Part shown: positions 1 through 64,000 of the stretch, piece after piece
Numbering within the stretch: the first letter of the stretch is position 1
Layout: every line of letters begins with the position of its first letter
From: Macrostomum lignano
Lineage: Eukaryota
Assembly (NCBI GenBank): GCA_002269645.1
Contig: NIVC01001166.1
Location: forward strand, 124,001-188,000
Direction: 5' to 3'
Length of the DNA stretch: 64,000 nt
Program-made: the position numbers and the translations under genes
The notes under the pieces: model-generated
The model's input: the letters and a program-made list of their open reading frames with translations, nothing else
Told to the model about the DNA's origin: nothing
Database searches by the model: none

Positions 1-2751
1 AGTCGCTGCAGCGCTACTCGCGTCGCATCTGGCTGCAGCGCCGCTCGCGACTGCTCGACCGAGGTCACGACCGAGTTGTCGAACGGGCCTCCGATGCTTC
101 TAAGCCGCGACAGTCGATCCGCCATCAGTCTGGCCACTTCCTCGTTCATTGACCTGTCTGGCTGCGCCTGTTGTTCTACTACTGCTGCGTCGTCCGGTAT
201 CACCTGCGTTTCCTCTTTCTCGTCCTCTGCTAAAGCGGCCGCCGTGGCGCCTCTCTCGTCTACGCGACGTCTGTACTCGCCCAGCTCCGAGTCGAGTCGC
301 TGCAGCGCTACTCGCGTCGCATCTGGCTGCAGCGCCGCTCGCGACTGCTCGACCGAGGTCACGACCGAGTTGTCGAACGGGCCTCCGATGCTTCTAAGCC
401 GCGACAGTCGATCCGCCATCAGTCTGGCCACTTCCTCGTTCATTGACCTGTCTGGCTGCGCCTGTTGTTCTACTACTGCTGCGTCGTCCGGTATCACCTG
501 CGTTTCCTCTTTCTCGTCCTCTGCTAAAGCGGCCGCCGTGGCGCCTCTCTCGTCTACGCGACGTCTGTACTCGCCCAGCTCCGAGTCGAGTCGCTGCAGC
601 GCTACTCGCGTCGCATCTGGCTGCAGCGCCGCTCGCGACTGCTCGACCGAGGTCACGACCGAGTTGTCGAACGGGCCTCCGATGCTTCTAAGCCGCGACA
701 GTCGATCCGCCATCAGTCTGGCCACTTCCTCGTTCATTGACCTGTCTGGCTGCGCCTGTTGTTCTACTACTGCTGCGTCGTCCGGTATCACCTGCGTTTC
801 CTCTTTCTCGTCCTCTGCTAAAGCGGCCGCCGTGGCGCCTCTCTCGTCTACGCGACGTCTGTACTCGCCCAGCTCCGAGTCGAGTCGCTGCAGCGCTACT
901 CGCGTCGCATCTGGCTGCAGCGCCGCTCGCGACTGCTCGACCGAGGTCACGACCGAGTTGTCGAACGGGCCTCCGATGCTTCTAAGCCGCGACAGTCGAT
1001 CCGCCATCAGTCTGGCCACTTCCTCGTTCATTGACCTGTCTGGCTGCGCCTGTTGTTCTACTACTGCTGCGTCGTCCGGTATCACCTGCGTTTCCTCTTT
1101 CTCGTCCTCTGCTAAAGCGGCCGCCGTGGCGCCTCTCTCGTCTACGCGACGTCTGTACTCGCCCAGCTCCGAGTCGAGTCGCTGCAGCACTACTCGCGTC
1201 GCATCTGGCTGCAGCGCCGCTCGCGACTGCTCGACCGAGGTCACGACCGAGTTGTCGAACGGGCCTCCGATGCTTCTAAGCCGCGACAGTCGATCCGCCA
1301 TCAGTCTGGCCACTTCCTCGTTCATTGACCTGTCTGGCTGCGCCTGTTGTTCTACTACTGCTGCGTCGTCCGGTATCACCTGCGTTTCCTCTTTCTCGTC
1401 CTCTGCTAAAGCGGCGCCGTGGCGCTCTCTCGTCTACGCGACGTCTGTACTCGCCCAGCTCCGAGTCGAGTCGCTGCAGCGCTACTCGCGTCGCATCTGG
1501 CTGCAGCGCCGCTCGCGACTGCTCGACCGAGGTCACGACCGAGTTGTCGAACGGGCCTCCGATGCTTCTAAGCCGCGACAGTCGATCCGCCATCAGTCTG
1601 GCCACTTCCTCGTTCATTGACCTGTCTGGCTGCGCCTGTTGTTCTACTACTGCTGCGTCGTCCGGTATCACCTGCGTTTCCTCTTTCTCGTCCTCTGCTA
1701 AAGCGGCCGCCGTGGCGCCTCTCTCGTCTACGCGACGTCTGTACTCGCCCAGCTCCGAGTCGAGTCGCTGCAGCGCTACTCGCGTCGCATCTGGCTGCAG
1801 CGCCGCTCGCGACTGCTCGACCGAGGTCACGACCGAGTTGTCGAAACGGGCCTCCGATGCTTCTAAGCCGCGACAGTCGATCCGCCATCAGTCTGGCCAC
1901 TTCCTCGTTCATTGACCTGTCTGGCTGCGCCTGTTGTTCTACTACTGCTGCGTCGTCCGGTATCACCTGCGTTTCCTCTTTCTCGTCCTCTGCTAAAGCG
2001 GCCGCCGTGGCGCCTCTCTCGTCTACGCGACGTCTGTACTCGCCCAGCTCCGAGTCGAGTCGCTGCAGCGCTACTCGCGTCGCATCTGGCTGCAGCGCCG
2101 CTCGCGACTGCTCGACCGAGGTCACGACCGAGTTGTCGAACGGGCCTCCGATGCTTCTAAGCCGCGACAGTCGATCCGCCATCAGTCTGGCCACTTCCTC
2201 GTTCATTGACCTGTCTGGCTGCGCCTGTTGTTCTACTACTGCTGCGTCGTCCGGTATCCCTGCGCCTCTCTCGTCCTCTGCTAAAGCGGCCGCGCGGCGC
2301 CTCTCTCGTCTACGCGACGTCTGTACTCGCCAGCTCCGAGTCGAGTCGCTGCAGCGCTACTACTCGCGTCGCATCTGGCTGCAGCGCCGCTCGCGACTGC
2401 TCGACCGAGGTCACGACCGAGTTGTCGAACGGGCCTCCGATGCTTCTAAGCCGCGACAGTCGATCCGCCATCAGAGTCTGGCCACTTCCTCGTTCATTGA
2501 CCTGTCTGGCTGCGCCTGTTGTTCTACTACTCTGCGCGTCGTCCGGTATCACCTGCGTTTCCTCTTTCTCGTCCTCTGCTAAGCGGCCGCCGTGGCGCCT
2601 CTCTCGTCTACGCGACGTCTGTACTCGCCCAGCTCCGAGTCGAGTCGCTGCAGCGCTACTCGCGTCGCATCTGGCTGCAGCGCCGCTCGCGACTGCTCGA
2701 CCGAGGTCACGACCGAGTTGTCGAACGGGCCTCCGATGCTTCTAAGCCGCG
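1..2751 (-). repeat. Coding-type tandem array A', about 9.4 units of 294 bp (98 aa per unit on the minus strand); partial paralogue of array A
   Basis: The minus strand reads MNEEVARLMADRLSRLRSIGGPFDNSVVTSVEQSRAALQPDATRVALQRLDSELGEYRRRVDERGATAAALAEDEKEETQVIPDDAAVVEQQAQPDRS repeatedly. The period is 294 (shadow ORF starts at 149, 443, 737, 1031). Units degrade with indels towards the gap. Confidence 0.95.
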
Positions 2752-2765
2752 NNNNNNNNNNNNNN
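2752..2765. other. Assembly gap (14 N)
   Basis: Run of N between two oppositely oriented repeat arrays; true size unknown. Confidence 0.99.
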
Positions 2766-5700
2766 GCGACTGAACGCGGAGCTGGCAGAGTACAAGCGCC
2801 GCCTTGATGAGATCACCGCAGCTGAACAGGCGGAAGCTGCAGCGCCAGAACAGGAGGAGGAAGAGCCAGAAGCTGAGCCGGTCGTCGAGGACGCGGCAAT
2901 GAACGCGGCACTGTTTGACGCTACGATCGAGCGACTGGCGCGTCTGAATCGCATCGGACTGTTCGACGCCTCGGTGCTGACGTCGGTGGAGCAGGCGCGA
3001 GCCGCGCTGCAGCATTCAGCTAGACCCGGAGCGATGCAGCGACTGAACGCGGAGCTGGCAGAGTACAAGCGCCGCCTTGATGAGATCACCGCAGCTGAAC
3101 AGGCGGAAGCTGCAGCGCCAGAACAGGAGGAGGAAGAGCCAGAAGCTGAGCCGGTCGTCGAGGACGCGGCAATGAACGCGGCACTGTTTGACGCTACGAT
3201 CGAGCGACTGGCGCGTCTGAATCGCATCGGACTGTTCGACGCCTCGGTGCTGACGTCGGTGGAGCAGGCGCGAGCCGCGCTGCAGCATTCAGCTAGACCC
3301 GGAGCGATGCAGCGACTGAACGCGGAGCTGGCAGAGTACAAGCGCCGCCTTGATGAGATCACCGCAGCTGAACAGGCGGAAGCTGCAGCGCCAGAACAGG
3401 AGGAGGAAGAGCCAGAAGCTGAGCCGGTCGTCGAGGACGCGGCAATGAACGCGGCACTGTTTGACGCTACGATCGAGCGACTGGCGCGTCTGAATCGCAT
3501 CGGACTGTTCGACGCCTCGGTGCTGACGTCGGTGGAGCAGGCGCGAGCCGCGCTGCAGCATTCAGCTAGACCCGGAGCGATGCAGCGACTGAACGCGGAG
3601 CTGGCAGAGTACAAGCGCCGCCTTGATGAGATCACCGCAGCTGAACAGGCGGAAGCTGCAGCGCCAGAACAGGAGGAGGAAGAGCCAGAAGCTGAGCCGG
3701 TCGTCGAGGACGCGGCAATGAACGCGGCACTGTTTGACGCTACGATCGAGCGACTGGCGCGTCTGAATCGCATCGGACTGTTCGACGCCTCGGTGCTGAC
3801 GTCGGTGGAGCAGGCGCGAGCCGCGCTGCAGCATTCAGCTAGACCCGGAGCGATGCAGCGACTGAACGCGGAGCTGGCAGAGTACAAGCGCCGCCTTGAT
3901 GAGATCACCGCAGCTGAACAGGCGGAAGCTGCAGCGCCAGAACAGGAGGAGGAAGAGCCAGAAGCTGAGCCGGTCGTCGAGGACGCGGCAATGAACGCGG
4001 CACTGTTTGACGCTACGATCGAGCGACTGGCGCGTCTGAATCGCATCGGACTGTTCGACGCCTCGGTGCTGACGTCGGTGGAGCAGGCGCGAGCCGCGCT
4101 GCAGCATTCAGCTAGACCCGGAGCGATGCAGCGACTGAACGCGGAGCTGGCAGAGTACAAGCGCCGCCTTGATGAGATCACCGCAGCTGAACAGGCGGAA
4201 GCTGCAGCGCCAGAACAGGAGGAGGAAGAGCCAGAAGCTGAGCCGGTCGTCGAGGACGCGGCAATGAACGCGGCACTGTTTGACGCTACGATCGAGCGAC
4301 TGGCGCGTCTGAATCGCATCGGACTGTTCGACGCCTCGGTGCTGACGTCGGTGGAGCAGGCGCGAGCCGCGCTGCAGCATTCAGCTAGACCCGGAGCGAT
4401 GCAGCGACTGAACGCGGAGCTGGCAGAGTACAAGCGCCGCCTTGATGAGATCACCGCAGCTGAACGAGGAAGCTCGTCGTCGAGGACGCGGCAATGAACG
4501 CGGCACTGTTTGACGCTACGATCGAGCGACTGGCGCGTCTGAATCGCATCGGACTGTTCGACGCCTCGGTGCTGACGTCGGTGGAGCAGGCGCGAGCCGC
4601 GCTGCAGCATTCAGCTAGACCCGGAGCGATGCAGCGACTGAACGCGGAGCTGGCAGAGTACAAGCGCCGCCTTGATGAGATCACCGCAGCTGAACAGGCG
4701 GAAGCTGCAGCGCCAGAACAGGAGGAAGAGCCAGAAGCTGAGCCGGTCGTCGAGGACGCGGCAATGAACGCGGCACTGTTTGACGCTACGATCGAGCGAC
4801 TGGCGCGTCTGAATCGCATCGGACTGTTCGACGCCTCGGTGCTGACGTCGGTGGAGCAGGCGCGAGCCGCGCTGCAGCATTCAGCTAGACCCGGAGCGAT
4901 GCAGCGACTGAACGCGGAGCTGGCAGAGTACAAGCGCCGCCTTGATGAGATCACCGCAGCTGAACAGGCGGAAGCTGCAGCGCCAGAACAGGAGGAGGAA
5001 GAGCCAGAAGCTGAGCCGGTCGTCGAGGACGCGGCAATGAACGCGGCACTGTTTGACGCTACGATCGAGCGACTGGCGCGTCTGAATCGCATCGGACTGT
5101 TCGACGCCTCGGTGCTGACGTCGGTGGAGCAGGCGCGAGCCGCGCTGCAGCATTCAGCTAGACCCGGAGCGATGCAGCGACTACAAGCGCGCCGCCTTGA
5201 TGAGATCACCGCAGCTGAACAGGCGGAAGCTGCAGCGCCAGAACAGGAGGAGGAAGAGCCAGAAGCTGAGCCGGTCGTCGAGGACGCGGCAATGAACGCG
5301 GCACTGTTTGACGCTACGATCGAGCGACTGGCGCGTCTGAATCGCATCGGACTGTTCGACGCCTCGGTGCTGACGTCGGTGGAGCAGGCGCGAGCCGCGC
5401 TGCAGCATTCAGCTAGACCCGGAGCGATGCAGCGACTGAACGCGGAGCTGGCAGAGTACAAGCGCCGCCTTGATGAGATCACCGCAGCTGAACAGGCGGA
5501 AGCTGCAGCGCCAGAACAGGAGGAGGAAGAGCCAGAAGCTGAGCCGGTCGTCGAGGACGCGGCAATGAACGCGGCACTGTTTGACGCTACGATCGAGCGA
5601 CTGGCGCGTCTGAATCGCATCGGACTGTTCGACGCCTCGGTGCTGACGTCGGTGGAGCAGGCGCGAGCCGCGCTGCAGCATTCAGCTAGACCCGGAGCGA

Positions 5701-7919
5701 TGCAGCGACTGAACGCGGAGCTGGCAGAGTACAAGCGCCGCCTTGATGAGATCACCGCAGCTGAACAGGCGGAAGCTGCAGCGCCAGAACAGGAGGAGGA
5801 AGAGCCAGAAGCTGAGCCGGTCGTCGAGGACGCGGCAATGAACGCGGCACTGTTTGACGCTACGATCGAGCGACTGGCGCGTCTGAATCGCATCGGACTG
5901 TTCGACGCCTCGGTGCTGACGTCGGTGGAGCAGGCGCGAGCCGCGCTGCAGCATTCAGCTAGACCCGGAGCGATGCAGCGACTGAACGCGGAGCTGGCAG
6001 AGTACAAGCGCCGCCTTGATGAGATCACCGCAGCTGAACAGGCGGAAGCTGCAGCGCCAGAACAGGAGGAGGAAGAGCCAGAAGCTGAGCCGGTCGTCGA
6101 GGACGCGGCAATGAACGCGGCACTGTTTGACGCTACGATCGAGCGACTGGCGCGTCTGAATCGCATCGGACTGTTCGACGCCTCGGTGCTGACGTCGGTG
6201 GAGCAGGCGCGAGCCGCGCTGCAGCATTCAGCTAGACCCGGAGCGATGCAGCGACTGAACGCGGAGCTGGCAGAGTACAAGCGCCGCCTTGATGAGATCA
6301 CCGCAGCTGAACAGGTCGTCGAGGACGCGGCAATGAACGCGGCACTGTTTGACGCTACGATCGAGCGACTGGCGCGTCTGAATCGCATCGGACTGTTCGA
6401 CGCCTCGGTGCTGACGTCGGTGGAGCAGGCGCGAGCCGCGCTGCAGCATTCAGCTAGACCCGGAGCGATGCAGCGACTGAACGCGGAGCTGGCAGAGTAC
6501 AAGCGCCGCCTTGATGAGATCACCGCAGCTGAACAGGCGGAAGCTGCAGCGCCAGAACAGGAGGAAGAGCCAGAAGCTGAGCCGGTCGTCGAGGACGCGG
6601 CAATGAACGCGGCACTGTTTGACGCTACGATCGAGCGACTGGCGCGTCTGAATCGCATCGGACTGTTCGACGCCTCGGTGCTGACGTCGGTGGAGCAGGC
6701 GCGAGCCGCGCTGCAGCATTCAGCTAGACCCGGAGCGATGCAGCGACTGAACGCGGAGCTGGCAGAGTACAAGCGCCGCCTTGATGAGATCACCGCAGCT
6801 GAACAGGCGGAAGCTGCAGCGCCAGAACAGGAGGAGGAAGAGCCAGAAGCTGAGCCGGTCGTCGAGGACGCGGCAATGAACGCGGCACTGTTTGACGCTA
6901 CGATCGAGCGACTGGCGCGTCTGAATCGCATCGGACTGTTCGACGCCTCGGTGCTGACGTCGGTGGAGCAGGCGCGAGCCGCGCTGCAGCATTCAGCTAG
7001 ACCCGGAGCGATGGCAGAGTACAAGCGCCGCCTTGATGAGATCACCGCAGCTGAACAGGCGGAAGCTGCAGCGCCAGAACAGGAGGAGGAAGAGCCAGAA
7101 GCTGAGCCGGTCGTCGAGGACGCGGCAATGAACGCGGCACTGTTTGACGCTACGATCGAGCGACTGGCGCGTCTGAATCGCATCGGACTGTTCGACGCCT
7201 CGGTGCTGACGTCGGTGGAGCAGGCGCGAGCCGCGCTGCAGCATTCAGCTAGACCCGGAGCGATGCAGCGACTGAACGCGGAGCTGGCAGAGTACAAGCG
7301 CCGCCTTGATGAGATCACCGCAGCTGAACAGGCGGAAGCTGCAGCGCCAGAACAGGAGGAGGAAGAGCCAGAAGCTGAGCCGGTCGTCGAGGACGCGGCA
7401 ATGAACGCGGCACTGTTTGACGCTACGATCGAGCGACTGGCGCGTCTGAATCGCATCGGACTGTTCGACGCCTCGGTGCTGACGTCGGTGGAGCAGGCGC
7501 GAGCCGCGCTGCAGCATTCAGCTAGACCCGGAGCGATGCAGCGACTGAACGCGGAGCTGGCAGAGTACAAGCGCCGCCTTGATGAGATCACCGCAGCTGA
7601 ACAGGCGGAAGCTGCAGCGCCAGAACAGGAGGAGGAAGAGCCAGAAGCTGAGCCGGTCGTCGAGGACGCGGCAATGAACGCGGCACTGTTTGACGCTACG
7701 ATCGAGCGACTGGCGCGTCTGAATCGCATCGGACTGTTCGACGCCTCGGTGCTGACGTCGGTGGAGCAGGCGCGAGCCGCGCTGCAGCATTCAGCTAGAC
7801 CCGGAGCGATGCAGCGACTGAACGCGGAGCTGGCAGAGTACAAGCGCCGCCTTGATGAGATCACCGCAGCTGAACAGGCGGAAGCTGCAGCGCCAGAACA
7901 GGAGGAGGAAGAGCCAGAA
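2766..7919 (+). repeat. Coding tandem array B, about 19 units of 273 bp (91 aa)
   Basis: Unit MNAALFDATIERLARLNRIGLFDASVLTSVEQARAALQHSARPGAMQRLNAELAEYKRRLDEITAAEQAEAAAPEQEEEEPEAEPVVEDAA. ATGs at 2899, 3172, 3445 etc. Units are near-identical, with several deletion variants. Confidence 0.97.
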
Positions 7920-10900
7920 CCAGATGATGAAGCATACATCCTCTCTGAAGCATTTGATGAAAATTTGACATCTTTTTCTAAACATTTTTATTCGACGGAT
8001 TCCATGGTGTGCAGCATTGATCGGCTTTTGAGCGTTTTTGATTGGTTTCGATATAGGGTTTATCGTGGTCTAACGTCATTTTGCTGCGTACTTCAGGCAC
8101 AGTTTGTTGGAGCTGCCCTTCGACAGTTAGTGCGTCAGCTTCAACTAATGACTTCATTGTGTAGAGAGGATTTGGTTTGTGGTCCTGTTAAAGAAATTCT
8201 TTTCGCGGTTCAGCAAGAACCTCTTTGGTCTGAGATTAGAAAGCGCAACGAGGCATCATTTTCATATCTCTCATTGTGGATTGAGAGGTTCGGTGACGCG
8301 GATGTTGTTCCCGCAGACGCTGCTTGTGTCGGTCTGCATTATTTTTCTGAGCAATATTTCTCAGCCGTGAAGACATTTCAGCGGTACGGTCAGTACTGGT
8401 CTGGCGTTCACGTATGTCTCCTGAAAATAAGTGAGACACTGCAGAGCCATATAACTGAAGCGTCTCGTAGTTACCGCGAAACAGTGTTGGCTATTGAAAG
8501 ATACGCCAGGCTAAGCAAATCTTTGACGAAATTCGAGTATGCTTTGCTAAAATCAATTCAATGTATTGTTCAGGCGGACAAAAATCATCTTGAAGTCATT
8601 CAGTGCGCTCTCTGCCGTATTCCAGTTCATCATCGTGAGTTAAGATATTTTTCGGAAGAAACGAGAGAAAAGCTACTTAAAGCGTATCTAAGTACCAACT
8701 TTCAAGGCAACACTTGGCAAAAGTACGCGATGCTATTCGCTAAGGCAGACGAAATGTTAGACTGTCATATGCAAGATAAAAAGAAGGCTAGAGCGGCAAG
8801 AAGGTCTATTTTTCGAATGAAACAACTCTTAAAGTACTTCACAACCGACTTCGATACAACAAAAACGTATATACTATCTACGGGAGTTTGGGAGCAACAA
8901 GACCGCACAGTCTCAAAACTACCTCAACTGGGGCCACTAATAGTCGAAATAGACAGCGATTCCGAAATCGCTGACGACCAGGTCCACCATCAAGGACTCG
9001 ACGTTATTAATCCAACGAAAATGTCACTTAAGTTTGACACGTTAGAAGAGCTATTGAACACGGAAGTGGCCAGACTCATGGCGGATCGACTGTCGCGGCT
9101 TAGAAGCATCGGAGGCCCGTTCGACAACTCGGTCGTGACCTCGGTCGAGCAGTCGCGAGCGGCGCTGCAGCCAGATGCGACGCGAGTAGCGCTGCAGCGA
9201 CTCGACTCGGAGCTGGGCGAGTACAGACGTCGCGTAGATGAGAGAGGCGCCCCGGCCGCTTTAGCAGAGGACGAGAAAGAGGAAGCGCAGGGGATACCGG
9301 ACGACGCAGCAGTAGTAGAACAACAGGCGCAGCCAGACAGGTCAATGAACGAGGAAGTGGCCAGACTCATGGCGGATCGACTGTCGCGGCTTAGAAGCAT
9401 CGGAGGCCCGTTCGACAACTCGGTCGTGACCTCGGTCGAGCAGTCGCGAGCGGCGCTGCAGCCAGATGCGACGCGAGTAGCGCTGCAGCGACTCGACTCG
9501 GAGCTGGGCGAGTACAGACGTCGCGTAGATGAGAGAGGCGCCCGGCCGCTTTAGCAGAGGACGAGAAAGAGGAAGCGCAGGGGATACCGGACGACGCAGC
9601 AGTAGTAGAACAACAGGCGCAGCCAGACAGGTCAATGAACGAGGAAGTGGCCAGACTCATGGCGGATCGACTGTCGCGGCTTAGAAGCATCGGAGGCCCG
9701 TTCGACAACTCGGTCGTGACCTCGGTCGAGCAGTCGCGAGCGGCGCTGCAGCCAGATGCGACGCGAGTAGCGCTGCAGCGACTCGACTCGGAGCTGGGCG
9801 AGTACAGACGTCGCGTAGATGAGAGAGGCGCCCCGGCCGCTTTAGCAGAGGACGAGAAAGAGGAAGCGCAGGGATACCGGACGACGCAGCAGTAGTAGAA
9901 CAACAGGCGCAGCCAGACAGGTCAATGAACGAGGAAGTGGCCAGACTCATGGCGGATCGACTGTCGCGGCTTAGAAGCATCGGAGGCCCGTTCGACAACT
10001 CGGTCGTGACCTCGGTCGAGCAGTCGCGAGCGGCGCTGCAGCCAGATGCGACGCGAGTAGCGCTGCAGCGACTCGACTCGGAGCTGGGCGAGTACAGACG
10101 TCGCGTAGATGAGAGAGGCGCCCGGCCGCTTTAGCAGAGGACGAGAAAGAGGAAGCGCAGGGGATACCGGACGACGCAGCAGTAGTAGAACAACAGGCGC
10201 AGCCAGACAGGTCAATGAACGAGGAAGTGGCCAGACTCATGGCGGATCGACTGTCGCGGCTTAGAAGCATCGGAGGCCCGTTCGACAACTCGGTCGTGAC
10301 CTCGGTCGAGCAGTCGCGAGCGGCGCTGCAGCCAGATGCGACGCGAGTAGCGCTGCAGCGACTCGACTCGGAGCTGGGCGAGTACAGACGTCGCGTAGAT
10401 GAGAGAGGCGCCCCGGCCGCTTTAGCAGAGGACGAGAAAGAGGAAGCGCAGGGGATACCGGACGACGCAGCAGTAGTAGAACAACAGGCGCAGCCAGACA
10501 GGTCAATGAACGAGGAAGTGGCCAGACTCATGGCGGATCGACTGTCGCGGCTTAGAAGCATCGGAGGCCCGTTCGACAACTCGGTCGTGACCTCGGTCGA
10601 GCAGTCGCGAGCGGCGCTGCAGCCAGATGCGACGCGAGTAGCGCTGCAGCGACTCGACTCGGAGCTGGGCGAGTACAGACGTCGCGTAGATGAGAGAGGC
10701 GCCCGGCCGCTTTAGCAGAGGACGAGAAAGAGGAAGCGCAGGGGATACCGGACGACGCAGCAGTAGTAGAACAACAGGCGCAGCCAGACAGGTCAATGAA
10801 CGAGGAAGTGGCCAGACTCATGGCGGATCGACTGTCGCGGCTTAGAAGCATCGGAGGCCCGTTCGACAACTCGGTCGTGACCTCGGTCGAGCAGTCGCGA

Positions 10901-13900
10901 GCGGCGCTGCAGCCAGATGCGACGCGAGTAGCGCTGCAGCGACTCGACTCGGAGCTGGGCGAGTACAGACGTCGCGTAGATGAGAGAGGCGCCCGGCCGC
11001 TTTAGCAGAGGACGAGAAAGAGGAAGCGCAGGGGATACCGGACGACGCAGCAGTAGTAGAACAACAGGCGCAGCCAGACAGGTCAATGAACGAGGAAGTG
11101 GCCAGACTCATGGCGGATCGACTGTCGCGGCTTAGAAGCATCGGAGGCCCGTTCGACAACTCGGTCGTGACCTCGGTCGAGCAGTCGCGAGCGGCGCTGC
11201 AGCCAGATGCGACGCGAGTAGCGCTGCAGCGACTCGACTCGGAGCTGGGCGAGTACAGACGTCGCGTAGATGAGAGAGGCGCCCCGGCCGCTTTAGCAGA
11301 GGACGAGAAAGAGGAAGCGCAGGGGATACCGGACGACGCAGCAGTAGTAGAACAACAGGCGCAGCCAGACAGGTCAATGAACGAGGAAGTGGCCAGACTC
11401 ATGGCGGATCGACTGTCGCGGCTTAGAAGCATCGGAGGCCCGTTCGACAACTCGGTCGTGACCTCGGTCGAGCAGTCGCGAGCGGCGCTGCAGCCAGATG
11501 CGACGCGAGTAGCGCTGCAGCGACTCGACTCGGAGCTGGGCGAGTACAGACGTCGCGTAGATGAGAGAGGCGCCCCGGCCGCTTTAGCAGAGGACGAGAA
11601 AGAGGAAGCGCAGGGGATACCGGACGACGCAGCAGTAGTAGAACAACAGGCGCAGCCAGACAGGTCAATGAACGAGGAAGTGGCCAGACTCATGGCGGAT
11701 CGACTGTCGCGGCTTAGAAGCATCGGAGGCCCGTTCGACAACTCGGTCGTGACCTCGGTCGAGCAGTCGCGAGCGGCGCTGCAGCCAGATGCGACGCGAG
11801 TAGCGCTGCAGCGACTCGACTCGGAGCTGGGCGAGTACAGACGTCGCGTAGATGAGAGAGGCGCCCCGGCCGCTTTAGCAGAGGACGAGAAAGAGGAAGC
11901 GCAGGGGATACCGGACGACGCAGCAGTAGTAGAACAACAGGCGCAGCCAGACAGGTCAATGAACGAGGAAGTGGCCAGACTCATGGCGGATCGACTGTCG
12001 CGGCTTAGAAGCATCGGAGGCCCGTTCGACAACTCGGTCGTGACCTCGGTCGAGCAGTCGCGAGCGGCGCTGCAGCCAGATGCGACGCGAGTAGCGCTGC
12101 AGCGACTCGACTCGGAGCTGGGCGAGTACAGACGTCGCGTAGATGAGAGAGGCGCCCCGGCCGCTTTAGCAGAGGACGAGAAAGAGGAAGCGCAGGGGAT
12201 ACCGGACGACGCAGCAGTAGTAGAACAACAGGCGCAGCCAGACAGGTCAATGAACGAGGAAGTGGCCAGACTCATGGCGGATCGACTGTCGCGGCTTAGA
12301 AGCATCGGAGGCCCGTTCGACAACTCGGTCGTGACCTCGGTCGAGCAGTCGCGAGCGGCGCTGCAGCCAGATGCGACGCGAGTAGCGCTGCAGCGACTCG
12401 ACTCGGAGCTGGGCGAGTACAGACGTCGCGTAGATGAGAGAGGCGCCCCGGCCGCTTTAGCAGAGGACGAGAAAGAGGAAGCGCAGGGGATACCGGACGA
12501 CGCAGCAGTAGTAGAACAACAGGCGCAGCCAGACAGGTCAATGAACGAGGAAGTGGCCAGACTCATGGCGGATCGACTGTCGCGGCTTAGAAGCATCGGA
12601 GGCCCGTTCGACAACTCGGTCGTGACCTCGGTCGAGCAGTCGCGAGCGGCGCTGCAGCCAGATGCGACGCGAGTAGCGCTGCAGCGACTCGACTCGGAGC
12701 TGGGCGAGTACAGACGTCGCGTAGATGAGAGAGGCGCCCCGGCCGCTTTAGCAGAGGACGAGAAAGAGGAAGCGCAGGGGATACCGGACGACGCAGCAGT
12801 AGTAGAACAACAGGCGCAGCCAGACAGGTCAATGAACGAGGAAGTGGCCAGACTCATGGCGGATCGACTGTCGCGGCTTAGAAGCATCGGAGGCCCGTTC
12901 GACAACTCGGTCGTGACCTCGGTCGAGCAGTCGCGAGCGGCGCTGCAGCCAGATGCGACGCGAGTAGCGCTGCAGCGACTCGACTCGGAGCTGGGCGAGT
13001 ACAGACGTCGCGTAGATGAGAGAGGCGCCCGGCCGCTTTAGCAGAGGACGAGAAAGAGGAAGCGCAGGGGATACCGGACGACGCAGCAGTAGTAGAACAA
13101 CAGGCGCAGCCAGACAGGTCAATGAACGAGGAAGTGGCCAGACTCATGGCGGATCGACTGTCGCGGCTTAGAAGCATCGGAGGCCCGTTCGACAACTCGG
13201 TCGTGACCTCGGTCGAGCAGTCGCGAGCGGCGCTGCAGCCAGATGCGACGCGAGTAGCGCTGCAGCGACTCGACTCGGAGCTGGGCGAGTACAGACGTCG
13301 CGTAGATGAGAGAGGCGCCCCGGCCGCTTTAGCAGAGGACGAGAAAGAGGAAGCGCAGGGGATACCGGACGACGCAGCAGTAGTAGAACAACAGGCGCAG
13401 CCAGACAGGTCAATGAACGAGGAAGTGGCCAGACTCATGGCGGATCGACTGTCGCGGCTTAGAAGCATCGGAGGCCCGTTCGACAACTCGGTCGTGACCT
13501 CGGTCGAGCAGTCGCGAGCGGCGCTGCAGCCAGATGCGACGCGAGTAGCGCTGCAGCGACTCGACTCGGAGCTGGGCGAGTACAGACGTCGCGTAGATGA
13601 GAGAGGCGCCCGGCCGCTTTAGCAGAGGACGAGAAAGAGGAAGCGCAGGGGATACCGGACGACGCAGCAGTAGTAGAACAACAGGCGCAGCCAGACAGGT
13701 CAATGAACGAGGAAGTGGCCAGACTCATGGCGGATCGACTGTCGCGGCTTAGAAGCATCGGAGGCCCGTTCGACAACTCGGTCGTGACCTCGGTCGAGCA
13801 GTCGCGAGCGGCGCTGCAGCCAGATGCGACGCGAGTAGCGCTGCAGCGACTCGACTCGGAGCTGGGCGAGTACAGACGTCGCGTAGATGAGAGAGGCGCC

Positions 13901-16900
13901 CCGGCCGCTTTAGCAGAGGACGAGAAAGAGGAAGCGCAGGGGATACCGGACGACGCAGCAGTAGTAGAACAACAGGCGCAGCCAGACAGGTCAATGAACG
14001 AGGAAGTGGCCAGACTCATGGCGGATCGACTGTCGCGGCTTAGAAGCATCGGAGGCCCGTTCGACAACTCGGTCGTGACCTCGGTCGAGCAGTCGCGAGC
14101 GGCGCTGCAGCCAGATGCGACGCGAGTAGCGCTGCAGCGACTCGACTCGGAGCTGGGCGAGTACAGACGTCGCGTAGATGAGAGAGGCGCCCGGCCGCTT
14201 TAGCAGAGGACGAGAAAGAGGAAGCGCAGGGGATACCGGACGACGCAGCAGTAGTAGAACAACAGGCGCAGCCAGACAGGTCAATGAACGAGGAAGTGGC
14301 CAGACTCATGGCGGATCGACTGTCGCGGCTTAGAAGCATCGGAGGCCCGTTCGACAACTCGGTCGTGACCTCGGTCGAGCAGTCGCGAGCGGCGCTGCAG
14401 CCAGATGCGACGCGAGTAGCGCTGCAGCGACTCGACTCGGAGCTGGGCGAGTACAGACGTCGCGTAGATGAGAGAGGCGCCCCGGCCGCTTTAGCAGAGG
14501 ACGAGAAAGAGGAAGCGCAGGGGATACCGGACGACGCAGCAGTAGTAGAACAACAGGCGCAGCCAGACAGGTCAATGAACGAGGAAGTGGCCAGACTCAT
14601 GGCGGATCGACTGTCGCGGCTTAGAAGCATCGGAGGCCCGTTCGACAACTCGGTCGTGACCTCGGTCGAGCAGTCGCGAGCGGCGCTGCAGCCAGATGCG
14701 ACGCGAGTAGCGCTGCAGCGACTCGACTCGGAGCTGGGCGAGTACAGACGTCGCGTAGATGAGAGAGGCGCCCGGCCGCTTTAGCAGAGGACGAGAAAGA
14801 GGAAGCGCAGGGGATACCGGACGACGCAGCAGTAGTAGAACAACAGGCGCAGCCAGACAGGTCAATGAACGAGGAAGTGGCCAGACTCATGGCGGATCGA
14901 CTGTCGCGGCTTAGAAGCATCGGAGGCCCGTTCGACAACTCGGTCGTGACCTCGGTCGAGCAGTCGCGAGCGGCGCTGCAGCCAGATGCGACGCGAGTAG
15001 CGCTGCAGCGACTCGACTCGGAGCTGGGCGAGTACAGACGTCGCGTAGATGAGAGAGGCGCCCCGGCCGCTTTAGCAGAGGACGAGAAAGAGGAAGCGCA
15101 GGGGATACCGGACGACGCAGCAGTAGTAGAACAACAGGCGCAGCCAGACAGGTCAATGAACGAGGAAGTGGCCAGACTCATGGCGGATCGACTGTCGCGG
15201 CTTAGAAGCATCGGAGGCCCGTTCGACAACTCGGTCGTGACCTCGGTCGAGCAGTCGCGAGCGGCGCTGCAGCCAGATGCGACGCGAGTAGCGCTGCAGC
15301 GACTCGACTCGGAGCTGGGCGAGTACAGACGTCGCGTAGATGAGAGAGGCGCCCGGCCGCTTTAGCAGAGGACGAGAAAGAGGAAGCGCAGGGGATACCG
15401 GACGACGCAGCAGTAGTAGAACAACAGGCGCAGCCAGACAGGTCAATGAACGAGGAAGTGGCCAGACTCATGGCGGATCGACTGTCGCGGCTTAGAAGCA
15501 TCGGAGGCCCGTTCGACAACTCGGTCGTGACCTCGGTCGAGCAGTCGCGAGCGGCGCTGCAGCCAGATGCGACGCGAGTAGCGCTGCAGCGACTCGACTC
15601 GGAGCTGGGCGAGTACAGACGTCGCGTAGATAGAGAGGCGCCCCGGCCGCTTTAGCAGAGGACGAGAAAGAGGAAGCGCAGGGGATACCGGACGACGCAG
15701 CAGTAGTAGAACAACAGGCGCAGCCAGACAGGTCAATGAACGAGGAAGTGGCCAGACTCATGGCGGATCGACTGTCGCGGCTTAGAAGCATCGGAGGCCC
15801 GTTCGACAACTCGGTCGTGACCTCGGTCGAGCAGTCGCGAGCGGCGCTGCAGCCAGATGCGACGCGAGTAGCGCTGCAGCGACTCGACTCGGAGCTGGGC
15901 GAGTACAGACGTCGCGTAGATAAGAGAGGCGCCCCGGCCGCTTTAGCAGAGGACGAGAAAGAGGAAGCGCAGGGGATACCGGACGACGCAGCAGTAGTAG
16001 AACAACAGGCGCAGCCAGACAGGTCAATGAACGAGGAAGTGGCCAGACTCATGGCGGATCGACTGTCGCGGCTTAGAAGCATCGGAGGCCCGTTCGACAA
16101 CTCGGTCGTGACCTCGGTCGAGCAGTCGCGAGCGGCGCTGCAGCCAGATGCGACGCGAGTAGCGCTGCAGCGACTCGACTCGGAGCTGGGCGAGTACAGA
16201 CGTCGCGTAGATGAGAGAGGCGCCCGGCCGCTTTAGCAGAGGACGAGAAAGAGGAAGCGCAGGGGATACCGGACGACGCAGCAGTAGTAGAACAACAGGC
16301 GCAGCCAGACAGGTCAATGAACGAGGAAGTGGCCAGACTCATGGCGGATCGACTGTCGCGGCTTAGAAGCATCGGAGGCCCGTTCGACAACTCGGTCGTG
16401 ACCTCGGTCGAGCAGTCGCGAGCGGCGCTGCAGCCAGATGCGACGCGAGTAGCGCTGCAGCGACTCGACTCGGAGCTGGGCGAGTACAGACGTCGCGTAG
16501 ATGAGAGAGGCGCCCCGGCCGCTTTAGCAGAGGACGAGAAAGAGGAAGCGCAGGGGATACCGGACGACGCAGCAGTAGTAGAACAACAGGCGCAGCCAGA
16601 CAGGTCAATGAACGAGGAAGTGGCCAGACTCATGGCGGATCGACTGTCGCGGCTTAGAAGCATCGGAGGCCCGTTCGACAACTCGGTCGTGACCTCGGTC
16701 GAGCAGTCGCGAGCGGCGCTGCAGCCAGATGCGACGCGAGTAGCGCTGCAGCGACTCGACTCGGAGCTGGGCGAGTACAGACGTCGCGTAGATGAGAGAG
16801 GCGCCCCGGCCGCTTTAGCAGAGGACGAGAAAGAGGAAGCGCAGGGGATACCGGACGACGCAGCAGTAGTAGAACAACAGGCGCAGCCAGACAGGTCAAT

Positions 16901-19900
16901 GAACGAGGAAGTGGCCAGACTCATGGCGGATCGACTGTCGCGGCTTAGAAGCATCGGAGGCCCGTTCGACAACTCGGTCGTGACCTCGGTCGAGCAGTCG
17001 CGAGCGGCGCTGCAGCCAGATGCGACGCGAGTAGCGCTGCAGCGACTCGACTCGGAGCTGGGCGAGTACAGACGTCGCGTAGATAAGAGAGGCGCCCGGC
17101 CGCTTTAGCAGAGGACGAGAAAGAGGAAGCGCAGGGGATACCGGACGACGCAGCAGTAGTAGAACAACAGGCGCAGCCAGACAGGTCAATGAACGAGGAA
17201 GTGGCCAGACTCATGGCGGATCGACTGTCGCGGCTTAGAAGCATCGGAGGCCCGTTCGACAACTCGGTCGTGACCTCGGTCGAGCAGTCGCGAGCGGCGC
17301 TGCAGCCAGATGCGACGCGAGTAGCGCTGCAGCGACTCGACTCGGAGCTGGGCGAGTACAGACGTCGCGTAGATAGAGAGGCGCCCCGGCCGCTTTAGCA
17401 GAGGACGAGAAAGAGGAAGCGCAGGGGATACCGGACGACGCAGCAGTAGTAGAACAACAGGCGCAGCCAGACAGGTCAATGAACGAGGAAGTGGCCAGAC
17501 TCATGGCGGATCGACTGTCGCGGCTTAGAAGCATCGGAGGCCCGTTCGACAACTCGGTCGTGACCTCGGTCGAGCAGTCGCGAGCGGCGCTGCAGCCAGA
17601 TGCGACGCGAGTAGCGCTGCAGCGACTCGACTCGGAGCTGGGCGAGTACAGACGTCGCGTAGATGAGAGAGGCGCCCCGGCCGCTTTAGCAGAGGACGAG
17701 AAAGAGGAAGCGCAGGGGATACCGGACGACGCAGCAGTAGTAGAACAACAGGCGCAGCCAGACAGGTCAATGAACGAGGAAGTGGCCAGACTCATGGCGG
17801 ATCGACTGTCGCGGCTTAGAAGCATCGGAGGCCCGTTCGACAACTCGGTCGTGACCTCGGTCGAGCAGTCGCGAGCGGCGCTGCAGCCAGATGCGACGCG
17901 AGTAGCGCTGCAGCGACTCGACTCGGAGCTGGGCGAGTACAGACGTCGCGTAGATGAGAGAGGCGCCCCGGCCGCTTTAGCAGAGGACGAGAAAGAGGAA
18001 GCGCAGGGGATACCGGACGACGCAGCAGTAGTAGAACAACAGGCGCAGCCAGACAGGTCAATGAACGAGGAAGTGGCCAGACTCATGGCGGATCGACTGT
18101 CGCGGCTTAGAAGCATCGGAGGCCCGTTCGACAACTCGGTCGTGACCTCGGTCGAGCAGTCGCGAGCGGCGCTGCAGCCAGATGCGACGCGAGTAGCGCT
18201 GCAGCGACTCGACTCGGAGCTGGGCGAGTACAGACGTCGCGTAGATGAGAGAGGCGCCCCGGCCGCTTTAGCAGAGGACGAGAAAGAGGAAGCGCAGGGA
18301 TACCGGACGACGCAGCAGTAGTAGAACAACAGGCGCAGCCAGACAGGTCAATGAACGAGGAAGTGGCCAGACTCATGGCGGATCGACTGTCGCGGCTTAG
18401 AAGCATCGGAGGCCCGTTCGACAACTCGGTCGTGACCTCGGTCGAGCAGTCGCGAGCGGCGCTGCAGCCAGATGCGACGCGAGTAGCGCTGCAGCGACTC
18501 GACTCGGAGCTGGGCGAGTACAGACGTCGCGTAGATAAGAGAGGCGCCCCGGCCGCTTTAGCAGAGGACGAGAAAGAGGAAGCGCAGGGGATACCGGACG
18601 ACGCAGCAGTAGTAGAACAACAGGCGCAGCCAGACAGGTCAATGAACGAGGAAGTGGCCAGACTCATGGCGGATCGACTGTCGCGGCTTAGAAGCATCGG
18701 AGGCCCGTTCGACAACTCGGTCGTGACCTCGGTCGAGCAGTCGCGAGCGGCGCTGCAGCCAGATGCGACGCGAGTAGCGCTGCAGCGACTCGACTCGGAG
18801 CTGGGCGAGTACAGACGTCGCGTAGATAGAGAGGCGCCCCGGCCGCTTTAGCAGAGGACGAGAAAGAGGAAGCGCAGGGGATACCGGACGACGCAGCAGT
18901 AGTAGAACAACAGGCGCAGCCAGACAGGTCAATGAACGAGGAAGTGGCCAGACTCATGGCGGATCGACTGTCGCGGCTTAGAAGCATCGGAGGCCCGTTC
19001 GACAACTCGGTCGTGACCTCGGTCGAGCAGTCGCGAGCGGCGCTGCAGCCAGATGCGACGCGAGTAGCGCTGCAGCGACTCGACTCGGAGCTGGGCGAGT
19101 ACAGACGTCGCGTAGATGAGAGAGGCGCCCCGGCCGCTTTAGCAGAGGACGAGAAAGAGGAAGCGCAGGGGATACCGGACGACGCAGCAGTAGTAGAACA
19201 ACAGGCGCAGCCAGACAGGTCAATGAACGAGGAAGTGGCCAGACTCATGGCGGATCGACTGTCGCGGCTTAGAAGCATCGGAGGCCCGTTCGACAACTCG
19301 GTCGTGACCTCGGTCGAGCAGTCGCGAGCGGCGCTGCAGCCAGATGCGACGCGAGTAGCGCTGCAGCGACTCGACTCGGAGCTGGGCGAGTACAGACGTC
19401 GCGTAGATGAGAGAGGCGCCCCGGCCGCTTTAGCAGAGGACGAGAAAGAGGAAGCGCAGGGGATACCGGACGACGCAGCAGTAGTAGAACAACAGGCGCA
19501 GCCAGACAGGTCAATGAACGAGGAAGTGGCCAGACTCATGGCGGATCGACTGTCGCGGCTTAGAAGCATCGGAGGCCCGTTCGACAACTCGGTCGTGACC
19601 TCGGTCGAGCAGTCGCGAGCGGCGCTGCAGCCAGATGCGACGCGAGTAGCGCTGCAGCGACTCGACTCGGAGCTGGGCGAGTACAGACGTCGCGTAGATG
19701 AGAGAGGCGCCCCGGCCGCTTTAGCAGAGGACGAGAAAGAGGAAGCGCAGGGATACCGGACGACGCAGCAGTAGTAGAACAACAGGCGCAGCCAGACAGG
19801 TCAATGAACGAGGAAGTGGCCAGACTCATGGCGGATCGACTGTCGCGGCTTAGAAGCATCGGAGGCCCGTTCGACAACTCGGTCGTGACCTCGGTCGAGC

Positions 19901-20460
19901 AGTCGCGAGCGGCGCTGCAGCCAGATGCGACGCGAGTAGCGCTGCAGCGACTCGACTCGGAGCTGGGCGAGTACAGACGTCGCGTAGATGAGACAGGCGC
20001 CGCTTCAGCTCTAGTAGAAGAGGAGGATATTGATTCGGAGCGGAAATCGGCGTCGACACTTTTTCCGGTCCCTTTGTCTAGTCCTCGGTATTCGCAGGGC
20101 ATTGCAAGTCCTAGTCCGGAGCTTATTGATGGTGTTTCGGCATTGTCTACTCTTGACGGATATTCAATGCCTTCATTTGGTATTGGTGCACCATCATTAT
20201 TGGTTTCGCCGTTGGAGGAGTTTGTTGAGCTAGATTCTAGGTCGATGCGGAACCTGCAGTCCGGTGACGCAGCCGACATGCTGGATTACTTGGCTGCTCA
20301 AGTTCGGCGTGCGGACGCAGCCGTTTTCCAGGTGCTATCTGATAGAAGCCGCTTGCTGTCGGCGGATGAGAACTGTCTACAAAATATTAACTCATCGTTT
20401 CAGGTCATTGAGAATCGGTTTGGTGACTCGAACATTACCAAGGCAAATTTGGAGCAATAG
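2767..20460 (+). CDS. Giant tandem-repeat protein (5'-partial, about 5,900 aa if frameshifts are repaired): array B, unique 380 aa, array A, unique ~155-aa C-terminus
   Basis: ORF 4494-9554 runs in frame from array B through the unique region into array A. ORF 19804-20460 runs in frame from the last A unit into a unique tail ending at TAG 20458-20460. The interruptions are one garbled deletion near 4466-4490 and 17 single-base deletions at three recurrent sites in the A unit. No introns are needed. Confidence 0.7.
9057..19993 (+). repeat. Coding tandem array A, about 38 units of 291 bp (97 aa)
   Basis: Unit MNEEVARLMADRLSRLRSIGGPFDNSVVTSVEQSRAALQPDATRVALQRLDSELGEYRRRVDERGAPAALAEDEKEEAQGIPDDAAVVEQQAQPDRS. 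The longest uninterrupted run is 11086-13041. Confidence 0.97.
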
Positions 20461-22028
20461 CTTTAATCGCGAAGCGCTCGAATCGAGCGTGTGCAGAGGT
20501 TGAACGTTACAGTACTTTTGTATATGAACATTGGAAATTTTAGGTAAAACATTCCTAACGACCGATATACGAGAGTATACTGTATAAGGACGACTCATTT
20601 TTAGTATAGTGGACATTCCTGGCAGGCCAATGCGAGATGCTTGTTTAGTGTAAAGTGCTGATAGCACTTTTTTGCTTCTAAGACCTACCAACAACGCTCA
20701 CAATACTTTGTTTCATGTGCGTGTGAGATGCTTTTTGTTTTATCTATTTTACGCTAGTAGATAAGTTTCTCACCTAGTGACGTGGCAGCTAATTTAATAA
20801 GCTCTTCTTTTTTCAACACTAATTCTGAGGTAGATAAAATTTATTGTAGTGCAAGATTAATATAAATATTTCCACGATAAAGCGAGCTAACAAACTGCTT
20901 CTTGTACAAGCTAGATTCTTTTGGATTCTTTAATTTCAACATTTAAAAGGCTGGATATTAAAAGCACTTGCTGAGAAGTTCCGTCACCACAGGAAATACG
21001 AGTACTGACGAGCTGGTAAAATCTACTTGATTCCAACATGCGACGAGGGAAGAGTAAACAGTTGATGATTATAAGAAAAGGTTGAGATTACGAGATTAGA
21101 AATTTAGATTGGATCATTACAATAGCAATCTGCGCCCCTCCCCCCCCCTGTTGGGGAGGCAACAAAGAAAGGAATTCAATTTTTTAATAAACTACATGCA
21201 GCTTTTGACCTTGTGCATTCACTAATGTTTATTTCTTAAATAAAATTATGTTTAAGGCAAGCAAGCATCAGCCCTGAAAGCTAGTTGTGAGCTCTGGCAT
21301 CAAAGCCTCACTTTTAGCCATGACTCTTAGCCAAACTCTCCCTTTTATTTACCTTTGGCTTGACCTACCAACAACTCCCAATTGACCCTTCTAGTCACAC
21401 AGTCACATGCAGAGCTACAGAATTGGGGCAGTGCAGTAGTTTACAGTAGTTTATGTCGTATACGTGCTCCAGAAGGTTTCGTGTTTAATGATAAAATTTT
21501 GCTCCTTTCCACGTGCTATTTTTAGAACTCCATGATCGTGGCATTCTAAGTCCTAAGTTCAAGTTTTCGTGTCTTTATCCCGGAAGAGTCAGCTCATGTC
21601 TATGGTCCGTGGCCATTTGTGCTCAACATATTACTAACATACACGGTGGGATTTTACAGAAGAGCATGCGTAAAAGTCCCCGGTTCGATGTTGTCAGGCT
21701 CTCAATGTCGTCGCCGAGGGACGAAGGCGCGAGATGCGCCAGCAACCACGATGCCAACAGAGCAGCCAGCAAGGACGCCACTAGGAATACTCAGTCAACC
21801 AGTTATTGATTTGTCGGCGACTTGCTCGCAGCTCTCTGACAGTGACAGGAGCTCGTCTTCAACAATAACGCCAAGTGAAAGCTCTGCTCTGCTGTCGGAT
21901 CCATCGCTGGACTGTCAGCTGACAATAGGACTGAGCTCGGTAAGCTCTTCTTCTGAGGTTTGAAGCACTTCGGGCCTGAGTTTGAAGCCAACAGTTTACC
22001 CATCAAATGCCAATGGTTGCTTTAATGG

Positions 22029-22900
22029 TTGGATTTGCGTTTGAGCTGTACGGATTTGTGTTTGAGCTGTACGGATTTGTGTTTGGGCTGTATGGATTTG
22101 TGTTTGAGCTGTACGGATTTGTGTTTGTGCTGTACAGATTTGAGTTTGAGCTGTACGGATTTGTGTTTGAGCTGTACGGATTTGTGTTTGAGCTGTACAG
22201 ATTTAAGTTCAAGCTACTTGAGAATTGAGCTAAAGCTACTCGTATTTGAGTTCAAGCTACTCGGATTTGAGTTCAAGCTACTCGGATTTGAGTTCAAGCT
22301 ACTCGGATTTGAGTTCAAGCTACTCGTATTTGAGATCAAGCTACTCGGGATTTGAGTTCAAGCAACTCAGGATTTGAGTTCAAGCTATTCGTATTTGAGT
22401 TCAAGCTACTCAGGATTTGAGTTCAAGCTACTCGTATTTGAGTTCAAGCTACTCGTATTTGAGTTCAAGCTACTCGTATTTGAGTTCAAGCTACTCGGAT
22501 TTGAGTTCAAGCTACTCGTATTTGAGTTCAAGCTACTCGGATTTGAGTTCAAGCTACTCGTATTTGAGTTCAAGCTACTCGTATTTGAGTTCAAGCTACT
22601 CGGGATTGAGTTCAAGCTACTCAGGATTTGAGTTCAAGCTACTCAGGATTTGAGTTCAAGCTACTCGGATTTGAGTTCAAGCTACTCGTATTTGAGTTCA
22701 AGCTACTCGGGATTGAGTTCAAGCTACTCAGGATTTGAGTTCAAGCTACTCAGGATTTGAGTTCAAGCTACTCGGATTTGAGTTCAAGCTACTCGGATTT
22801 GAGTTCAAGCTACTCAGGATTTGAGTTCAAGCTACTCGGATTTGAGTTCAAGCTACTCAGGATTTGAGTTCAAGCTACTCGGATTTGAGTTCAAGCTATA
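22029..22900. repeat. 21-bp minisatellite with two successive motifs (GAGCTGTACGGATTTGTGTTT, then GAGTTCAAGCTACTCGGATTT)
   Basis: Tandem units read directly from the sequence. Confidence 0.95.
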
Positions 22901-23140
22901 CTCAGGATTTGACTTTCAACTACAGGAAAATTGGGTGGATTAGTACACTTTGAACCTCTTTAAGCTCTGGTCGATGGCCGGTTTTTATGATTTACAGCTG
23001 TATAAAAAAGTGTTCTTCTCGAACAATTTCGCTAAGCTAAATTGAAAAAGTGAGTTCAGCAGCTGTTTGAATTTCAGACAACATCAAGATCGAACAGTCT
23101 CCAAGCTGAACAGCCAAAGTACAGTCGGCGCCAGAGGCGC

Positions 23141-26100
23141 ATGATGGCATCCGCGTCAAATGCGGACGCTCAGATGATAGCAGACGATGTCCCGGAGCTG
23201 GACGCTGAGCTCACCACCGAGCAGCTTCTGGACCTGTGTCGCCGGCAGACTGACCGGGTTGACGCCCTGCTGCACCAAGCGCTCGAACAGCGCCTGCGGC
23301 TGCTGCTCAGGGAAGAGCGGGTGGTTGGCTTGGCCGATCGATTTGGCAGCGAGTTGCAAACTTTTGCCAAATGTTCGGTCTCGGACAATGTAGATTAATT
23401 TTTGCTGCTTTAACTTTGCTAAGCAGTTCGCAGCTATTCAATTCTATGATAAAATGCATTGGCTCCATCGCACTTCCATTGTTGTCCAATCGATTCTCTA
23501 TGCGGCTAATCGCAATACGGGACGCCGGCCGACTAACAATAGAAACATAAAATGCCTACTCATGCAAGTAGTCAGGATCAAATATGCAATAGAAATATAC
23601 AATTAATGAAAAAATTATAATGCTATGTGAAACACCAGCCAAAGTTTTTCAGGAGCAATCCTCACCGCAAACTGATGTAATACGCGTAAAGCATAGGAGC
23701 CTTCCCTTGTCGAATCGAAAAGCCACGTACAGAAAATCGGGAGGGGGCGATCGTTGGGCGCCATCGGGGCGCCATCGGGAGGGGTACCATCGAAGGGCGC
23801 CATCGGGAGGGGGTGCCATCGGAGGGCGCCATCGGGAGGGGTGCCATCGGAGGGCGCCATCGGGGGCGCCATCAGTAGGGGGTGCCATCGGAGGGCGCCA
23901 TCGAGAGGGGGTGCCATCGGAGGTCGCCATCGGGAAGCGCCATCGGGGGGGGTACCATCGTGGCGCCATAGGAGGGCGCCGTCTGAGGAGTCTAATCAGC
24001 TGGCAAGGTGGCGCCTTAGCTTTTTCCAGCGGCTACATCAAAAAATAAATAAATTTGTTTTGCTATCGAATTTTCTCCGTTTATTTCTTTAACTGCTTAT
24101 TGTCAGCACGGCGGGCACAATTTCTGTCTCAGTTGAAGTGTTTCCAATAGGTGCACTTATCCTTTGGATTTAAGCTGCTCGATAGGCCACAGTTGAATGC
24201 TTGGGCAAACTCTTTGTTTTGGGACATGCCCAGGTTCACTCTGGTTTCCTTGCGGATGGGCCCATTGAACTGTTTGACAGCCGCACCTGAGCTGTCGCGT
24301 CTGTACATGAGCTGCACTGCTACAGTGAAGAACATCTGCTTGTGTAAATGTTTTACATATCGCATCATCACATTACCCCAGTCCAGAAAAAAGTGTCTAA
24401 AACTAGCTGACAATTTTGCTTCACCCAAGATTCTATTTTGATAAACTAAGCTATTCTTAGACTCAGATGAGCAGTTCGAATCAATCTGTCGTCAAGTTCC
24501 GAGGTGGTTTGACCACAGACTGCATGGCTACAGATGAGCGATCAGGAAAACTACGCTATTCTCATGCATGCACTACGCATTCCGGTCAATAAAGCAAGTT
24601 GAACAAACTCCAGCTCTCCAGAACCTAAGTCACGGATCCCGCCAAGGACTCCGATGTGGCACCTTCGGTGCTGGACCAGCTTAATGTGCTCTCGGCACGA
24701 ATCGCGGCATTCGAGGAAGTTTTCCGCAGCTTGGACAGCCTGTCGGAGACGGCGCCGGCCATCGGGCACCGGGTGAAGGGCAGCGTGGGCCTGCTGTCCG
24801 CTGTGTTCGATGAGCAGTGCTCGCTGCTGCTGGCCGGCACCATCGGGCGCAGGCTGCGCTCGGTGGCAAACCGGCCGGGCCATCACTGCGACATCTACCG
24901 ATCGGTGCTGGCCACGCGCGAAGTCATGACCGGGAAGCCCGACTGGGCGGCCGTGCTAGACAAGTACCCGGCCATACTCAGCCCCATTGACAGGTGGGTT
25001 GGGCAGTTAACTGCAGTTCGCTTCGTGCGGTGCTTTCACAAACTCGAAATTTCCCATCATGTAGAGTTACCCGTGCTTTTTTAAATGAATATACCTGTGT
25101 CAGTCCCGCTTTTTGGGGTGTCACTTTCACTTCCGTGATGCCTGCAGTGTGCTCAATGTGTTTTAGTGTTGGAAGTGGTCCAGAGCGGCGCTCTGATGTG
25201 CCAGCGGCCCAGGCTCGATTCCAAGTGCAGCCAAATTAATTTGGAGCTAAATTGGAATCTTGACTCTCTGCTCGTGCAATTAACACCATTGAGGGCCAAC
25301 CCCCAAGGCGCAGTGAAGTGTACATGCCTAACGATAAATAAAATTAGGGCCGCCGTGCACTCCTGTGTGCCTGCTCAGGGGAGTCGACGGAGTGGGTAGC
25401 GATGTCTCACGCCGGTTGTGCGACAATGTCCCTTAAAGTGCGCCAGGGTGCACACAGCCCCTGCCTCTAACTAAAGTATTAATGCTTACCGGCCCGCAGG
25501 TTCCTGTACCTGTACCGCTGTCCCGCCTGCGGCCCGGATCCCACGGACAACTGCGCAGGCGACCAGATGCGCGCCGCGCTCAATCAAATCGACGCCCAGA
25601 TCGCGTGGTACCGAGGCGGCGGCTGCCCGTATCAACGCCAGGTGCACGAGAGCCTTCTGCAGCTGCGCGACTGGCTGCGGACCAGACTGAGGCCCGGCCT
25701 GCCCTGGCACGACCTGTCCCAGCGGCTGGCGGACCGCTACGCCCAGCTGGACAGCTGGTCCCGCGTCTGCTGCAGCGCCGTCTACGCGGCCGCTTGGCGA
25801 ATCATGCGGGCTGGCGTCTACGCCGACTCCACTGCCGCCGCCATGTTTCTGCTGCACCCCAACACGCAGCACGGCAGGTCAGTTTGGCCTGTCCAGCCCT
25901 GCTGCTCCAGTCCACTCCAACCAGCTCCAACCAACTCCAACCAGCTCCAACCAACTCCAACCAGCTCCATTCCAATCCAACCTGCTCCAGTCCACTCCAA
26001 CCTGCTCCAGTCCACTCCAACCTGCTCCAGTCCACTCCGACCTGCTCCAGTCCACTCCGACCTGCTCCAGTCCACTCCGACCCGCCTTAGTCCACTCCAC

Positions 26101-27269
26101 TTTCCCAAGTCCATTCCACTTGCCCAAATCCACTGCAACATGCCCTAATCCATTCCACTTGCCCAAATCCACTGCAACATGCCCTAATCCACTGCAACAT
26201 GCCCTAATCCACTACAACCTGCCCTAATCCACTGCAACCTGCCATAATCCACTGCAACCTGCCCTAATCCACTGCAACTTGCCATAATCCACTGCAACCT
26301 GCCATAATCCACTGCAACCTGCCCTAATCCACTACAACCTGCCCTAATCCACTGCAACAGTGCTACATGCTTTGCCCCCAAACCAGATACCTGCACAGCA
26401 CTTTTCTACGCGATTTCGGCCAGCTACGCGCCGCCTACCTGAGCGGCGCCGTCACCTGGGAGAAATTCGCCCTCGTCCTGCAGTCGATGGACGCCCAAGT
26501 TGCGACTTTCAGCGCCGCCAACGCGCCAGTCGAAGCCGAAGTTGTGAGACGCGCGGCGCACCGCTACAAGCGCCTGCTGAAGGTGTTCGCTCGCTCGTTC
26601 GACACGGACGCTTACTATTTGCGGACCAGCCAGACGGTCCAGCAGGAGGCCGAATTGGCTGCCAAACTGCCGCGGCTGATGCCGTTCAAAAATCGGCAGG
26701 CCCTCCTGGCGGAAGCTGCCGCTGAAGGCGAGGATGCGGAGGAGGTTGAAGACGAGGACGCCAAGAGCGACTCGCCGATTCTGGAGCTGCGCCGCTACCT
26801 CACGGAGCAGCTGTCAGCGGCTGAAGGAGGCCGCCATCGCGGCTGGCCGGGGCACCGGAATCGTCGGGACGGCGACGGCGACGGCGACGGCGGCAGCAGC
26901 GGCGGCGGCGGCGACGGCGACGGTGACGTTGTTCAGCAGCGACGTCTTAGCGAGTCGACAAACGAAGCGGAATCCAGGGGCGGCGGCGGCCGGAGCGGCG
27001 GCTTGCGAACGCTGAAGTTTCTGAAATCGATGCCCCAAGAGCGGCTGGCCCGGCTGGTGCAGCCGGGCGACACGCTGATGCCGCTGCTGCAGCGAATCGA
27101 GCGTCACCTCGGCCTGGTGCAGGACTGCCTGGACGACTTGCCGCGCAACGGAGTCGAGCCGCTCACCGTAGCGCAGCAGGCGCGGCGCCGAAAAATCAGC
27201 GCCGATGTCAACCTTCTGCTTGGCTCCGTGGCCCGCCTCATGCGGCTCTCCGCGGCTAGGCAGCGATGA
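23141..27269 (+). CDS. Hypothetical protein, 4 exons (23141-23320, 24647-24993, 25500-25877, 26387-27269), about 595 aa
   Basis: GC-rich exons with compatible phases (0, 2, 2). Donors are GTGGTT, GTGGGT and GTCAGT; acceptors are AAG, CAG and CAG. The spliced frame is continuous (e.g. PIDR|FLYLYRCPACG and NTQHGR|YLHSTF). The exon 1-2 junction is the least certain. Confidence 0.7.
23755..23985. repeat. Degenerate GC-rich short tandem repeat (GCCATCGGAGGGC-like) in intron 1
   Basis: About 15 recurrences of GCCATCG(G) separated by G-runs. Confidence 0.85.
24129..24488 (-). pseudogene. Peptidase M13 (neprilysin/ECE)-like C-terminal exon or fragment, probably non-catalytic
   Basis: The translation ...KQMFFTVAVQLMYRRDSSGAAVKQFNGPIRKETRVNLGMSQNKEFAQAFNCGLSSSLNPKDKCTYWKHFN* matches the M13 C-terminal pattern QLFF...RVN..LSN..EFA.AFNC...S.MNP..KC..W. 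No upstream M13 exons were recognised in the window. Confidence 0.65.
25900..26360. repeat. Two adjacent 20-bp minisatellites (TCCACTCCAACCTGCTCCAG; TAATCCACTGCAACCTGCCC) filling intron 3
   Basis: Tandem units occupy almost all of intron 25878-26386. Confidence 0.92.
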
Positions 27270-27445
27270 CCGAGTGGCCTGAGACTTTTTACCTTCCAGT
27301 GTGTTAAATAGTCTAGCTCTTATTAACGAAATATTAAAACATTTTCAGCTGTATTTTGTAGTGGCTACTACTGTACTAATGCGTAGCTTGTTTTTTCACT
27401 TTTCTGTTGAATGCAAAGTTGAAAAGTGTGCCAGTAGTGACCTTC

Positions 27446-28172
27446 GAGTGTCAGGAGTGTCAGGAGTGTCAGGAGTGTCAGGAGTGTCAGGAGTGTCAGG
27501 GGTATCAGGACTGTCAGGAGTGTAAGGGCTGTCAGGAGTATCAGGACTGTCAGGAGTGTCAGGGCTGTCAGGAGTATCAGGACTGTCAGGAGTGTCAGGA
27601 CTGTCAGGAGTGTCAGGACTGTCAGGAGTGTCAGGACTGTCAGTAGTGTCAGGACTGTCAGGACTGTCAGTAGTGTCAGGACTGTCAGGAGTATGGGGAG
27701 TGTCAGGAGTGTCAGGAATGTCAGAAGTGTCAGGAGTGTCAGGAGTGTCAGGAGTGTCAGGAGTGTCAGGAGTGTCAGGACTGTCAGGAGTATGGGGAGT
27801 GTCAGGACTGTCAGGACTGTCAGGAGTATGGGGAGTGTCAGGACTGTCAGGACTGTCAGGAGTATGGGGAGTGTCAGGAGTGTCAGGAATGTCAGAAGTG
27901 TCAGGAGTGTCAGGAGTGTCAAGAGTGTCAGAAGTGTCAGGACTGTCAGGACTGTCAGGAGTATGGGGAGCGTCAGGACTGTCAGGACTGTCAGGAGTAT
28001 GGGGAGTGTCAGGAGTGTCAGGAGTGTCAGGAGTGTCAGGAGTGTCAGGACTGTCAGGAGTATGGGGTGTCAGGACTGTCAGGACTGTCAGGAGTATGGG
28101 GAGTGTCAGGAGTGTTAGGAGTGTTAGGAGTGTCAGGAGTGTCAGGAGTGTCAGGAGTGTCAGGACTGTCAG
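27446..28172. repeat. 9-bp minisatellite (GTGTCAGGA/CTGTCAGGA)
   Basis: Direct tandem units; the long ORFs over it are low-complexity artefacts. Confidence 0.95.
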
Positions 28173-28428
28173 GAGTATCATGGGTTTTCGTGTCGCTGAT
28201 GTAGTAGTTTTCAATGGCCTTCCAGCTTCCAGTAGTTGATTACAGCTTCTGGGGCGTTGATTTCCAATCAGTTTAAAGGGCTAAAAATAAATTCAAACAT
28301 TACTAATCTATGGCAACCAGGGACAAGTTGAAAGGGAAATACCTGCAAGAGAAAGAACTGGCATCAAATGCGTGCCTGCTAAGGAACCGACGGCTTAAAC
28401 TGAATATTTGTTTTGAAACCCAAGCATC

Positions 28429-31143
<2,715 letters not shown>

Positions 31144-31189
31144 CTTGGGTAACACTGAAATTCGTAGTTTTCTGTCAATAGAAGTTTTG

Positions 31190-31460
31190 GTAGAAATATC
31201 GGTAGAAATGTCGGTAGAAATGTCGGTAGAAATGTCGGCAGAAATGTCAGCAGAAATGTCGGCAGAAATGTCGGCAGAAATGTCAGCAGAAATGTCGGCA
31301 GAAATGTCGTCAGAAATGTCGGCAGAAATGTCGGCAGAAATGTCGGTAGAAATGTAGGCAGAAAAGTCGATAGAAATGTCGGCAGAAATGTCGGTGGAAA
31401 TGTCAGCAGAAATGTCGGTGAAAATGTCAGCAGAAATGTCGGTGAAAATGTAGGTAGAAG
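31190..31460. repeat. 12-bp minisatellite (AGAAATGTCGGC)
   Basis: Tandem units just after the stop codon of the preceding ORF. Confidence 0.93.
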
Positions 31461-32347
31461 TGTAAAAGTGTCGCATAACGTGTGGATAGCAGAATTTCTT
31501 GAACCTGGAATTCATTACAAGACTAGTACTTGTGGTAACCCACCCCTCATCCTCCTCATTTTAGGTTGTTTTCTGCTGAAGAAGTCGCCATTTGAAGCCT
31601 TCTGTACCATTATGGACATTTCTTGTTTTTTTCGTTCTCAAAGGCTTCAAGCTTTAGTTTGCAACATTCTGTTCTATATTTTTCGGATATGCGTCATTTT
31701 TCAGTCACAAGAAAATACAACATTAACGGCATACAGATTTTTCTGCACATTAGTTATCAAAAGAAATTTTTGTTTGTAGATCCTGTATTTGTTAAGTATA
31801 ATGATCTGGACGCGTCACTAGACGCACTCTTACTTTCTACTTCAGGACAGTAGTATCATTCTCAGTTCCATATGAAATAAGCGTCAATTTTCTATTGGTT
31901 AGTTTATCTGCATTCAAGCCTATCCTTGAAACTGTACAGTGTACATTAAGGGTCTTACTATTTGAAATGTACATTAGTTCTGATAAGAAAAATTTTGTTG
32001 GCTAGCTATTCAGACACTTTAAAATATCTGTCGCTTTCTCTACTGGCTACTGAATAGAGAGGCAATTAAGTTATTGTGGGTATTGCACATAAACTGGTTA
32101 GAAAATCCGATCGATAAACCCACCCCGCCATTCCTCCTCGCCCCCGCCTTCACTAAGCAAACCAACCCCTACCGCTGGACTGTCTGCCAGCCAATGGGAA
32201 TCAGGTGACCCTCCCTCCCCCGACCCTCAACCCCCACCCCACTCCGCGGCGTGCCGGTCTCTGACTGCAGATAAGGCAGGCTTTGCAATGGATATCAAAG
32301 TGGATAGTGTTTGAAGACCGTCAAGTCAATAGCAAACTTGATTCACG

Positions 32348-33226
32348 ATGGACTCCACTCCTAACTCGCCGTACGCCTCAACGCCCGTGCAGGCTCAGCA
32401 GGCTCAGCAACAGCAAGTGTCCCGACCTCGTCGACGGAGCTCGTTCGTTCGCTGCTATAACTGCGATCATTGGTTTGGCTGTGCCCAGCAGCTGATGGAG
32501 CATAAAACTGCCGAGCACCCTGTGGCGGAGGCTGTGCGTAGAATGGGACTGAAGATTGTCAAGGACAGAGAGTCTGGTAGCACCACCGCCATCATACCGA
32601 CCAGCGAGTCTCCGGCAGATTCCCTGCAGCAGCAGTCACAGCGTCACAGGCAACCGCCGCCTGCGCCAGTGCCAGATCTTCAAGAGACTGAAGAGCTGCT
32701 CGACCAACTTAAACTCTTGTCGGTTGGGCAGCGATCAAAGCGGCGTCAGAGCCGTGTGCATCAACTGCAGCAGCAGCAGCAACTGCAGCCGCAGCCGCAG
32801 CCGCAACAGCAAAAGCAGAAGACGCAACGACGACGCACGACTCTGGACTCGCCAGACACCGCGGCCGCAGCAGCCGCAGCCGCCGCCGCCGCAGCCGCGG
32901 CCGAAGCTGCCGCCTCCCAGCCGCCAGTGTTTGCCTGTCAATGCGGCGCTGTGCTGCCAGACCTACCCCTGGTCAAGCAGCTGCACATGCGGACCACACA
33001 CGAGTCGCCCGTGCCCTCCCAGCTGCCCCAGCACCATCAGTTCCTGCCGCCGCCTCCGCCGCATCCGCAAGCCATGTTCAGCATGCTCCCATTGAGTCCT
33101 TGCTCGCCCTCCTGCTACCCAATGCACCATCATTCGTCAGTCTTCTTGCCAGCAATTGCCTACCAACAGCAGCAGCAGCAGCCATCAACCCCGACCTCAT
33201 TTATCGGCTATGCATTCCAGCAATGA
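32348..33226 (+). CDS. Gln/Ala/Pro-rich protein with two atypical C2H2-type zinc fingers (292 aa)
   Basis: Single ORF containing CYNCDHWFGCAQQLMEHKTAEH and FACQCGAVLPDLPLVKQLHMRTTH, plus polyQ/polyA tracts. The exon is GC-rich and flanked by AT-rich DNA. Confidence 0.7.
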   Translation: MDSTPNSPYASTPVQAQQAQQQQVSRPRRRSSFVRCYNCDHWFGCAQQLMEHKTAEHPVAEAVRRMGLKIVKDRESGSTTAIIPTSESPADSLQQQSQRHRQPPPAPVPDLQETEELLDQLKLLSVGQRSKRRQSRVHQLQQQQQLQPQPQPQQQKQKTQRRRTTLDSPDTAAAAAAAAAAAAAAEAAASQPPVFACQCGAVLPDLPLVKQLHMRTTHESPVPSQLPQHHQFLPPPPPHPQAMFSMLPLSPCSPSCYPMHHHSSVFLPAIAYQQQQQQPSTPTSFIGYAFQQ

Positions 33227-34409
33227 TAAACATTCATGTATCACTGAGGTGTAGTAGTTGCTGCTGTGAATCAATTTTTTATTGAAAACTTTATCGCATT
33301 TTATCGGCAAGTTAACTAATGCTTGTCCGCGGATGTTGTAACACAGATTATTTATAATTATTTTTATGCTTTTTATTGCTGACCAAAATCATTCTGATTC
33401 TGCATTCGACTATCGTGGCTACTGCCAAGTAGTGTACTCGGTGAAATTGGCACAGTTTGCTCTCAGACATTTTCTTATGTTATTTTAAATAGAAGTATCT
33501 TCTTCATCTTCTATTCTGTCTTGCAGTGTTTTAGCAATCATCTCTACTGTTTTACTGAGCTTGCAATTGCGCTCAAAAAACCGCTCGAGCAGACTCGCCG
33601 ATTCTGGCATCATTTTTTATTGTCGCCGTGATTTTACAGCTCTACAGTTGCCAAATAAACAGCCAAAGTTTGGATAAATATTATTGGCGACTCGGGCGAA
33701 ATTCGAAACTACAACAGAAGCCTGTCTGTCTTCTCTCTGGCCTGAGATTTGTCAGTTGAGCTGCTATCGTTTGTTTGTCTGCTGAGAACTTGCTATTTTT
33801 CCGGTGTAGGAGGAAAATTAATCGTGACAAGGAAAGTCTTCAGTTGTCCCCGCCACTTTGATCTACGAGAGCCGAGCGACTGCGTCGTGATGCGCCGGGA
33901 AGCAAAGCAGTCACGCGGCACGCGAGGTAGTCAGATTGCAGCAAGCGCATCTGCTGTATTCAGTTAATCAGGGTTTTAATCAGCAGTTCTCAGCTCTGAT
34001 AATTATTTGCTGACGATTTGCACTGCAGTCTGTACGAGCTAACTCGGAGCAAAATAAGGAATTTGAATGCAAAAACTGCATAATAAGGATTCAGCATTTG
34101 CTCCTGCTTTGATCTAAGCAGATAAAAAATATCCAAAATCCTCTGCCGATGTGATCCGCTCTTTTGCAGAATTGAGCATGGGATTATTAGTAGGTGAAGT
34201 TGGGAGGCTTACCTGAGATGAGGATTAAATCTCAGAATACTTAACACAGAACGCAATCACAGAACACAGAATCTCAATCCACTCGTTAATTAGTAAATTG
34301 ATGAACCAGTTGAACCAGTCTGATGGCTAGTTGGGAAGTGGGATCTGAGTTCTTTAGGACAGGGACCTGGGATTGGCTATAGATGGGATCTATGGGAGAT
34401 AGGATTATT

Positions 34410-35050
34410 TAGAGATGAGATCTGAGCTTATTGAGAGATGGGATCTGAGATTATTAAGAGATAGGATCCGAGATTATTGAGAGATGGGATCTGAGATTAT
34501 TGAGAGATGGGATCCGAGATTATTGAGAGATGGGATCCGAGATTATTTAGAGATAGGATCCGAGATTATTGAGAGATAGGATCCGAGATTATTGAGAGAT
34601 GGGATCCGAGATTATTTAGAGATAGGATCCGAGATTATTGAGAGATAGGATCTGAGATTAGTGAGAGATAGGATCCGAGATTATTGAGAGATAGGATCCG
34701 AGATTATTGAGAGATAGGATCCGAGATTATTGAGAGATGGGATCCGAGATTATTTAGAGATAGGATCCGAGATTATTGAGAGATAGGATCTGAGATTAGT
34801 GAGAGATAGGATCCGAGATTATCAAGAGATAGGATCCGAGATTATTGAGAGATGGGATCCGAGATTATTTAGAGATAGGATCCGAGATTATTTAGAGATG
34901 GGATCTGAGATTATTTAGAGATGGGATCTGAGATTATTTAGAGATATGGGAATCCGAGATTATTGAGAGATGGGATCCGAGATTATTTAGAGATATGGGA
35001 ATCCGAGATTATTGAGAGATGGGATCCGAGATTATTTAGAGATGGGATCT
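34410..35050. repeat. 23-bp minisatellite (GAGATTATTGAGAGATAGGATCC)
   Basis: Period of 23 read from the sequence (e.g. 34561, 34584). Confidence 0.93.
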
Positions 35051-35487
35051 GCGAGCTAGGATTACTCCGGGATGGAATCGATCTGGTAAAAACGGAAGAG
35101 GTTATTCGGGTGTAAAAGTCAGAGATAAGATGAGAATGCTAAAAAATAGTGGCATACGAGTATACTCGTAAAAACGGACTGACACTCACTGTGTAAGGAC
35201 AGAAAATTTCATGACGAAGCAAAACATTTTTTGCTAAAGGGAAGGCCGCTGGGAATGCCGTGAGCACGATATGAGTTGGAATTCGGCCGAATTCGTGAGC
35301 AAGCAGCTAACTTCGGCTAGAAGAGACGGCAGGGATGGCGCGCGAACTCAGCCCTCAGCTGCTAGCGCCATTGGCCCGGCGACCCCCAGCCCAGGCAAAA
35401 GGCAGAACTTGATTTCTGTCTGAGTTTCATATATAAGACTGCTGTCTGTTCAGCTAGACACTGAGACGGACACTCAGACAGGTGATC

Positions 35488-35950
<463 letters not shown>

Positions 35951-35966
35951 CACACGGGTATCCGCA

Positions 35967-37241
35967 ATGGCCCAGTCCAAAATTTCAGTGACGCTGTGCC
36001 TGACAGCTGGTCTGGCGCTACTGTCGGCGCTGCTCAATTCGATTCTGCTGCGCGCCCTGTTCAGGTTGCGGCCCCGCCAGCGAACCTCCGGCATGCTGAG
36101 CCTGAGCTGCCTGGAGGTGGCGCTCAGCCTGATGCTGGCTGGCGCCATGCTGAGCCACGCCTGGGAACTCCGGGGCGTCGGGGCTGCCGCCTCGATGCTG
36201 CTGCTGAACTCGGCTCATGCGCTGCAGATGGCGCGTAATCACTGGCTGGTGGCGCTCAGCGCCATCCGCCTGGCGGCGCTGGTCCGTCCGCGAGGCAACG
36301 CGGCGGCCGCTGCCACCGCGGCAGCTTCCGGCCGGGGCCGGTTCGGCCGGGCGCGCCAGCTGGCGTTGCTGGCCAGCCTGGTCATCGTCTCAATCGTCAC
36401 ACTGTTTGCCGTCGCCGTCGGCTTCGAGAAGACCGACTCTGGCGACGAGATGGACGGCGCCGATTCGGCGCCAGACGGCGCCGGGACCGTCTGGAACTCG
36501 TCGGCGATGGGAATGTTCATGTCCGAGCAGGCCTTCAACTGGACGGAGTTCCAGCGCGGCGCCCGCAGCCTGCTGTTGAAGTACTCGGTGTTCTCCGCTG
36601 TCGGCGTCCTTCTGCCTGGCCTGGCCGTCACCGGCATCACCGTCAAGACCGTCTGCATCCTGCGTGCCGGCCGGCTGCTGCACCCGGCCACCCGGCGCAT
36701 CACCAAGGCCGTGGCGCTGCTGTGCGCCGCCTTCGTGGCCTGCCAGTTCCCGCTGGCTGCCGTCTACGCCGCCACCGCCGCCTACCTGCTGAGCCTCGCC
36801 GACGCCTCGGCCGATCGCGCGCTGTCGGTGGTCGTCCTGCTGGAATCCGTCAGCCACTGGAGCCTCGTGCTGGTGCCGGCCGACTCCTGCCTGACCTTCC
36901 TGGTGCTGGCCCGCTACAGCCGGCACTTCCGGGCCCTCTTGTTGGGCCGCCGCTGCTGCCGCTGCTGCCATTGGGTTGAGTCTGCCGACGGCGAGCACCT
37001 CGCCCTGGACGCCGCCGTTGCTGACCGCGAAATCCAGCAGCGGCAGCGCCGTCTCAGCCGACACCAGCAACGCCAGAGTCGGCGCAGGCAGCACCTGCAG
37101 CTCCGGGCCGGTCAGGACCAGCCGGAGTCCCTGGCGATGTTCCAGCTGACCAGCGCCAACCAGGTCACCGCCGGGGTGACTTCGCAGTTCTCTGAAGGCG
37201 CCGAAGGCGGAGCTCCAGTCGAGGCTGAGACGGCCAACTGA
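35967..37241 (+). CDS. Divergent rhodopsin-like (class A) GPCR, peptide-receptor-like, 424 aa
   Basis: Seven hydrophobic segments. TM3-like ARNHWLVALSAIRLAALVRP; TM6-like TRRITKAVALLCAAFVACQFP; TM7-like VPADSCLTFLVLARYSRHFR. An N-terminal exon may be missing. Confidence 0.8.
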   Translation: MAQSKISVTLCLTAGLALLSALLNSILLRALFRLRPRQRTSGMLSLSCLEVALSLMLAGAMLSHAWELRGVGAAASMLLLNSAHALQMARNHWLVALSAIRLAALVRPRGNAAAAATAAASGRGRFGRARQLALLASLVIVSIVTLFAVAVGFEKTDSGDEMDGADSAPDGAGTVWNSSAMGMFMSEQAFNWTEFQRGARSLLLKYSVFSAVGVLLPGLAVTGITVKTVCILRAGRLLHPATRRITKAVALLCAAFVACQFPLAAVYAATAAYLLSLADASADRALSVVVLLESVSHWSLVLVPADSCLTFLVLARYSRHFRALLLGRRCCRCCHWVESADGEHLALDAAVADREIQQRQRRLSRHQQRQSRRRQHLQLRAGQDQPESLAMFQLTSANQVTAGVTSQFSEGAEGGAPVEAETAN

Positions 37242-37454
37242 GCATTGAGCTGCCCGGCGAGACGCTCGTGACAGAGTTCGGAGATTGATGACAAAAAGAA
37301 TCAAAAGTACATGCATGCGTGAAACACCTCTGAGTGACGCTGTGAGGCTGACTTGTCCAGCCCTCGAGCAATATTAGCTAACTTTGCAAATACACTGTCT
37401 GAAAATTAAAGCTTCTGATGCATCGTGTGCAAATCTGGGTCTCTGCATGAGAGC

Positions 37455-38024
37455 AGCATACCAGCTACTGTCAGTGCATAACAGCTACTGTCAGTGCATA
37501 ACAGCTACTGTCAGTGCATAACAGCCTCCATGCGTAACAGCCTCCATGCATAACAGCCTCCATGCATAACACCCTCCATGCATAACAGCCTCCATACATA
37601 ACACCCTCCATGCATAACACCCTCCGTGCATAACACCCTCCATGCATAACACCCTCCATGCATAACACCCTCCATGCATAACACCCTCCATGCATAACAG
37701 CCTCCATGCATAACACCCTCCATGCATAACACCCTCCATACATAACACCCTCCATGCATAACACCCTCCATGCATAACACCCTCCATGCATAACACCCTC
37801 TATGCATAACACCCTCCATGCATAACACCCTCTATGCATAACACCCTCCATGCATAACACCCTCCATGCATAACGCCCTCCATGCATAACACCCTCCATG
37901 CATAACACCCTCCATGCATAACACCCTCCATGCATAACACCCTCCATGCATAACACCCTCCATGCATAACACCCTCCATGCATAACACCCTCCATGCATA
38001 ACACCCTCCATGCATAACACCCTC
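37455..38024 (+). repeat. 16-bp minisatellite (GCATAACACCCTCCAT), left arm of an inverted pair
   Basis: Tandem units, preceded by three related 20-bp units. Confidence 0.95.
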
Positions 38025-38699
38025 TGAACAATGGTGAGACCCTAGTGAAAGAGCCTCTCCTTTCAATTTGCCAAGAAACCGAGTGTCCCCTTTTTAGTCC
38101 TCGGTGACATTCCAAGGAAAAATGTTTTGCAGCTTTCAATTTCCAGAATTTGTGTATGTCCCTCTTTTCTGGAAATGTCCCAAGCTTCTTCCCCAGTCTA
38201 TTATCGCCCACGGAAATTGCCAACGCGATAACAGAAAAACATCAGGAAATCGTGGCGAAACAAATCTGCAAGAAAGGCCTGCTCAAAAATAGGCCCATAT
38301 TTATCGCGCAGATTTGAAAGTCGCAGGTGTGGACAGACAGAAGAAAGGTTCTTTCTTTTCTTTTTGTCTAACAGCTGTTCGTCCGTCAGGTGTTGATGCA
38401 CTCCATTCATCAATAGAACGCCCTCAGGGAGACTGGGGCTTGTCTTTAGGGTGCGGCAACCTGCATCTGCAGTCACCGATCCCGTGCATCACTGCTTTGC
38501 ATTTTAATTTCCATCTCAATTCGAATTTTGTTTAATCGGCTGAACGCTCATCTTGAGGAGGAGTTGGGGTGGAAGGGATGTTGAAAACCTGATGATGCCT
38601 TTGTAAAGCGTTGTCCCCCGTTTAATAATCTTGTTTTCAATTTCAGTAATTGCACTATCCCTCTTTCTGAGCAGGGGCTTTGTGAATCTGCACGTTTTT

Positions 38700-39381
38700 A
38701 GAGGGTGTTATTTATGGAGGGTGTTATGCATGGAGGGTGTTATGCATGGAGGGTGTTATGCATGGAGGGTGTTATGCATGGAGAGTGTTATGCATGGAGG
38801 GTGTTATTCATGGAGGGTGTTATGCATGGAGGGTGTTATGCATGGAGAGTGTTATGCATGGAGGGTGTTATTCATGGAGGGTGTTATTCATGGAGGGTGT
38901 TATGCATGGAGGGTGTTATACATGGAGGGTGTTATTCATGGAGGGTGTTATGCATGGAGGGTGTTATTCATGGAGGGTGTTATGCATGGAGGGTGTTATG
39001 CATACAGGGTGTTATTCATGGAGGGTGTTATGCATGGAGGGTGTTATGCATACAGGGTGTTATTCATGGAGGGTGTTATGCATGGAGGGTGTTATGCATG
39101 GAGGGTGTTATTCATGGAGGGTGTTATTCATGGAGGGTGTTATGTATGGAGGGTGTTATTCATGGAGGGTGTTATGCATGGAGGGTGTTATGCATGGAGG
39201 GTATTATTCATGGAGGGTGTTATGCATGGAGGGTGTTATGCATAGAGGGTGTTATTCATGGAGGGTGTTATGGATAGAGGATTTATGCATGGAGGGTGTT
39301 ATGCATGGAGGGTGTTATGCATAGAGGGTGTTATGCATGGAGGGTGTTATGCATGGAGGGTGTTATGCATGGAGGGTGTTA
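38700..39381 (-). repeat. 16-bp minisatellite (ATGGAGGGTGTTATGC), right arm, reverse complement of the previous array
   Basis: The unit is the exact reverse complement of GCATAACACCCTCCAT. Confidence 0.95.
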
Positions 39382-40034
39382 CGCTTGCAGGGTTTTTATG
39401 GGTGTTGTGTACTGGGTCATACTCATGGAGGGTGTTAGGGTGTTACACGTACAACCTCCGACTTTGCAAATCATCAAACTGGTCCCGTTGTCAGGTGAGC
39501 ATTCAAAGGCTTACCTGACTTGGCCGCCTGCTGTATGGCTTCGCTGATTTCTAAAAGGCTTAATAAAAGCAAAAGACTTTGCTTTGAAGTGAGAAGTCTC
39601 GATTTCGCTAATGTGTTTTTTGTAATAAATTATGCTTACATTGCAATGATATTATTGTAAGTCTCTAAAATTGTCACTTCCTTACTGCTAGTAGAGCACT
39701 TAGTGCAAATATATTCACATATTCACATTTGCAATTTACGTGACGTTCGCATGAAATTTTTGTGTTTTTTGTTTTGAATTAATGAGCGCATGCTCAAATT
39801 AAGGATTTCGCACCCGAACCAGCATGTTTATGCGGGCATGTTAATTTTACAGCTGCCGCCTGTGGCACTGTTGAAACGGACAGGCTTGAAATGCACTGAG
39901 AGTGCGAATTGAAAATAATGCGCAATTAGCATGCGCAATTAGCTGTCTGGCTAGGCTACAGGTGTGCAATTAGACTGTAATGAGTGCAAGGAAATGCAGA
40001 GCGGCAGATTCGTAGATTAGTACAGTAACATATT

Positions 40035-41137
40035 GGTAGATTGGTAGATTGGTAGATTGGTAGATTGGTAGATTGGTAGATTGGTAGATTGGTAGATTGG
40101 TAGATTGATAGATTGGTAGATTGGTAGATTGGTAGATTGGTAGACTGGTAGATTGGTAGATTGATGGAATTGCAGAGTGGCAGAGTGGCAGAGTGGCAGA
40201 GTGGCAGAGAGGCAGAGTGGCAGAGTGGCAGAGTGGCAGAGTGGCAGAGTGGCAGAGTGGCAGAGTGGCAGAGTGGCAGAGTGGCAGAATGGCAGTGAGT
40301 GGCAGAGTGGCAGAGTGGCAGTGAGTGGCAGAGTGGCAGAGTGGCAGAGTGGCAGTGAGTGGCAGAGTGGCAGTGAGTGGCAGAGTGGCAGAGTGGCAGA
40401 GTGGCAGAGTGGCAGAGTGGCAGTGAGTGGCAGAGTGGCAGAGTGGCAGAGTGGCAGAGTGGCAGAGTGACAGAGTGGCAGAGTGGCAGAATGGCAGTGA
40501 GTGGCAGAGTGGCAGTGAGTGGCAGAGTGGCAGTGAGTGGCAGAGTGGCAGTGAGTGGCAGAGTGGCAGAGTGGCAGAGTGGCAGAGTGGCAGTGAGTGG
40601 CAGAGTGGCAGTGAGTGGCAGAGTGGCAGTGAGTGGCAGTGAGTGGCAGAGTGGCAGTGAGTAGCAGAGTGGCAGTGAGTGGCAGAGTGGCAGAGTGGCA
40701 GAGTGGCAGAGTGGCAGAGTGGCAGAGTGGCAGTGAGTGGCAGAGTGGCAGTGAGTGGCAGAGTGGCAGAGTGGCAGAGTGGCAGTGAGTGGCAGAGTGG
40801 CAGTGAGTGGCAGAGTGGCAGTGAGTGGCAGAGTGGCAGAGTGGCAGAGTGGCAGTGAGTGGCAGAGTGGCAGAGTGGCAGTGAGTGGCAGAGTGGCAGA
40901 GTGGCAGAGTGGCAGAGTGGCAGAGTGGCAGTGAGTGGCAGAGTGGCAGAGTGGCAGAGTGGCAGAGTGGCAGAGTGGCAGAGTGGCAGAGTGGCAGAGT
41001 GGCAGAGTGGCAGAGTGGCAGAGTGGCAGAGTGGCAGAGTGGCAGAGTGGCAGAGTGGCAGAGTGGCAGAGTGGCAGAGTGGCAGAGTGGCAGAGTGGCA
41101 GAGTGGCAGAGTGGCAGAGTGGCAGAGTGGCAGAGTA
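40035..41137. repeat. 8-bp satellites (GATTGGTA)n then (GAGTGGCA)n
   Basis: Direct tandem units. Confidence 0.97.
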
Positions 41138-41759
41138 CATGAAAATAACAAAGGCTGGTCTGTCATTTCCGAAATATTTCGAACCGTGAGTAGGTGATTT
41201 ATTAGAAAACACAAATATTTTTGTCCAAGAGTTTTCATATCCAATATTTTGACATTCGAGAACAATTAGAATATATGGAGCTTGAAGATGGTGTTATTTC
41301 TGATACACAAAAATATTGAACGATAACTACTCGAATTTCTATTTGTATTTGGGATGCAAGTGTGCAGGATTAGGGTCGAATTCCAAGGATTATAATATCG
41401 GAAAATAATATTCTTACAAATCCGGTGAGCAATGGCTGTTGAGGAATTTATGGTTTAAACAGATATATCACAAACCCTTAACAGCATGCACATAAGCACA
41501 CGGGTTGTACACAGTTTCGTGTGTAATGATTTTAAATATTGTTTTAATTCGCATAAATAGTGTGATAATCACTTCTTGGTGCCATTATTCTTCTAGATCC
41601 GCCATTTTACCCCCTAAATCCACCATTCTACCATCAAAATCCGCCATTTTACCTCTTAGATCTGCCACTCTCTACCCAGAAGATCCCGTAATTCTACTCC
41701 CAGATCCGCCATCCTATCCCACCCCATGAGTCCAGTCTGGCAGCCATCCGCCCGGCTCC

Positions 41760-44700
41760 TCAGAACTCCGTGATGTACCTGCCCGGCTTGCCCTCCTCGG
41801 CCGCCTGCTCCATGCAGAAGCCGTTGTTGTCCTCCTCGGCGACCTCCTCGAGGTCCTTGCGGGACAGCGCCTCCACCACGCCGGCGCCGACGCAGTCGCC
41901 CCAGACGTTGATGGAAGTTCGGAGACGGTCGCTGCGGAGTCATTGGCAGAGAAATGCGTTTAATAATGTTGTGGTGTGACTGTATGGAGTGACATTTTGG
42001 TGTGACTCTATGGAGTGACATTTTGGTGTGACTCTATGGAGTGACATTTTGGTGTGACTCTATGGAGTGACATTTTGGTGTGACTCTATGGAGTGACATT
42101 TTGGTGTGACTCTATGGAGCGACATTTTGGTGTGACTCTATGGAGTGACATTTTGGTGTGACTCTATGGAGTGACACTTTGGTGTGACTCTATGGAGTGA
42201 CACTTTGGTGTGACTCTATGGAGTGACATTTTGGTGTGACTCTATGGAGTGACAGTTGACGACTTTGAGCCGAAGCAGTTTACTCACAGGAACCAATCGA
42301 TGGCCAGGATGAGGGTGACGTCATCCGTGGGCAACCCGACGGCGGTCAGGACGATCACCATGGTAACCAGGCCTGCCTCTGGCACACCGGCGGCGCCCAC
42401 AGCAGCTGCGGTGGCTGTCAGGCTAATGGTGACGAGCTTGGCGAAGTCCAGGGTGATGCCGTTCACCTGGGCGATGAACACGGAGGCCACGGCCTCGTAC
42501 AGGGCGGTGCCGTCCATGTTGATGGTGGCACCCACCGGGAGCACGAACCGGGACACCTGAGGTGGGGATTGGGAGTGGAATGTAGGGAAAGGAGGGGAAT
42601 TCTGGCTGCGGAGTGACTGGAGAGTGACACATAAGTGGCAAATTAGTTTCTGATGAGTGACACCTGAGTGACACCTGAGTAACACCCAAGTGACACATAA
42701 GTGACACCTGAGTGAGCCAACACAGACTACTCACCATCTTGCTGACCCCGTTGACTTCCTCGATGCAGTACAGGCTGACCGGCAGCGTGGCGGAGCTAGA
42801 GGCGGTGCTGACGGCAGTCAGGATGGCCCGCATGCAGCCGAACATGTAGCGGAAGGGGTTCCGCCTCACCACGATCAGGTAGATGAGCGGCAGCACGATG
42901 AAGCCGTGGATCACCAGGCCGCTGATCACCGTGATGGAGTACAGACCGAGCTGGGACAGCGTCTCCACCACGTTCTCCATCTCGATGATCTTGCCGGAGA
43001 TCAGGAAGATGATGCCGATGGGGGTGAACCTGCGGGATCAGAGACGGGATTATCAGGGACAGGATTATCAGGGACAGGATTATCAGGGACGGGATTATCA
43101 GGGACAGGATTATCAGGGACGGGATTATCAGGGACAGGATTACCAGGGACAGGATTATCAGGGACAGGATTATCAGGGACAGGATTGTCAGGGACAGGAT
43201 TATCAGGGACAGGATTATCAGGGACAGGATTATCAGGGACAGGATTATCAGGGACAGGATTATCAGGGACAGGATTATCAGGGACAGGATTATCAGGGAC
43301 AGGATTATCAGGGACAGGATTATCAGGGACAGGATTATCAGGGACAGGATTATCAGGGACAGGATTATCAGGGACAGGATTATCAGGGACAGGATTATCA
43401 GGGACAAGATTATCAGGGACAGGATTATCGGGGACAGGATTATCAGGGACAGGATTATCGGGGACAGGATTATCAGGGACAGGATTATCAGGGACAGCCG
43501 GACTCACCAGATCACAACTTTGACCACCACCAGCACGGCTTCGCTGCACCCGTCGAAGAACTGGCGGGCCACGTGGCCCCGCTCGCCGATGCGGCTGAGG
43601 GCGACGCCGAAAGCCAGGGAGAACACAATGATGCCCAGCAGGTTGCTGCCCTCCACCCGCTCCACCTTGGGCACGTAGTCGTACACCGGGGCAGCGGTCG
43701 GCTTTGGCGTCGGTCCGGAGCTGGCATTCAGCGAATCGGCCACAGTGGTCGCGATGTTCGTCGTCGTCAGGGTGAAAGCGGTCGAGTTGCTGGCCGTGGC
43801 ATTCGGGTCAACCGTCGGCGGAGCGGTTGTGGTCGCGTCCGGGATGATGAACTTCATGCTGGTCTGCACCTTGCGGATGCAGGCGTCCATCACGTTGTCT
43901 GGGAATGCGTTGCTGAATGGGGAGGAGGGTGAGTTCATGAGTTCATGAATTCATGAGTTCATGAGTTCATGAGTTCATGAGTTCATGAGTTCATGAGTTC
44001 ATGAGTTCATGAGTTCATGAGTTCATGAGTTCATGAGTTCATGAGTTCATGAGTTCATGAGTTCATGAGTTCATGAGTTCATGAGTTCATGAGTTCATGA
44101 GTGAGTGAGTTCATGAGTGAGTGACTGAGTGGGTGAGTGGGTGAGTTCATGAGTGAGTGAGTGAGTGAGTGAGTGAGTGAGTTCGTGAGTGAGTGAGTTC
44201 ATGAGTGAGTGAGTGAGTGAGTTCATGAGTGAGTGAGTTCATGAGTAAGTGAGTGAGTTCATGAGTGAGTGAGTTCATGAGTGAGTGAGTTCATGAGTGA
44301 GTGAGTTCATGAGTGAGTGAGTTCATGAATGAGTGAGTTCATGAGTGAGTGAGTGAGTTCATGAGTTCATGAGTGAGTGAGTGAGTTCGTGAGTGAGTGA
44401 GTTCATGAGTGAGTGAGTGAGTGAGTTCATGAGTGAGTGAGTTCATGAGTGAGTGAGTGAGTTCATGAGTGAGTGAGTTCATGAGTGAGTGAGTTCATGA
44501 GTGAGTGAGTTCATGAGTGAGTGAGTTCATGAGTGAGTGAGTGAGTGAGTGAGTGAGTGAGTTCATGGGTGAGTGACTGAGTGGGTGAGTGGGTGAGTTC
44601 ATGAGTGAGTGACTGAGTGGGTGAGTGGGTGAGTTCATGAGTGAGTGAGTGAGTGAGTGAGTTAGTGAGTGAGTGAGTGAGTGAGTGAGTTCATGAGTGA

Positions 44701-45773
44701 GTGAGTGAGTTCATGAGTGAGTGAGTGAGTTCATGAGTGAGTGAGTTCATGAGTGAGTGAGTGAGTGAGTGAGTGAGTTCATGAGTGAGTGAGTTCATGA
44801 GTGAGTGAGTTCATGAGTGAGTGAGTTCATGAGTGAGTGAGTGAGTGAGTGAGTGAGTGAGTGAGTGAGTGAGTGAGTGAGTGAGTTGATGAGTTCATGA
44901 GTTCATGAGTTCATGAGTTCATGAGTTCATGAGTTCATGAGTTCATGAGTGAGTGAGTTCATGAGTTCATGAGTTCATGAGTGAGTGAGTTCATGAGTGA
45001 GTGAGTTCATGAGTGAGTTCATGAGTGAGTGAGTTCATGAGTTCATGAGTGAGTGAGTGGGTGAGTGAGTGAGTAAGTGAGTGAGTGAGTGAGTAAGTGA
45101 GTGAGTGAGTGAGTGAGTGAGTTCATGAGTTCATGAGTGAGTGAGTGAGTGAGTGAGTGAGTGAGTGAGTGAGTGAGTGAGTTCATGAGTTCATGAGTTC
45201 ATGAGTGGGTGAGTTCATGAGTGAGTGAGTGAGTGAGTGAGTGAGTGAGTGAGTGAGTAATGCTCACCGGATGAGATCCAGCAGCGAGTCGACCGCATTC
45301 ACGGTCTTGGAGGAGCCCTGTCGCCGCATTGTCTCCGAGCTCTCCGAGCGGCCCGGGCGGATGCTGACCACCAGCACGATGCCGATGATGACGGCAAACA
45401 GGGTGGTGCACATGTAGTACACAACTGCCCTCAGGCCGATCCAAGAAGACGCATTCCGGCCCAATGAGGACATCCCGGAAATCATGGAGGTGATGACCAG
45501 CGGCAGGATCACCATCTGCAGCATCCTGAGCAGGAGTTCGCCGGGGAATTTGTAGTAGGCCAGCTCTCTGGCCGTCCAGACCGGCTTGGCGTAGCGAAGG
45601 CCGACGCCCAGGCCGATGCCGGCCGCCACGCCGAGGATGAGGCAGAGCACGAAGACGTTGCGCCGGAGGAAGGTGCGGCAGCAGTCGGCCGAGCAGGGCT
45701 CCGGGCGGGAGCAGCCGCGCGACTTGCCGTCTCGAAGAGATCCGTTGGAGGATGGCATCCTTGATCTGAGCAT
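41760..45773 (-). CDS. SLC1A: Excitatory amino acid transporter (SLC1A/EAAT family), 5 exons (45773-45268, 43912-43508, 43029-42735, 42556-42288, 41931-41760), 548 aa
   Basis: Hallmark motifs [63 protein letters not shown] and [16 protein letters not shown] are present. All four introns are GT-AG with matching phases (2, 2, 0, 2). The TM8 Arg typical of acidic-amino-acid transporters (DRLRT) is retained. Confidence 0.96.
41975..42252. repeat. 26-bp intronic minisatellite (GTGACTCTATGGAGTGACATTTTGGT)
   Basis: Fills SLC1A intron 4; period 26. Confidence 0.95.
43048..43497. repeat. 15-bp intronic minisatellite (GGATTATCAGGGACA)
   Basis: Fills SLC1A intron 2. Confidence 0.97.
43935..45258. repeat. 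Mixed (GAGTTCAT)n/(GAGT)n intronic satellite
   Basis: Fills nearly all of SLC1A intron 1. Confidence 0.97.
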
Positions 45774-45847
45774 TTATTCGTTTTGGGTCTAATGAGGGCT
45801 TCTCAAATATACGCTCGTACTCATATTATTATTTGAAAACCTGCTGG

Positions 45848-46010
45848 ATTAGGATTAAGGTTAGGGTTAGGCAGGTTTAGGGTAGGGTTAGGGTAGGGTT
45901 AAGGTATTGTTAGATTAGGGTTGGGGTTGGGGTTAGGGTAGGGTAAGGGTTAGGGTGAAGTTAGGGGAGGGGTTAGAGTTAGGGGTAGAGTTAGGATTAG
46001 GCTATAGGGT
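45848..46010 (+). repeat. Degenerate interstitial telomere-like (TTAGGG)n tract
   Basis: Many TTAGGG, TAGGG and TTGGGG variants. Confidence 0.75.
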
Positions 46011-46062
46011 TTGAGCCCAATTATTATTTATTATTTATTCTGGTGTATTCTGTGGAAAAAAC

Positions 46063-46460
46063 CTTGCATTAATAAAAATGCATAATTCAAATTTCTAGGA
46101 TTTTCCAAAACTACTAAGAGTAGCTGATGTCTTTGAATACGAATTCTTGTTTACGAGTATTATAACATTAATTTTATGCTCAGTTCTGGAAAGCAATGTC
46201 GAAACACGTTTAAAGAAGTCAAATAAATAAAGCAAATTTGAATTTCAACACAGCATTTAAAAATACAATTGCTTACTAGGAAACAAATTTTATGGATTAC
46301 AGTTATGAAATGAAGGGCATGCAACTGCGAATGCTACTAATGAGTAGCATCGCTAGAGAAGTATTCCAGAACACATTAGAGAAGAAACAGGATCAGGAAA
46401 AACTTGCGACTATCGATAATCTGATGAATTCAATATAAGATTTCTGCATAAATAATTAGT
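46063..46460 (+). repeat. ~395-bp AT-rich dispersed direct repeat, copy 1
   Basis: Near-identical to 50404-50793 apart from a few substitutions and a small indel. Confidence 0.93.
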
Positions 46461-47074
46461 ATCTATAAATGGGGCTGTCCCCCCCCAATTCCGCTTCACT
46501 AGTGGAGTATTGTCCCATTGACTTGAGATTTAGTAAATTTAACTGATAGTAGGTACTTACCAGAACTACTACAGACGTTAATGAGCTGCTTAGAGCTTTA
46601 CCAAACTGTGACTAATACAATTATTTTTTTTGTTTACAACAACAGCTTTTAAAGTAGACTTTTAGAGGCTACCGAGTTTTGTGCCGTGCAGAGTTGAGCT
46701 GTCAGAGCGTCTTTGGCAGTAGAAATACAGGGAAAGGGTGGGTGCTGCGGGCACAGGGTTGTTGGCGGGGCCACCTCTAATGCAACTCTGCACCAATGAG
46801 TTTCTCCGCACACACACAAAAGCGGAGCTCATTATTCGGCTATGTTTGGCGAGGCTTGGCGAGTGTTTGCGCTCTCGATTGCTGTTTTGAACCAGAGCAA
46901 AGGATGAGACTTGGAACCCTGTCTGTCTTGCCAGCTTTGTCAACAATTTTGCAGTTGCATCTACGATGTCTGTTTGCTAGCATCAGGGAATCTGTGTTGC
47001 TGGGAGTCATACAATTCTCAGAGACCATATTTTGCAGAAGACACAGAAAACAGTGCCAGTGCAGTGCTAAGAAG

Positions 47075-47675
47075 ACAGACACTACAGTAGACAGACACTA
47101 CAGAAGACAGACACTACAGTAGACAGACACTACAGAAGACAGACACTACAGAAGACAGACACTACAGAAGACAGACACTACAGAAGACAGACACTACAGA
47201 AGACAGACACTACAGAAGACAGACACTGCAGAAGACAGACACTACAGAAGACAGACACTACAGAAGACAGACACTACAGAAGACAGACACTACAGAAGAC
47301 AGACACTACAGAAGACAGACACTACAGAAGACAGACACTACAGAAGACAGACACTACAGAAGACAGACACTACAGAAGACAGACACTACAGAAGACAGAC
47401 ACTACAGAAGACAGACACTACAGAAGACAGACACTACAGAAGACAGACACTACAGAAGACAGACACTACAGAAGACAGACACTACAGAAGACAGACACTA
47501 CAGAAGACAGACACTACAGAAGACAGACACTACAGAAGACAGACACTGCGGAAGACAGACAAGACACTACAGAAGACAGACACTACAGAAGACAGACACT
47601 GCAGAAGACAGACACTGCGGAAGACAGACACTACAGAAGGCAGACACTACAGTAGACAGACACTACAGAAGACAG
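47075..47675. repeat. 16-bp minisatellite (ACTACAGAAGACAGAC)
   Basis: Period of 16 read directly. Confidence 0.96.
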
Positions 47676-48022
47676 ACACAATAGAAGTGAGGCACACTGC
47701 GCAGTCTGATTACTTTGCAGCACATCAGCTAAAACAGGTCGCATTGGTTGCTGAAGGCATGAGTACTCTCTTTACTTTGAGTATTGACGAGTTCAACTGC
47801 AATTAAGAAATGGGTACTCAGTCTTGGTACACAGTTAAAAAAACACAGGAATGAAAATTCCAAGCAGAAGAGCGGCGGGTTAAAACAATTAGCGTTGTTA
47901 AGGCCCAGTTAGATCTGCATCTTTCTCTGCGAGGGGTCTTGCTATTAAAGTCTGACAATAATAGTACATTTGAAGATTGGTCTGACATTTTTAAAGATAG
48001 TTTCAAGGTCTATGGTCTATGG

Positions 48023-49758
48023 TACGCAAAAAGTATCCGGACACTTGCATGTGTTGCAGAGAAGGACAGATAAATATGCACGTGTTGTACCCAAAATCAA
48101 TGAATTTTCACATCGCAATTTAATGCAACAAATTGTCGTAGCTCGTTTTTCAGCAAAGTGGCCAATGCAACAGGTCGGTCTATTTTCACCTGGAAAGGTG
48201 ATAATGGCTTAATTAAAGGTAGATGACGTAAATCGCGAAATTTCAAGCTCGTGTTCGATTTAACAAGGTAAAAACGAATTTTTTCTAAAATGCGAACAAG
48301 AGAAACGTAACGCGGGCATTGAGCAACAAAAGCGAAACTCAATTTAAAGAAGCGGTCGCTTTTTCAAACAGAGTTCAAGATCGTCAGACTTCCTCGAATC
48401 AATCACCTGGCCCACTTGCTGCCATGTGCTGCTCAAATGGTTCCAACAAGCGGCTCTGCATGCCAGACTCGATTTAATCCACGATTGGAGAACCTCCTTG
48501 GGCAATCACCTTCTCAAGACGACCACGAAACGCTTTGCAGCATCTCACCAGATATTCCGGAGTCAGCTCTGATTCCCAAGCCTCATGAATGGCAGATCTC
48601 CAGCGAGTCCAGGGACGTGTGGAAGCTTCTGCAGGCCCGCTTGTCAACCTGGTTCCAGATCGAAAAATCCAGGGGATTTAGATCCGGTGAGTAGGCTGGC
48701 CAGTCCTCCTTCAGCCAGACGCGCTTGCGCCCGAAGTGAGCGCTGAGCCAGGCCTGCACGTCATTGCGAGTGTGTGCTGGAGCCGAGTCCTGCTGGAAGC
48801 GAGAGTTCCAGCCATCTGCAAAACTACCATCCGGCCGCACCCTGTCAGGATAGTTACTGCGAATCCAGTGCAGCACTTTCTGGAGCACATCAAGGTACCC
48901 GTCTCCATTCAGTCGGTACCCCTTGTCAAAAAAGATTGGCTGCATTTTCTTGCCATCAGAAGCGACGAGGCCGAAGACCATGATGGTTGCCGGGTGCTTC
49001 ATCTGTGGCGAGTTGAAGGCGTCCCGCTCCTCACTACTCCTGACCAGCACGCGCGAAGAGCTGCGATTCCGGTAGGGTGTCTGCGTGAAGTTCTTTTCAT
49101 CCGTGAAGAAGATGACTTCAACTTCGGGAGAGGCCTTGAGGTCATTCAGGAGCCTCCGTGACCGTTGAACCCGAAGCCCCAGCAGATCCGCGTTCAGCAT
49201 GGGGATCTCCCTCTGCACGAAGCTCCTGACGCCCATCTCCCGAAATGCATTGCGGACATTGCTCTCATGCACTCCTTCCTCTCGGGCAATTTGCCTCATC
49301 GTCTTCGTTGGGTCTTCTGCCCGCTTGGCTTCGAGGTTGGCCATGAAGTCTGGTGTCCGGACTGTCCGCGGCCGTCCCGATTTCTCCTTTGGTTCCAGGC
49401 TGTCGCCAGAATACAGCAGCTTCTTCCAATCACCGACGGTGCTCTTCCCTACTGAGTACTTCTCAGCACACATTCGCACGCTCATTCCAGAAATCAAGTC
49501 GGTAGCGACACACTTCTTGAGATCCAAGGAATAGCTTGCCATTTTGTGACAACTTGGGGTGGCAAATCCGCGGATTGAAAACGAAGCTTTCGAAATAAAA
49601 GGATGAACAGCATGAGTCCATTTTGCATATCAGGGTTAAAATTCCAGGCAGAAGTTGGGCCATAGACATATTATACAAATGATGCTTTAAATTCCCGGAG
49701 TATGTCAAACTCTCGGAAAGCAAAGCCAACAAGATTTTGTCCGGATACCTTTTGCGCA
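48023..49758 (-). mobile_element. Tc1/mariner-superfamily DNA transposon (maT-like), about 1.74 kb
   Basis: Inverted repeats TACGCAAAAAGTATCCGGACA (48023-48043) and TGTCCGGATACCTTTTGCGCA (49738-49758) match at 19/21 positions and enclose a transposase ORF. Confidence 0.88.
48474..49542 (-). pseudogene. DD39D transposase with one frameshift near the C-terminus (355 aa if repaired)
   Basis: N-terminal HTH region with SGRPR; catalytic motifs FTDEKNF, FQQDSAPAH and WPAYSPDLNPLDFSIW. Removing one base near 48600 restores the typical tail LRSAIHEAWESELTPEYLVRCCKAFRGRLEKVIAQGGSPIVD*. Confidence 0.9.
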
Positions 49759-49769
49759 CACGGGCAATG

Positions 49770-50245
49770 ATCAATAATCATAGCCATAGATCATAGATCA
49801 TAGATAACCATAGATCATGGTCAATGATCTATGGTCTATGGTCTATGATCTATGATCTATGGTCTATGGTCTATGGTCTATGGTCTATGGTCTATGGTCT
49901 ATGGTCTATGGTCTATGGTCTATGGTCTATGGTCTATGGTCTATGGTCTATGGTCCATGATCAATGGTCTATGGTCTATGGTCTATGGTCTATGGTCTAT
50001 GGTCCATGATCAATGGTCTATGGTCTTTGGTCTATGATCTATGGTCAATGATCTATGGTCTATGATCTATGATCTATGATCTATGGTCTATGGTCTATGG
50101 TCTATGGTTTGTGGTCTATGATCTATGGTCTTTGGTCTATGGTCTATGGTCTATGATCTATGATCTATGGTCTATGGTCTATGGTCTATGGTCTATGGTC
50201 TATGGTCTATGATCTATGGTCTATGATCTATATGATCGATGATCC
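49770..50245. repeat. 7-bp satellite (CTATGGT/CTATGAT)n
   Basis: Direct tandem units. A short copy of the same motif (48007-48023) abuts the other end of the transposon. Confidence 0.96.
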
Positions 50246-50403
50246 ATGGTCAAAACATGCTCGTCGATCGCAGAGTTCTCTGGTGAAATCTCTGTAGCTT
50301 GAGTTCACTTTAATTAACCATATCTATCTTATGCATACATACAGTCAACTCATTTTTAGTATATGGATTTGACTACCGAGATGTTGGGTAAATAAGACAA
50401 ACT

Positions 50404-50793
50404 CTTGCATAAATAAAAAAGCATAATTCAAATTTCTGGGATTTTCCAAAACTACTAAGAGTAGCTGATGTCTTTGAATATGAATTCTTGTTTACGAGTA
50501 TTATAACATTAATTTTATGCTCAGTTCTGGAAAGCAATGTCGTTTAAAGAAGTCAAATAAATAAAGCAAATTTGAATTTCAACACAGCATTTAAAATACA
50601 ATTGCTTACTAGGAAACAAATTTTATGGATTACAGTTATGAAATGAAGGGCATGCAACTGCGAATGCTACTAATGAGTAGCATCGCTAGAGAAGTATTCC
50701 AGAACACATTAGAGAAGAAACAGGATCAGGAAAAACTTGCGACTATCGATAATCTGATGAATTCAATATAAGATTTCTGCATAAATAATTAGT
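50404..50793 (+). repeat. ~390-bp AT-rich dispersed direct repeat, copy 2
   Basis: Near-identical to 46063-46460. Confidence 0.93.
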
Positions 50794-50993
50794 CAGCTCA
50801 ATATTAACAGCTTTTCTTGAAAATAAAACGTTTGACTTCAAGGAATAGAAAATTGCGCTTTAAAATTTGGGTTAATTAACTAATTAAATAGTCATTTAAG
50901 ATGCATAGAAACTTAGTGCACTTTTAACATATGCGCATCTTATAAGCCCCCACCCACCCAGACATACTGGAACTCAGATCTCACCCACATGAA

Positions 50994-51130
50994 CTCTAAT
51001 CTCACCCACTAGAACTCTAATCTCACCCACTAGAACTCTAATCTCACTCACAAACTCTAATCTCACCCACTCGAACTCTAATCTCACCCACTAAAACTCT
51101 AATATCACCCACTCGAGTTTTAATCCCACC
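50994..51130. repeat. 21-bp minisatellite (ACTCTAATCTCACCCACTAGA)
   Basis: About six degenerate units. Confidence 0.85.
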
Positions 51131-51348
51131 CACTCGAACTGTGATCGCTCCCCTACAAGTTCTGATTTAAATTTTCGCTAATCTAACATCAGCATCATAA
51201 TTTCTTAATTTTAATAATAAAGAGCAATCTAGCACAAGCTATTACTGTAATTAAGATGTACACAGATCGATTACTGTACTAATAGTAGTGAAATTATAAC
51301 TACGGTGAGTTTCGAAAAAATGATCACCAAGTTTATGAATTGCCTAAA

Positions 51349-52833
51349 TCATAGAGCAGTCTTTTCTGTTTCAGCTTCTATGGTTTCACTCGAACTTCCT
51401 TTGACATCTGGTTTCTTGGCTTTGTCAGTCTTGGCTGCTTCCGGTTTCTTGGCTTCGTCAGTCTTGGCTGCTTCCGGTTTCTTGGCTTCGTCAGTTTTGG
51501 CTGCTTCCGGTTTCTTGGCTTCGTCAGTCTTGGCTGCTTCGGGTTTCTTGGCTTCGTCAGTTTTGGCTGCTTCCGGTTTCTTAGAATCGTCAGTTTTGGC
51601 CACTTCCGATTTCTTAGAATCGTCAGTCTTGGCCGCTGCCGGTTTCTTTGTATCGTCAGTCTTGGCTGCTTCCGGTTTCTTAGAATCGTCAGTCTTGGCT
51701 GCTTCCGGTTTCTTTAAATCTTCAGTCTTGGCCGCTTCCGGTTTCTTAGAATCGTCAGTCTTGGCCGCTTCCGGTTTCTTTGAATCGTCAGTCTTGGCCT
51801 TATCTTGCTCTGAATTATCAGCCCCGATAGTTTTCGCCGCATCATCAGCTCCAGCTTCTTCTGAGCTCCCTGCTTCCTTGTTTTCATTCAAATCTGCGTT
51901 CGCTGCTTCATCAGTTCCGGGCTCAGCCTGAGCTGCTGAAGACTTGACTTTCGTCTCCGCCTTCTTGGCCTCCTTCTCCGCCTTCTTGGCCGCCTTCTCG
52001 GCCAGCTTTCTCGCTTTGGCTGCCACCTTTCGCGTCCTCTCCGCCTGCTTCTTGACCTCCTTGGCTCTCTTCCGCTCCTCTTCCGGTGTCAGCTGCTGCC
52101 TCTGATTGACCGCCATCAGCTCGAAAGCTTCTTCTTCAGCGTCCGGCTCCTCCTGATCCTCGTGGATGACCTCTAAGGACCCGGCGGACCGGCCGTCGAT
52201 CACCAGCGGCTTTTCAGCGGCGCTTTGACCCTCTGACTCCGTTGGTGCCGCTCTCACCTCGCCGCTAGCCACCTCTCCTTTAGCGTTGCTCTCTCCGTCT
52301 TGTCGGTCTGCCTCGCCATCGCCCTCGCCATGGCCCTCCTCCGCATCGCCCTCGCCGCCGCTGCACTCGCCAGCTTCAACGTCTTGCTCATCGCAGCCGC
52401 CGCCCAATTCGTTGTTGCCCTTCAGCTGCTGGCAGAGCATGAAGCCGGCAAAGACGCAGAGCAGCAGCAGGAGGAAGCAGATCACCACCTTGTAGACGAC
52501 AGTGTTGCTTTCTGCCTTTGGCTGCGGCGGGGGCTTCGTTGTTGATGTTGTTGTTGTTGTTGGCGTAGCAGTACTCGCCGCTGTCGAGGTTGTCATCATC
52601 GCTGAGGTTTTGGCTGTTAGGGTTTTCGTCGTAGGACTCGTCGTCGAAGCTGCCGTCATTGGGGCTGTCGTGGTTGATTTTGGTGCTGTTGAGGTTCTCA
52701 TCGACGAGGTTGTTGCCGACGCTGAAATAATTGGCGCCGCTGTAGCGGTCGATTCGGCGACAGTTGAGCCGTGCGAGAAATTTGACGGTTTCGTACCGGA
52801 AGATGATGCAGCTGATTTTGTTGTTGTTGTTGG

Positions 52834-52864
<31 letters not shown>

Positions 52865-54940
52865 GGTGGTGGTGGTGCTGTTGTTGTTTTTGTTGTTGGT
52901 GGTGGTAGTGCTGTTGTTGTTTTTGTTGTTGGTGCTGTTGTTGGTTTTGTTGTTGGTGCTGTTGTTGGCGTTGTTGTTGGCGTTGTTGGCGTTGTTGTTG
53001 TTGTTGCTGGTGGTGTTGTTGCTGTTGTTGTTGGCGTTGGCGTTGTTGTTGGCGTTGTTGTTGTTGGTGGTGGTGGTGTTGTTGTTGTTGTTGTTGGCGT
53101 TGTTGTTTTTGTTGTTGATGACGTTGTTGTTGTTGTTGTTGGCGTTGTTGTTTTTATTGTTGATGACGCTGTTGTTGTTGTTGGCGTTGTTGGCGTTGTT
53201 ATTGTTGTTGTTGCTGGTGCTGTTGTTGTTGTTGTTTTTGTTGTTGTTGTTGTTGCTGGTGCTGTTGTTGTTGTTGTTTTTGTTGTTGTTGTTGTTGGTG
53301 ATGGTGTTGTTGCTGTTGTTGTTGGCGTTGTTGTTTTTGTTGTTGTTGTTGTTGGTGGTGGTGGTTTTGTTGTTGATGACGTTGTTGTCGTTGTTTTTAT
53401 TGTTGATGACGCTGTTGTTGTTGTTGGCGTCGTTGGCGTTGTTATTGTTGTTGTTGTTTTTGTTGCTGTTGTTGTTGTTAGTGGTGGTGTTGTTGCTGAT
53501 GTTGTTGGTGTTGTTGTTGTTGCTGCTGTTGCGATTATTATTGTTGATGATTCTTTTTTCGATATTTGTTCTGATCTTGATGGTGGTTCTGTTGTTTCTG
53601 CTGTTGTTATTGATATTGTTCTGGTTGTTTTAAGTTGCACTGATTATAAAGCTGAATTCAGTCACAAAGGGGAGAGAGAGGGAGAAGGGAGAGGGAGATG
53701 GGAGAGGGAGATGGGAGAGGGAGATGGGAGAGGGAGGTGGGAGATGGGAGATGGATGGGAGAGGGAGGTGGGAGAGGCAGGTGGGAGAGGGAGGTGGGAG
53801 AGGGAGGTGGGAGAGGGAGAGGGAGGGGGAAAAGGAGAGGGAGAGGGAGAGGGAGGTGGGAGAGGGAGGTGGGAGAGGGAGATGGGAGAGGGAGATGGGA
53901 GAGGGAGGTGGGAGATGGGAGATGGATGGGAGAGGGAGGTGGGAGAGGCAGGTGGGAGAGGGAGGTGGGAGAGGGAGGTGGGAGAGGGAGAGGGAGGGGG
54001 AAAAGGAGAGGGAGAGGGAGAGGGAGGTGGGAGAGGGAGGTGGGAGATGGGAGATGGATGGGAGAGGGAGGTGGGAGAGGCAGGTGGGAGAGGGAGGTGG
54101 GAGAGGGAGGTGGGAGAGGGAGATGGGAGAGAGAGATGGGAGAGAGAGATGGGAGAGGGAGGTGGGAGAGGGAGATGGGAGAGGGAGGTGGGAGAGGGAG
54201 GTGGGAGAGGGAGGTGGGAGAGGGAGATGGGAGCAGGAGGTGGGAGAGGCAGGTGGGAGAGGGAGGTGGGAGAGGGAGATGGGAGCAGGAGGTGGGAGAG
54301 GCAGGTGGGAGAGGGAGGTGGGAGAGGGAGGTGGGAGAGGGAGGTGGGAGAGGGAGGTGGGAGAGGGAGGTGGGAGCAGGAGGTGGGAGAGGGAGGTGGG
54401 AGAGGGAGGTGGGAGAGGGAGGTGGGATAGGGAGGTGGGAGAGGGAGGTGGGAGAGGGAGGTGGGAGAGGGAGGTGGGAGAGGGATGTGGGAGAGGGAGG
54501 TGGGAGAGGGAGATGGGAGAGGGAGATGGGAGAGAGAGATGGGAGAGGGAGATGGGAGAGGGAGGTGGGAGAAGGAGGTGGGAGAGGGAGGTGGGAGAGG
54601 GAGATGGGAGAGGGAGGTGGGAGAGGGAGGTGGGAGAGGGAGGTGGGAGAGGGAGATGGGAGAGGGAGGTGGGAGAGGGAGGTGGGAGAGGGAGGTGGGA
54701 GAGGGAGATGGGAGCAGGAGATGGGAGAGGGAGGTGGGAGAGGAGAAGAGAGGATTGGGAAAGGCAGGGCATGGGCAGGGTGTTGCACGCAGAGGTCAAT
54801 GATCCAAAGAGAGCCACTGCCTCCCACTTACTCGCCGCCGCAGCTGGACTCCCGGTGCTTTGAGAGATGGTCGCCGGCACTGCTACAACCATGAAGATGA
54901 GCGCCAGACTGATCAGCCGGCGAGATGGTCTCAGCGCCAT
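51349..54940 (-). CDS. Type I transmembrane mucin-like protein, 2 exons (54940-54832, 53639-51349), about 799 aa
   Basis: Signal-peptide-like MALRPSRRLISLALIFMVVAVPA. The donor A|GTAAGT joins the acceptor CAG|TG to form A|TG in frame. A Thr/Pro-rich ectodomain is followed by the TM segment VVICFLLLLLCVFAGFMLC and a charged cytoplasmic tail with 11-aa AAKTDDSKKPE repeats. Confidence 0.82.
53660..54745. repeat. Polypurine 13-bp minisatellite (GGGAGAGGGAGGT) filling the mucin intron
   Basis: About 1.1 kb almost entirely G/A on the plus strand. Confidence 0.96.
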
Positions 54941-55439
54941 GCAGGTACTCGGATTTCTTGATTGCTTTGGCTCTCAATTAGTGCAAAAATTCAAAGCAAA
55001 TTGAATGACTGAAAACGCAAAAGTTGCAGTATTAAACTGCCTCACTGTGCCGAATTTTGTCTGCCAGCTGCCGCCCCTCTGTTCCGGGCAGATCTTGATA
55101 AGCTGGATAAACACAGGTGCGAGTGTCCAAACAGGAGTTGCGGACGGGGGGAGGTGGCTTGGCACCAAGGCGTCTGCAGGAATAGCTTTCCAGTCAAGAA
55201 TTAGCGCACAAATTGGTATGCAGTCGGATGTTTTGCGCGCCCCGTCCCCTCCCTGCTTCAGAAATCCGCGATTTGCTGCTAAATCGAACTTGTTTTCTTA
55301 GAATTTGGTAGACCGAAATAATTCGAATGAAACTGAAGCGAACGGATGTTGTTAACTAAACCGAATCGCATTTCAATTGGTACAAGATTTGATGCCAGTA
55401 AGCGTAAACTTTGATCTGGCGGTGCAGCGTGCCAGCGTG

Positions 55440-55722
<283 letters not shown>

Positions 55723-56371
55723 AAGCCAAATCTATTTTGGTCAAGCAAGAAAATTCTCTCCATCGTCTCAGCCTCATCGATCGAGAGCTGCTTCCGTGAG
55801 GGGCAGGCCAAGGGTGAGCATGCAGTGAGCAGGAGAGACAGGCAGGCGGAGAAGAGCCAGGATGAGTAGGAGGGGTGGGCTTACTCAAGCAGCTGAGAAG
55901 CAGCAGGAGGCCTCAGTCGGGGACGCACAGGTTGTGTCTTTTGTTCATTGTTTCAATTGCCTCTCAGCAGGAGGTCCCTGACGCTTCGCTCTCGCTCGCT
56001 CTTGCCGCATCCCGGATTTCAAAAGCCGCGCCAGAATCCAGTGCTGTTTTGTCCTCATCATTTATTCAACAGTGAGCAGGCGGGGGTGAGTTGGAGTCGC
56101 CGGTCCTGCAGGTCTCTCTGCTTCCACTCGCTCATCTGCAAGTGTCGCTCGCGCTTCATTGTAATCTCTTTAACCACCGCCAGAGTCTGCAGCAGCTTCA
56201 TCTATGTCTCCCCATTAATCCAGTCAGTCATCCTGCCGTCTCTCCCTCTCTCTCACGTGAGTCCTTGGGAAAAGCGTCACCTGAGTGGTTGGTCAGACAG
56301 TTTGTGACTCTTAATCTCCCTTCATTTGGGATTTTAGTCCTCATCGCCTGAACTTGCAACCAAGCTGATAC

Positions 56372-56670
56372 ATGAAAATGAAAATGAAAATGAAAATGAA
56401 AATAAAAATGAAATGAAAATGAAAATGAAAATGAAAGTGAAAATGAAAATGAAAATGAAAATGAAATGAAAATGAAAATGAAATGAAAAAGAAAATGAAA
56501 ATGAAAATGAAAATGAAAATGAAATGAAAATGAAAATGAAAATAAAAATGAAATGAAAATGAAAATGAAAATGAAAGTGAAAATGAAAATGAAAATGAAA
56601 ATGAAAATGAAAATGAAAATGAAAATAAAAATAAAAATGAAAATGAAATGAAAAAGAAAATGAAAATGAA
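56372..56670. repeat. (TGAAAA)n microsatellite
   Basis: Hexanucleotide run with 5-bp variants. Confidence 0.97.
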
Positions 56671-57442
56671 AACGAGAAAGCCAGGTAATCCTCTTCAGCA
56701 GACACAAACTGCCAATCGTCACAGCTGGCTAAGAGTAGAAAAAAATGGTGAAAGCAAGTCAGGGTTCAGTGCTCGGATTGCTGCACTGAACTGAGTCTGT
56801 CTGCGGTTGAGTGAGCACGCGGTGATACCGCACAGGCTCAGAGCAGATGCACAGTCATGCAGAACCCATACTGGCATGTATATATACATAAATTGCGATA
56901 CTCCGCACTCACAGCTCACCGCAGTCAGGATCTTCATCAACAGCGCTACATCATGTAATCCGCAAGCAGAGCCCCAGATTTCAGCTGCAAGTAAATCTGT
57001 GAAAGGTAAGCGATGTAAGGTTAAGTGGCTCGGATCCCCCTGTTCCCTCATCTCTCAAGCGCCTCTCTCAACTGCTCTCAATGGGGTCCAGCGGGGCACT
57101 GAGACGCCCTGAGTTTTTTATTGAGCACTCGAGATTTGCGGTCTCCCTGGCGACTTTTTTTATTTAAGAAAGTCAGCACTTGCTTGTCCTTCAGCTTGTT
57201 TGCAACCGATTTTATATCGAATTCCCTAGTTAACACCTGACTGCTTCCCTCGGAACTCATTGGGTTGTAGCTTGAGGCCGGCTCGTTTTTTATCTGTAAA
57301 GGTGAGTCAGAAACGATGGGGAGTGAAATTTATTGAATTATTTTCGGCCACTGAATGGGAGCCAAGTCTGAAATTAGGGACAATCAGCTCTTTGAGATCT
57401 GCGATAAGAATAACAATGATGGCGGGGTGCCGCTTCTTCTTT

Positions 57443-57596
<154 letters not shown>

Positions 57597-58239
57597 ATAT
57601 GACCTCCAACAGCAGCAGATCGCAAGCAGCAAAGTCAGTCAGTCCTCCAAAACTCAGAGCAGCAAGAATCAATTTCCCATATTCGGGAATACGAGCTACA
57701 GTAGCCGGGGTCTCTGGGGAGATTTCAAATCTGTCGCTTAGTTTTTCCCTTCAGATTTTTAGAGACCCATCGATTCGATCCCAGCGATCAGAGGCAATGA
57801 TTGATCGCGGCCCTCCCTTCACACGGCCCCCCTACGGAGCAGAGACTCTGCAGTTATAATAGCTTCTCGTTTTTTATTCCGACAACTCAAACAGTTCGAG
57901 GGAGGCGGCACGAGCCCCCAGCTCGAAGGCCGCTGGTTTTTCAATTAACTTTCCCTGTCGGTTTAACTGTGTTTTTTCTTCCCAATTTTTGGCGTCTTTC
58001 TCCCTCTATGGGCGGTGGCGGCATCCCTACGCAAGCCGGGATCGGAGTCATGAATTCGAGTCACCGATCTTGTTTTGATGGGACTCCACTTTACGACATC
58101 TGATATCCCCTGAGACTGACAGAGGGGGACAATGGCTGTGCGCGCTGGTACCGGCCTCTGCAACAATTATTTTGTTCTAGCGTTTCTCTGCCTCGGGGAA
58201 ATCAATTTTTGTTCTCCTATACTTGGGTGATAAATATCT

Positions 58240-58382
58240 TCCACCCTCTCGGCCACCCTCTCGGCCACCATCTCGGCCACCCTCTCGGCCACCCTCTCGG
58301 CCACCCTCTCGGCCACCCTCTCGGCCACCCTCTCGGCCACCCTCTCGGCCACCCTCTCGGCCACCCTCTCGGCCACCCTCTC
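58240..58382. repeat. 12-bp minisatellite (CCACCCTCTCGG)
   Basis: About 12 units. Confidence 0.96.
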
Positions 58383-58424
58383 TCATCTCCGTGTCATCTT
58401 CAATCAAATAATGTGTGTGTCTGT

Positions 58425-59043
58425 ATTCTATATTCTGTATTCTGTATTCTATATTCTGTATTCTGTATTCTGTATTCTGTATTCTGTATTCTGTATTCTG
58501 TATTCTATATTCTGTATTCTGTATTCTGCATTCTGTATTCTGTATTCTGTATTCTGTATTCTGCATTCTGTATTCTGTATTCTGTATTCTGTATTCTGCA
58601 TTCTGTATTCTGTATTCTGTATTCTGTATTCTGCATTCTGTATTCTGTATTCTGCATTCTGTATGCTGTATTCTGTATTCTGTATTCTGCATTCTGTATT
58701 CTGTATTCTGTATTCTGTATTCTGTATTCTGTATTCTGTATTCTGTATTCTGTATTCTGTATTCTGTATTCTGTATTCTGTATTCTGTATTCTGTATTCT
58801 GTATTCTGTATTCTGCATTCTGTATTCTGTATTCTGTATTCTGCATTCTGTATTCTGTATTCTGTATTCTGTATTCTGCATTCTGTATTCTGTATTCTGC
58901 ATTCTGTATGCTGTATTCTGTATTCTGTATTCTGCATTCTGTATTCTGTATTCTGTATTCTGTATTCTGTATTCTGTATTCTGTATTCTGTATTCTGTAT
59001 TCTGTATTCTGTATTCTGTATTCTGTATTCTGTATTCTGTATG
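58425..59043. repeat. (TATTCTG)n 7-bp satellite
   Basis: Direct tandem units. Confidence 0.98.
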
Positions 59044-59689
59044 CTCTCAAGCATACTCTCAATTATATTATCAAGCATAGAATTCGCCAAGTCGCTAACC
59101 TCCCTGCATTGTGATGGAATAAATAACATTTTCACCCTAAAGAAGTCAAACTACACAAAATATCGGCAGTCACGACTGCGTGCAACTTTTTACAAGACAC
59201 TTGAAATTATTTTTTGATTGCTTTTCTTGTCACTTAATTTTTCACAGAGCTCATCTCAGCAGGCATTTTGACAATTGTCTTTGAGGTGAGAAAGAAGCAA
59301 AAGCACTCAAGTCTTTTTTTGCCCTTGAAGGCGCGCAGAGCACAGAGCTCAGAGTGCACTGGACTCCCTTGAGAAGCATGCGTGGACTTTAAAATTCAGA
59401 TTTTTTATTTTCAAAAAACCTTAAGAAGAGACATGCGAAGCAGTCAATTGAGTAAAGAAGGTCAAGTCGAGCGGTTGTCCCTGACTGTTGGACAAAGCCA
59501 AACCGCTGGGAAGACAAAAGATGAATAAAGAAGGTCGCAATGAGACAGATTCTTCAAACATCAAGAGAAATAAAGGAATTATGAAACTGCAAATTTAGAT
59601 TGAGGCGAGACAGGAAGTTTTTCAAGTTATGAAAATTTTTAGAACTAAAAAATTAACAATGTCTTACCTAGGTGCCTGCAGCATCCCGG

Positions 59690-60243
59690 CAATTCCCCAC
59701 ATGAGCATTGGCAGCTCAGAAATTCCCCACATGAGCCTTGGCAGCTCAGCAATTCCCCACATGAGCATTGGCAGCTCAGCAATTCCCCACATGAGCATTG
59801 GCAGCTCAGAAATTCCCCACATGAGCATTGGCAGCTCAGCAATTCCCCGCATGAGCATTGGCAGCTCAGAAATTCCCCGCATGAGCATTGGCAGCTCAGC
59901 AATTCCCCACATGAGCATTGGCAGCTCAGCAATTCCCCACATGAGCATTGGCAGCTCAGCAATTCCCCACATGAGCATTGGCAGCTCAGCAATTCCCCAC
60001 ATGAGCATTGGCAGCTCAGCAATTCCCCACATGAGCATTGGCAGCTCAGCAATTCCCCACATGAGCATTGGCAGCTCAGCAATTCCCCACATGAGCATTG
60101 GCAGCTCAGCAATTCCCCACATGAGCCTTGGCAGCTCAGCAATTCCCCACATGAGCATTGGCAGCTCAGCAATTCCCCACATGAGCATTGGCAGCTCAGC
60201 AATTCCCCACATGAGCCTTGGCAGCTCAGCAATTCCCCACATG
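59690..60243. repeat. 30-bp minisatellite (GCAATTCCCCACATGAGCATTGGCAGCTCA)
   Basis: About 18 units. The stop-free frames over it follow from the unit length and sequence. Confidence 0.97.
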
Positions 60244-60677
60244 GGCCTGATCAGTTCAAAAATTTCATTTTCAAACGAGTTTTTGATATTAAAAAATGGT
60301 TGTGAAAGAACTATACCTCCAATCCAGATGTTCAAGTTTTCCTGTCCAGCTTTCTAGCCTCAGGTGTCCATGGCAAATTTTCCAGCCAATAAGAATCGCC
60401 CCAGAGAGGCCGCCTACCTCACTACCCGCTTCTTCCCGCCGGTTGCTCCCGCCGGTCCCCCATGTCCCAAGCTGAAACAATTGCGCCAAAAATTCAGGCG
60501 GCCCATCATTTGAGTTGGGAATCTGCCGGGGTCCAATTGGAACAATCAGCAGGGAGGCTGAGGATGCGGGGAGGGCATCAGCCTCCTATAATAATTGTTG
60601 GATTGGCAGTTTCTCCTTCAACAAACGGTATTTCTTGATTTTGAAAACCCAAACTGAGCCTAAAATACAGAATCGCG

Positions 60678-63352
60678 ATGGCTTTGCTGGAGCAGTTCCA
60701 GTATCACCAGCCTCATCACTATCAGCACCATCATCACCATCACCAGGCGAGCACCTGGCATGAGCTGCAGCAGCCGGTCGCAGCCTCCACGCCAGACAAA
60801 TCAGCCTGTGGCTGGAACGGCGGCGGCTGGAGTCCCTACGGCCAGTGGGCGGGCTCCAGTGAGCTGGCCTGCTTGAGCTGCTGCAACACGCCCGGATCTG
60901 ATGAGGCGCTGACAGCTCAGCATCAGCTGCAGCTACATCAGCATCAGTTGCAATTGCTGCACCAAGCAGATGACGAGCTCAGTGACCTTTCCTGCAGCGG
61001 CAAAATTGAGTCGGACAGAGCGGGATCGGGTGAGCACAGATAATGCACATGAGTATAGGATTGAAGCCAAGTCATTTTGAAGAACACTCGCCCCAGCGAG
61101 TCCGCAAGAGCCCTCCACAAAAACTCCAATATATCATCATCTGTGCAATCTATCTGGTCATCTCGTCATTAGCAAGCAAACCGCGAGAGACATTGTTATA
61201 GAAATCTAATTCCAGCAGCCCAATTCGAGGAAACAGGAAAAAGAGAAAGTTTCCCTAATTCTTTCTCGAAGCCTTAATTCAGATTGCTTTTAATTCTTCT
61301 TTTGCAACAATTGCATTATTCTGCGCGAATGGAGAGAGTTGCAGAGTCTGCAGTGGCGGTATAGGGGCCACTTCTGAGTCCGCTGAGCGTAATGATGATG
61401 ATGAAGGGGGGATTCTGGAGTCCCGAGGATCCCACGCTGCGAGGCGCCAGCTGTGGCACTCATTTGGGGATTTCGGTTTTGGCATAAAAGGGAGATTCGA
61501 ACAGTCTGAGAGAGTCCTCCGTGTGAGAGAGTTCGGGAGCCGTGCAGAACTGAAAAAATCTTCAAAAGAGAATCTGAGCATTTTCAAACATGGCCACACC
61601 TGAGCAGCAGCAACAACAGCAACAGGCTTCTCTGTTGCGCCTTCATCTGCTCGGCCTGTATCTGAGGAACACAGGTGCCTATTGAAAAGTGTTATACATA
61701 TATCGCTGCCTTGAAATCTGCATGTACAGTTTAGTTAAACATAAAGCATTACATCATAGGTACTTTTTGTTATTCAGTGAAGTGGATCACTTATACGACC
61801 ATGGCTATTTAGGGATCTAGATCCTGTCTCTATGGGCTTAGATCCAATATCTAGGGGTCTAGATCCTGTCTCTATGGGCTTAGATCCAATATCTAGGGGT
61901 CTAGATCCTGTCTCTATGGGCTTAGATCCAATATCTAGGGATCTAGAACCTGTCTCTATGGACTTAGATCCAATATCTAGAGGTCTAGATCCTGTCTCTA
62001 TGGGCTTAGATCCAATATCTAGGGGTCTAGATCCTGTCTCTATGGGCTTAGATCCAATATCTAGGGGTTTAGATCCTGTCTCTATGGGCTTAGATCCGAT
62101 ATCTAGGGGTCTAGATCCTGTCTCTATGGGCTTAGATCCAATATCTAGGGATCTAGATCCTGTCTCTATGGGCTTAGATCCAATATCTAGGGGTCTAGAT
62201 CCTGTCTCTATGGGCTTAGATCCAATATCTAGTGGTCTAGATCCTGTCTCTATGGGCTTAGATCCAATATCTAGGGGTCTAGATCCTGTCTCTATGGGCT
62301 TAGATCCAATATCTAGTGGTCTAGATCCTGTCTCTATGGGCTTAGATCCAATATCTAGGGATCTAGATCCTGTCTCTATGGGCTTAGATCCAATATCTAG
62401 GGGTCTAGATCCTGTCTCTATGGGCTTAGATCCAATATCTAGGGGTCTAGATCCTGTCTCTATGGGCTTAGATCCAATATCTAGGGGTCTAGATCCTGTC
62501 TCCATGGGCTTAGATCCAATATCTAGGGGTCTAGATCCTGTCTCTATGGGCTTAGATCCAATATCTAGGGGTCTAGATCCTGTCTCTATGGGCTTAGATC
62601 CAATATCTAGGGGTCTAGATCCTGTCTCCATGGGCTTAGATCCAATATCTAGGGGTCTAGATCCTGTCTCTATGGGCTTAGATCCAATATCTAGGGGTCT
62701 AGATCCTGTCTCTATGGGCTTAGATCCAATATCTAGGGGTCTAGACTCTAGATCCTGTCTCTATGGGCTTAGATCCAATATCTAGGGGTCTAGATCCTGT
62801 CTCTATGGGTTAAGATCCAATACCTATAGGAATAGATCCTGTTTCTAGAGCTTTAGATTAAACTGAATGTATCTAGGGATTCAGATCTCTAAATTTCCAG
62901 AGTTCAGAGATTCACACTCAGTAATCTAGAGATTCACACTCTGTAATCTAGAGATTCACACTCTGTAATCTAGAGATTCACACTCTGTAATCTAGAGATT
63001 CACACTCTGTAATCTAGAGATTCACACTCTGTAATCTAGAGATTCACACTCTGTAATCTAGAGATTCACGCTCAGTATCTAGGGATTCACACTCGATCTC
63101 CACAGACTATTTCCGACTCTAACTGCCTATTTATCTGATTCGGGCAATTCAGGGAAGATTATCCCATGCTCCCTTCACTCCTGCAGGCCACGGTGGCGTC
63201 AACCAGCTCGGCGGTGCCTTCGTGAACGGCCGTCCTCTGCCCGACGGCGTCCGCAGCCAGATTGTGCAGCTGGCGCAGCGGGGGGTCCGGCCCTGCGACA
63301 TCAGCCGGCGCCTGCGGGTCAGCCACGGATGCGTGTCGAAAATTCTCGGCCG
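60678..63352 (+). CDS. Pax2/5/8: Paired-box transcription factor, Pax2/5/8 type, 5' part (exons 60678-61029 and 63187-63352; continues beyond the window)
   Basis: The phase-1 donor G|GTGAGC joins the acceptor CAG|GC. The 166-bp exon encodes [56 protein letters not shown] and ends in the phase-2 donor CG|GTGAGA, the paired-box exon boundaries seen in Pax2/5/8 genes. Exon 1 is His/Gln-rich. Confidence 0.9.
61810..62830. repeat. 42-bp minisatellite (dimer of related 21-mers) in Pax intron 1
   Basis: Unit GGGTCTAGATCCTGTCTCTATGGGCTTAGATCCAATATCTAG, about 24 copies. Confidence 0.97.
62910..63075. repeat. 22-bp minisatellite (AGAGATTCACACTCTGTAATCT) in Pax intron 1
   Basis: Period of 22 read directly. 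Confidence 0.93.
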
Positions 63353-63619
63353 GTGAGAAGCTTTATTGGCTGCGCGGAAATTGGCGCGATAATGCACGCT
63401 GTGGCTACTTGTAGTAGGGGAAATGCGTCGGCTTGATTGTTTTTTGAGATCATTACAGGGGAAATTGTACAAAAAGCAGCAGGAAAAGCGGTTGTTAAAA
63501 GTTTAGATGAAACTGCAGTTGAGGTGCAGGCTGAGCTGTAGATTAATCTTGAAAAGTTAGGTAGTACTGAAAATAGAACTGTACGGACACTTGTGTACAG
63601 ATAAGTGAGCAGAAGAATC

Positions 63620-64000
63620 AGTAGATAGATCAGTATGGATCAGTAGATAGATCAGTAGATAGATAAGTAGATAGATCAGTAGATAGATCGACAGATCGGC
63701 AGATAGATCGGTAAATAAATCGGTAGATAGATCAGTAGATATCTCAATAATAGATCGGTAAATCGATGAGTAGATAGATGAGTAGATAGATGAGTAGATA
63801 GATATGAGTAGATAGATGAGTAGATAGATGAGTAGATAGATATGAGTAAATAGATATGAGTAGATAGATGAGTAGATAGATGAGTAGATGATAGATCAGT
63901 AGATATCTCAATAATAGATCGGTAAATAGATGAGTAAATAGATGAGTAGATAGATGAGTAGATAGATGAGTAGATAGATGAGTAGATAGATGAGTAGATA
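63620..64000. repeat. Degenerate (AGTAGATAGATG)n satellite in Pax intron 2
   Basis: Tandem GATA-rich units to the window end. Confidence 0.92.

Follow-up and report, generated by a model that had tools for sequence, protein, structure and literature searches.

Spectrin, dystrophin and nesprin are giant, mostly intracellular proteins in which many three-helix bundles follow one another in tandem, serving as elastic scaffolds or spacers. In Staphylococcus, Ebh (FIVAR/GA modules) and protein A form rods from dozens of three-helix bundles, each about 45-70 aa long, arranged in tandem, and such repeats show high identity and copy-number variation. Mucins, involucrin and the PEVK/E-rich region of titin carry near-identical in-frame units and acidic low-complexity spacers; the number of units differs between alleles or paralogues, and unequal crossing-over homogenises them. 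Tandem arrangement of a small domain (~64 aa) is also known from HA repeats (PF03457), and the HA domain is predicted by Pfam to be three-helical. In contrast, the MIT domains of Vps4, NRBF-2 and LIP5, which form an antiparallel three-helix bundle of similar size, are single-copy, N-terminal and ESCRT-binding.

We analysed a stretch of 64,000 nucleotides from the flatworm Macrostomum lignano (hereafter the window), which contains long arrays of a small repeated domain. The A and B arrays of the window are two of the three internal arrays of one giant, lineage-restricted orphan coding gene, which is apparently intronless. Its predicted product resembles the spectrin group in being a giant, probably mostly intracellular string of three-helix bundles. 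However, a spectrin repeat is about 106 aa long and its helix continues into the next repeat, whereas in M. lignano a bundle of 60-75 aa gives way to an acidic linker of 29-59 aa; spectrin repeats are also highly diverged, whereas the M. lignano units are near-identical. High identity and copy-number variation are shared with Ebh and protein A, but these are bacterial, secreted and wall-anchored proteins without long acidic linkers or mid domains, and searches of PDB and with Foldseek gave no sequence match or significant structural match between Staphylococcus three-helix modules and the M. lignano unit. Among solved folds, MIT domains superposed best on the unit, with 8-15% identity, which is a likeness to a generic three-helix bundle and not evidence of homology; their single-copy arrangement is also unlike the tandem units. 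A motif, RLxxxRxxxLxxIGF, is common to the HA and M. lignano domains, but it lies at the end of the former and at the start of the latter. Near-identical in-frame units, acidic spacers, copy-number differences and homogenisation likewise recall mucins, involucrin and PEVK, whose repeats are mostly disordered, whereas the M. lignano unit has a predicted folded domain conserved across three anciently diverged arrays. With its long ORFs and predicted three-helix unit, the gene encodes a tandem-repeat giant protein, a term that denotes a kind and not a homologous family; it is a lineage-specific gene and not a new kind of biology. Taken as a whole, we consider it likely that a giant coding gene arose by module duplication, that its product is probably an intracellular scaffold, and that the frameshifts in the window are assembly errors.

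Table 1. Features of the M. lignano locus (positions are those of the window, except in the first row).
Feature	Coordinates	Strand	Basis
Window, Macrostomum lignano scaffold	NIVC01001166.1:124001-188000		
A'-type array, 294-bp (98-aa) units, ~9.4 copies in window	1..2751	-	Anchor matches, translation
14 N, scaffold join of two contigs	2752..2765	.	Sequence
B array, one partial + 19 units of 273 bp (91 aa)	2766..7919	+	
mid domain, unique, 378 aa, all-alpha, in frame with flanking B and A	7920..9054	+	
A array, 38 units of 291 bp (97 aa)	9055..20001	+	
C-terminal tail, unique, ~152 aa, plus stop codon 20458-20460	20002..20460	+	
Neighbour gene, outside the giant gene; 3 exons, 24656-24993, 25500-25877, 26387-27269	24656..27269	+	

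The initial annotation had treated A and B as separate arrays. Both are present, but they are joined in one frame by the unique mid domain; the B array, mid, the A array and the tail have a common reading frame ending at 20460, and a single ORF (4494..9554) covers B, mid and A. In that frame mid has no stops, compared with 14-30 in the other five frames, at a GC content of 43%. The tail is likewise free of stops in frame and shares 96% identity with the tails of two further copies: that of locus L004 and that of the inverted copy at the left edge of the window (locus L002). The inverted A' array, which contains several frameshifts near the gap, forms the 3' part of this second gene copy; the copy extends past the left edge of the window, where it has a tail and stop codon of its own. 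The M. lignano assembly was scaffolded with SSPACE (PMC5730564). At the 14-N gap the 5' part of the plus-strand gene, namely the start codon, the C array, midC and part of B, is absent; it is present in other copies. Downstream of the tail lies a neighbour gene whose GT-AG splice model was confirmed by a database protein (P0013 / A0A1I8I6Q5). Its 532-aa product is a paralogue of mid without a repeat array; a mid + midC profile matched 26328-27266 with E = 1.3e-9, and the core domain was not found in this protein. The inverted copy is followed by the same neighbour gene.

We located 19 cores in B, with starts at 2899...7674 in 273-bp units, and 38 in A, which lie between 9055 and 19992 in units of 291/290 bp. 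Each B unit consists of a 62-aa core and a 29-aa acidic linker, each A unit of a 63-aa core and a 34-aa acidic linker, and in the C array a third version of the core is part of a 118-aa unit. The unit lengths of 273, 291, 294 and 354 bp are all multiples of 3. Among six B units of variant length, five keep the frame (four of the five variant lengths, 270, 255, 252 and 222 bp), whereas the 230-bp unit at 4264 breaks it. The remaining B units are identical to one another and to B units at four other loci; read correction and polishing may exaggerate the perfect identity of repeat units. The proposal in the initial annotation that A and B encode the same ~63-aa domain was borne out by 35 identical residues in 63 (55.6%; tblastn E = 9e-16), and the conserved blocks that it named correspond to the invariant columns of the A-B alignment. 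Also as proposed, the linkers largely lack mutual similarity and do not align; their pI is acidic, at about 4.05, and Ala and Glu are abundant in them. Furthermore, a profile built from both sets of cores (A and B) recovered a third version, more distant than these two, from an M. lignano protein (P0004) with E = 8.8e-24 among 1.84e9 proteins, indicating that the similarity is far beyond chance. The cores of the three arrays are 39-56% identical. The GC content is 63% in the arrays (core GC3 0.73) and 43% in the unique sequence of the gene. The protein from B to tail has a pI of 4.56, with 17.5% Ala and 13.1% Glu, and LNAELAEYK and SIGGPFDNSVVTSVEQSR would be tryptic peptides specific to the units.

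The genome carries three or more copies of the gene, and the other copies gave the full order: Met, C array, midC, B array, mid, A/A' array and tail. Units are 118 aa (C), 91 aa (B) and 97/98 aa (A/A') long, and midC, mid and tail have about 370, 378 and 152 aa, respectively. Copy numbers across the gene copies were 17-26 for C, 18-47 for B and 12-38 for A/A', so that the whole predicted protein has roughly 6,000-11,000 residues. Specifically, in L004 one ORF of 3,351 codons comprises 18 B units, mid, 11.7 A' units, the tail and the stop codon, and in L005 one uninterrupted ORF of at least 6,743 codons comprises C, midC and B. No assembled copy is intact throughout the full gene, and at least one frame correction was required in each. 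Fragments of the other copies are annotated as 'hypothetical protein BOX15_Mlig011518'.

As assembled in the window, the A array does not form a single open frame. Nineteen of its 36 complete units carry a 1-bp deletion and are therefore 290 bp long, and one of 18 B units, that at 4264, is out of frame through a 43-bp deletion. These frameshifts are probably errors of the long-read assembly, which was made from PacBio reads with Canu and Pilon and has about 64% error-free bases (PMC5730564). Alternatively, the gene copy in the window could be a decaying pseudogene, at the least in its A array, with deletions that are real and were spread by unequal crossing-over; translation of this copy would then end in the second A unit, where ORF 4494..9554 stops. 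Besides the number of units out of frame, a five-unit variant pattern, [G187A][del187][wt][wt][del237], which occurs twice within 16899-19514, argues that certain frameshifts are genuine and were amplified along with the units. Units of 291 and 290 bp alternate across 12832-15446, pointing the same way, and redundancy among three or more copies would permit decay. On the other hand, every A-unit deletion removes one base, either in a C4 or G4 run (13 units; unit positions 197 and 237) or at a GG doublet (6 units; position 187), as is typical of long-read error, and the A' units, in which the C4 and G4 runs are absent, show no frameshift across the 11.7 units of L004. In addition, the positions of frameshifts differ from copy to copy, their density climbs toward contig ends and gaps, and the A-unit cores contain no substitutions and no stops. 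We therefore regard a pseudogene as unlikely. Note that the 'divergent' A units at 13800-17184 of locus L001 proved to be the ordinary A unit full of indels beside a gap, which made this segment unusable for evolutionary analysis.

The initial annotation had predicted a three-helix bundle, and AlphaFold2, supplied with an alignment of six sequences, returned a helix-turn-helix-loop-helix model (mean pLDDT 79.5, pTM 0.61) with low-confidence flanks. The predicted three-helix segment comprises 78 residues of the modelled 91-aa unit, and the helices slightly overrun the 63-residue core at both ends. The model suggests that the unit is a three-helix domain of 60-75 residues (helix, G-x-[FY]-D-x-S turn, helix, loop, helix), and the acidic linker of 29-59 residues after each domain is probably disordered. 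The mid domain was also modelled as helical, at low confidence (pLDDT 43), and this model was therefore kept out of the fold search.

The description of the domain as unrecognised agreed with hmmscan of the A, B and C units, in which no Pfam-A family reached its gathering threshold; the best was HBM (PF16591), whose 15.2 bits (E about 0.015) fell short of the required 29.8. Other Pfam matches had E >= 0.04, and RF-1 (PF00472), Apolipoprotein (PF01442), Ish1 (PF10281) and ASNSD1-SEP were sub-threshold noise. Pfam scans of mid, tail, P0004 and P0013 gave nothing at threshold. PDB searches by sequence and by profile matched only Thermotoga KDPG aldolase, over 53 residues, and cages designed from this enzyme (E about 1e-3 to 0.02); we treated the match as due to chance because it is a TIM-barrel fragment. 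When the unit model was compared with PDB and BFVD using Foldseek, nothing fell below E = 0.49, and only generic helical bundles were matched. MIT structures (2crb, 4niq, 4txp) reached TM 0.43-0.55, but with E 4.7-7.4 and probability <= 0.23, and Pfam gave no MIT match. For the BAG domain, 4hwd_B showed TMq 0.30, E 7.4 and probability 0.05. The spectrin repeat had no Pfam match, and no spectrin chain was present among the 50 listed of 64 Foldseek matches at E <= 10.

Our best guess from architecture and composition is an intracellular beads-on-a-string scaffold. The protein is probably a polyanionic intracellular scaffold or spacer, in which about 50-110 identical small helical bundles would present a multivalent surface and the acidic linkers would give extensibility. 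Many giant repeat proteins in flatworms and in other invertebrates are instead secreted or extracellular structural materials, such as adhesive, mucus, eggshell or ejaculate, and the giant size, tandem-repeat architecture and copy-number variation of the predicted protein would suit such a role; M. lignano also reportedly makes giant repetitive adhesion proteins. However, MERKSSEKA(S/L)KQPPEE, the sole start candidate, is a hydrophilic sequence that does not resemble a signal peptide, and in L004 an in-frame stop lies two codons before its Met. The repeats lack Cys, the linkers are acidic, whereas known adhesives are rich in Lys and Arg, and the Pfam scans showed no extracellular domain such as lectin, vWD or EGF. 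Secretion thus appears improbable.

An even smaller probability attaches to the idea that the domain is a divergent HeH/SAP/HA-like nucleic-acid-binding module and the protein a giant multivalent tether of chromatin or RNA. The R-L-x-x-L-x-x-I-G-x-F-D motif does recall the last helix of the HA domain, the core profile draws in the HA-repeat proteins P0005 (E = 1e-8) and P0008 (8e-5), and one unit gave a weak match to Ish1 (E = 0.17), the sole HeH/SAP/LEM signal. Against this, hhalign with the HA units of P0005 aligned only 18 columns with a probability of 30%, on which grounds an HA relationship was rejected, PF03457, SAP and LEM were unmatched by hmmscan even at E <= 10, HeH, SAP and LEM structures were absent from the top Foldseek matches listed, and the strongly acidic charge (pI 4.6) is unfavourable to binding.

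As for coding status, the strongest evidence is the common frame through B, the unique mid, A and the tail, together with the long ORFs elsewhere. The dN/dS ratio between the A and B cores was 0.60, below 1, although its bootstrap range (0.33-1.09) makes this value weak taken alone. The corresponding values were 0.30 (0.16-0.70) for A-C and 0.52 (0.23-0.95) for B-C; the tail gave 0.42 against the inverted copy, and omega between copies was about 0.4 for mid and tail. Differences between A and B by codon position were 15/17/23, without skew, and amino-acid identity for A-C and B-C peaked in the proposed frame. As indirect evidence of expression, the genome annotation, which is transcript-based (PMC5730564), calls genes on these arrays. 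Our searches of the literature, supplements and expression tables found no expression or literature record for Mlig011518. Arrays in frame with a unique mid and tail, and core dN/dS values of 0.30-0.60, uphold the claim of the initial annotation that this is a real domain and not satellite DNA. The notion that the arrays are non-coding satellite or minisatellite DNA with accidental open frames draws on the tandem repeats that crowd the window and the genome (15% of the genome; PMC5730564), on GC-rich arrays that are open on the antisense strand too, and on one antisense frame that gives A-B 34/61 identity, nearly equal to sense, but it is effectively refuted by the in-frame junction with unique sequence open in that frame only, unit lengths and most indels in multiples of 3, a residue pattern common to three array types at 49-70% nucleotide identity with dN/dS below 1, a sense frame clearly best for A-C and B-C, a fold predicted with confidence, and the transcript-based gene models.

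The giant coding gene probably also has a history somewhat different from that first proposed. The proposal that an old duplication preceded the separate amplification of each version was right, but the duplicated unit was larger, and there are three arrays (C, B and A) rather than two. An ancestral module of a domain array and a ~370-aa mid would have been duplicated long ago, as suggested by the order C-midC-B-mid-A in the copies and by midC being 25% identical to mid over 337 aa (E = 2e-38). Each array would then have been amplified and kept homogeneous via unequal crossing-over or gene conversion, which would account for copy numbers that vary between homeologous copies. Homologue searches with the whole gene and with mid alone returned M. 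lignano proteins only, as did a profile of mid, midC and the neighbour, and the core profile found no relatives in metagenome and viral contigs.

The giant gene neither opens nor settles a long-standing question, but it changes how this locus is read: 17 kb that resemble satellite DNA and are annotated as small "hypothetical proteins" become one giant gene with a defined architecture. This adds an undescribed small helical domain and a ~370-aa all-alpha domain, both so far found in M. lignano only. A bolder, speculative reading is that a new, Macrostomum-only three-helix family forms a lineage-specific cytoskeletal or elastic element, with arrays kept identical by ongoing gene conversion that raises their GC. 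If true, ~100 identical bundles on acidic springs, with two paralogous all-alpha hubs, would make up an element of a flatworm-specific structure, e.g., sperm, stylet, adhesive organ or ciliary apparatus, and gene conversion across homeologous loci would also have driven array GC to 63%, against 43% in the unique parts. For flatworm biology, the gene supplies a candidate structural protein in an established model. Genome work gains a clear case of tandem arrays in a polyploid long-read assembly concealing a coding gene, and the locus offers a natural system in which to study how the repeats of a coding array evolve in concert and undergo GC-biased conversion.

The boundaries of the repeat arrays, each unit consisting of a three-helix core and an acidic linker, were set by Tandem Repeats Finder together with exact anchors, and the features of the window are listed in the table. 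A single open reading frame (ORF), 4494..9554, ran from the B units through a unique 378-aa domain (mid; 7920-9054) into the A array, and past the last A core the frame stayed open over a unique tail of 152 aa, ending with the stop codon at 20458-20460. In mid, no stops were present in the gene frame versus 14-30 in each of the five other frames, and the tail showed the same pattern, being open in the gene frame. Since B, mid, A and the tail share one frame, A and B are internal repeats of a single gene and not independent arrays.

Features of the window
Feature	Position	Strand	Details
A'-type array	1-2751	- (inverted)	294-bp units, on the other side of the 14-N gap
Gap of 14 N	2752-2765		between the inverted A' array and the B array
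B array	2766-7919	+	273-bp units, 19 cores, starts 2899...7674
A array	9055-20001	+	291/290-bp units, 38 cores
Free-standing mid paralogue	24656-27269	+	three exons, 532 aa, 4 kb downstream of the giant gene
Exon-like ORF, sodium:dicarboxylate symporter (SDF)	45264-45773	-	clear match, E = 3e-22
ORF with DDE_3 transposase match	48583-49542	-	E = 3.7e-6, 27.3 bits, sub-threshold (cut-off 28.6)

Full HMMER was used to search 1.84e9 representative proteins with a profile built from the A and B cores. Beyond the arrays themselves, it recovered P0004 (PAA54909.1, "hypothetical protein BOX15_Mlig011518g2", M. lignano; E = 8.8e-24), which bears a third version of the core, C (...ELMISRLNKLKASGLYDESVLTSVGMARALL...RLDGALDSYKK), and, 3' of the C cores, midC, a domain that matches mid at 25% identity across 337 residues (E = 2e-38). 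The array-encoded proteins were present only in GenBank assembly GCA_002269645.1 (NIVC01...), which is M. lignano Mlig_3_7. From the DNA around P0004 and its cluster mates, we read the following architecture: the candidate start MERKSSEKA(S/L)KQPPEE, which at one locus (L004) has a stop in the same frame two codons before it; 17-26 copies of a 354-bp (118-aa) C unit, then midC; 18-47 B units, then mid; and at least 12 copies of A or its 294-bp variant A', then the tail. At locus L005, the frame is unbroken through C, midC and B for at least 6,743 codons, and the gap-free L004 contains 18 B units, mid, 11.7 A' units, the tail and the stop as an unbroken ORF of 3,351 codons. Each gene copy has a few frame changes, at positions differing between copies; an A-run ahead of the B array shifts the frame in L003 and L004 and is open in L005. 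Most simply read, the gene is one intronless CDS of ~6,000-11,000 codons, the assembled copies of which carry scattered indel errors. The scaffold gap removes the start, the C array, midC and some B units from the window copy. Two other copies have a tubulin-family gene upstream of the giant gene (L004 1-233, L003 155-1012), indicating that synteny is kept between homeologous loci.

The initial annotation had proposed that A and B encode one ~63-aa domain, a probable three-helix bundle and not satellite DNA, and this interpretation stands and is extended here. Both peptides quoted there are exact translations of the window DNA, the A and B cores share 35 of 63 residues (tblastn E = 9e-16) with conserved blocks as described, and the linkers, which are acidic (pI ~4.05), did not align. 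Nei-Gojobori dN/dS was 0.60 for A-B (bootstrap 95% 0.33-1.09), 0.52 for B-C (0.23-0.95) and 0.30 for A-C (0.16-0.70), with dS from 0.5 to 2.2. Amino-acid identity clearly peaked in the proposed frame for A-C (23/59 versus 10-16 in other frames) and B-C (28/59 versus 15-23); A and B are closer to each other, and for them this frame-wise comparison did not discriminate. Comparison of gene copies gave an omega of ~0.4 for mid and for the tail, from few substitutions. With one 91-aa B unit as input and an alignment of A, A', B and C, AlphaFold2 predicted three helices (residues 6-30, 35-51 and 56-83; mean pLDDT 79.5, pTM 0.61), with low confidence at the linker ends only. The model reproduced the proposed order of helix, G-x-F-D turn, helix, loop and helix, helices 1 and 3 being somewhat longer. 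Residues invariant in A, B and C (R-L..L...G..D.SV.TSV...RA.L ... RL...L..Y) occupy mostly hydrophobic or capping positions, suggesting from sequence that the core is conserved for folding rather than as a catalytic or ligand site.

We then considered whether the window copy is intact. Canu produced the Mlig_3_7 assembly from PacBio reads, with Pilon used for polishing and SSPACE for scaffolding; REAPR scored ~64% of the bases as error-free, the gene models derive from transcriptome data, and simple and tandem repeats make up 15% of the genome (PMC5730564). Apart from a G-to-A change at unit position 187 (three units), the variants in the A array are single-base deletions only, found in 19 of 36 units. 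All deletion sites lie in the linker, at positions 197 (C4 run), 237 (G4 run) and 187 (GG doublet), and the A cores in the window have zero changes. At the first two sites the A' units read GCCACGGCGG and CAGGTGA, hence without C4 and G4 runs, and no frameshift was found over the 11.7 A' units of L004. Furthermore, frameshift density climbs sharply beside gaps and contig ends. Such a distribution is consistent with homopolymer errors of long reads in a region beyond short-read polishing, so that a genuinely frame-broken window copy seems unlikely. However, a five-unit variant pattern, [G187A][del187][wt][wt][del237], occurs twice in 16899-19514, and units strictly alternate between 291 and 290 bp across 12832-15446, hints that some of the 1-bp A deletions might be real and not assembly errors. 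Variant B units of 270, 255, 252 and 222 bp are in frame, and 230 bp is out of frame. A loose seven-unit B pattern, [del43 or del51][del3][wt][del18 or del21][wt][wt][wt], is seen twice in 4264-7400, with deletions at similar positions and of differing sizes.

A second, partial gene copy, inverted and comprising the A' array, the tail and the same neighbour gene, spans window 1-2765 and 8575-21152 of L002, a locus that extends the window DNA leftward. L002 is 100% identical to window 11325..1, and this match located the window at NIVC01001166.1:124001-188000. Because it adjoins the B array head-to-head across 14 N only, with no 5' parts in between, SSPACE probably joined the two copies wrongly or mis-sized the gap between them; alternatively, the arrangement is a large inverted duplication.

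All units, including A, B and C, as well as mid, the tail, P0004 and the neighbour gene, scored below every Pfam family threshold. The sole match in a PDB sequence search, a KDPG aldolase fragment, was judged to be chance. Foldseek of the unit model against PDB and BFVD gave nothing below E = 0.49, and no spectrin repeat was among the matches listed. The best superpositions (TM ~0.5) were on generic three-helix bundles, among them MIT domains and the TBCC N-terminus; the BAG domain gave a TM of 0.30. The core profile also drew in two HA-domain (PF03457) repeat proteins from outside the window, P0005 and P0008, with E-values inflated by repeat summation. A 17-residue motif, RLxxxRxxxLxxIGF, is common to these proteins and helix 1 of the new domain, and the profile-profile alignment covered 18 columns at 30% probability, so we regarded this as motif likeness only and rejected kinship. 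The mid domain was predicted to be all-helical, at low confidence (pLDDT 43). Relatives outside M. lignano were found neither in 5.8e9 and 1.84e9 proteins nor in metagenome and viral contigs. With no family matched and relatives found in M. lignano only, both domains, core and mid, are unrecognised and lineage-restricted as far as these databases go. The gene is an orphan of a kind already known, namely giant tandem-repeat proteins of small helical bundles.

The cores of the three array types are 39-56% identical, and C and B, the two upstream arrays, each precede one of two paralogous mid domains. The free-standing mid paralogue lacks a repeat array and has a Gly/Asp/Arg-rich low-complexity stretch; its splice model, with GT-AG introns, was confirmed by the uncharacterised M. 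lignano protein A0A1I8I6Q5. Intron 2 of this gene contains a 20-bp tandem array. Units are identical within an array, and between loci (window B array; L001, L003, L004, L005) the B, C and A' consensus sequences (273, 354 and 294 nt) have zero differences. Array copy numbers vary by locus, and mid differs between the window and L001/L004 at 14-18 of 1,135 nt (1.2-1.6%). We infer that an ancient duplication of an array-plus-mid module was followed by amplification of each array and its continual homogenisation via unequal crossing-over or gene conversion, a process that could be GC-biased. Unit identity across loci reflects either inter-locus homogenisation or an artefact introduced when Canu corrected the reads and Pilon polished the assembly, and read correction and polishing may account for part of the perfect unit identity. 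GC content is 62-64% in the arrays (2766-20001; core GC3 0.73), 43% in mid (GC3 0.40), 50% in the tail and 42% in the flank (20461-22000), and this contrast within one gene may be the footprint of GC-biased gene conversion in recombining arrays.

Downstream, window 20500-64000 is a near-continuous mosaic of dozens of short tandem arrays with periods of 3 to 42 bp, many spanning 0.3-1.3 kb. A degenerate TTAGGG-like interstitial run lies at 45849-46011, and the ORF matching DDE_3 is probably a Tc1/mariner-like element.

As for function, the N-terminus is unlike a signal peptide, the repeats have no Cys, and no extracellular domains were found in the giant protein. The B-to-tail protein is acidic (pI 4.6) and rich in Ala (17.5%) and Glu (13.1%), and small bundles, predicted to be folded, alternate with acidic linkers. 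On these features, we tentatively favour, as the likeliest single role, a multivalent scaffold, spacer or entropic spring inside the cell, working similarly to spectrin-type or PEVK-type elements with kinship to neither. Secreted structural material appears improbable, and a HeH-like array binding nucleic acid more improbable still. The giant gene bears on the biology of flatworms, on genome annotation and on how repeats evolve.

Follow-up and report, generated by a model that had tools for sequence, protein, structure and literature searches.

Organization of the locus

We analyzed a window of 64,000 nucleotides of the Macrostomum lignano genome (positions 124,001 to 188,000 of contig NIVC01001166.1). 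On its plus strand lies one copy of a real gene of this species, which has no introns and is represented here by its 3′ two-thirds. The assembled part of the gene opens with a tandem array, array B (2766–7919), in which 19 anchors mark units of 273 bp (91 aa), and continues into U2 (7920–9056), a unique, open, all-alpha domain of ~380 aa with 52% GC. A second tandem array, array A (~9055–20001), follows with 38 anchors and ~37.7 units of 291 bp (97 aa), and leads to a unique acidic tail of 155 aa (19990–20457), in which a Ser/Pro-rich stretch precedes a predicted helical end, and to a TAG stop codon (20458–20460) that is conserved in the copy on contig C838. The positions of the arrays, middle region, tail and stop codon agree with those of a preliminary description of this DNA, as do its figures of about 19 × 91 aa and 38 × 97 aa. 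No clear AATAAA was found within 400 nt 3′ of the stop codon, and an Rfam scan of the window returned no match. Neither the arrays nor the unique regions require an intron; neighboring genes, such as a minus-strand SLC1-type transporter, are split by satellite-filled introns.

In array B, 12 of the 18 complete units are identical, the in-frame length variants measure 270 (n = 2), 255, 252 and 222 bp, and the majority unit is base-for-base the same as the B units on contigs C838, C2841 and C2842. The units of array A are identical except for one-base deletions and for a G to A substitution at one position in three units.

The gene had been described from position 2767 onward. This is the first base after a gap of 14 N (2752–2765), and the 5′ end seen in the window is therefore an assembly break, not the end of the gene or the N-terminus of its product. 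The two contigs joined here each ended within a repeat array, and their junction is artificial; the scaffolds of Mlig_3_7 were built with SSPACE, whose gap sizes are estimates (PMC5730564). On the other side of the gap, positions 1–2751 are occupied by an array in minus orientation, A′, with ~9.4 variant units of 294 bp (98 aa). It runs off the window and extends to C1166:121770, next to a further tail on the minus strand (C1166:121146–121613). The latter tail and that on C838 are each 96% identical to the tail of the window, and the flanks of the inverted locus are collinear with positions 19.9–40 kb of the window at 95–98% identity. The array at 1–2751 thus belongs to a second copy of the locus, which this scaffold carries in inverted orientation, and not to the plus-strand gene.

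Downstream of the giant gene, exons at 24629–27269 on the plus strand belong to a multi-exon neighbor (GenBank Mlig024800.g1/g2) that encodes a third U-type domain, U3, with 28–32% identity over the last ~90 aa, and that lacks a repeat array. A candidate unit-like module 3′ of the U domain in this paralogue was dropped (hhalign E = 0.39).

Frame breaks in the assembled copy

The arrays had been thought to remain in frame throughout. As assembled, they do not, and the plus strand of the gene is divided by 18 breaks into 19 stop-to-stop open reading frames (ORFs), the longest real ORF in the window covering 4464–9554 (1,696 aa). One break is a 43-bp deletion near 4466–4510, in a B unit of 230 bp. 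The other 17 are one-base deletions in array A, each leaving a unit of 290 bp, and the missing base comes from a C4 run in 11 units, a G4 run in three and GAGAGAGG in three. The C4 and G4 runs are the only homopolymers of four or more bases in the A unit and hold 14 of the 17 deletions, the remaining three falling in the GA-repeat run.

The window copy could be a decaying duplicate, and more specifically a true pseudogene of a real family, in which real frameshifts arose after the recent genome duplication and a frameshifted unit of 290 bp multiplied inside array A. Its 18 frame-breaking lesions compare with two over the whole C838 copy, and its B array has six length variants against at most one in other copies. 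Moreover, array A units 13–22 show a strict 291/290 alternation, which could stem from a higher-order repeat of 581 bp and not from random errors. Nevertheless, we consider this reading unlikely. All lesions in array A are one-base deletions confined to the four-base G/C runs and the GA repeat, which is the error signature of PacBio CLR reads, and substitutions are nearly absent from the array, whereas the true divergence between copies consists entirely of substitutions. U2 and the tail of the window copy are intact and open, and indel noise of variable quality is also seen on other contigs: the A units of C2842 range from 289 to 295 bp, and on C2841 similar one-base deletions are found in the non-coding flank. 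Mlig_3_7 was assembled with Canu from PacBio CLR reads and polished with short reads (PMC5730564), and the frame breaks of the window are most likely consensus errors of this kind. Read correction and polishing may account in part for the identity of units, both inside a copy and from one copy to another.

Other genomic copies and the full gene plan

At least three copies of the giant gene are present in the genome of this neopolyploid (Mlig_3_7), in which we counted three tails, three U2 domains, three U1 domains and five 5′ ends. The other copies reveal the complete plan, which runs, in a single exon, from the initiator Met through a D array, U1, a B array, U2 and an A array to the tail. There are thus three repeat blocks and two unique domains, instead of the two blocks recognized at first. 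Unit numbers vary across copies, from 17 to 26 for D (118 aa), from 18 to at least 94 for B (91 aa) and from 11 to 38 for A/A′ (97/98 aa). U1 (~370 aa) separates the D array from the B array and is a paralogue of U2 with 22–25% identity.

On C2841, an ORF of 10,021 aa spans D, U1 and B. On C838, ORFs of 2,325, 326 and 3,351 aa together lead from Met to stop and give a product of ~6,040 aa. The protein is at least about 6,000 aa long. The window's own copy would possibly reach ~16,000 aa if it is paired, by elimination, with C2841, a figure that we infer, as array lengths are untrustworthy in a CLR assembly of identical units. The minimum of ~5,900 aa in the preliminary description holds as the size of a fragment truncated at its 5′ end, not as that of the protein. 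If this model is true, the transcript would be 18–49 kb long, with its start just upstream of ATGGAAAGAAAA and its end beyond 20460. Between the window and C838, U2 is 98.2% identical, with 21 substitutions and no indels.

The start codon is common to the copies, and the protein begins with MERKSSEKA[L/S]KQPPEE... A stop codon lies two codons upstream of this Met on C838 and C2841. The N-terminus of the other genomic copies, MERKSSEKALKQPPEE, is hydrophilic and shows neither a signal peptide nor a transmembrane segment, so that the lack of both, noted previously for the available part, extends to the true N-terminus. There may be an upstream spliced exon, for instance one encoding a signal peptide.

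In the databases, the gene is scattered over several records titled "hypothetical protein, partial", and the assembly joins scaffolds wrongly within its arrays.

Evidence for protein coding

Openness of the arrays is by itself weak evidence for coding, because 4–18% of the dinucleotide shuffles of a single GC-rich unit are also open, and each unit type has one open antisense frame as well. These observations are what could be said for a locus that is not a gene at all, in which GC-rich satellites are open in one frame by chance. Such an origin is strongly disfavored. The repeat periods of 354, 273, 291 and 294 bp are all multiples of three, and the B units of variant length keep the frame in five of six cases (four of five length classes). 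Ratios of dN/dS between unit types are below one (0.42 for A–B, 0.23 for A–D and 0.58 for B–D), with dS of 0.9–2.8. In addition, the unique domains U1, U2 and tail, ~155–380 aa in size, are all open in the frame of the arrays, and U1 and U2 are both open despite only 25% identity; the three U domains (U1, U2 and U3) are paralogous at 22–32% identity. The initiator Met and the stop codon are common to the copies. Codon changes in U2 between the window and C838 comprise nine synonymous and 11 non-synonymous ones.

Transcript-derived models point in the same direction. The partial GenBank proteins BOX15_Mlig011518g1-3 correspond to D/U1, and a partial model of 1,010 aa covers B–U2–A′; the M. lignano annotation draws on RNA-seq assemblies (PMC5730564). 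The existing annotation of the gene consists only of such scattered partial fragments. For Mlig011518 and Mlig024800, the literature and supplements searched contained no data on expression level, tissue, localization or protein. Based on these results, the proposal of a single, very large, intronless, beads-on-a-string gene, whose units are internal domains and not separate genes, is well sustained.

The repeat module

A single module underlies the D, B and A units, which have diverged from one another. The core of this module (~65 residues) is near-neutral (net +1), is predicted to form three amphipathic helices and carries the invariant motif RLxxLxxxGxxDxSVxTSVxxxRAxLxxxA...RLxxxLxxY. The core is followed by a linker of 25–54 residues rich in Pro, Glu, Ala and Val, with a net charge of −8 to −11, which brings the net charge of the whole protein to about −400 to −1,400. 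Trp is absent from the units, of which IGLFDASVLTSVEQAR, SIGGPFDNSVVTSVEQSR and ASGLYDESVLTSVGMAR are example peptides. An AlphaFold2 model of two B units, of medium confidence and built on an alignment of four sequences, places helices at 2–21, 26–39 and 47–74 (pLDDT ~80) and leaves the linker disordered (pLDDT <50). The model of U2 is composed entirely of helices, at low confidence.

The invariant positions of the core could indicate a different use of the module. Each three-helix module might bind a single copy of a small protein, for instance a cytoskeletal or Ca2+-binding one, through the invariant G..D.SV.TSV loop, so that a multivalent scaffold would drive periodic assembly in a way analogous to the Sfi1-type giants that bind centrin. 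Eighteen core positions are invariant over the three unit types while synonymous sites are near saturation, and the protein would offer 50–160 identical modules. On the other hand, with only three independent unit types an invariance of 30% is not unusual for a folded core, and no motif of known binding repeats was found with Pfam. We therefore give such a scaffold little weight, even if the unit cores might serve as binding sites instead.

A dibasic or tribasic motif (YKRR, YRRR, YKKQ) is conserved once per unit, and near-identical tandem units occupy one exon; both features would suit a precursor cut into ~100 small helical proteins or peptides, by analogy with the nematode polyprotein allergens and profilaggrin. 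This alternative, raised in the preliminary description, is very improbable in our view. The basic motif lies in the middle of predicted helix 3, whereas the linkers are purely acidic and offer no basic cleavage sites; the N-terminus lacks a signal peptide, the arrays alternate with two large unique domains, and there is no match to known polyprotein families.

Searches for relatives

As far as sequence and structure comparison can tell, the giant protein is without detectable relative outside M. lignano and is a member of no known family, as the preliminary description had supposed. In Pfam searches, U2, the tail and stretches of one or several units yielded only noise, either summed over repeats or below threshold, and the GenBank fragment of U1 has no precomputed Pfam domain. 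Searches of the PDB with sequence profiles of the unit and of the U1/U2 domain showed no relative. With Foldseek against the PDB, the matches of the unit model were not significant, being to generic helical bundles at E-values no better than 0.18, and the low-confidence U2 model gave no meaningful result. A phmmer search with U2 against 1.84 billion representatives found only the U1 fragment of the same genome, and word-indexed database searches with U2, the joined U3 gene and the unit profile returned M. lignano proteins only.

Several known families were considered and rejected. Single A, B and D units have no match to Spectrin (PF00435) even at E ≤ 10; the 31.7 bits reached by six B units in combination are a sum over repeats in which no individual stretch passes. 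A spectrin-type repeat is also a contiguous ~106 aa with a Trp in helix A, in contrast to a core of ~65–74 aa with a disordered linker and no Trp. The CH, EF-hand, plakin, GAR and KASH domains of spectraplakins are absent (Pfam on U2 and the tail; PDB on the U1/U2 profile), and, as for titin and twitchin, no match to Ig, Fn3 or Pkinase was obtained and the models are all-alpha. Thus, of the titin- or spectrin-style chain proposed earlier, the small folded domains on acidic linkers are supported by the AlphaFold2 model, and membership of the Spectrin, Ig or Fn3 families is not. One fragment carries a precomputed label of HBM (PF16591), but the A unit matches only positions 177–212 of the 254 in this family (15 bits, E 0.014), the score of 60 bits being a sum over six repeats. 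Finally, identity with Mlig-ap1 or Mlig-ap2 was rejected, as none of their vWD, TIL, C8, LDL, TSP-1, EGF or lectin domains is found and the unit sizes differ.

Interpretation and significance

Taken together, we think it rather probable that the locus is a genuine protein-coding gene of M. lignano and encodes a giant repeat protein that is intracellular and restricted to this lineage. Its composition and the medium-confidence model of the unit suggest a function as a tether or scaffold. The chain would be a micrometre-scale, strongly polyanionic and extensible tether or spacer, in which small helical bundles alternate with linkers acting as entropic springs and the U1, U2 and tail domains anchor it to partners. 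The gene may have originated beside its smaller U-domain paralogue, and the arrays would grow, shrink and stay homogeneous via unequal exchange or gene conversion.

A fuller version of this proposal is put forward only tentatively. It holds that the protein is made intact from the single exon, at ~0.65–1.75 MDa, and represents a family of three-helix units and U domains without detectable relative outside Macrostomum; that ongoing concerted evolution keeps its 50–160 modules identical to the base, both inside arrays and between homeologous chromosomes; and that it serves flatworm cells as an elastic or spacing element of a kind not described before, for instance in the epidermal cell web, in muscle or in the elaborate sperm.

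If made intact, the protein would be among the largest of animals, and it would come from a domain family that no database recognizes. As M. lignano can be manipulated by RNAi and transgenesis, its cell-biological role is directly testable. The gene would also provide a natural case for the upkeep of perfectly identical coding repeats, both within arrays and between the duplicated chromosomes of a neopolyploid, and for the way in which repeat masking and CLR consensus errors conceal such genes.

Comparison with known systems

ABA-1 type polyprotein allergens and profilaggrin resemble the giant protein in having many near-identical small helical units placed head to tail. They are, however, equipped with a signal peptide or an S100 head and with cleavage sites between units, neither of which is seen here. 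AHNAK and epiplakin, of ~5,000–6,000 aa, are each encoded by one giant exon and combine highly similar tandem units with unique ends, as in the present case. In AHNAK, 128-aa beta-type repeats follow an N-terminus with a PDZ domain, and epiplakin consists of plakin repeat domains; neither showed similarity to the giant protein.

Spectrin, dystrophin, nesprins and plakins offer a further parallel, being very long intracellular chains of tandem three-helix units with elastic or scaffold roles. In these spectrin-repeat proteins the helices are continuous, whereas the units described here are separated by disordered acidic linkers and are identical at the DNA level.

Within M. lignano itself, Mlig-ap2 (14,794 aa) is also organized as two large tandem-repeat blocks, 21 × 255 aa and 25 × 221 aa, between unique regions, and was likewise hard to assemble (PMC8621496). 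Mlig-ap1 and Mlig-ap2 are secreted gland proteins with Lys/Arg/Gly-rich or glycosylated repeats (PMC8621496), in contrast to the acidic giant protein, which has no signal peptide and is made up of units of 118, 91 and 97 aa.

Titin differs from the giant protein in its folded domains, which are Ig/Fn3 instead of helical, and in its kinase domain, and the two share no sequence similarity. Nevertheless, titin with its PEVK/poly-E segments is comparable in its giant size and in its acidic, disordered stretches of Pro, Glu, Val and Lys; PEVK-type residues make up 35–60% of the linkers, which in the giant protein of M. lignano would similarly work as entropic springs between folded domains.

Organization of the Gene in the Window

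The order of repeat arrays and unique stretches in the preliminary description was borne out by Tandem Repeats Finder and by anchor counts. On the forward strand, array B (2766-7919; 273-bp period, 91-aa units, 19 anchors) is followed by the unique stretch U2 (7920-9056), by array A (9055-20001; 291-bp period, 97-aa units, 38 anchors) and by a unique tail stretch that ends in a TAG at 20458. A and B units are 53% identical after translation (alignment A2) and clearly related. The single in-frame run of at least ~5,900 aa claimed for 2767-20460 was not recovered, as the forward strand consists, as assembled, of 19 stop-to-stop pieces and no single ORF. Base 2767 is not the end of the gene, only the first base directly 3' of a run of 14 N (2752-2765); on the other side of this gap, at 1-2751, an array of A' units, a 294-bp variant of the A unit, lies on the opposite strand. 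The original observation is therefore largely real, but it concerns a truncated, error-laden fragment of the assembly, and its interpretation is supported in part.

Other Copies and the Full Gene Plan

U2 was searched in six frames against an assembly of 764,410,778 bp in 5,269 scaffolds, in which the window is positions 124001-188000 of contig C1166. Close copies were found on contigs C838 (97% protein identity) and C2842 (93-97%, in three matched pieces), together with 22-26%-identical domains on C2841, C838 and C2842. The whole plan is present on C838, where one strand contains, over ~18 kb and with just two frame breaks, a Met, 20 D units, a second unique domain (U1), 18 B units, U2, 11.5 A' units, the tail and a stop, giving a gene of ~6,040 aa. 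On C2841, a single ORF of 10,021 aa comprises 26 D units (354 bp/118 aa), U1 (~370 aa) and at least 75 B units up to the contig end. The two-block plan first proposed was thus incomplete, a third unit type and a further unique domain being present in the other copies. The 5' flank is common to three contigs, with a TAA two codons upstream of the start on C838 and C2841. The ORF starts with ATG GAA AGA AAA (MERKSSEKA[L/S]KQPPEE) and is directly continuous with the first D unit. This N-terminus is hydrophilic and has no signal peptide; as had been noted for the part then available, signal peptides and transmembrane segments are absent from every part of the protein seen.

The Mlig_3_7 assembly (764,424,962 bp, 5,270 scaffolds, with the mitochondrial genome added separately; PMC5730564; PMC8629364) was built from PacBio CLR reads with Canu; short reads served for polishing in Pilon, and SSPACE for scaffolding. 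The line sequenced is a neopolyploid with extensive duplicated sequence (PMC5730564). Such a genome accounts for the several near-identical copies of the locus, and contigs ending within arrays before scaffolding account for the N gaps of estimated size in the window. Across the genome, the tail, U2 and U1 each occur three times, and there are five 5' ends. The 19.9-40 kb segment of the window aligns collinearly, at 95-98%, with C838 and with the reverse complement of C1166:94-124 kb, indicating that C1166 is made of two 3' halves joined head to head over the N gap. The inverted second half (C1166:94001-124000 plus window 1-2765) includes the A' array, the tail, the downstream genes and their satellites, at 95-98% identity. 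Contig C912 is the mirror case, since two of the five 5' ends face each other there and join within their D arrays. Both joins are probably artefacts of assembly or scaffolding inside repeats. By elimination, C2841 likely supplies the 5' portion that the window's copy lacks, and C2842 would be the partner of the inverted one. Paired with C2841, the window's gene would encode at least ~16,200 aa (~1.75 MDa), a figure to be read with the fact that array lengths from such an assembly are unreliable.

The majority B (273 bp) and D (354 bp) units are base-for-base identical within arrays and among all copies (window 2766-7919, C838, C2841 and C2842), while unique regions differ by ~2%. Either concerted evolution across homeologs or homogenization by read correction and polishing may be responsible.

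Frame Breaks: Consensus Error or Decay

The 37 complete A units are identical save for three types of change: one C is lost from the sole C4 run in 11 units, one G from the sole G4 run in three, and in GAGAGAGG a G is missing in three units and replaced by A at the same position in three others. All 17 breaks of array A are thus one-base deletions, 14 of them in the unit's only two homopolymers of at least four bases and three in a GA-repeat run, and substitutions are nearly absent (three units). Such a pattern favors assembly error, as expected from the CLR and polishing history, in which short reads are unable to mend identical repeats. True divergence between copies, in contrast, is by substitution only. 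A like deletion is also found in the non-coding flank on C2841, relative to two other contigs, and the noise tracks contig quality: A units range from 289 to 295 bp on C2842 and in the inverted copy, whereas C838 is clean.

Decay of the window's copy into a true pseudogene is the rival reading, and two features speak for it. Units 13-22 of array A (12570-15475) alternate strictly between 291 and 290 bp, which would be unexpected if consensus errors fell at random and may represent a 581-bp higher-order repeat, and the B array of the window is more variable than those of the other copies. Within the window's B array, 12 of 18 complete units are identical, five are shorter in-frame variants (270 bp twice, 255, 252 and 222) and one, of 230 bp near 4466-4510, breaks the frame. 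Against deletion-only lesions that follow contig quality, we consider decay rather improbable and favor assembly error.

Evidence for Coding

An open frame in a single GC-rich unit is not rare, occurring in 4%-18% of dinucleotide shuffles, and in every unit type one antisense frame is open as well, so that the case for coding must be made on different grounds. The four periods (354, 273, 291 and 294 bp) are all multiples of three, and among B units of variant length, five of six (four of five length classes) keep the frame. Synonymous sites are near saturation between unit types (dS 0.9-2.8), with dN/dS of 0.42 for A-B, 0.23 for A-D and 0.58 for B-D, and 18 core positions are invariant. U1 and U2 share just 25% identity, yet each is open over ~370-380 codons at ~52% GC. 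The U2 sequences of the window and C838 are separated by 21 substitutions, which alter 9 codons synonymously and 11 non-synonymously, without any indel, and start and stop codons are kept between copies. Coding constraint on the gene is therefore shown.

Partial GenBank proteins (BOX15_Mlig011518g1, g2 and g3; PAA54916.1, PAA54909.1 and PAA76189.1) cover D/U1, and a further model of 1,010 aa, on C838, starts in B units, crosses U2 and reaches A' units. RNA-seq transcript assemblies formed the basis of the Mlig_3_7 annotation, with a filter against the repeat annotation (PMC5730564). Models spanning the junctions thus suggest probable transcription across them, and the filtering explains why the gene, which is not recognized as a single gene in public annotation, was never annotated whole. 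Taken together, a real giant repeat-protein gene with this architecture is highly probable.

Downstream Paralogue and Surrounding Sequences

Directly downstream lies Mlig024800 (GenBank Mlig024800.g1/g2), an uncharacterised multi-exon gene on the forward strand (24629-27269; 23054-23398 and 28417-28782 may be additional exons). It encodes no arrays but a third U-type domain (U3), which shares 28-32% identity with the C-terminal portions of U1 and U2; it lacks any Pfam domain, and its only relatives are from M. lignano. The adjoining array-less paralogue suggests local duplication, and later expansion of the repeats, as the probable origin of the giant gene. The idea that Mlig024800 contains a unit-like module was tested and rejected.

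Farther along the forward strand, a (CTA)171 microsatellite (29705-30219) lies within a 697-aa ORF and would encode ~170 consecutive Thr if exonic; a 424-aa ORF (35967-37241) with several hydrophobic segments resembles a multi-pass membrane protein, has no Pfam match and is preceded by a (CAGA)116 microsatellite. On the reverse strand, 42287-45773 holds exons of a Na+:dicarboxylate/excitatory amino-acid transporter-type gene (Pfam SDF, E-values down to 8.5e-33), whose introns are filled with 15-bp and 8-bp satellites (43037-43497 and 43930-45258). About 28 degenerate, interstitial TTAGGG telomere-type repeats occupy 45849-46011. An intact-looking 348-aa reverse-strand ORF (48583-49629) with sub-threshold DDE_3 (27.0 bits, cutoff 28.6) and weak HTH matches suggests a putative Tc1/mariner-type transposase. 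A 764-aa reverse-strand ORF (51349-53643) combines an extended mucin-like region rich in Thr and Pro with a single hydrophobic segment, ends in a tail of 11-aa KTDDSKKPEAA repeats and lacks a Pfam match; its opposite strand is a (TTG)n-type microsatellite.

Predicted Fold, Possible Function and Known Systems

AlphaFold2, run on two B units with a 4-row alignment of unit types, gave a mean pLDDT of 73, with helices at 2-21, 26-39 and 47-74, then a linker of pLDDT <50, and the pattern repeated in the second unit. By inspection, each predicted helix has the 3-4-3-4 hydrophobic spacing of a small bundle. The unit core has a net charge of +1 and the linkers, 81-100% Pro, Glu, Val, Lys, Ala, Gln and Asp, of -8 to -11. 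The predicted module is thus a helical core with an acidic linker, in keeping with the small folded domains on acidic flexible linkers first proposed. The U2 model is all-helical at a pLDDT of 46.

No Pfam family fits, multi-unit matches being sums of sub-threshold repeats and single units having none; a PDB sequence-profile search found no relative, and Foldseek against PDB nothing significant. With phmmer, the sole match of U2 among 1.84 billion cluster representatives was this genome's own U1 fragment, and only M. lignano proteins came up when the unit profile and the neighboring paralogue were used in word-indexed searches. The earlier failure to place the protein in a known family therefore holds, and the family is, as far as can be seen, restricted to Macrostomum.

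The product may remain intact within the cell as a chain of 50-160 small helical bundles, with a Pro-rich polyanionic linker of 25-54 residues tethering each. Assuming 0.38 nm for every linker residue and ~4 nm for every bundle, we estimate a contour length of ~1-2.5 µm with the bundles still folded; the net charge would be -400 to -1,400. Such a chain might act as an entropic spring or spacer, anchored by U1, U2 and the tail, its sole non-repeated surfaces. We propose this spring or tether mechanism tentatively; a multivalent scaffold acting via the invariant G..D.SV.TSV loop also deserves serious consideration, and a polyprotein cleaved into units, also suggested before, seems unlikely. The finding would gain in interest if an intact megadalton product and a cellular structure were demonstrated.

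The protein represents a new family within a known kind, the giant tandem-module structural proteins. Identity with either of the giant repeat proteins known from M. lignano, Mlig-ap1 and Mlig-ap2, was rejected, since vWD, TIL, EGF and TSP-1 domains occur in these, together with repeats of 255 aa and 221 aa or of GRK type. The behavior proposed here would resemble that of the PEVK region of titin, an entropic spring in series with folded domains.
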